A stretch of DNA of 32,000 nt from an uncultured Alphaproteobacteria bacterium (GTDB lineage: Bacteria; Pseudomonadota; Alphaproteobacteria; Rs-D84): positions 90,001-122,000 of the forward strand of contig OZ007020.1 in NCBI GenBank assembly GCA_963931495.1, read 5' to 3'. The translations under genes and the position numbers were made by a program. This document shows positions 1 to 32,000 of this stretch, one piece after another; positions within the stretch are counted from its first letter, which is position 1, and each line of letters opens with the position of its first letter. Below the pieces are notes generated by a model, which had not been told where the DNA came from, did no database searches, and saw nothing but the letters and a program-made list of their open reading frames with translations.

Positions 1-1043
<1,043 letters not shown>

Positions 1044-1380
1044 CAAAAAAACCTGTGTTTAAGTCCTGTGCATACTTCAAACAAACCTGACATATATATT
1101 CAGTTCGTCTTTACATGATTATAAATTCGCAAGACAAGTTTTTAACGAGGTTTAATATGTAAACCTACTACCTGTCCAGGATATGCACATTTGACTTAGT
1201 CAAAGTTTGGATATTTCCAAATTCAACTGTCTGCACATCCCTTCTTGAATTTGATGAGCTGCTTTTATTCACAATGTTTGCGTAATTAATGGAACCCACT
1301 TTTCATTGGTCGTTCCGTTAACCGCAGAATTTCAGGGGTTGAGATTTCGTTTCTTCCGTTCCCAACTTGAAAGCCCGTAT

Positions 1381-1409
1381 AGTATGTGTGCAAATCAATC
1401 AAAAGTCAA
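1381..1409 (-). promoter_or_regulatory. Candidate rRNA promoter (sigma70-like) with an A/T-rich UP-like tract upstream
   Basis: On the minus strand: TTGACT (rc of 1404-1409), 17 nt, CATACT (rc of 1381-1386). An A/T-rich tract lies immediately upstream (rc of ~1410-1445, including TTTTTTTGAAATTATTTTCAACAAAATG). The site is ~330 nt upstream of the mature 16S 5' end. Motif match only. Confidence 0.35.
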
Positions 1410-1760
1410 GCATTTTGTTGAAAATAATTTCAAAAAAATTCCCAACCCAGGAAAAAATGCCGGATTTGCGCCATTTTAACCAGATTACATTTTTATATTT
1501 TGTCATACAAATCCCCATCAGACGATTCGTAAAACGACAAAAACATGATTCGTTATGACAGAATTTATGTCCGCCAATCACGATTCGTTATTATTCATAC
1601 TTATTTTTACAAAAATGCAGGATTTGCACCGTTGGTTGAAAATACCCAACACGGCGGGTCACTGTTATATATAGGTCTGGGATTTATAATGTCAAGTACA
1701 AACACCAAATTGATTTTTGATATTCATATCCAGATGCCCGGCATAGTACGCAATATGTGA

Positions 1761-1795
1761 AAAAAAAAACGCCCCGATATGGGGCCGTTTTTTTT
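1761..1795. terminator. Bidirectional rho-independent terminator
   Basis: A10, then stem GCCCC (1771-1775), loop GATAT, stem GGGGC (1781-1785), then CG and T8. The structure has a U-tract in both orientations. It directly abuts the stop codon (1794-1796) of the minus-strand gene 1794-3194. Confidence 0.8.
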
Positions 1796-3194
1796 ATGGA
1801 CACACAGATAACTGTTTCAACACATTTTGTACGTCGTTATTCACAGAAACAGTAACTTCGCGTTGCAGGCCATCTGTATATGTGTAATAAAACTTGTAAT
1901 CTGCAAATTCCGGAAACGCGGCATATGCCTGTTCAAACGGCGCCAACATCGCCTGGAACCATTGCCGCCCGCGACACAGACATCCGTTACGTACGTCTGC
2001 TGCGACCGCCGCCGTTGCCGTATTTGGATATTTGGTATCCAGTTCATCATCTGTCATCATCAGACAACGCGCACCAAATCCGTAAAAATTCGCATCGTCA
2101 GACATAAATTTATATACCAATCCATCTGATGCACCGGCCTGTTTCAGTGAATACACCATGCCATCTGTACAGCATGCGTTCGCAGAACTCATTAACATCT
2201 TGTAACGTTCCAGCAATGGCGCCGCCAACGGGTTATTCGCCGTAATTGTTTTATCACACCGTGCCGCCGCGATAAAATCGTCCATTAAATCTGTTCTGAC
2301 CTTTGGACTGCGTGGCGATACCGTTTCACGAATTATCGGTTTTCTGCGCCATATTTCGCATTCTGTATCCGTTTCAAATGGGCACCCGTCACTGCGCCCG
2401 AATGTAACCGTCACCAATTCTGTTAAATCTTGGGCGACATATTCAGGGCGTGGCGCCGGCAATGTTATCTTTTGTTGTGGCGCGCAATCAACCATTGTGA
2501 CATTTTCTTCGGTTGTGACTGTTTTAACACCACTGTCCGCGCAATCTTTATCAATTGTGACATCTGTTGTCGTGGTATCGGCCAACCATAAATTTTCAGA
2601 TGGCATTTTTGGGGCCAGCAACGCTTCAACCCGCGCGCGCGTTTCGGCCATTTCCGCCATATTAGATTTGTATAAATTTATAACATCCGTATCAGACGGT
2701 TTGTATGGATTCTGTTCAACATATGTTGCAACCGGCGCATTCGGCACATCGCCATCGCGAATATATAATTCTGGCATCGGGCGCAAGAACCAGTCACTGT
2801 AATCCTTGTACTTGTAACTGGACACAGAATCGTCCCATATTGGTGCCCCATCCCATTTATCCACCGTTTTGTCATATCCGGTGATTTCATATTCACTGGT
2901 CGTGCCGTCCCATAACTTTGGACGCGTATCTTCGGGCACCGGTTTGATAGATAACAATTTTACAGAACGCATCGGCATCTGGTACGACGACACATACTGA
3001 ACCGGGGCCGCATACTGTGGCACCGCCGGAACCATGCCGTGTTGCGCAACATCCGGCACAGTACCGTACATCGGCGCCGGCGGCATAATAATTGGGTCAA
3101 TACGGCACCCGTCGCCAACGCAATCGGATGCCATAACAGATGTCGCCCCGCACAACCCCAGCAGGGACGAAAAAATCAAAATCCGTTTCTTCAT
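1794..3194 (-). CDS. Exported Cys-rich protein, unknown function (466 aa)
   Basis: Long ORF with a Sec-type signal peptide, MKKRILIFSSLLGLCGATSVMA|SD. I count 14 Cys. A terminator lies directly downstream. I do not recognise a named domain. Confidence 0.8.
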   Translation of the reverse strand: MKKRILIFSSLLGLCGATSVMASDCVGDGCRIDPIIMPPAPMYGTVPDVAQHGMVPAVPQYAAPVQYVSSYQMPMRSVKLLSIKPVPEDTRPKLWDGTTSEYEITGYDKTVDKWDGAPIWDDSVSSYKYKDYSDWFLRPMPELYIRDGDVPNAPVATYVEQNPYKPSDTDVINLYKSNMAEMAETRARVEALLAPKMPSENLWLADTTTTDVTIDKDCADSGVKTVTTEENVTMVDCAPQQKITLPAPRPEYVAQDLTELVTVTFGRSDGCPFETDTECEIWRRKPIIRETVSPRSPKVRTDLMDDFIAAARCDKTITANNPLAAPLLERYKMLMSSANACCTDGMVYSLKQAGASDGLVYKFMSDDANFYGFGARCLMMTDDELDTKYPNTATAAVAADVRNGCLCRGRQWFQAMLAPFEQAYAAFPEFADYKFYYTYTDGLQREVTVSVNNDVQNVLKQLSVCP

Positions 3195-3253
3195 ATATTG
3201 AATAATATCACAAAAGAAAATCTTTTTGAATACAAATTTACATGATTTTTATG

Positions 3254-3283
3254 TTGAGATTATTTTCTTGTTTTTGTTATAGT
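3254..3283 (+). promoter_or_regulatory. Candidate extended -10 promoter for the OMP gene
   Basis: TTGAGA (3254-3259), 18 nt, then TGtTATAGT (TG at 3275-3276, TATAGT at 3278-3283). It lies ~25 nt upstream of the RBS and ATG at 3309. Confidence 0.4.
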
Positions 3284-3308
3284 GACCAGAAACAGCAAAG
3301 GGGAAACA

Positions 3309-4250
3309 ATGAAAAAATATATCGCTTTGATGATGGTGCCTGCGCTAGCAATGCCGGCATTTGCAAACGAAACAGAAACATCCGATTTGACCGAAGAAAC
3401 AATCGCGGTGGCGGATGCAACCGACGCTGTGGAATCTGGGGCCAGCGTGACGGATACAGACACGGGGACATCTGTGTGGAATGATCCAGCCGCCAAATTT
3501 CCAAATGGGTTACAGTTTGGTGTCGGGATTTCTGCGACCAGTGGACTAAATGGATTTATTGGATACGCAAATAAAGATTTTGATTCTTTTTGGTTAAAGC
3601 GTATTGGTGTACGCTTGGACTTTGCAGGAACCGCCCCGGTAAAATCAATGATAAATTCGGGGATTGATTCAATTATGGGCGACGGATTTGATATGGGCGA
3701 TGGACTGGCCATTACAGATGCCGGTATCGGGGCCCAACATTTTGCCGCATTAATTGATATATATCCATTCGGGAATACATGGTTCTTGGGCGGAATCAGA
3801 ATCACCGGCGGTTATTATTGGGGTGATTTAGAATTAAGCGCGCGTTTAAGTGGCGAAATTAGCGATTTACCAGATGACGAACTGTCGTTCACATTGGATG
3901 ACAAGACTTACAGATATGTCGGGAATCAAATGAATGCATCGGCAAATCTGAACTGGAATACCAGTGGGCCATACTTGGGTGCCGGTTTTGATTTAGGATT
4001 GTTCGCAGGTTTCAAAATATATCTGGATGCCGGTGTTGTGTTCACCAGCCAGGCCGCGCAACTGGGGCTGGATATACCGGTGGATAATCTGCAAGTTATG
4101 GAAAACGGTCGCTGGGAACCGGTGGATAATCCACAACTGGAACAAGAATTAAATACGTCTGTTAATTCCGTGTTGGATGAAGTACAACCAGAATTAAATA
4201 AACTGACATTCTATCCGATTATAAAAATTGGATTTATGTATCGCTTTTAA
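3309..4250 (+). CDS. Outer-membrane beta-barrel protein (313 aa)
   Basis: I chose the internal ATG at 3309 (RBS AAAGGGGA at 3297-3304) because it opens a signal peptide, MKKYIALMMVPALAMPAFA|NE. The composition is Gly/aromatic-rich with alternating strands, and the C-terminus is ...KIGFMYRF with a terminal Phe, the typical OMP beta-signal. A terminator follows. Confidence 0.8.
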   Translation: MKKYIALMMVPALAMPAFANETETSDLTEETIAVADATDAVESGASVTDTDTGTSVWNDPAAKFPNGLQFGVGISATSGLNGFIGYANKDFDSFWLKRIGVRLDFAGTAPVKSMINSGIDSIMGDGFDMGDGLAITDAGIGAQHFAALIDIYPFGNTWFLGGIRITGGYYWGDLELSARLSGEISDLPDDELSFTLDDKTYRYVGNQMNASANLNWNTSGPYLGAGFDLGLFAGFKIYLDAGVVFTSQAAQLGLDIPVDNLQVMENGRWEPVDNPQLEQELNTSVNSVLDEVQPELNKLTFYPIIKIGFMYRF

Positions 4251-4251
4251 T

Positions 4252-4277
4252 AAAAATCCGCCAAACGGCGGATTTTT
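4252..4277. terminator. Bidirectional rho-independent terminator between convergent genes
   Basis: Stem AAATCCGCC (4254-4262), loop AAAC, stem GGCGGATTT (4267-4275), flanked by A-runs and T-runs. It sits between the stop at 4248-4250 (+) and the stop at 4276-4278 (-). Confidence 0.8.
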
Positions 4278-4512
4278 ATTTTTTCTTTAATATTTGCTTT
4301 TGCAATTTTAATATTTCGTTTTCACGTGTTTTGATGGTGCCGATTAATCGCATATTTTCTTGGCGCAGCGCATCAATATCACGACGATTAATCTGTATTT
4401 CGGCGGTCAAACTGCGGTTTTTATGCCGGTTAAACACCAACATTATCAATGCCCCCATTACCGCACCAATTGTTCCAACAGTCAAATCATATAAAACATC
4501 TGTTATAACCAT
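4276..4512 (-). CDS. Small membrane-anchored coiled-coil protein (78 aa), hypothetical
   Basis: An N-terminal hydrophobic helix (LTVGTIGAVMGALIMLVF) is followed by a charged heptad-like tail (RRDIDALRQENMRLIGTIKTRENEILKLQKQILKKK). A terminator lies right after the stop. There is no clear SD. Confidence 0.5.
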   Translation of the reverse strand: MVITDVLYDLTVGTIGAVMGALIMLVFNRHKNRSLTAEIQINRRDIDALRQENMRLIGTIKTRENEILKLQKQILKKK

Positions 4513-4545
4513 GTCTGGAATATAACAGATATAATATTTTTTGCA

Positions 4546-5148
4546 CTAGGCAGATTTTCTTAATCCTGTTTTGCGGTCAATCCATACGGCTTCATCTGCG
4601 ATTTCCATCAATGGCATATCAGACGCGCTGTCTGAATATGCACGCACAACATGTGGAATAATTTTATTCTTGGCCGCCCATTTGTCCATTGCGACAACTT
4701 TGTTTTTTCCCCAGCACAAAAATTCATACTGCCACGGTTTTTTTTCGTCCATGCGTGAACACAGAACCGCATCAAATTTCATATCGCGCACCAGTTGCGG
4801 GATAAAATAGTCTGGACTGGCCGAAATCAGCAAAACAATGCGGCCCGCCGCACGTTCTTTGGCAACCTGGTCTGCGGCCCATCCAAATCGTTCGCGCCGA
4901 TGCTGGCAAACAAAGCCCGGAACAAAGTGTTGAATCATATCCGGGGTTAAGAAACGTCGCATCATTTGCCGCCACCAAATGCCCGCCGGATTTAACATGC
5001 GCCCAACCGCCGCAATCCCAATCAGCGGCGCAAACAACCACGGACGACCAGAATTACGAAAACAATATTTGGCAAATTCCATATTAGAATCATGCGCAGA
5101 CAATGTTCCATCAAAATCAAAAACAACAACGTCTTCTTTTCTTAACAT
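4546..5148 (-). CDS. HAD-superfamily hydrolase (HAD-IB / phosphoserine-phosphatase-like), 200 aa
   Basis: The N-terminal motif I is VVVFDFDGTL (DxDGT). SASP looks like motif II, and a late KxxxxxxxxxxxxxxxxxxYSDSxSD acidic motif is typical of HAD-IB enzymes. Confidence 0.8.
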   Translation of the reverse strand: MLRKEDVVVFDFDGTLSAHDSNMEFAKYCFRNSGRPWLFAPLIGIAAVGRMLNPAGIWWRQMMRRFLTPDMIQHFVPGFVCQHRRERFGWAADQVAKERAAGRIVLLISASPDYFIPQLVRDMKFDAVLCSRMDEKKPWQYEFLCWGKNKVVAMDKWAAKNKIIPHVVRAYSDSASDMPLMEIADEAVWIDRKTGLRKSA

Positions 5149-5211
5149 ATTATATTTTCCTTGTTAATTAAACATGGTCGCATTATATAACGGTATATTT
5201 TATCATGCAAA

Positions 5212-5234
5212 TAAAAACGGGGTGCACCCCGTTT
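5212..5234 (-). terminator. Rho-independent terminator of the efflux operon
   Basis: The palindrome AAACGGGG-TGCA-CCCCGTTT (5215-5234) lies immediately after the RND stop codon (5235-5237). In the minus orientation it is followed by TTTTAT. Confidence 0.75.
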
Positions 5235-8200
5235 CTATTTTTTATTGCGATGTTTTAACCGTTGCCGTCCGCGTTCAACCAAAAAGAACAATGCCGGGGT
5301 TAATACGAATGTAAATATCATACTGGCCATCATTCCGCCAATCATAACCGCGGCCATTGCAACCTTTAATCCGTCTGAACTCCATAATTGCGGCAACATG
5401 CCGGTCATAACAGCAATTGATGTCATCAGAATCATAGACTGTTTGGACTTTAATTCCGACCACAGGGCATCATATGCACGTTCGCCGTTTGCAATACGAT
5501 TAACGGTTGGTTCCAAAACCAGAATATTATTATTAACCACCAATCCAACCAACATCACAAACGACACCATCGCGCCAACATTCATTGATGCCCCAGACAA
5601 GAACATCAATGCAAATACGCCGGCAAAACTGGTTATGATAGATGTTGCAATCGTAAATGGATGTGCCAGTGAATTCAGAATTGCTGCCAGCAACATGTAC
5701 GTCAATATAACCGCCAGCAAGAATGCCATGCCAATTTCACTGGTCGTTTCGCTTTGGATTTCAGACATACCACCGAATTCCGCGCCATACCCGGCATCCC
5801 AGTTAATTTTGGCAATGGCGGCCTGGATTTTTTTCTGGACCGGCCCCATTGTAGATTTACCAATATTAACGTCTATTTCGGTAATTCTGTTTTTATCAAT
5901 ACGGCTGATATTCGGCGTTGCGTTCACATGCTGGATATCCCCCAGTGACGACAATGGCACCATTCCTTTCTGAGAATTAACAAACACATCATCAAACACA
6001 GACACATTTTTGAATGGTTCGGCCAGTTCCAAAATAATCGGATATTCTTCGCCATTTTCTTTATACTTATAACTGTCGTTACCATACAAGGCCGTACGCA
6101 GCGTCATGCCAGCATAAGAATTACTGACGCCCCAGAAATTCATTTTTTCTTGATTTGGAACAAATCGTGTTTCTTTGCCGGGTTCTTGCTGGGCCAAAAC
6201 GGCTGTTTGGACTTCGGGAATCTGGTTTATCATATCCAGAATTTGATTGGCATATGCGTTTCGCTTGTCATCATCTTCGCCGTATATGTTCAGTACAATA
6301 TCCGCCGATGATGCCCCCGCTGATATCGCCGCACCAGCCCGTATTTGAATTTCAACATCTGGGATGTCTGATAGCACCGGCATAATCTTGCGCGCCAATT
6401 CTTTATCAGATATATCACGTTCAGAAACATCCGACAATGTTAATTTAATTGCAATATTCTGTAATCCCCGTTCACCGATTTTTACAGACACAGCACGAAC
6501 GTCATCAAACTGGGCCACGCGCGATTCAATCTGCTTGGCAATTTCAGACGATTTTTCGTATGTTGCCCCCATCGGTGCACGCGCAGTTATGTTTATTTCA
6601 TTTGTATCTGTGGCTGGGGTGAATTCATTACCAACAAATCGCATCAGCATCACAGAACCAATCAATATCGCCACAGCCATTATAACAACACGCCACGGAT
6701 GTGCATGCTGGTAATCAAACCAACGACGCAAACCAGATTTCGGCAATGATTCAGTAGTGTTTTTATCGTCCGCGATAACGCGTGCACGAACCGTTTTGGC
6801 ATTTTGTGTTTTCTTAGTTTGGCGTTTTTGTGATATTCGTAATATTTTGGCAATCATCATCGGGGTCAATGTGAACGAGAATACCAATGACAGCAACGTT
6901 AAATAAACAACTGTTAATCCAAACTGGTTCATAAACTGTCCAGCAATTCCGCCCATAAATGCCAACGGCAAGAACACAACAACATTTGTTCCAACCCCCG
7001 CCAGTACGGATACCCATACTTTTTTAGTACCGTCAATTGCGGCATCTTCGGGATTTTTGCCGTGGCGCATTTCTTGTAACGCAGATTCAATCAGAATAAT
7101 TGCGTTTGATACCAGTGTTCCCAACGCCGATGAATATGCCAACAATGTCATTGCATTGATTGTAAAATTACTGAAATCCATAAAAAAGAATCCGGCAATT
7201 AATGACGCTGGTATCACAACACCGGCAATAATTGTTGAACGCCAATTGCGCGTAAACGCCAACAAAACAAGAACTGTAAATAATATCCCCAGCAATATAC
7301 CACCGATGGTACCGTACGTTTCGTCTGCAACAGAAACAGAAGAATCAGAAATTATTTCCATTGTAGCGCCCGGAAAACGTGATTCTAAATCATCTTGAAA
7401 TTCGGGCATTTGTTTGCGCAATTGACGCGAAATGTTAATTGCATTACCATCAGATGATTTTATAACAGACGCAATAATAACTTCTTGGCCATTATATCGG
7501 GCACCATTTTCAATGTCACGGGCAACATCACTGACCGATGCAACGTCAATCAGTTTGAATGTTTGGCCTTCCATAGTGGTCAGTTGCAAATTGGCAATTT
7601 CATCAACACTGCTGAATTCACCGACAAAGCGCACAGTGGATGAATCAAGACCATATTCAATTTTTCCACCAGGAACATTTATATTGTGTGACCCCAACGC
7701 AGATACCACATCTATCAGCGTTGCGCCATTGGCGGCCAATAAATCAGGATTAACCGCAATACGAATTGCACGTGTTTCGCCGCCGAATACGGACACATTG
7801 GCAACACCCGCAATCCCCGTCAGTTTGTTTGATAATACATTATCCGCATATTCTTGCAAATCACGTAAATTATCACCGGCAATCATTATATCCATAACCG
7901 GTTGTTCCAATGGATTCAATTTTTCAACAACAGGCTGTTCCATATCTGCGGGAAAATCCGATATCAACGAATCCAGTTTTGTTTTTACCTCGCTTGCTTT
8001 GTCATTAACATCAACGCCGATATTAAATTCGGCCATTACAAAACCGCCATTTTCAAATGCCTGGGATGTTATTTTTTTGACTTCGGATACTTCGGATATC
8101 GCATCTTCGGCGCGTTTAATAATTTGGGATTCTATTTCTGCGGGGGCCGCCCCAGGATATATAAACGTTGCCGTTACCATCGGCAAATCTATCGCCGGCG

Positions 8201-8303
8201 TGCGTTCAATGTTCATTTTCGGAAATGATACTAATCCCAATACAACCCAGAACAAAACAAACATTATTGTCGTAATTGGACGACGCACAAAAAACTTTAA
8301 CAT
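5235..8303 (-). CDS. RND efflux transporter, inner-membrane permease (AcrB/HAE1-like), 1022 aa
   Basis: Typical RND N-terminus MLKFFVRRPITTIMFVLFWVVLGLVSFPKMNIERTPAIDLP. The size is ~1,020 aa with two large periplasmic loops and 12 hydrophobic segments. RBS AGGGGG lies ~9 nt upstream of the ATG at 8303. Confidence 0.95.
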   Translation of the reverse strand: MLKFFVRRPITTIMFVLFWVVLGLVSFPKMNIERTPAIDLPMVTATFIYPGAAPAEIESQIIKRAEDAISEVSEVKKITSQAFENGGFVMAEFNIGVDVNDKASEVKTKLDSLISDFPADMEQPVVEKLNPLEQPVMDIMIAGDNLRDLQEYADNVLSNKLTGIAGVANVSVFGGETRAIRIAVNPDLLAANGATLIDVVSALGSHNINVPGGKIEYGLDSSTVRFVGEFSSVDEIANLQLTTMEGQTFKLIDVASVSDVARDIENGARYNGQEVIIASVIKSSDGNAINISRQLRKQMPEFQDDLESRFPGATMEIISDSSVSVADETYGTIGGILLGILFTVLVLLAFTRNWRSTIIAGVVIPASLIAGFFFMDFSNFTINAMTLLAYSSALGTLVSNAIILIESALQEMRHGKNPEDAAIDGTKKVWVSVLAGVGTNVVVFLPLAFMGGIAGQFMNQFGLTVVYLTLLSLVFSFTLTPMMIAKILRISQKRQTKKTQNAKTVRARVIADDKNTTESLPKSGLRRWFDYQHAHPWRVVIMAVAILIGSVMLMRFVGNEFTPATDTNEINITARAPMGATYEKSSEIAKQIESRVAQFDDVRAVSVKIGERGLQNIAIKLTLSDVSERDISDKELARKIMPVLSDIPDVEIQIRAGAAISAGASSADIVLNIYGEDDDKRNAYANQILDMINQIPEVQTAVLAQQEPGKETRFVPNQEKMNFWGVSNSYAGMTLRTALYGNDSYKYKENGEEYPIILELAEPFKNVSVFDDVFVNSQKGMVPLSSLGDIQHVNATPNISRIDKNRITEIDVNIGKSTMGPVQKKIQAAIAKINWDAGYGAEFGGMSEIQSETTSEIGMAFLLAVILTYMLLAAILNSLAHPFTIATSIITSFAGVFALMFLSGASMNVGAMVSFVMLVGLVVNNNILVLEPTVNRIANGERAYDALWSELKSKQSMILMTSIAVMTGMLPQLWSSDGLKVAMAAVMIGGMMASMIFTFVLTPALFFLVERGRQRLKHRNKK

Positions 8304-8348
8304 GATAAATAACCCCCTGTGATAAAAAACGTAATTATGGAATTGATA

Positions 8349-8948
8349 TTATTTTTGTATCCGAACTTTATCACCCGCATCAACGTGCGATAAAATCACA
8401 ACATCACCATCGCCCAGTCCGTCAACCATCGCAAAATCGGCATCTTGGCGCAGGATGGTGATATTACGTGGGGTGGCCGTACTGTTTTCATCAACAACCA
8501 TAACAGCATTATTATCAATCGCCGCCAGTGGCACAAAATAGCCATCTGATTGGAATTCAGCGTATTGTAATCCATCTGATGCGCCACGCGTACGTACAAC
8601 ATGCATTCCAGTGTTCAAATCAACATTTTTTGATACAGATATAATTTCGCCGGCACCGACACGTTGGCCTGGGGCCAATTTGCCGACACGGGTCGCAGAT
8701 ATTAGTGCACGGTTGTTTTTTATTTCAATGGGTTCGTGCAACGTACCTGGGATGCGGCGCATTTCCATCACATATACAGGCGCCCCAACATCCAATGCGT
8801 TTCGGACCGGATTAAATATTGCGCGGGCATTTTCTGCGCCAATGGCGGCACAACGAAACACAAACCAACCAACCAAGGCAATTGCGCATGCACCGTACAA
8901 GAATTTCTTTGTTTTTTGTGGTTCCAGTTTTGTCGTAACAGATTTCAT
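8349..8948 (-). CDS. Unusually short periplasmic adaptor (membrane-fusion-protein-like), 199 aa
   Basis: An N-terminal TM anchor (FLYGACAIALVGWFVF) is present. The C-terminal part resembles the MFP beta-barrel and membrane-proximal domains, ending in the typical ...VDGLGDGDVVILSHVDAGDKVRI. Its position between the tolC-like and RND genes supports the call. RBS AGGTGA is present, and the start lies 2 nt after the tolC-like stop. Confidence 0.7.
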   Translation of the reverse strand: MKSVTTKLEPQKTKKFLYGACAIALVGWFVFRCAAIGAENARAIFNPVRNALDVGAPVYVMEMRRIPGTLHEPIEIKNNRALISATRVGKLAPGQRVGAGEIISVSKNVDLNTGMHVVRTRGASDGLQYAEFQSDGYFVPLAAIDNNAVMVVDENSTATPRNITILRQDADFAMVDGLGDGDVVILSHVDAGDKVRIQK

Positions 8949-8950
8949 CT

Positions 8951-10291
8951 TTATTCACCTAGTTTTTTAACTGATTCTGCCGCCATCAAGATATTATATT
9001 TTGCGTTCAGCAGCGCCATATCCAATTGATACAGACCGGCGGATACTTCGGACAATTCAACCGCAGACGTTTGTCCGGCGGCAAAACGTTCGCTGGAAAA
9101 CTTATATGCCTTGGCGGCCAAGTCACGTGCGTTTTCCAATGTTTTCAGATTTCCACGCAAATGATTATACTGGTCAATTGCACGATTGTATTCTTCGGTT
9201 GTTAATTTTTTCGCCTTGTCCAAATCTTGACGTGCAGATTCCGCATTCATCGCCTCAACCGTGGCATTAGCCATATTTAATCCGCCGGAAAAAATCGGCA
9301 CCTGTAACGCAACGCCCCAATATCCGGACTGGGTATTAATACTGTCGCTGTGAAACAGGTTATTAAAATCTTGGTCCAGTGTTATGTAATTATACGACGC
9401 CGTTGCCGCCAATGTTGGCAACGCATTTGCACGTTGGGCGCGAACATTGCGTTCATACATCTGGATTTGTTCATTCAACATATCCCATTGTGGGGTTGAC
9501 GTTAATTCCCCCGCATTCAAATCATCAAAAGTTTTTGGAAATTCGTCCGTCAAATTTAATTCTTCATTAATATCAATCCCGGCCAGAATCTTTAACATTC
9601 TGTGCGCCGTATCACGATTGAATTCGGCGTTTGATAAATTAATTTCTTTGGTCGCAATATCTGATTCTATTTTGACCAGATTAATACGATTTGCGCGCCC
9701 AGCGGATGTCAGACTTTTCTTTGCATTACGTGCCGCATTCAAATCTGCGCGCGATATTTTAACAATTTCATCCGTCATTTTTGCCGTCCAATACAAATCA
9801 ACCGCGCTGTAACGTACCTGGCGTTGGGTCATTTCTTGACCAGCTTGGGCCATTTTGATTGCAGACTTGACACTTTTGACCGCGTTACCAATTTTACCAA
9901 ATGTGTAAATTGGCTGGGTAACAGAAATTCCCGCCATAAACATATTGTCCGGAATGTCTAATGTGCTGGACATCGGCTGTTGCGTCATTGCCGACACCAT
10001 TGCGCCAATTTCTGGGGGAATGTCTATGCCGTATGACTTGAACGGATTTTCCATATCAACAACATTCATATATGTTGCCGTACCTTCTATTTTGAACCAG
10101 CGATTTGCATTCACCGCATCCAGCGACGCTTCGGCTTTTTTTACATTGGCGGCGGCTTTTTTCAAATCTTGTGATTGGTCAAGAATCATATCCACCGCCG
10201 TATTCAACGACAAATCCATTGCGTGCGCACACGGCGCAAACACCATAACCGACAATACAACAACCGCCAGATTTAATTTACGCATTCGCAA
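8951..10291 (-). CDS. TolC-family outer-membrane efflux protein, 446 aa
   Basis: The signal peptide is MRMRKLNLAVVVLSVMVFAPCAHA, followed by the typical TolC opening LSLNTAVDMILDQSQDLKKAAANVKKAEASL. A second internal repeat follows (LTDEF...LNAGELTSTPQWDMLNEQIQMYERNVRAQRANALPTL), giving a two-fold repeat architecture. Confidence 0.9.
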   Translation of the reverse strand: MRMRKLNLAVVVLSVMVFAPCAHAMDLSLNTAVDMILDQSQDLKKAAANVKKAEASLDAVNANRWFKIEGTATYMNVVDMENPFKSYGIDIPPEIGAMVSAMTQQPMSSTLDIPDNMFMAGISVTQPIYTFGKIGNAVKSVKSAIKMAQAGQEMTQRQVRYSAVDLYWTAKMTDEIVKISRADLNAARNAKKSLTSAGRANRINLVKIESDIATKEINLSNAEFNRDTAHRMLKILAGIDINEELNLTDEFPKTFDDLNAGELTSTPQWDMLNEQIQMYERNVRAQRANALPTLAATASYNYITLDQDFNNLFHSDSINTQSGYWGVALQVPIFSGGLNMANATVEAMNAESARQDLDKAKKLTTEEYNRAIDQYNHLRGNLKTLENARDLAAKAYKFSSERFAAGQTSAVELSEVSAGLYQLDMALLNAKYNILMAAESVKKLGE

Positions 10292-10727
10292 TCTCCAACT
10301 TGGTTAAAATTCTGTTAATTATTTTTTGGGCATTGGTTAAATCTGCGGCATCAGAACGCGATAATGATGAAAAAAATTTTTCAATTGTGGCACGCATTTC
10401 TGACAATGCCCGAACAGCAACACGTTCACCCGCCGCCGATACAGAATACCATGTATTACGACGATCTTTGTCATCAATGCGACGTAACACCAAACCATCA
10501 CGTTCTAGTTTACGAAACGCGGCACATAAATTAGGCGTTGTAATAAATTCACGATGTGCAATATCTTTTAACTTGGCTGGCCCCGCCAAATGCAGCCGCA
10601 GCAAAATACTGACCTGTTGACGCGGATATCCCATAACCTGCATCGGGTCACGCTTTAACCGCCCCAGCAAGCGGTCCATTATGATTAAATTTGATTCCAT
10701 TATTTTCAAGAATTCTTTTTGCGCCAT
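10278..10727 (-). CDS. MarR-family transcriptional regulator, 149 aa
   Basis: The winged-helix pattern is QQVSILLRLHLAGPAKLKDIAHREFITTPNLCAAFRKLERDGLVLRRIDDKDRRNTWYSVSAAGERV. I chose the start at the internal ATG (10725-10727, RBS AAGGA) because the upstream 46 codons of the track ORF are low-complexity A/T-rich and overlap the promoter. The 3' end overlaps the tolC-like start by 14 nt. Confidence 0.85.
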   Translation of the reverse strand: MAQKEFLKIMESNLIIMDRLLGRLKRDPMQVMGYPRQQVSILLRLHLAGPAKLKDIAHREFITTPNLCAAFRKLERDGLVLRRIDDKDRRNTWYSVSAAGERVAVRALSEMRATIEKFFSSLSRSDAADLTNAQKIINRILTKLEIANA

Positions 10728-10785
10728 CTTAAAAATCCTTTTTTTATAAAATGTGATTTCGCCATAATTATTAAAAACTTTAATG

Positions 10786-10813
10786 ATTATATGTTTTAAC
10801 AAACAAATTGCAA
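10786..10813 (-). promoter_or_regulatory. Candidate promoter of the marR-tolC-adaptor-RND operon
   Basis: On the minus strand: TTGCAA (10808-10813), 16 nt, TATAAT (rc of 10786-10791). An A/T-rich inverted repeat ATTAAA-N3-TTTAAT lies just downstream and could be a MarR operator, though this is weak because of the A/T richness. Confidence 0.5.
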
Positions 10814-10874
10814 GTGCAAAAAATAAAAAAAATTGTAAATTTTTATATATCAATTCACTTGGCAAAAAATGTTA

Positions 10875-10902
10875 TTGCAAAATACAAAAAGATATTTATA
10901 AT
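10875..10902 (+). promoter_or_regulatory. Candidate tRNA-Gln promoter
   Basis: TTGCAA (10875-10880), 16 nt, TATAAT (10897-10902). The tRNA 5' end lies 13 nt downstream. It shares the 12-mer TTGCAAAATACA with the tRNA-Glu promoter candidate. Confidence 0.5.
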
Positions 10903-10914
10903 TCAGTTTGCTTT

Positions 10915-10988
10915 TGGGGTGTCGTCTAATGGTAGGACAAGAGATTTTGGTTCTCTTTATCATGGTTCGAATCCGTGCGCCCCAACCA
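10915..10988 (+). tRNA. tRNA-Gln (anticodon UUG), CCA encoded
   Basis: Hand-folded cloverleaf. Acceptor TGGGGTG/CGCCCCA with the Gln-typical U1:A72. D arm GTCT-AATGGTA-GGAC. Anticodon arm AGAGA-TTTTGGT-TCTCT. T arm CATGG-TTCGAAT-CCGTG. Discriminator A followed by CCA. Confidence 0.93.
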
Positions 10989-11393
10989 AATAAAAAACAC
11001 CCCACAGGGGTATTTTTTATTCGCTATTCGCACGGATTGTGCAAATACGTTTCACATTTGCACCGCAAAACATTATTAATGTTTTGTAACCATTTCGGAA
11101 AATCGCAGATTTCCCAAAATGGAAATGGGGGAACACCCCCATTCCCCCGTGTGCGCCCCAACCAAATAAAAAACACCCCACAGGGGTATTTTTTATTCGC
11201 TATTCGCACGGATTGTGCAAATACGTTTCACATTTGCACCGCAAAACATTATTAATGTTTTGTAACCATTTCGGAAAATCGCAGATTTCCCAAAATGGAA
11301 ATGGGGGAACACCCCCATTCCCCCGTGTGCGCCCCAACCAAATAAAAAACACCCCACAGGGGTATTTTTTATTCGCTATTCGCACGGATTGTG
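10975..11393. repeat. Perfect 176-bp tandem direct repeat, 2 full copies plus a 67-bp partial third, starting inside the 3' end of tRNA-Gln
   Basis: Copies lie at 10975-11150, 11151-11326 and 11327-11393, and read identical by eye. Each copy starts with GTGCGCCCCAACCA (the last 14 nt of tRNA-Gln including CCA) followed by the terminator hairpin. The 109-bp remainder contains a 9-bp inverted repeat AAAACATTA-T-TAATGTTTT (11067-11085) and an 8-bp GC hairpin AATGGGGG-AACA-CCCCCATT (11124-11143). Confidence 0.9.
10995..11018 (+). terminator. Short terminator hairpin after tRNA-Gln (re-iterated at +176 and +352 nt inside the repeat)
   Basis: AAAAAAC, then ACCCC-ACA-GGGGT (10999-11011), then A and T6. 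The stem is only 5 bp with a 3-nt loop, so it is a weak or leaky terminator. Confidence 0.5.
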
Positions 11394-11401
11394 ATTTAGA
11401 T

Positions 11402-11430
11402 TTGCAAAATACATAATTATTGATAATAAT
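11402..11430 (+). promoter_or_regulatory. Candidate tRNA-Glu promoter
   Basis: TTGCAA (11402-11407), 17 nt, AATAAT (11425-11430). The tRNA starts 11 nt downstream. The TTGCAAAATACA module matches the one upstream of tRNA-Gln. Confidence 0.4.
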
Positions 11431-11440
11431 ACACCGCACA

Positions 11441-11515
11441 GGTCCCATCGTCTAGGGGTCAGGACGTCAGATTCTCATTCTGAAAACACGGGTTCAATTC
11501 CCGTTGGGACTGCCA
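11441..11515 (+). tRNA. tRNA-Glu (anticodon CUC), CCA encoded
   Basis: Hand-folded cloverleaf. Acceptor GGTCCCA/TGGGACT (G1-U72 wobble). D arm GTCT-AGGGGTCA-GGAC. Anticodon arm TCAGA-TTCTCAT-TCTGA. A 4-nt variable loop as in tRNA-Glu. T arm ACGGG-TTCAATT-CCCGT. Discriminator G followed by CCA. Confidence 0.88.
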
Positions 11516-11854
11516 AAAACTATTACAAAGTACAGTTATTGTAATTTTTACTAAAAATAAAAAATTTTTATTCTTGCATTTCGGGATAGCGCATACTAGC
11601 ATAACTTATGAATCCCATAGGGGACTGTGGGGTCTGGAATGTCACAATTCCTGCAACAGCGGTGCGAAGGCATCGTTAATATCCGCATGGTGTTTTCGCA
11701 CCTGAAAAAAAATCCCTGATTGTGGTCGGGGGGCCGATAGTATATAAAAGACGGGCAACCGAAAAACTATCGGAGTCTTCTGTTGTAGATTTGTGACCCC
11801 CCCGGCATTGTTTCCCTTTTGGGTTTTAGTACGCAAAAACAAAAGGAGAAAACT

Positions 11855-14470
11855 ATGTCAAATCCCATTAAAATTCGGGGTTTGATGTTCGGCATATCGG
11901 TGTTGCCGGCGCTGCTGGTCATGCCCGCAATGGCCGAACGAACAAGCATGGTAAACGCAGGCAGTTCGGGACCAGACCTGAATACGGTTGTACCAGATGG
12001 AATCATCAAGGTTGACGGCAACAAAGCAATCCATGCAATTCGCGGGGATTCTTATTTATCAACACCAAACATAATAATTGAATCAACAAATTACACAAAA
12101 AATGGCGCAATTTACGCCGATGGTTCTAAAACCACTTTGACACTGGGTGGCGAAAGTACCAAAGATATTTCTGTGAAATCTGATCAGGGCATGGCCACAA
12201 AAATCGCCAATGGGGCCCAATTGAACATAAGTGGCGAAAATGTTACTGTTCACGCCAAAAATCGGGGATTATATACCGTATATGATTCAATCATGGCCGT
12301 ACCAAAGGAATCTGTTATCAATGTAAATGCAAAAGACAGTATGACCATATCGTCTGACAGCGACAGCGCAGTTATTGCATTGGCAAATGGTTCCGCGATT
12401 TCTTTGACCGGTAAATCCATAGATATATCAACGAAATCAGCGACGGCGGCCGCGGTTCATGCCGGGAATAATACACAGACGGCGTCTGGGAACACCAAAC
12501 AGGCAAATGTTAACTTAAATGCAGATACTGTAAAAATCGCCAGTGAAAACGTTGCTGTGTCTGCAATGAGCCAGGGTATCATAAACATTAATGGCGATGC
12601 GGAAATTTCTGGTACCAAGGCGATTGTTGCACGTGGTGGCGCCGAAGTTAATATTAATACAGATGGTGCGCACACAACACAAATTGATGGAAATATCAGT
12701 TTTGACTTTCATGAAGCGTCATCTAATACACCAATTGATGCAAATGTAAATGTTGTATTAAATGGGGCTGATTCGTCGTGGACAGGCAACACCATGATTG
12801 CATATGATTTTGGTGACGCACCGGCACCAGACGACAGTTATTTGACTGTTACCGGCATGAATCTGACCGTGGCAAACGGCGCCAAATGGACAGCAACAAA
12901 AATTGCTGATAACAAAGGCGAAGTAACAGGTTCTTATTATACCGGGTTAAATAATTTGAATGTTGATAACGGAACCATTGATATCGCAGATGCCATTATG
13001 GCCGATAACGCGAATATAAATAGTGCAATATTAAATACAGGTTCATTAACCATCAATGACAGTTTGGTGGCCACAGGTGACATCACAGGTACTGGGGCGT
13101 TGGTTATCGGGCAAGATGCAACCGCCAACATCGGTGATGCAAATATCAATCTGGCGTCCATTCAACTGGATGGGACTGTATCTGCCAGACTGACTGATAC
13201 CAACACGGCAAAATTCACTGCCACCGACAGCATCAGTGGTTCAGGTACTGTAAACATGGCGATTAAATCAGCCGGAACATATACAGTATTTGACGCCCCT
13301 GAAATCGCATTCAGTGGTAAAACATCTGTTGAATTCAACAACGACATTTTCAAACTGGATTGGTCTGATGACGAAACATCATTTACCGCAAAATTAAAAT
13401 CGGTTGATGAAATTGCATCTGATAATAACCTGTCGGGGAACGCCGCACAGTCTGTTGTTAATATTACCAATTCAACATCTGATGCGTTGAACGAATTAAG
13501 CATGCGCGCACAAATCGCGTTGGCCCAGAAAGACGCAGATTCTATTGAACATGCCGCACGGGCAATCAATCCAGAAACAGCATCTGTGACACAATCAATG
13601 GCGTCATCTGTGCAAAACACTGTTACATCATTGGCGGCAAATCGTATGTCTGGAATGACAATCGGGCGCAATGGTGGCGATGGTGATTCTGTACTGACCG
13701 CCGGCGGTGTGTGGGCCCAAGGATTGTTCAACAGCACAAATTACAGTGGACAATTTGATGGAACAACTGGTGGTGTTGCAGTCGGCCTTGACGGCACATT
13801 CGGTTCAGATTGGACCGTTGGAATCGGGTATTCGTTCGCAAACAGCGATGTTGATGCCACAGCACGCAATACCGAAATCAACAGTCACACTGTGTTTGCG
13901 TATGGTCAATACAAGCCATCACAATGGTATGCAAACGCAACATTGAACTATACGTTGTCCGGATACACTGAATCGGGCGATGCGCTGGATTTAGCGGTGG
14001 CATCTGAATACAACATCAATGCGTTTGGTGGTCAAATTGCCACTGGGTACGATACATCAATCGGCATCACCCCAGAACTGGCGGTGCGGTACTTGCACAT
14101 CGGTGGCGCGGATTATGAAAACAGTCTGGATGTTGCCAACAGTATTTCAGACACGAATTATCTGACTGGTGTATTGGGTGCAAAATATGCATTTAATTTC
14201 CAGGCCACAGATGAATTCTTTATCCGGCCCGAACTGCGCGCGGCGGTTAAATATGATATGTTGTCTGACGTGGCAATGACAACTGTAACCATGCCGGGCG
14301 TTAATGCATATGTTATGACGGGTGAACGCCTGTCACGTCTGGGTGGTGAATTCGGACTGGGATTGACCATGACATATGCCGGCGTTGACGTATCGTTGAA
14401 CTATGACATAGAAGTTCGCGAAAACTATACATCACAAACAGGTATGGTTCGCGCCAGATATAATTTCTAG
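11855..14470 (+). CDS. Classical (type Va) autotransporter, 871 aa: repetitive beta-helix-like passenger plus C-terminal beta-barrel
   Basis: I chose the start at ATG 11855 (RBS AGGAG at 11844-11848), giving the signal peptide MSNPIKIRGLMFGISVLPALLVMPAMA. The passenger is rich in N/G/T/A/I repeats. The C-terminal ~270 aa matches the autotransporter beta-domain pattern (GGVWAQGLF...GVAVGLD...WTVGIGYSF...) and ends RARYNF with a terminal Phe. A terminator follows. Confidence 0.92.
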   Translation: MSNPIKIRGLMFGISVLPALLVMPAMAERTSMVNAGSSGPDLNTVVPDGIIKVDGNKAIHAIRGDSYLSTPNIIIESTNYTKNGAIYADGSKTTLTLGGESTKDISVKSDQGMATKIANGAQLNISGENVTVHAKNRGLYTVYDSIMAVPKESVINVNAKDSMTISSDSDSAVIALANGSAISLTGKSIDISTKSATAAAVHAGNNTQTASGNTKQANVNLNADTVKIASENVAVSAMSQGIININGDAEISGTKAIVARGGAEVNINTDGAHTTQIDGNISFDFHEASSNTPIDANVNVVLNGADSSWTGNTMIAYDFGDAPAPDDSYLTVTGMNLTVANGAKWTATKIADNKGEVTGSYYTGLNNLNVDNGTIDIADAIMADNANINSAILNTGSLTINDSLVATGDITGTGALVIGQDATANIGDANINLASIQLDGTVSARLTDTNTAKFTATDSISGSGTVNMAIKSAGTYTVFDAPEIAFSGKTSVEFNNDIFKLDWSDDETSFTAKLKSVDEIASDNNLSGNAAQSVVNITNSTSDALNELSMRAQIALAQKDADSIEHAARAINPETASVTQSMASSVQNTVTSLAANRMSGMTIGRNGGDGDSVLTAGGVWAQGLFNSTNYSGQFDGTTGGVAVGLDGTFGSDWTVGIGYSFANSDVDATARNTEINSHTVFAYGQYKPSQWYANATLNYTLSGYTESGDALDLAVASEYNINAFGGQIATGYDTSIGITPELAVRYLHIGGADYENSLDVANSISDTNYLTGVLGAKYAFNFQATDEFFIRPELRAAVKYDMLSDVAMTTVTMPGVNAYVMTGERLSRLGGEFGLGLTMTYAGVDVSLNYDIEVRENYTSQTGMVRARYNF

Positions 14471-14488
14471 TTCACACGAATGTACGTA

Positions 14489-14514
14489 AAAAATCCCCCA
14501 AATGGGGGATTTTT
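14489..14514 (+). terminator. Rho-independent terminator of the autotransporter gene
   Basis: AAATCCCCC-AAAT-GGGGGATTT (14491-14512) followed by a T-run. Confidence 0.85.
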
Positions 14515-14526
14515 ATTATGCGTAAT

Positions 14527-14554
14527 TTGACTTTCTGCAAATCTTGAATATACT
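14527..14554 (+). promoter_or_regulatory. Candidate sigma70-like promoter
   Basis: TTGACT (14527-14532), 16 nt, TATACT (14549-14554). Confidence 0.45.
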
Positions 14555-14641
14555 TATATCCGTGTCAGAACTTACAAATTCCACACTTAACAAATCACAG
14601 TTGTGCACTGTACATACATGGAACAGAACAAAAGGAATATT

Positions 14642-15226
14642 ATGTCAAAAACATCAGATAAAGTTTTATTGGCCATCAGTTTGACCGCCGCCGCCGCAAT
14701 AATAATGTCCGCGGTCGTGTTACAATATAATTCAACCGGGTATACAAATGAAAAAATGGCAAACGCCCGTGCCAAGGTAAAATTTGCACTGACCCATTAT
14801 GAAAATGCATATAACGATGCCGTTATACGCAGCGCAGATACACTGGAAACCAATCCAGAATATTTGAAATTAATATCTGATGCAAAAAAACTGTCTGGGC
14901 AACTGGACAGTGGGCGGTATAAATCAGCGGACGAATATAACGCTGTATTACGCCAAATTGATATGATATTGATACGCGCAGATTCATTGGCCGAAAAATT
15001 ACGCAGTGAATACATCAATAAAGATCGTAAATTACAGGGCGCAGAACAGTATAACAAATTTATTCAACAAAATATCGCGCACTTGAAACGCGACAGTGTC
15101 ATTACCGATTCAATACGCCGCGTTCCGGTGGCAAAACGTTTTGGGGATAACCTGGCCCAAATGCGTACAGATTATCATAGTGCCGTAATTGCACGGCATT
15201 TGAAAAAGATGCAACGCACGCGTTAA
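14642..15226 (+). CDS. Membrane-anchored coiled-coil protein, hypothetical (194 aa)
   Basis: The start at ATG 14642 (RBS AAGGA at 14632-14636) gives MSKTSDKVLLAISLTAAAAIIMSAVVL, an N-terminal TM anchor. The rest is charged and helical. A strong terminator follows. Confidence 0.7.
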   Translation: MSKTSDKVLLAISLTAAAAIIMSAVVLQYNSTGYTNEKMANARAKVKFALTHYENAYNDAVIRSADTLETNPEYLKLISDAKKLSGQLDSGRYKSADEYNAVLRQIDMILIRADSLAEKLRSEYINKDRKLQGAEQYNKFIQQNIAHLKRDSVITDSIRRVPVAKRFGDNLAQMRTDYHSAVIARHLKKMQRTR

Positions 15227-15256
15227 AAATCGCGCCATTTTGGCGCGATTTTTTTT
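15227..15256 (+). terminator. Rho-independent terminator
   Basis: AAATCGCGCC-ATTTT-GGCGCGATTT followed by a T-run through 15256. Confidence 0.85.
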
Positions 15257-15425
15257 GCCAACCCTTGAACAAGAACAGATTCAGAACAATTTGAATTTAT
15301 AATTTGTTCCTGCACAAATGGTGACATCTGTGGCCGAAAATCCGGCACCGCGTACATACGGGATTTCTTATGTCCCCGAAGCCGCATCCCTGTGGATTCA
15401 AAAGAATTATTAATGCAACCAAAAA

Positions 15426-15815
15426 TTATGAATTTTTCAATAAATCACGCGCCTGTTCCAGTATGGCGATTGCCACCCCCAGACGTGAATCATCGCGGGA
15501 TTCGGGTGATTGTGCCGTGTTATTTTGGTCGGCCGACATGCCGACACTGCGCACAAATTCTTCGGCAGATGTTGGAAAATTACCATCGCGCAATAATTTT
15601 TTGACCCCGGCAATGGTCATACCATGCTTGTACAGCAAGTCACGAATTACGACCAAACGTTCCACTGTTTCTGTGCGATAATATCGGCGCCCACCCGCCC
15701 CAGTTGTTGGCCGAATTGCCGCGGGGAATTGCTTTTCCCAATAACGCAAGGTGTGTGCCGGCACAGACAAACGTTTTGAAACTTCGTTTATTGATGAAAA
15801 ATATTCATTGTCCAT
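15426..15815 (-). CDS. MerR-family HTH transcriptional regulator (129 aa)
   Basis: The N-terminal MerR HTH is FSSINEVSKRLSVPAHTLRYWEKQFP...GGRRYYRTETVERLVVIRDLLYKHGMTIAGVKKLL. I chose the start at ATG 15813-15815 (RBS GGGGGTG), 13 nt after the gyrA stop. The longer track ORF would overlap gyrA. Confidence 0.85.
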   Translation of the reverse strand: MDNEYFSSINEVSKRLSVPAHTLRYWEKQFPAAIRPTTGAGGRRYYRTETVERLVVIRDLLYKHGMTIAGVKKLLRDGNFPTSAEEFVRSVGMSADQNNTAQSPESRDDSRLGVAIAILEQARDLLKNS

Positions 15816-15828
15816 GCCGCACCCCCAT

Positions 15829-18576
15829 TTATTGTTGTGTGTTTTGTTCGGCGACTTCGGATTCAACTTCGGATTCTTCGCCTTCATCGCTTAGAATAGA
15901 AATTGCCGATACAACGCGTTCGTTTTCCGCCGTACGGAACAGCGTCACACCCGCAGTTGCACGCCCAGCAATACGAACATCGCGCACAGGTGTACGTATT
16001 ATCTTGCCACCGTCGGTCACCATAATAATATCGTTATTATCGGCAACCGGGAACGAACCTGCCACCGCAGTGTTCTTGCCACCCAGTTTGATATTTGTAA
16101 ATCCACCGCCACCACGATGCGTTGTACGATATTCATACGAACTGGTGCGCTTGCCGAATCCGTTTTCAGACACAGTCAATATAAATTGCTCGTCGGCGGC
16201 CATGCGTGCCATTTGGTTATCATCCAATGTCAGTGTTGTGGATTCTTCGTCATCAGATGCCTCTTCTTCTATGCCGGTGGCGGCGCGACGCGCAGCGCGC
16301 GATTGCTTGATATACGCGGCGCGTACCGCGGCATCAGATTCGCCGTGTGTCAGCATCGCCATGCCGATAATTTTATCGTCTGGCCCCAATGTCATACCAC
16401 GTACACCGGTTGAATTACGGCCGGCAAATACACGAATTTCAGATACAGGGAATCGTATACAGCGCCCGCGATACGTTGCCAAGAATACATCTTGGTCTTC
16501 ACTGCATGGTAAAACAGAAATCAAACTGTCGCCATCGTCCAATTTCATCGCAATCTTGCCATTTGCACGAATTGAATCAAAATCAGATGTGCGATTGCGA
16601 CGAACCGTCCCAGACGCCGTTGCAAACATCAAGAAATGTTCTTTGCCGGACGCAGCAGCCGCGGCCACATCTTCTTCGGGTACTGGCAAAATTGCCGTGA
16701 TTGTTTCGCCATTTTCCAGTGGCAACAAATTCACCAGCGGACGTCCCTTGGCGGCGGCGGCGGCTTCGGGTAATTTATATGTTTTTAATTTATAGCATAT
16801 CCCGCGGGACGAAAAGAACAACAGCGGTGTATGCGTGTTCGCAACAAAAACCTGGACCACATAGTCATCGTCCTTGGTCGCCATTGCGTTACGCCCCTTG
16901 CCCCCACGTTTTTGCGCACGATACGTATCCAGTGATACACGTTTTATATATCCAGTATTTGATACAGTAATAACCATATCTTCGCGTGCGATTAAATCTT
17001 CTATATCAATATCTATTTCGGCATCAGATATTTCGGTACGACGCGGACTGGCCCAATTATCACGTACCATTGTCGTTTCATCGCGAATAATTTGGATAAT
17101 GCGTGCGTGACTGCCCAAGATGTCCAGCAAGTCTTTGATTTGCGCGCCCAATTCCACCAAATCAGCATGCAATTTATCACGTTCCAGCCCCGTCAAACGA
17201 TGCAACTGCAATTCCAAAATCGCACGTGCTTGGTCATCAGACATATAAAACATGCCGTCTTTGTATTCAGTATTTGGGTCATCAATCAATTGAATATAAT
17301 TTTCAATATCTGATGCACGCCACCCACGCGCGACCAATGCCGCACGTGCCGCATCCGGCGATTCACTGGATTTAATTAATTCAATAACTTCATCCAAGTT
17401 ACCAACCGCAACCGACAACCCCAACAACGTATGCGCCCGATTGCGCGCACGGTTCAAATCAAAAATCGTACGACGACGAATAACTTCGCATCGGAAATCA
17501 ATAAACGCATCCAACACACCACGAACATTAAACAACATCGGCCGGCCACGATTAAGCGCCATCATATTAACCGGAAAGTTCGTTTGCATTTCTGTGTACT
17601 GGAACAAATGATTCAGCACAACATCTGGAATTGCATCACGCTTTAATTCAATTACAATGCGCAATCCTTCCTTGGATGATTCATCACGAATTTCCGATAT
17701 ACCTTCTATGCGTTTATCCTTGCTTAATTCAGCAATTTTCATAATCAGTTGCGATTTGTTCACCTGGTACGGGATTTCATCAACAACAATTGCCGGATGG
17801 TCATGGAATGTTTCCATGTGCGTTTTTGCACGAACAATTATTGAACCACGTCCTGTGGTATGCGCCTTGTACGCGCCAGCGCGCCCCATAACAATTGCCC
17901 CAGTTGGGAAATCAGGCCCCGGAATTATGCCGAACAATTCATCGTCTGACAAATTCGGATTATCCAAAATCGCCAAAATCCCATTGCAAATTTCCCCCAG
18001 ATTATATGTCGGCACATTTGTCGCCATACCAACCGCAATCCCAGAACCACCATTTACCAAGAAATTTGGAAACTTGGTTGGCAAAACAACCGGTTCTTGT
18101 AATGTGCCATCAAAGTTCGGTTGCCAATCAACTGTATCTTTATCCAAATCATCCATCATGGATGCGCCCAGTTTGCTAAGCCGTGCTTCGGTATAACGCA
18201 TGGCCGCCGCCTTGTCCCCGTCGCGCGAACCAAAGTTACCTTGGCCCTGGACCAGCATTTCCCCCATGGAAAAATCTTGCCCCATACGGACCATTGCTTC
18301 ATATATAGAACTGTCACCATGGGGATGATATTTACCCATAACATCACCGACAATACGTGCGGATTTAACCGTCGGCTTTGTCGCCGGCGCAACATCATTC
18401 ATCACATACAAAATACGACGATGCACCGGTTTGCACCCGTCACGAACATCTGGCAACGCACGGTCAACAATGACCGACATCGCATAGTCCAAAAAACTGG
18501 TGCGCATTTCATGTTCCAGGGAAGATTGTGGAACCTTGACTTCATTTATTTCATTGATATTGTTTGTTTCTGACAT
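15829..18576 (-). CDS. gyrA: DNA gyrase subunit A (915 aa)
   Basis: The sequence matches GyrA unmistakably: [61 protein letters not shown] (QRDR region), the active-site region [10 protein letters not shown], beta-pinwheel CTD repeats and an acidic tail. I chose the start at ATG 18574-18576 (RBS AAGGGA). Confidence 0.97.
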
Positions 18577-18606
18577 ACTATGATTTCCCTTGTTTTTAAC
18601 AAGTAA

Positions 18607-18636
18607 AGAATAGCAAATTTTTTGACTTTTGGTCAA
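18607..18636 (-). promoter_or_regulatory. Candidate gyrA promoter
   Basis: On the minus strand: TTGACC (rc of 18631-18636), 18 nt, TATTCT (rc of 18607-18612). Motif match only. Confidence 0.3.
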
Positions 18637-18780
18637 GACATAAACCCTAAAAAATACATTGACAAATAAACCATTTGTGATACCAATAATATGTGGTTGT
18701 TATTGTGTGACAGATATGAATAAATATAAAAATTCTGGCATCAGAATCCACGTGTTATAACACAACAAAGGGAACAGACA

Positions 18781-18876
18781 ATGTTTTTACCACTGTGGCG
18801 ATTATTTGCGGCCCTGTTTGCGTATTATATGATACTGGAAGGTATGAAAAAATTGGGGCTGGTAAAATCTAAATAA
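18781..18876 (+). CDS. Possible small hydrophobic protein (31 aa), not in the ORF track
   Basis: The ATG at 18781 is preceded by AAGGGA with 7-nt spacing. The product is MFLPLWRLFAALFAYYMILEGMKKLGLVKSK, with the stop at 18874-18876. It is short and unsupported by anything else. Confidence 0.3.
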   Translation: MFLPLWRLFAALFAYYMILEGMKKLGLVKSK

Positions 18877-18933
18877 AAAAGGTTGCGTTTTTACAAAACC
18901 TGTGGTTAAATATACGCGCAAAAGGATTTAATT

Positions 18934-19086
18934 ATGGCAACAAAACGTACATATCAACCATCTAAAACACGCCGTGTGCGCACACATGGGTTCCGTGAAA
19001 AGATGGCAACAAAATCTGGGCGTGCGGTACTGAACCGCCGTCGTGCAGCGGGTCGTAAAAGACTGGCTGTCAGTGCAGTGAATTAA
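18934..19086 (+). CDS. rpmH: 50S ribosomal protein L34 (50 aa)
   Basis: My own translation is [50 protein letters not shown], which matches the highly conserved L34 pattern (KRTxQPS...HGFRxRMxTxxGRxVLxxRRxKGRKxL). RBS AAAGGA lies at 18921-18926. The ORF is below the 60-aa cutoff of the track. Confidence 0.95.
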
Positions 19087-19088
19087 AG

Positions 19089-19110
19089 AACCGCCGCGTG
19101 GCGGTTTTTT
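19089..19110. terminator. Bidirectional terminator between rpmH and the XRE gene
   Basis: AACCGCC-GCGT-GGCGGTT (19089-19106) followed by a T-run. In the reverse orientation it is followed by CTTTAATT. Confidence 0.8.
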
Positions 19111-19114
19111 AATT

Positions 19115-19345
19115 TTAATGTTTACGCTTTGTATTATGTCGCACAGCCAGCATTACCATGCCATGATATGCGATTTTTTCCAATACTGATTCTGGAATTA
19201 ATCGTTTGCCACTTTCGTATCGGGTCAAATCACGACGTGATATCCCCATAATTCGGGACATTTCATGACGTTTTATATGCGCACATTTACGTGCACGACG
19301 TATTATTTGACCATAGTATGAATTATCAACCAATACAACAGACAT
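19115..19345 (-). CDS. XRE/Cro-type HTH transcriptional regulator (76 aa)
   Basis: The HTH_3-like pattern is GQIIRRARKCAHIKRHEMSRIMGISRRDLTRYESGKRLIPESVLEKI. The SD is GGGGGG (rc of 19354-19359). Confidence 0.8.
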   Translation of the reverse strand: MSVVLVDNSYYGQIIRRARKCAHIKRHEMSRIMGISRRDLTRYESGKRLIPESVLEKIAYHGMVMLAVRHNTKRKH

Positions 19346-19371
19346 TGTTTATTCCCCCCATATGTTTTGTT

Positions 19372-19524
19372 AAACAAAATACCGCCGTGATTAAGGGCGG
19401 TTGGAGGCTCAAAGCTATTAAAGGTAATAGTGTTGCTTATTTGTATATTCGCAACCCTCCAACCCATGTTGGAGTGTGTCCTTTAAGAGGTTTTGAGACC
19501 CCGCATCGGTAATCGGCCAATGCA
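19372..19524 (-). ncRNA. Candidate ~150-nt structured RNA: either the attenuator-type 5' leader of the XRE gene or a stand-alone sRNA
   Basis: The element is bounded by a strong promoter (19531-19558) and a terminator-like hairpin CCGCC-CTTAATCAC-GGCGG followed by TATTTTGTTT (rc of 19372-19400). Internally there are three mutually exclusive pairing partners: CTCCAAC (rc of 19468-19474), GGTTGGAGG (rc of 19455-19463) and CCTCCAACC (rc of 19399-19407, overlapping the terminator stem by 2 nt). A nested hairpin CTATTA/TAATAG lies at 19415-19430. The ends are estimates. Confidence 0.4.
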
Positions 19525-19530
19525 AGGCAT

Positions 19531-19558
19531 ATTATATCACAGGCAAATTGTTTTTCAA
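19531..19558 (-). promoter_or_regulatory. Strong sigma70-like promoter with extended -10
   Basis: On the minus strand: TTGAAA (rc of 19553-19558), 16 nt, TGaTATAAT (rc of 19531-19539). It starts 5 nt after the stop codon of the 243-aa gene. Confidence 0.55.
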
Positions 19559-19562
19559 ACAG

Positions 19563-20294
19563 TTAATACATCCGCACAGGCGACGTATTATATGTGCGTT
19601 CTTGCAATGCTTCTAAATTACGTGTAATGCATACACGCATATAATCAGTGCAGTTATTCAAATCATTTCTGTTGTTATTCAAATTTGTGCAATACGTATC
19701 CAGATTTTGACATTGACTGACATTTTGCGTACGATCATACAGATGCAATGTTTGTAAATCTGTTTCAATTTGACGCTTTGCCGCACCCAAATCAGAACTG
19801 TTGATTGCGGCAACCGTTCTGTCCAGGTTACGCGACAAACAATTCATAACATCACTGGTCGTGCCATTGCGACAATTTTCCGCACCAGCAACACCGTTAT
19901 TTCCACCAGTTGACGTTCCAGACGAACGTCCAGACGATGCACCCGCCGATTCCAGTTTTGTGGTCAAAATCTCGCGTTCCAGTTGCGTTTTTAACCGCCG
20001 TATCGTCGCATCCAGGTATTCATATTGCTTGTACATCTGTTGCGTTATGACCGTCGTTTTTAATGCGACAACATCACGCATTGCCTGTTGATCCGCCGCG
20101 GTGGACGGATTTTCCAAAAAACCAATATTATATGCATGCGTGCTGCATAACGCCAGCATCGGTGTAATACGGTCATTATTTGGGTCATTACATCCGTAAT
20201 CATCCGCCGCACGGGCCATGAATGTGGCGCCACAACCCAACACCAAAACTGTGGTAAACAAGGCGCGCTGTAAAAATTCTTTTACTTTCATCAT
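19563..20294 (-). CDS. Exported Cys-rich protein, possible lipoprotein (243 aa), unknown function
   Basis: The signal sequence is MMKVKEFLQRALFTTVLVLG|C, with a possible lipobox VLGC; SPase I cleavage after ARA is the alternative. I count 9 Cys, including CQNLDTYC and CTDYMRVC. A central coiled-coil-like segment and a Gly/Ser-rich linker are present. The start overlaps the upstream stop as ATGA (20291-20294). Confidence 0.8.
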   Translation of the reverse strand: MMKVKEFLQRALFTTVLVLGCGATFMARAADDYGCNDPNNDRITPMLALCSTHAYNIGFLENPSTAADQQAMRDVVALKTTVITQQMYKQYEYLDATIRRLKTQLEREILTTKLESAGASSGRSSGTSTGGNNGVAGAENCRNGTTSDVMNCLSRNLDRTVAAINSSDLGAAKRQIETDLQTLHLYDRTQNVSQCQNLDTYCTNLNNNRNDLNNCTDYMRVCITRNLEALQERTYNTSPVRMY

Positions 20295-22135
20295 TTCAAC
20301 AATTGTCCCAGCAACGATTGTGTATCTGCGGCGATTGATTTTTGCAATTCGGCATCTGATGCATTCATTGCGTCACGCACCGCCGGTATTTCGCACATCA
20401 ATGTATCATAGTTATATTCATAACCCAATATTTCACATACGCATTTGTTGTTTTCCCATCTGGTAATCTGGTCCCGCGCATTTTCGCACAGGCAACGCAT
20501 TTCACCATTTTCACGCGCATCATTTTTGCATAATTGGCGTATACGCTGGTCCGATTCACCACTGGTTTGCAAAACTGTCTGGTTGGCCACACCCGCAGTA
20601 TTGCGCATTTCACGATCGGTTACACATACCTGTTGCGGCAATTTCTTTAAGTTTGCCGCCGATTGCAAATCGCGATACGTTTGTTCATTAACCGCACAGT
20701 ATACAATGCCATCTGATTGCGGTGTCATTGTGCCACCGAACAGGCCACTGCCAAAACTGGACGGGGCATCTTGGTCAATGATACGTTTCAATGTTTCAAC
20801 ATCAATATCTGCGGCATCACTGCGTCCACGGAACAATGGTGAATTATCCAAAACTTCGGACGCACACCCCACACGAACCTGGAATCCATCTTCGCCTTCT
20901 TCGGGATACAGCCAATTACGCTGAACCTCTTCTTCATCCGCCAATACGCGGATTAATTGACATCCGCCATCCGACATGGGTACAACCTGGCCCGGTTTGC
21001 ATGCCGCATTACCATACACCCGCCCGCCGTTTGTAAACACCGTTCCATCAGACATCCCGTTTGGGCAATTAATACTGTTATAGTGCATAACCTGGCCTTC
21101 GGCGCACAAGTATTGTCCCCACGCATTGCAAGAACCATTCAGCATCATGTATATATCAGTAATATCCACACCCACAGATTGGGCCAAAATTAACGCATCA
21201 TATAATTCATCCAGCACGTCATCATATGGATCAAAGAACTGCATTGCTTTTTCTTTGAACGCACTGACGCGCTTTGGGCCCGAACAATTACCACCATTGG
21301 AATCACACCCGGCGTAATCAAACGCCGTTGTCATTGCCGCCTGGACAGAACGCAATGCGGTTTCCGCCCCTTCTATCTTTGATAAAATTTGACCGGCAAT
21401 TTGTTCACGTGCCAAAACATCCGCCGAAACACCCGCCGCCGCCGCAGATTGTTGGGCCGCCGTCAGCGCCCCCGTTGTCCCGGTTGTGGCCCCAGTTGTC
21501 GCCGATTGCACAGGTGCGGTCGTAGTTACTGTTTGAACATTTTGCTGGGCCGCCGCCGCGATTGCATCGGCGGTCGCCTGTTGCTGTTGCGCCAATGCCG
21601 CCTGGATCTGGGCGGCAGTATCCGCACTTTGCTGTTGCATCTGTTGTTGCATGGCGGTCATTTGCTGTTGCATCATGGCCATTTGTTGGCTGCTCTGTTG
21701 GGCGGCCGCATTTGCCGCCGCAATTTGGGCGTTTGTTGCCGCCGCGGTGGCCGTGGCGTTTGCATCAGACACCAACTGGGCCGATATATATTCAATCAAA
21801 TCATCGCCGTATTGTTTACATGCAGAATTTGATTCCACACACCCTGATACAATTGGACGCGCAATTTCCATCGTACTGCACCCGCCACCAGCACATTTTG
21901 GTTGCGCACAACGCAATATCACAGAATTACAATTACCAAAATCAGCCACTGGACCACTGGTCGTGGTATTCGCACGCGGATTCATATACGAATTCCACAT
22001 GGCATTATTATTCGCCCCAGACGACGGATTATACGCGGTTAAATTACTGCCCAACGTGGTGGCAACCGGCGCCGCCGTGGCATGTATCGCCACAAGCCCC
22101 AGCACAACCGATAAAAATGCGGGTATGTATTTCAT
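20291..22135 (-). CDS. Exported Cys-rich protein with a Gln/Ala-rich low-complexity region (614 aa), unknown function
   Basis: I chose the start at ATG 22133-22135, giving the signal peptide MKYIPAFLSVVLGLVAIHATA|AP. I count 22 Cys. The low-complexity Q/A/T tract is encoded at ~21425-21763. Confidence 0.8.
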   Translation of the reverse strand: MKYIPAFLSVVLGLVAIHATAAPVATTLGSNLTAYNPSSGANNNAMWNSYMNPRANTTTSGPVADFGNCNSVILRCAQPKCAGGGCSTMEIARPIVSGCVESNSACKQYGDDLIEYISAQLVSDANATATAAATNAQIAAANAAAQQSSQQMAMMQQQMTAMQQQMQQQSADTAAQIQAALAQQQQATADAIAAAAQQNVQTVTTTAPVQSATTGATTGTTGALTAAQQSAAAAGVSADVLAREQIAGQILSKIEGAETALRSVQAAMTTAFDYAGCDSNGGNCSGPKRVSAFKEKAMQFFDPYDDVLDELYDALILAQSVGVDITDIYMMLNGSCNAWGQYLCAEGQVMHYNSINCPNGMSDGTVFTNGGRVYGNAACKPGQVVPMSDGGCQLIRVLADEEEVQRNWLYPEEGEDGFQVRVGCASEVLDNSPLFRGRSDAADIDVETLKRIIDQDAPSSFGSGLFGGTMTPQSDGIVYCAVNEQTYRDLQSAANLKKLPQQVCVTDREMRNTAGVANQTVLQTSGESDQRIRQLCKNDARENGEMRCLCENARDQITRWENNKCVCEILGYEYNYDTLMCEIPAVRDAMNASDAELQKSIAADTQSLLGQLLK

Positions 22136-22223
22136 ATTCTCTCTTGGCATTAATTTTAACACAAAAAATTCATTCTTGAAAGATAAAAATCGCAACACAG
22201 CACAAAAAGCACCCAGATAAAAA

Positions 22224-22250
22224 TTGACAAAATACTATATTTTGTATAAT
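22224..22250 (+). promoter_or_regulatory. Candidate promoter placed only 10 nt upstream of the ATG (leaderless-type arrangement)
   Basis: TTGACA (22224-22229), 15 nt, TATAAT (22245-22250). With 17-nt spacing the -10 would read TAATAT. The ATG lies at 22261, and there is no SD in between. Confidence 0.5.
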
Positions 22251-22260
22251 ATTATACGAT

Positions 22261-24021
22261 ATGATTATACAAAATGGAACTTTAACGAATATTGATGCGT
22301 CTGATATAAATCCAGACGGTGTGTTACGTATACCACCCAAAGTTACTGGGGTCGCCGACAATGTCGGTTGTAACATCCCCAATATGCGTGCAATTTACTT
22401 TCCTAATTCGGTATTACGTATTCCCGGCGGCGTTTTTAATAATAACCCAAACCTGGAATTTATTGATTTCGGTGACAATGTTGCCAGCATAGAATTTGAA
22501 TCTTTTCAAAACTGTCCGCGTCTGGAAACAATTAAAATACCATATAAATGGAATTCACTGCACCCGTGGGTGGGGACCATATTTCCAAATCTGGGTCGCA
22601 TAATAAGACGTACCCAGGACGGGGGTGAACAAGACTATCCTGTACAAAAAATTCAAAACACATATTACTATGAATCTGGATGGCGTTGCATCGGTGACAT
22701 AAAAATTCTGAAATTACATATGCTGAATTTCAATGCCAACGGCATATCCCCGGAAACAAAAACAGGTATTCGGATTAATCGCGTAACAACGGTTGGCAAC
22801 AATATTCATGCCGCAATAAATAATTTCCGTAAACACCAAATATCACAAGAATTTGAACGCGCAATATATATCTATGATTCAAAAAATCAACACCATGAAC
22901 AGTTTGATGAACATAAATCTGTTCTGCGACATGCAATGCGACGTTCACTGGGGCATACAAACGAAATGACAATCGCAATGCGTGAAAAGTTTCATGAATA
23001 TATACGTCATATCCCAACATATATAAAATATATTGATGACGTTATGAAAAAATATCCAAATGCACGCGGACAAATCCAAGAACTGGACGATTTAACAATG
23101 GACGAAACATTGAATATAATAACCCCGCGCCCCCATGATGCGCGCGTTGCCCAGTCTTGTACACGTTGGCTGAAACGCCACCCAGTATCGGCCGATGAAA
23201 TGATTGCCATTGTACGCGCAGGATACAAAAATCCGGGCGCATTTCCGTATAGTTGGCTGGCCAAAACACCAAAAAAAGAACGTGGAAAATTAACACAAAA
23301 ATTGCACACATTGTTCCAGACAACCACAACAAAAATGTACGGCCCAGATAACAAAACAGAATTTAACCAAGAACTGGCACAAATGGCACAATCACTGGGG
23401 CGATTAATTAAACAGCCGGTAAACATAGAATATCTGGAATCTGGGAATTTTTCAAAAACGTATACTGTACAAATTCCTGGTGATAAAAAATATGTGTGGA
23501 AAATGTACCACAGCAATCGCGACGGTAAAATATTCACTGATTGGAATCACAATACAGAATTACAAAACTCTTTCTTGGTTTCGGGCAGAAAGTATTACGG
23601 AAAAATGAAATTCCGTAAAATATCTGTGGCCGGAATCAGTAACCAACGCGGAGAGATATATTTAATATATCCATATACCGAATATCGCAACAAAATATAC
23701 CCAGGTGGCCACATCACCCCGACATTAAAAAACTTTAATATTTACGACAGAAATATTAATAATTTTTGTGGTGATACGGTCATTGATATCGGTGCACTGC
23801 GGATAAATAACGCGCGATTACGTCAATCACGACATGTTTTGAAGATATCTAATACAATATTATATCATTCGTGGGATGATTTAACATACATATTGGATAA
23901 ATACAGTGTGCCGGAAATATCGGATGCATGCAGTTTTATATCAAAAAGTCTGAAACCCAACAGTTATCAATACAAAACAATTCGTGACAAAATAATATAT
24001 CTGCGTACACATATGCGATAA
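22261..24021 (+). CDS. LRR (BspA-type) plus protein-kinase-like fusion protein (586 aa), no signal peptide
   Basis: The N-terminus has BspA/LRR_5-like repeats (IYFPNSVLRIPGGVFNNNPNLEFIDFGDNVASIEFESFQNCPRLETIKIP). The C-terminus (aa ~385-545, nt ~23413-23895) carries the ordered kinase motifs: G-loop LESGNFSKTY, beta3 Lys YVWK(414), alphaC Glu at +19 (E433), hinge-like EIYLIYPYTE, catalytic YD(496)RNINN(501) and DIG (D509). Confidence 0.85.
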   Translation: MIIQNGTLTNIDASDINPDGVLRIPPKVTGVADNVGCNIPNMRAIYFPNSVLRIPGGVFNNNPNLEFIDFGDNVASIEFESFQNCPRLETIKIPYKWNSLHPWVGTIFPNLGRIIRRTQDGGEQDYPVQKIQNTYYYESGWRCIGDIKILKLHMLNFNANGISPETKTGIRINRVTTVGNNIHAAINNFRKHQISQEFERAIYIYDSKNQHHEQFDEHKSVLRHAMRRSLGHTNEMTIAMREKFHEYIRHIPTYIKYIDDVMKKYPNARGQIQELDDLTMDETLNIITPRPHDARVAQSCTRWLKRHPVSADEMIAIVRAGYKNPGAFPYSWLAKTPKKERGKLTQKLHTLFQTTTTKMYGPDNKTEFNQELAQMAQSLGRLIKQPVNIEYLESGNFSKTYTVQIPGDKKYVWKMYHSNRDGKIFTDWNHNTELQNSFLVSGRKYYGKMKFRKISVAGISNQRGEIYLIYPYTEYRNKIYPGGHITPTLKNFNIYDRNINNFCGDTVIDIGALRINNARLRQSRHVLKISNTILYHSWDDLTYILDKYSVPEISDACSFISKSLKPNSYQYKTIRDKIIYLRTHMR

Positions 24022-24061
24022 AGCATTTTTGGATGCCAGCATCGCAACAAGCATGCATAAA

Positions 24062-24087
24062 AACACCGCCCAAATGGGCGGCGCTTT
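24062..24087. terminator. Bidirectional terminator between convergent genes
   Basis: CCGCCC-AAAT-GGGCGG (24066-24081) is flanked by AAAAAC on the left and CGCTTTTT on the right. It abuts the stop (24088-24090) of the minus-strand gene. Confidence 0.8.
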
Positions 24088-27000
24088 TTATTCCAATCCG
24101 AGACTGATTATGTCGCCATAATCACCGGCCTCCATCGTGCCGATATAACACTTTATATGACGGCCGATATCATCCATCCATTCTTCATAGGCCTCTTTTT
24201 CAGCGGCAGATAACGTGGACTGTTGTATATCACGCGTGGCCTTCCATACCAAGAAACCACCCGCTGCACCAGTGACCGCCGCGCCCAATGTTGCGCCCAG
24301 GCCACTCCATGCATTGCTGGATTTTCCAGATGTTTGAACAGAATTTGATTCTGATTCCAACAAATCCAACGCACGCAGTGCCGATCTTTTCAGTGACGCG
24401 ATAGTATTTGCGTTTTCGCTGTCGCTGATAATCAACTGTTCATGGCCATTCACCGTGGTAACAACCGCATCGGACCATGCGTTAACGCCGTTAACCGCCC
24501 CCGTGATAACACTGGATGTAATATTTTGTTCGCGCGCATTACGTTTCATCATTGTAACATATGTTGGCAACGTATCTTGCACATCACGAATATTGGGCGC
24601 GTTCAATATATCGCGGATTGCATCAATATATTGCACGGTTTTGTTGCTGGCTGTTGTACCAGATTGTGTCTTGTTCGGATTATTGAATCCGGTCAGACCA
24701 CTGAACACCGTGCCCTTTTGAATACCAGACCCCAGATATGCACCACCAACGGCACCGCCCAACGTTCCCAACAATGTTGTCCAGAATGTTGTTCTGTTCT
24801 GGTTCGCCACCATATCCGCGGTTGCATCGGCAACAACACTGTCGGTGATGTCTTCCAGGTCATCGGCCGGAATCCAACTGCCACAGGTAAATGTGTCACC
24901 CACAGCAAAGAATGCGTTTGACCAATCGGCACCCTTCATTGCTTCTTGAACCTTGGCATCATCTGATTGCAACGTGACCTTGACCGCACAGAACGAACCA
25001 TACAAATCGTTACTGGTTACAAAGTCATTGCGCGCCAAACCGTTTACACCATAATCATCTGGGACGCGATTACTGCGCAATTTTGACCACATGAATGTAC
25101 CACCGGTATCACTGGCAGCCATAATTCCGCCCGCATTCCCCGACAAACATGCGTGCTGTTCTTGGGTTAATTTACTGTTATAAATTGCCTGGGCTTCTTT
25201 TTCTAAATCATACATCAAATCCGAGAACAATGATTCTGCGGCCCGATTTTGGGTATATGTTGTATATGAAATATAGGCAGGTTCATCGTATACATCCCCA
25301 TCTGGGGTCACAGTATCACAAATGCCCTTGCTGCGGTCAGATGCATAGCACAATTTGTTGCCATCAATATCCGTTTCTTGGATATCTGTTTGAACCTGGT
25401 CTTCTGTGATATTAATGGACGAACCCGCATCCAGCCATCCACCACGAACGTTTGTCGCACTGCCCCACGAACTGGTGCTGTTGGACATATTGGCTTTAAC
25501 CTTGGCCTGTTCAATTGCCAGATGTTCTTGGCACACGGTTGCATTTTTAACCGTATCCAGACACAACCCCAATACAATCGTATAATCCAAAACACCACCA
25601 ACGCGATTCATGCTCTTGTTAAACGATGTGCTTTCTGAATTCGTCAATGACGAGTATATGTCCGTACGGTTACGATAACATGCCGAATATTCTTCGCCGC
25701 ACATAGACTTTACACAACTTTTTGCAACATTTTCGCATTGTGTGCGCATCTGGGCGATTGACGCATCGTTATAACTGCTGGCCAAAGAGGCATTCAATGA
25801 TGCGACAACCCCAATCGGATCAGAACCGTTGTCTTTATATTCTGGGAATAACGTCGTAAACACATCTTGATTAATATATGAATATGTATACGTACCGATT
25901 CCGTCGGTATTCGCCGCAGCATACATACAGTACGGATCTGTATTCACGATTGCCGAACATCCGTTTTTGATTTCGTCATAAACAGCACTGCTGTTAATTG
26001 ATTTATCGGTGCCACCAAACACCTGGTAATAACAGGCGGCCCCACTGCCCCCGCCGCACGTACGCATTACGCATGACGAAATTGTTTCCACGCAACTGGC
26101 GCGCGCATCGGCGTCAAATTCTTCTATTAATGTATTGATTTTGGATTTCATAGACGAATTCATACGCGCCGAATACGCTTCGGCAAAAATACCTTCTTGG
26201 TTATCCATATCACTTAATTGTGACGCGGTTGGCATTGCACCATTACCCAAGAATGTGGCATAGCAATATTTGTTTGCCCCAATCGTATCCAGGCATTGAT
26301 TCTTTATATAACCCTGGATATCAGAATTGCTGACCGCGTTGGTATTCACATTCAAATCAGCCAGTGATGTTATTGACGTACCTGATTGAATCGCATCAAA
26401 CAATGCCGTGTTTTGACCCGACATGCCTTCGCTGCACTTATACGGACTGGCCGCACAGGCATTATAGAAACATTGATCAACAACCTTGTAACACGTAGAT
26501 ACCGCATTCACCGCCGCCAGGGCCGCACCTTCACTTATCATTATGCCGATGCGACTGTCAGATGTGGGATTGCCAGATGTATTTGTTGAACCAAATAATT
26601 CTGTTTTCCCTTCGCTTTGGCAACGGGCCAATGTTGATTCACAAAATACTTTTTGCTTTTTGAATTCGGAATTCGTTGTACACAATTCAAAATCCGCACC
26701 ACATACATTGTCACGTTGCAGACATGTTGTATAACGTCTGATACAGTCACTGGTATCATACATATTTGAAATTGCCGCGCCCGCAATCATTTGCCCCATA
26801 ACACTGCCATTCGTGGGATACGTATAGTCGGTAATTTCACCATCTGAATTTGTTGATGCGACATTCGCCAACGCCGTTGTTGACGATGTTCCAAACAGAC
26901 TGTTTACACCCGCCGCGCTGCACTGGGCCAATGTGCTGATACACTTTGGCATTTTGCCGTGGAATAAAACCTTGGTTGTGCATTCTTCAAAATTTGGGCC

Positions 27001-27243
27001 GCACGCGTCGGCATCAGACATACATGATGTATACGCTTCTATGCATTCAATGTTGTCCATCAAATTTGACGAAGAATTTGTCGTTGTCCCAGATACAATC
27101 GTACCGCCATTTATGTACGCCGTCATCGTCGGTAAACGTGTTGCCACCGTGCCAACAACACTGGGGCGCGCCGTTAATGCAAACGCCGCCGGAATCACGC
27201 ACAAAACAGCCGTAAATCCAATCGTTTTTTTCAACAAGTTCAT
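24088..27243 (-). CDS. Giant exported Cys-rich protein with two C-terminal Gly-zipper TM helices (1,051 aa), unknown function
   Basis: I chose the start at ATG 27241-27243 (RBS GGAG ~8 nt upstream), giving the signal peptide MNLLKKTIGFTAVLCVIPAAFA|LT. I count 37 Cys. A six-Cys module is duplicated with a 100-aa period. The C-terminal hydrophobic Gly-rich segments are TTFWTTLLGTLGGAVGGAYLGSGI and WSGLGATLGAAVTGAAGGFLVW. Confidence 0.85.
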   Translation of the reverse strand: MNLLKKTIGFTAVLCVIPAAFALTARPSVVGTVATRLPTMTAYINGGTIVSGTTTNSSSNLMDNIECIEAYTSCMSDADACGPNFEECTTKVLFHGKMPKCISTLAQCSAAGVNSLFGTSSTTALANVASTNSDGEITDYTYPTNGSVMGQMIAGAAISNMYDTSDCIRRYTTCLQRDNVCGADFELCTTNSEFKKQKVFCESTLARCQSEGKTELFGSTNTSGNPTSDSRIGIMISEGAALAAVNAVSTCYKVVDQCFYNACAASPYKCSEGMSGQNTALFDAIQSGTSITSLADLNVNTNAVSNSDIQGYIKNQCLDTIGANKYCYATFLGNGAMPTASQLSDMDNQEGIFAEAYSARMNSSMKSKINTLIEEFDADARASCVETISSCVMRTCGGGSGAACYYQVFGGTDKSINSSAVYDEIKNGCSAIVNTDPYCMYAAANTDGIGTYTYSYINQDVFTTLFPEYKDNGSDPIGVVASLNASLASSYNDASIAQMRTQCENVAKSCVKSMCGEEYSACYRNRTDIYSSLTNSESTSFNKSMNRVGGVLDYTIVLGLCLDTVKNATVCQEHLAIEQAKVKANMSNSTSSWGSATNVRGGWLDAGSSINITEDQVQTDIQETDIDGNKLCYASDRSKGICDTVTPDGDVYDEPAYISYTTYTQNRAAESLFSDLMYDLEKEAQAIYNSKLTQEQHACLSGNAGGIMAASDTGGTFMWSKLRSNRVPDDYGVNGLARNDFVTSNDLYGSFCAVKVTLQSDDAKVQEAMKGADWSNAFFAVGDTFTCGSWIPADDLEDITDSVVADATADMVANQNRTTFWTTLLGTLGGAVGGAYLGSGIQKGTVFSGLTGFNNPNKTQSGTTASNKTVQYIDAIRDILNAPNIRDVQDTLPTYVTMMKRNAREQNITSSVITGAVNGVNAWSDAVVTTVNGHEQLIISDSENANTIASLKRSALRALDLLESESNSVQTSGKSSNAWSGLGATLGAAVTGAAGGFLVWKATRDIQQSTLSAAEKEAYEEWMDDIGRHIKCYIGTMEAGDYGDIISLGLE

Positions 27244-27269
27244 AAGACTCACTCCATACTTATTAAGTA

Positions 27270-27297
27270 AGTATAACATAAAATCAATTTCAGACAA
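27270..27297 (-). promoter_or_regulatory. Candidate promoter of the 1,051-aa gene, overlapped by a 7-bp inverted repeat
   Basis: On the minus strand: TTGTCT (rc of 27292-27297), 16 nt, TATACT (rc of 27270-27275). The palindrome ATACTTA-N5-TAAGTAT (27256-27274) spans the -10 and TSS region. Confidence 0.45.
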
Positions 27298-27336
27298 AGA
27301 AAAAATATGTGAATTTACATATATTTTATACGATTT

Positions 27337-28317
27337 TTATGCCCCGTGGGCCGTATCTAAAATTGCGCGCAATTCCATCATATCATCCGGCATACGTGCC
27401 TTGAAATGCATCGGCTGTCCAGTAATCGGATGTACAAAATCCAATATTTCTGCGTGCAACATCTGGCCCGAATGACTTTTTATAAAATCACGCAAATCCA
27501 TGTCCTGAACACTGCCGATGCGATTTGAACCACGACCGTAAATTGGGTCACAAACGACCGGGAATCCATGTGCCGATAAATGTACACGTATTTGATGCGT
27601 GCGACCGGTCATTAACGTACAACGAAACAGCGAAATTCCCGCCCGCGACCACACAGATGCAACATTTACAACCGTGTGCGCTGGCTTTCCCCCGGTTTTA
27701 ACCATAGTCATTTTTTGCCGATTTCGCGACGAACGCGCAATATTTCCCGTAATATCTGCGCCGTCCCAATTTGGCACCCCCCACACAAACGCCAAATATT
27801 TACGCGTCAAATCATGCCCAGAAAAAATCTTGACCAGTCCACGATACGCCGCATCAGATTTTGCAAACACCATAACACCACTGGTATCTTTATCCAGACG
27901 ATGAACAACCCCTGGGCGCGTTTCGCCCCCCAGTGACGACAAATGTGTATGTGATAAAATATTTTGAACCAGCGTACCCGTTTTGTTCCCCGCCGATGGA
28001 TACATGACGACGCCACGCGGTTTATTAATTACAATGATGTCATCGTCTTCATATAAAATATCCAGTTCAAAATCAGATGATATATTATCTGTGGCAACAT
28101 CGGTTGTACGCACCAATGGGGTTACATTAATTACGTCACCCGGACGAACGCGTACAGAAAACTTTACCGCCCCACCGTTCAGCGTTACGGGAAAACGCTG
28201 GATTTCACTGCGCGAAAATTCGGGTAAATTAGTGGCCAAAAACTTATCCAAACGCGTCCCAGATTCAGAATCTGGGACAATAAATTCACGCGCGGATAAC
28301 GTTTTATTTGTATTCAT
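27337..28317 (-). CDS. rluD: 23S rRNA pseudouridine synthase, RluA family (RluD-like), 326 aa
   Basis: An S4-like N-terminus is present (GTRLDKFLATNLPEFSRSEIQRF), together with the catalytic motif HRLDKDTSGVMVFAK and the conserved RTHQIRVHL. I preferred the start at ATG 28315-28317 because ~22 aa before the RLD motif is typical. The start at 28353 is the alternative. Confidence 0.9.
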   Translation of the reverse strand: MNTNKTLSAREFIVPDSESGTRLDKFLATNLPEFSRSEIQRFPVTLNGGAVKFSVRVRPGDVINVTPLVRTTDVATDNISSDFELDILYEDDDIIVINKPRGVVMYPSAGNKTGTLVQNILSHTHLSSLGGETRPGVVHRLDKDTSGVMVFAKSDAAYRGLVKIFSGHDLTRKYLAFVWGVPNWDGADITGNIARSSRNRQKMTMVKTGGKPAHTVVNVASVWSRAGISLFRCTLMTGRTHQIRVHLSAHGFPVVCDPIYGRGSNRIGSVQDMDLRDFIKSHSGQMLHAEILDFVHPITGQPMHFKARMPDDMMELRAILDTAHGA

Positions 28318-28771
28318 CCCAATCCGGTCCCTTGTCGCAATCCGCCAAATCAATCGTTAATTCGCGGCCATCACTGTCCACCGGGCATGTTAATATGCCG
28401 GTACTGACCGCCTGGGTCGCGTCACGCGCCGCATTGCGCCATGTAAATTTTATTTCTGTGGGCGCATACAGGCATGCAATTCGCAATTCGCCATCGTGCC
28501 GATTGTTCGGACCAATCCATACGCGAACACCTTCGCCTAATCCATAACACGGAAAGCCATCCAGATAGTACAAAACCAAACCACGCCCCACAATCCCAGA
28601 TGACGGAATAAAATTACCACGATATTCAGAATATCGCAATCCTGTTAACCCTTCCCAATCAGTACTGGTGGAAAACAGACTGATTCGTGGTGTTTGGACG
28701 GGCGCCGGGGCATCAGCGGCAAACGCGCCCCACGGAATCAAGCACAATAAAAACATTAAAAAATATCGCAT
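28304..28771 (-). CDS. Secreted/periplasmic protein, hypothetical (155 aa)
   Basis: The signal peptide is MRYFLMFLLCLIPWGAFA|AD. The start directly abuts the stop of the upstream gene (28772), and the 3' end overlaps the rluD start. Confidence 0.7.
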   Translation of the reverse strand: MRYFLMFLLCLIPWGAFAADAPAPVQTPRISLFSTSTDWEGLTGLRYSEYRGNFIPSSGIVGRGLVLYYLDGFPCYGLGEGVRVWIGPNNRHDGELRIACLYAPTEIKFTWRNAARDATQAVSTGILTCPVDSDGRELTIDLADCDKGPDWDEYK

Positions 28772-29281
28772 TTATTTTTCCCCATTGTCCAATTCAACAG
28801 ATATCCGCGCAACGCCAACCGTCGGTACAGACAAAATATGCGAAAATGTCGCAACCCCACCGGAATCCAGCAATGTTGCCGGTGGCAAAAAACGCTGGCG
28901 TTCAACGACGTTTCCATCTGTATCGTATGATGTTATTAATAACCCTGGGACACCATAAATTTGTTCAGAACGATTATGAACAGTGCCACTGACCATAAAA
29001 TGTGGGGCACCAAACGCGTCCAACCCGGTGGATATTTCGGAAATTTCCGCGACCAATGGATTTTCACGAATCTGTTTAACCCGATACTGGGACATAACCG
29101 CCACGGCAAACACAATCGCCGCCAATAATGCGCACAGCGCCGCGAAAAATACCAGCCACGAATTACGCCGTGGCGGCCGACGCACAACCCATGTGTTACC
29201 ACACACCGCACACTTAACCGGCCCATTTGGGATTGAATTTAATGAATATTCTGTTTTACAAAAATCACATACTGTTTTCAT
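28772..29281 (-). CDS. Zinc-ribbon (CxxC...CxxC) plus single-TM protein, MJ0042-finger/DUF3426-like (169 aa)
   Basis: The N-terminus MKTVCDFCKTEYSLNSIPNGPVKCAVCGNTW has two CxxC pairs. It is followed by a basic stretch, one TM helix (WLVFFAALCALLAAIVFAVAV) and a ~100-aa beta-rich C-terminal domain. The family assignment is from memory of this architecture. Confidence 0.7.
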   Translation of the reverse strand: MKTVCDFCKTEYSLNSIPNGPVKCAVCGNTWVVRRPPRRNSWLVFFAALCALLAAIVFAVAVMSQYRVKQIRENPLVAEISEISTGLDAFGAPHFMVSGTVHNRSEQIYGVPGLLITSYDTDGNVVERQRFLPPATLLDSGGVATFSHILSVPTVGVARISVELDNGEK

Positions 29282-29301
29282 GTAACGATTTATACCATAT
29301 T

Positions 29302-30621
29302 TTATTCTAAATTCAACATACGATATTTTGCGCGAACGCTGGTCTGGATTTCTTGGATTGCATTAATATAATCAGACACAGTTGCGTTTTTATTCGCCAC
29401 AACCGCACTGAATTTTTCATATGCCACCGTGTTCGTCGCGCGTTCAGCATACGTAATGTCTTGGGCCATCCGGTTTAATTCCTGTAACGTTATGTCCATA
29501 AAATTCATAACACCTGTACTGGCGTCCCAAAAATAATTTGGATTCACAGAATCTTCTATGCGATTGCGCACAATTAAACGCGGTGCAACCGAACCAGCAA
29601 ATCCAACCGTAACAAACATTGCACTGATTGTTCCGCCTGTCATATCCAAAGTTCTATTAATATTCAAAACAATCGGACCCGTTTCATCAGACGACACAGA
29701 TAAACCACCCAATGTCAAATTTGCCGTATACAAATCCCCCGTTGTAAAATTAGAAAATTTTCCTGTATCTGCCAAATTAAATGTATCTGCGACCTCTATT
29801 TCCCGCGAATCAGCGGTAAATGTGCCGGCAACACTGACATTTAATACTTCCAGTGCTTTATCAAGTGTTGTTCTGGTTTGAAAAATTACATCATCTGCCA
29901 CACTGACGCCGACATTCAAATTCTCGTTAAACTGGGCCGATGACGCATCAAAAAATTTTGCATTTGATATATTGTGGCCCCCAAGATTTAATCCAGACAG
30001 CATTGTCGCATCAGACGCATCATCAGACGGCAAACGCCATAAATACAACGTGTTGTCCGTGTTAACAGATGTCGTTTCAATAATCCCCCCAGATGACGAT
30101 ATACCCAAATCAATCGCATCAGCATGCCACGACCCAAATGTTCCATATGCACGTGTGCCGTCCAAAAATCCCATATTATCCCCACCCAGTGATACAATTT
30201 CACGCGTGCGCATTGGACTGATTTCATCCGACGAAAAAACAATAACACCCTGTAAAGTTGCCCGTCCATTGGAATCATTGGATTTCAATACCCGTAATTG
30301 ATACATATCACCTGCGTCGGTTAAATCAGCCGACACGCCATATGGAACCAGTTCAGAAATATTTACACGGGTTATATTACGCCCAACCGCCGACAATAAA
30401 TTTTGACGATGATCCATTATATAGCGTTCCAGCGCATCTTGGATATCAGACATCTGGCGTGTTATTGCGATGTTTTCAGCACGCTGGGTAACGGTTTGTT
30501 GATATTGAAATATAAACGGCATTATGATTGCCGCCAACGCAATACTCATCAACAATTCAACCAACATGCTGCCATGCTGGGATAATTTTTCGTGGTTAAA
30601 AGGTATATGTATTCTGTTCAT
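29302..30621 (-). CDS. Large prepilin-type N-terminal domain protein (439 aa), paralogue of the upstream gene
   Basis: The start at ATG 30619-30621 forms an ATGA overlap with the upstream stop. The leader MNRIHIPFNHEKLSQHG|SMLVELLMSIALAAIIMPFIF has a Gly at the cleavage site, Glu at +5 and a hydrophobic helix, which is the type IV pilin/pseudopilin signature. The C-terminal part is repetitive and beta-helix-like. Confidence 0.8.
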   Translation of the reverse strand: MNRIHIPFNHEKLSQHGSMLVELLMSIALAAIIMPFIFQYQQTVTQRAENIAITRQMSDIQDALERYIMDHRQNLLSAVGRNITRVNISELVPYGVSADLTDAGDMYQLRVLKSNDSNGRATLQGVIVFSSDEISPMRTREIVSLGGDNMGFLDGTRAYGTFGSWHADAIDLGISSSGGIIETTSVNTDNTLYLWRLPSDDASDATMLSGLNLGGHNISNAKFFDASSAQFNENLNVGVSVADDVIFQTRTTLDKALEVLNVSVAGTFTADSREIEVADTFNLADTGKFSNFTTGDLYTANLTLGGLSVSSDETGPIVLNINRTLDMTGGTISAMFVTVGFAGSVAPRLIVRNRIEDSVNPNYFWDASTGVMNFMDITLQELNRMAQDITYAERATNTVAYEKFSAVVANKNATVSDYINAIQEIQTSVRAKYRMLNLE

Positions 30622-31823
30622 TGCACTAAATCCATTGGCATTGCACTGCGCCAATCATCAGACATTATTACCGAAAATTCATTTGCCACCGGTAATGCCG
30701 GCACAGACGCACGACGCAGGTGTAATTCTGTGATACGTGGCGGGTTTAATGATGGAAATGTCCACGATCCAATTCGCAATGGTGCCGTCGTTGACATCAA
30801 CAATTCGCCAGAAATTGTTAATCCAAAATTATCATAAAATATGATTTCTTCGGTTGATATAAATGATGTCTTGACCGTATGTGCAGATATACCTGTAAAT
30901 GCACTGATTGTACGCGAAGAATCAGATTTTAATTCAAAATTATTTGCCACGTTTACAGAATTTGCCACCGTTGCCCGATCTGTTATTATCCGACCATTAG
31001 TTGAAAATCCATCGCCATTTAACTTGTTTGCATATATATTACGAAATCCAGACATATCACCTGTGACGCGCAATTTACCAAATGCTGTATTTTGTGCATC
31101 CAAACTGGCCCCAGATGAAAAGTACAGTGTATCGGCCGACAAACTAGCTGTTTCAATAAATGGCACAGATGCATTTTTTATCTTTCCAGAATCTGCAACA
31201 ACACCGCCAACATTGTAAGCACGATTTTTATTCATATTCAAATCACGAAACATTGTGTTCAGTTGTTCTTCGCTGTTTTCCGTACGATGCAGATATTTTG
31301 TTTTATCTTCGCCGGTGATATCGCGCGAAATTTTATATATTAAGTCCCCTGGACGAAAATCTGGGGCCGATACCGCCCATGCACCACCATATGCAATTCC
31401 GTCAGAACCCACAACCGCGGCATCAGAACCAATATGACGCGCAACCTGATTTGTACGCAAACTTGATTGATTCAAATCAAACGACAAATACACATCTGTG
31501 ACTGTTGCGCCATTTAATGAATATTTATCAATAAATCCTGCGACTGGGACATCGGATATTGAATCCAATTCTTCATCAGATAATTTTATCTGGGCAACAT
31601 CAGGCCAAGTATTTTGATTTAATCGGACAAAATTCAAAACACTGTCGCGCAAACCTATAATCTTGTTGGCCGCCGCAATATCACGCAACGTGTTATTTGT
31701 ATCGGCAATCTGGCCATACAAGAACGGCGCCGCCATCGCAACAATCGCCATGGCCAGTAATACTTCGGTCATACTGGCACCACGTTGTGAATTCGCAAAA
31801 ATACGCACCCTAGAAGCAGTCAC
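30618..31823 (-). CDS. Large prepilin-type N-terminal domain protein (401 aa)
   Basis: The start is GTG at 31821-31823. An in-frame stop lies 4 codons upstream, so this is the first possible start, and a GGACGGG SD-like sequence precedes it. The leader MTASRVRIFANSQRG|ASMTEVLLAMAIVAMAAPFLY has the same G|xxxxE signature. Confidence 0.8.
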   Translation of the reverse strand: MTASRVRIFANSQRGASMTEVLLAMAIVAMAAPFLYGQIADTNNTLRDIAAANKIIGLRDSVLNFVRLNQNTWPDVAQIKLSDEELDSISDVPVAGFIDKYSLNGATVTDVYLSFDLNQSSLRTNQVARHIGSDAAVVGSDGIAYGGAWAVSAPDFRPGDLIYKISRDITGEDKTKYLHRTENSEEQLNTMFRDLNMNKNRAYNVGGVVADSGKIKNASVPFIETASLSADTLYFSSGASLDAQNTAFGKLRVTGDMSGFRNIYANKLNGDGFSTNGRIITDRATVANSVNVANNFELKSDSSRTISAFTGISAHTVKTSFISTEEIIFYDNFGLTISGELLMSTTAPLRIGSWTFPSLNPPRITELHLRRASVPALPVANEFSVIMSDDWRSAMPMDLVQ

Positions 31824-32000
31824 TGCGCCCGTCCATTAAACACTGTTTGATATTTATACGTTGTTCCAATCTGTGCCAAAAGACATATTGGCATATTATG
31901 TATTGTGACAACGACATTTGATTATAGTTACCGTCCAGTTCACTGATTATCGCGCGGCAATCCGTTGTCTTTGAACTGTCCGCAGATGGATTATCAATAA
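31810..32000 (-). CDS. 3' end of an unidentified gene that continues beyond the right window edge
   Basis: My own translation of the minus strand in the frame starting at 31998 gives an open reading frame: ...IDNPSADSSKTTDCRAIISELDGNYNQMSLSQYIICQYVFWHRLEQRINIKQCLMDGRSDCF*. The stop is at 31810-31812, overlapping the GTG start of the next gene by 14 nt. It is absent from the track because it has no in-window start. Confidence 0.35.
   Translation of the reverse strand, partial: IDNPSADSSKTTDCRAIISELDGNYNQMSLSQYIICQYVFWHRLEQRINIKQCLMDGRSDCF

Follow-up and report, generated by a model that had tools for sequence, protein, structure and literature searches.

The stretch of DNA analysed here (the window, 32,000 nucleotides) comes from a Candidatus Enterousia-like gut alphaproteobacterium of the order Rs-D84. 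The interval between rpmH and rluD in it raises the question whether its five genes form one accessory island for host interaction or are separate units standing side by side. Genomes of the Rs-D84/Enterousia group are smaller than 1 Mb and lack most biosynthetic pathways, and these bacteria are probably dependent on a partner (PMC12306168). The gene content was found as the original prediction had given it: a small XRE-family gene, a 243-aa and a 614-aa gene that share an ATGA overlap, a gene for a 586-aa protein with leucine-rich repeats (LRR) and a kinase-like part, and a 1,051-aa gene, followed by rluD. The original prediction could not assign any of the four large proteins to a named family, and indeed no named housekeeping family was matched.

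Borders and gene order

On the left, the block adjoins rpmH, which codes for the 50-aa ribosomal protein L34 (18934..19086, + strand) according to its open reading frame and a Pfam Ribosomal_L34 assignment precomputed on the identical contig. The terminator expected behind rpmH is present as a G+C-rich hairpin with T-runs on both strands (19089..19106), lying between the convergent rpmH and XRE genes, and it is probably bidirectional. Synteny was said to break exactly at this border; the apparent closest relative (locus L090) argues against it, having rpmH likewise convergent with a homologue of the 243-aa gene and no rnpA after rpmH. A distant relative keeps the pairing of rpmH and gyrA. The XRE-family HTH protein (76 aa, 19115..19345, - strand; Pfam HTH_3 with 27.7 bits, cut-off 23) is sporadic, its gene being found in 3 of 80 related loci and adjoining other genes there. 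It could be an occasional passenger.

The 1,051-aa protein has relatives in 157 species genomes, of which 80 were retrieved. Where an organism is named, the relatives of the large proteins belong to Ca. Enterousia or to unclassified gut Alphaproteobacteria; a single record is titled Bacteroides fragilis. The RluA-family pseudouridine synthase gene rluD (27337..28317, - strand; NCBIfam TIGR00005 with 245.5 bits, cut-off 192.7, and conserved synteny) lies upstream of the 1,051-aa gene (24088..27243, - strand) as a conserved neighbour. In 69 of 77 species loci the latter gene immediately follows rluD, and its product has at least 939 clusters of full-length homologues; across the genomes compared, the gene belongs to the core of the Enterousia/Rs-D84 lineage. 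It is predicted to be transcribed from a strong, conserved promoter of its own just downstream of rluD (27270..27297, - strand), which reads TTGTCT, 16 nt and a TG-extended TATACT, with GGAG as the ribosome-binding site behind it. Both elements are kept in all 24 aligned sequences (the window and 23 species). An alternative TTG start at 27297 falls within the -35 element, and thus the ATG at 27243 should be the real start.

The remainder of the interval is variable. In a survey of 61 loci with enough sequence downstream of the 1,051-aa gene, the 614/243 pair was found at this position in 27, accompanied by the kinase gene in 17; in the other 10 species the kinase gene is missing, and neither is present in 34 loci. 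The coupling of the kinase to the pair would hence be dispensable or variable. The two members of the pair are always adjacent, and in five species (L019, L020, L022, L033 and L046) they are a single fused open reading frame. The kinase gene, in turn, has a 614-aa homologue as its divergent neighbour in each of the three genomic contexts seen. It lies between the 1,051-aa and 614-aa genes in the 17 loci and in L087 and L091, adjoins an acyl-ACP thioesterase gene in L090, where the kinase/614/243 unit and the 1,051-aa gene are on separate contigs, and in L088 and L089 is next to another Cys-rich protein, of 765 aa. These comparisons speak against one accessory block. As far as gene order can tell, the interval is made of three separate units, namely the 1,051-aa gene, the 614/243 pair with the kinase as divergent neighbour, and the XRE gene. 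Of the lineage-specific pairing that was originally proposed, the part that joins the kinase to the 614-aa gene survives rearrangement, but the 1,051-aa gene is independent.

The exported cysteine-rich proteins

Signal-like N-terminal hydrophobic segments are present in the 243-aa (19563..20294, - strand), 614-aa (20291..22135, - strand) and 1,051-aa proteins, in keeping with the export predicted for them earlier. Their cysteine content is 3.5-3.7%, as against 0-1% in gyrA, rluD, pilin-like proteins and the 586-aa protein; two smaller neighbours, p155 and p169, also have about 3%. The predicted mature chains contain 8, 22 and 36 cysteines, respectively, all even numbers.

Every cysteine motif quoted in the original prediction was present at its place, and the motifs were compared with chance by 20,000 shuffles per protein. 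In the 1,051-aa protein C-x6-C-x4-C occurs 3 times against 0.04 expected and C-x6-C 13 times against 1.2, counts that none of the 20,000 shuffles reached. The single C-x6-C-x4-C of the 614-aa protein has P = 0.024 and the two C-x6-C of the 243-aa protein P = 0.03. The motifs are invariant in orthologues of the two larger proteins; in the 243-aa protein C202 and C215 are invariant but their partners C195 and C222 are not conserved. It had been suggested that the signature is common to the exported proteins. The motifs exist, but the similarity is not significant in profile-profile comparison, hhalign among the three family profiles giving probabilities of 0.1-1.9% and no relationship. In addition, an HMM of the C-x6-C-x4-C module of the 1,051-aa protein had no match to the 614-aa family at E <= 0.01. 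The shared signature is thereby ruled out as evidence of relatedness.

The 1,051-aa protein carries two copies of a module termed 'A' (residues 67-108 and 167-208; 26620..27045, - strand) with the pattern C-x6-C-x6-C-G-x-[DN]-F-E-x-C-x12-C-x6-C. Both copies were detected by a module HMM in orthologues (E ~1e-29), and by alignment the pair is a clear internal duplication. Three 'B' modules follow (residues 251-270, 384-404 and 503-522; 25678..26493, - strand) with the pattern C-x6-C-x4-C-x6/7-C, each time with a C-x9-C pair after it and every cysteine invariant. Towards the C-terminus the alignment shows two Gly-rich hydrophobic segments (residues ~821-841 and ~979-1000; 24244..24783, - strand), the second of which alone passed the threshold of the hydropathy scan; a hypervariable helical segment separates them and a conserved 50-aa tail with one cysteine (C1032) follows. 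The predicted structure is mostly alpha-helical with the cysteine modules on helices, in a poor model (pLDDT 60, pTM 0.35) that matched generic helical bundles only (E >= 0.48). Identity across relatives is 45-70%, compared with 69-81% for RluD, and the protein seems to evolve about as slowly as its housekeeping neighbours. Such slow evolution would not be the usual signature of a host-exposed surface antigen, which counts against the role proposed below.

The 243-aa and 614-aa genes are predicted from their overlap to be translationally coupled in the window. The 614-aa protein has at least 1,249 homologue clusters and no Pfam family. Its N-terminal part holds a cysteine module (residues 69-106; 21818..21931, - strand) of the form C-x6-C-x4-C-x4-C-x12-C-x6-C, all six cysteines being invariant. 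Next comes a stretch rich in Gln and Ala, either low-complexity or coiled-coil, and the C-terminal half is Cys-rich and conserved; 18 of the 22 cysteines of the protein are invariant in orthologues. The 243-aa protein has a coiled-coil segment and six cysteines invariant in its family (C35, C50, C141, C152, C202 and C215).

The LRR and kinase-like protein

The gene for the 586-aa protein (22261..24021) is on the + strand, opposite to its neighbours, and the hydropathy scan found no N-terminal hydrophobic segment and no recognisable secretion signal. Its description as an LRR plus kinase-like protein was confirmed by Pfam LRR_5, the AlphaFold2 model (pLDDT 88.2) and Foldseek. A BspA-type LRR (residues ~1-110) comes first; residues 113-179 form a beta domain and residues 182-383 a helical region, and the protein-kinase-like domain takes up the rest (~385-586; 23413..24018, + strand). 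The repeat hit covers residues 24-99 (22330..22557, + strand; 38.6 bits against a cut-off of 27.7), and the family profile matches PDB 4gt6 over the LRR part with E = 5.9e-37.

Thirty relatives of 13-25% identity share invariant or nearly invariant columns at G326, P329, W332, G395, K414, E433, D496, N501, D509 and G511; apart from the start methionine, no other columns qualify. G326, P329 and W332 make up a family-specific G-x-x-P-x-x-W motif (23221..23256, + strand) in the helical region preceding the kinase lobe. The others fall where a kinase has its Gly-rich loop (G395), beta3 lysine (K414), helix-C glutamate (E433), catalytic loop (D496-x4-N501) and DFG equivalent (D509-x-G511). Kinase-fold proteins form a large majority of the top 50 Foldseek matches to the PDB, which include COQ8A (the best, E = 3e-3), APH(2'') (probability 0.97), Src-family kinases, Mph and a pre-40S ribosome chain. 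Taken absolutely, these are weak matches, with E = 3e-3 to 5e-2 and low TM-scores. The domain has no sequence match to Pfam or PDB kinases, and no sequence profile ties it to a known kinase. By model and conservation together, the reading of the C-terminal half as a kinase-fold domain with its catalytic residue set intact holds, and the protein is best described as a BspA-LRR fused to a member of a putative, undescribed protein-kinase-like family. The epithet eukaryote-like does not suit it, the LRR being of the bacterial BspA type and the kinase domain being without such a match. The domain has 245 relatives at E <= 1e-3, the distant ones mostly stand-alone proteins of 300-400 aa, and the whole protein has 33 clusters of close homologues.

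The divergent control region of the kinase and 614-aa genes (22136..22260) was aligned in 12 sequences (the window and 11 species), and the promoters on both sides are conserved. The 614-aa side has a promoter-like block and a GAGAG ribosome-binding site; the promoter predicted for the kinase gene is a near-consensus TTGACA-N17-TAATAT (22224-22252, + strand) that ends 9 nt before the ATG. The kinase and 1,051-aa genes converge on a 66-nt gap, where a G+C-rich hairpin, CCGCCCAAATGGGCGG, is followed by a T-run (24066..24081).

Competing explanations and a proposed role

The best overall explanation, to which we give an even chance, is that of three independent, lineage-restricted units, a disulfide-rich envelope or surface structure, and a kinase coupled to the 614/243 pair. 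That all five genes are instead one lineage-specific island, a host-interaction module of paralogous disulfide-rich exported proteins and a eukaryote-like LRR-kinase, is quite unlikely. The absence of named families, the variable block at this position, the kinase gene that stays beside the 614-aa gene despite rearrangements and the supposed partner dependence of the organism (PMC12306168) would suit it; however, the core 1,051-aa gene has its own promoter and does without the others in 34 of 61 loci, L090 has the units on different contigs, profile-profile comparison links none of the three Cys-rich families to another, the 243-aa motifs are not conserved, the LRR is of the bacterial BspA type and the kinase domain has no sequence match to eukaryotic kinases. 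Very improbable, too, is a reading of the 614-aa protein as a diverged TraN, the cysteine-rich outer-membrane adhesin that stabilises mating pairs in F-type conjugation, with the neighbourhood derived from, or left over from, a conjugation or type IV secretion system. A homologue from Ca. Enterousia avicola (P0248) does bear the UniRef name 'IncF plasmid conjugative transfer protein TraN', and F-plasmid TraN (602 aa, with a signal peptide) has 22 cysteines like the 614-aa protein, but their spacing differs. Among 14 family members no match to Pfam TraN appeared at a threshold as loose as E <= 10, a tblastn search of 72,556 plasmids gave nothing at E <= 1, and hhalign of the family profile with F TraN gave 0.7% probability with the signal peptides alone aligned. 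Moreover, no tra or T4SS genes are nearby, and the places that the gene takes on the chromosome are conserved, in a genome below 1 Mb.

It is unlikely, though deserving of some weight, that the kinase-like protein acts on small molecules in the cytoplasm or is a self-standing housekeeping kinase (for a lipid, sugar or antibiotic, for example), with a position beside Cys-rich genes that is functionally meaningless. COQ8A/UbiB-like proteins, APH(2'') and macrolide phosphotransferases are among its best structural matches, and the missing signal peptide, the predicted promoter and terminator of its own, the stand-alone distant relatives and the 10 species with the pair alone fit such an enzyme. 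Yet its gene keeps its place beside the 614-aa gene in at least three genomic contexts, the protein-binding LRR fused to it hints at another protein as partner or target, and the narrowness of the family and its absence from this position in some species argue against a housekeeping role. The cysteines in the exported proteins are extremely unlikely to serve as metal or cofactor ligands instead of forming structural disulfides. Their number is high and conserved, and in a presumably anaerobic gut inhabitant oxidative folding is less obvious; against this, there are no CxxC or CxxCH-type spacings, the main spacings are x6, x4, x9 and x12 on predicted helices, all three proteins have even mature cysteine counts and predicted signal peptides, and none matches metal-binding families in Pfam or NCBIfam.

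On the reading of three independent units, the 1,051-aa protein would be exported by Sec and fold outside the cytoplasm into a mostly helical body, its modules acting as helix hairpins that are stapled by disulfides, with C-x6-C placing cysteines on successive helical turns. The two C-terminal Gly-rich segments could anchor it in the envelope. The 614-aa and 243-aa proteins may be two halves of one exported, disulfide-rich, coiled-coil-containing assembly, and the 586-aa protein could be an active phosphotransferase coupled to that assembly as a regulator or effector. Together the exported proteins would build a disulfide-stabilised structure of the envelope or surface. In an organism unable to produce most of its metabolites itself, such a structure may serve contact with a partner cell or host. 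Judged by their distribution, the exported proteins and the kinase-like enzyme would thus be conserved building blocks of this lineage rather than one recently acquired island.

Genetic organization of the rpmH–rluD interval

The open reading frame listing and the family scans of the window bear out the gene layout that had been read from the DNA alone, including the ATGA overlap. gyrA (15829–18636, minus strand) and rpmH (18934–19086, plus strand) are followed by a hairpin with T-runs (19089–19106). Next come a gene for a 76-aa XRE regulator (19115–19345, minus strand; Pfam HTH_3, 27.7 bits against a cut-off of 23, residues 15–59), the 243-aa gene (19563–20294, minus strand) and the 614-aa gene (20291–22135, minus strand), which overlap at ATGA, and the gene for the 586-aa LRR and kinase-like protein (22261–24021, plus strand). 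A G+C hairpin with a T-run (24066–24081) separates the latter from the 1,051-aa gene (24088–27243, minus strand), beyond which lies rluD (27337–28317, minus strand; family scan). A 31-aa hydrophobic open reading frame (MFLPLWRLFAALFAYYMILEGMKKLGLVKSK; 18781–18876, plus strand) was observed immediately upstream of rpmH. An identical contig likewise has a gene call for it, as does the equivalent position in the apparent closest relative (L090:10736–10831).

A scan with one genome per species detected relatives of the 1,051-aa protein in 157 species, and 80 loci were retrieved from human, chicken, ruminant and other animal guts. The records are named Candidatus Enterousia or unclassified gut Alphaproteobacteria, and one is titled Bacteroides fragilis. 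The gene order around the 1,051-aa gene is near-universal: a 401-aa and a 439-aa pilin-like protein, a 169-aa zinc-ribbon protein, a 155-aa exported protein, rluD and the 1,051-aa gene. In 69 of the 77 loci that extend far enough, the gene immediately before it on the same strand is rluD. The 1,051-aa gene has a promoter made up of TTGTCT, 16 nt and a TG-extended TATACT, followed by a GGAG ribosome-binding site, and these elements are conserved in all 24 aligned sequences. In many species a hairpin with a T-run follows rluD, within the spacer that leads to the 1,051-aa gene (window 27244–27336 and its equivalent in 23 loci). With its own promoter after this hairpin, the gene is a separate transcription unit placed after rluD. 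An alternative TTG start at 27297 was rejected, as this codon falls within the conserved -35 element. Downstream of the hairpin is a strongly conserved block in which TTTTTCTTTGTCT and TGTTATACT are about 13 nt apart, and AATAAGTATGGAGTGAGTC and the ATG start of the 1,051-aa gene come next. The block upstream of the 614-aa gene looks similar (TTTTTATCTTT ... TGTTAAAAT), which could reflect either the general promoter consensus of the organism or shared regulation.

Gene content downstream of the 1,051-aa gene was scored in 61 loci with at least 3 kb of sequence beyond it. The 614/243 pair is present in 27 of them; 17 of these 27 also carry the kinase gene, located between the 1,051-aa and 614-aa genes, and 10 have the pair without it. 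The remaining 34 loci have neither pair nor kinase. The kinase gene travels with the pair. It was found that the 614-aa and 243-aa genes are adjacent in every case among the loci compared, and in five loci their homologues form one open reading frame (L019:14738–17314, L020:14738–17311, L022:14799–17369, L033:4473–6839 and L046:6800–8968), a fusion that ties the two proteins together in function. The 125-nt spacer between the divergent 614-aa and kinase genes contains conserved promoter-like blocks for both; on the kinase side a near-consensus TTGACA-N17-TAATAT ends 9 nt before the ATG. In one species that lacks the kinase gene, a short remnant matching the LRR part of the kinase was seen between the 1,051-aa and 614-aa homologues (L032, about 11310–11768), which hints that the gene was lost there and not that it was never present.

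The original prediction had read the interval as one accessory island, with conserved synteny broken exactly at its left border, since rpmH is here not followed by rnpA. Neither claim holds when the interval is compared in related genomes. Two metagenome contigs (L087 and L091) share the arrangement of the window. In the apparent closest species the order in L090 is acyl-ACP thioesterase, LRR-kinase, 614-aa homologue, 243-aa homologue, rpmH and gyrA, and the 1,051-aa gene is on another contig, with an XRE gene after it (L026, from the same sample, BRZ_DB). rpmH is without a following rnpA in L090 too, and in the distant L081 it is again paired with gyrA. The rpmH border, being shared with the closest relative, is therefore not a fresh break. 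Another lineage has an LRR-less kinase homologue between a 614-aa homologue (59% identity) and a different, 765-aa cysteine-rich protein. The XRE gene was found in just three other loci among the 80 compared. The observation behind the prediction is real, but the interval is not one accessory island of related proteins. It is composed of a core cysteine-rich envelope-type protein, a conserved but dispensable cassette of the atypical kinase and a two-part, predicted exported cysteine-rich protein, and a sporadic XRE gene.

Three large prepilin-like proteins are encoded upstream, at 29302–30621 and 30618–31823 (both minus strand) and in a third gene cut by the window end, whose counterpart in L001 (19550–20905) codes for 451 aa. 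They are of about 400–450 aa, free of cysteine and have prepilin-type N-termini (G|SMLVE and G|ASMTE, with Glu at +5; G|NFLLQ in the third). Weak paralogy links the 439-aa protein to the 401-aa one (E = 3e-5), and the genes are conserved upstream of the zinc-ribbon, 155-aa and rluD genes in about 70 species. Type IV pili are not reported for the lineage in a published survey. Between the pilin-like genes and rluD nearly all species have the 169-aa gene (28772–29281, minus strand), whose product carries an MJ0042-type zinc ribbon at its N-terminus, a single transmembrane helix and a sub-threshold FxLYD/DUF3426-like domain, followed by the gene for the 155-aa exported protein with five cysteines (28304–28771, minus strand).

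Predicted exported cysteine-rich proteins

The 243-, 614- and 1,051-aa proteins have a cysteine content of 3.5–3.7%, as against 0–1% in the products of gyrA and rluD, the pilin-like proteins and the 586-aa protein; the neighbouring 155-aa and 169-aa proteins reach about 3%. Each of the three begins with a hydrophobic signal-like segment, which is absent from the 586-aa protein, and alignments predict A-x-A-like cleavage sites that are conserved in their orthologues. The VLGC at residues 18–21 of the 243-aa protein suggested a lipoprotein, a reading that was rejected because the orthologues do not retain Cys21 and show an A-x-A site in its place. Removal of the predicted signal peptides, which takes away one cysteine each from the 243-aa and 1,051-aa proteins, would leave 8, 22 and 36 cysteines in the predicted mature 243-, 614- and 1,051-aa proteins, and these even counts would fit complete disulfide pairing. 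The original prediction could not place these proteins in a named family, and our scans agree: neither the 1,051-aa family (at least 939 clusters) nor the 614-aa family (at least 1,249 clusters) has a counterpart in Pfam, NCBIfam or PADLOC. Among the PADLOC anti-phage defence families none was found for the four large proteins, and the XRE protein gave generic HTH matches only.

The cysteine motifs quoted previously are all present. The 1,051-aa protein contains two 'A' modules, C-x6-C-x6-C-G-x-[DN]-F-E-x-C-x12-C-x6-C (residues 67–108 and 167–208), and three 'B' modules, C-x6-C-x4-C-x6/7-C (residues 251–270, 384–404 and 503–522), each of the latter followed by a C-x9-C pair. These motif counts were reached by none of 20,000 shuffles, and the module cysteines are invariant in 41 homologues. 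The 614-aa protein has a single conserved N-terminal module, C-x6-C-x4-C-x4-C-x12-C-x6-C, and 18 of its cysteines are invariant in the orthologue alignment. In the 243-aa family only six are invariant; C195 and C222, which make its C-x6-C motifs, are not conserved across orthologues and flank the invariant C202 and C215, where they could add a second, outer staple to a helix-loop-helix hairpin.

The shared spacing had been taken as a sign that the three proteins are paralogues. The short cysteine spacings in common did suggest such kinship, but profile methods do not back it, which calls for caution. Alignment of the family profiles with hhalign gave probabilities of 0.1%, 0.3% and 1.9%, pairwise BLASTP among the three proteins found nothing below E = 0.29, and HMMs of the 'A' and 'B' modules did not match the 614-aa or 243-aa families. 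One paralogous family was therefore rejected. The A-module HMM did weakly match (E = 5e-4 to 4e-3) a further cysteine-rich family of 709–941 aa in related genomes (L088:3521–5818, minus strand; L030:13404–15680; L056:12567–15113; L057:1945–4074; L059:13369–16194). Its members hold one copy of the module each, e.g. CVNALDDCMQDDFVCGDDYENC, which suggests that the sharing of modules among exported proteins of the lineage extends further.

Three known groups of cysteine-rich proteins were weighed as likenesses. The 614-aa protein resembles TraN of the F plasmid in size (602 aa in F TraN), in its predicted signal peptide and in having 22 cysteines, and one homologue from Ca. Enterousia avicola (P0248) bears the UniRef name 'IncF plasmid conjugative transfer protein TraN'. 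On the other hand the cysteine spacing differs, Pfam TraN did not match any of 14 family members at E <= 10, hhalign of the family profile against F TraN gave a probability of 0.7%, a tblastn search of the family against plasmids found nothing and a PDB profile search gave TraN no support. No tra genes are near the 614-aa gene, which in every context seen lies outside any tra or type IV secretion cluster, its neighbours being rluD, pilin-like genes, rpmH, gyrA, leuS and an acyl-ACP thioesterase gene. The TraN identity was rejected on the four sequence tests, and since none of them backs the name of the E. avicola protein, it may be a mis-annotation that could spread. Twin-Cx9C (CHCH) domains are disulfide-stapled helical hairpins with a cysteine spacing of x9. 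The present proteins may be likened to them in having pairs of cysteines at a distance of about two helical turns, set on predicted helices that follow one another with short loops between them, most clearly in the C-x6-C-x12-C-x6-C found in all three. They differ in the x6 spacing and in being large, multi-module, bacterial and predicted extracytoplasmic, and no sequence relationship was found. The likeness to chlamydial OmcA/OmcB is one of concept, in that disulfide-rich proteins would stiffen the envelope. A sub-threshold Pfam Chlam_OMP3 match (E = 0.024) to residues 245–273 of the 1,051-aa protein was rejected as chance, because only one of 41 family members gave it.

The 1,051-aa protein was modelled with low confidence (pLDDT 60); it is mostly helical in prediction, with the cysteine modules on helices, and a Foldseek search with this poor model returned generic four-helix bundles only. 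Its C-terminal region has two Gly-rich hydrophobic segments around a hypervariable helical stretch, followed by a conserved single-Cys tail. If this region were a membrane anchor that left both ends on the exported side, the even number of cysteines would be accounted for.

The LRR and kinase-like protein

Close homologues of the 586-aa protein fall into only 33 clusters. Its AlphaFold2 model is confident (pLDDT 88.2, pTM 0.77, from 30 sequences) and shows a short LRR followed by a beta domain, then a helical region and, at the C-terminus, an alpha/beta domain. The LRR part matches LRR_5 (residues 24–99, 38.6 bits against a cut-off of 27.7), as do 27 of 30 family members, and the family profile matches PDB 4gt6 (E = 5.9e-37). 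The top 50 Foldseek matches in the PDB (modest E-values, 3e-3 to 5e-2) are almost exclusively kinase-fold proteins, including COQ8A/ADCK3, APH(2'')-Ia, Src, Lck, BTK, macrolide phosphotransferases, a pre-40S ribosome chain and the UbiB-like MSMEG_1954, together with a few BspA-type LRR proteins. The C-terminal domain is thus predicted to adopt the bilobal kinase fold.

A profile of residues 290–586 was searched against 1.84 billion representative proteins, and 245 relatives were found at E <= 1e-3 (61 at E <= 1e-10), most of them stand-alone proteins of 300–400 aa outside the LRR-fused group. In an alignment of 30 distant sequences (13–25% identity) the only invariant or nearly invariant residues, the start Met aside, are G326, P329, W332, G395, K414, E433, D496, N501, D509 and G511. 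The first three form a family-specific G-x-x-P-x-x-W motif. The other seven, which are invariant or at least 90% conserved down to 13% identity, correspond to the canonical catalytic set: the Gly-rich loop (G395), the beta3 Lys (K414), the helix-C Glu (E433), D496-x4-N501 and D509-x-G511. The set is also conserved in the 30 close homologues. This conservation is the strongest argument that the domain may be an active member of the protein-kinase-like superfamily. At the level of sequence profiles, no link to a known kinase family (Pkinase, APH, ABC1/UbiB, RIO and others) was found: Pfam assigned no kinase family to 30 close members and no family at all to 10 distant ones, and a profile search of PDB sequences matched no kinase to the C-terminal domain.

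In the model the nearest solved structures to residues ~385–586 appear to be COQ8A/ADCK3 (UbiB), APH(2'')-Ia, macrolide 2'-phosphotransferases and Src-family kinase domains, and the protein would share with COQ8/UbiB a helical extension before the N-lobe. Its own G-x-x-P-x-x-W motif, a short C-lobe and the unusual fusion to a BspA-type LRR set it apart from described kinases. The N-terminal ~100 residues are like those BspA-type LRR proteins (PDB 4gt6, 4fs7) that are cell-surface proteins of gut bacteria; the 586-aa protein differs from them in having few repeats, no signal peptide or cell-wall anchor and a fused enzyme domain of intracellular type. Eukaryotic LRR-kinases comprise Roco/LRRK and the plant LRR receptor kinases. 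The domain order, leucine-rich repeats and then a kinase fold, may be compared with theirs by analogy, but the repeats are of the BspA/LRR_5 type and there is neither a Roc-COR nor a transmembrane segment. Of the original prediction of a eukaryote-like LRR-kinase, the kinase assignment stands. The term 'eukaryote-like' is unwarranted, because the LRR is of the bacterial BspA type and no profile links the domain to described kinases.

Lineage and possible role of the locus

The 586-aa protein is identical at every residue on metagenome contigs of up to 0.2–1 Mb. The only comparative paper describes the order Rs-D84 as having genomes below 1 Mb that lack most biosynthetic pathways and respiration, and suggests that its members are obligate symbionts or parasites which may take metabolites from other cells (PMC12306168). 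The only candidates for cell contact that it offers are 'hypothetical membrane-bound proteins', and our literature search found no paper that discusses the present proteins. The start of the window also truncates a bacterial 16S rRNA gene, of which the 5' two-thirds remain (1–1043, minus strand; Rfam, 1009 bits). An efflux cluster (5235–10865, minus strand) consists of an AcrB-family pump (1,022 aa), a 199-aa protein to which no family was assigned, an OEP outer-membrane efflux protein and a MarR-type regulator; the cluster shows that the organism has a Gram-negative envelope. tRNA-Gln(TTG) (10915–10988, plus strand) and tRNA-Glu(CTC) (11441–11515, plus strand) lie upstream of a gene for an 883-aa autotransporter (11819–14470, plus strand; beta-domain residues 631–863), a further candidate for a surface protein.

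What is said here on structure and evolution is much firmer than the functional reading, which draws on anatomy, conservation and the inferred lifestyle of the organism. There is a roughly even chance that the locus encodes an extracytoplasmic structure, stabilised by disulfides, that serves in cell contact, and that the kinase is coupled to it as regulator or effector. It is a good deal less probable that the three cysteine-rich proteins would act together with the three prepilin-like proteins as a new disulfide-stapled surface apparatus by which these metabolically crippled bacteria attach to and feed on a partner cell, and that the LRR-kinase, as regulator or delivered effector, would be the founder of a new bacterial kinase family; we consider this extended version unlikely.

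Candidatus Enterousia (Rs-D84), an uncultured lineage widespread in the gut, has a genome of less than 1 Mb, and the locus gives concrete cell-contact candidates for its biology. One is the 1,051-aa core protein, which all the species examined have retained, and another is the two-part cysteine-rich partner pair, fused in some species. The third, a family of kinase fold whose active site is intact, is in no curated domain library and comprises 245 representative clusters; it would add to the protein-kinase-like superfamily. These candidates are testable entry points into a reduced-genome symbiont or parasite of the human and animal gut.
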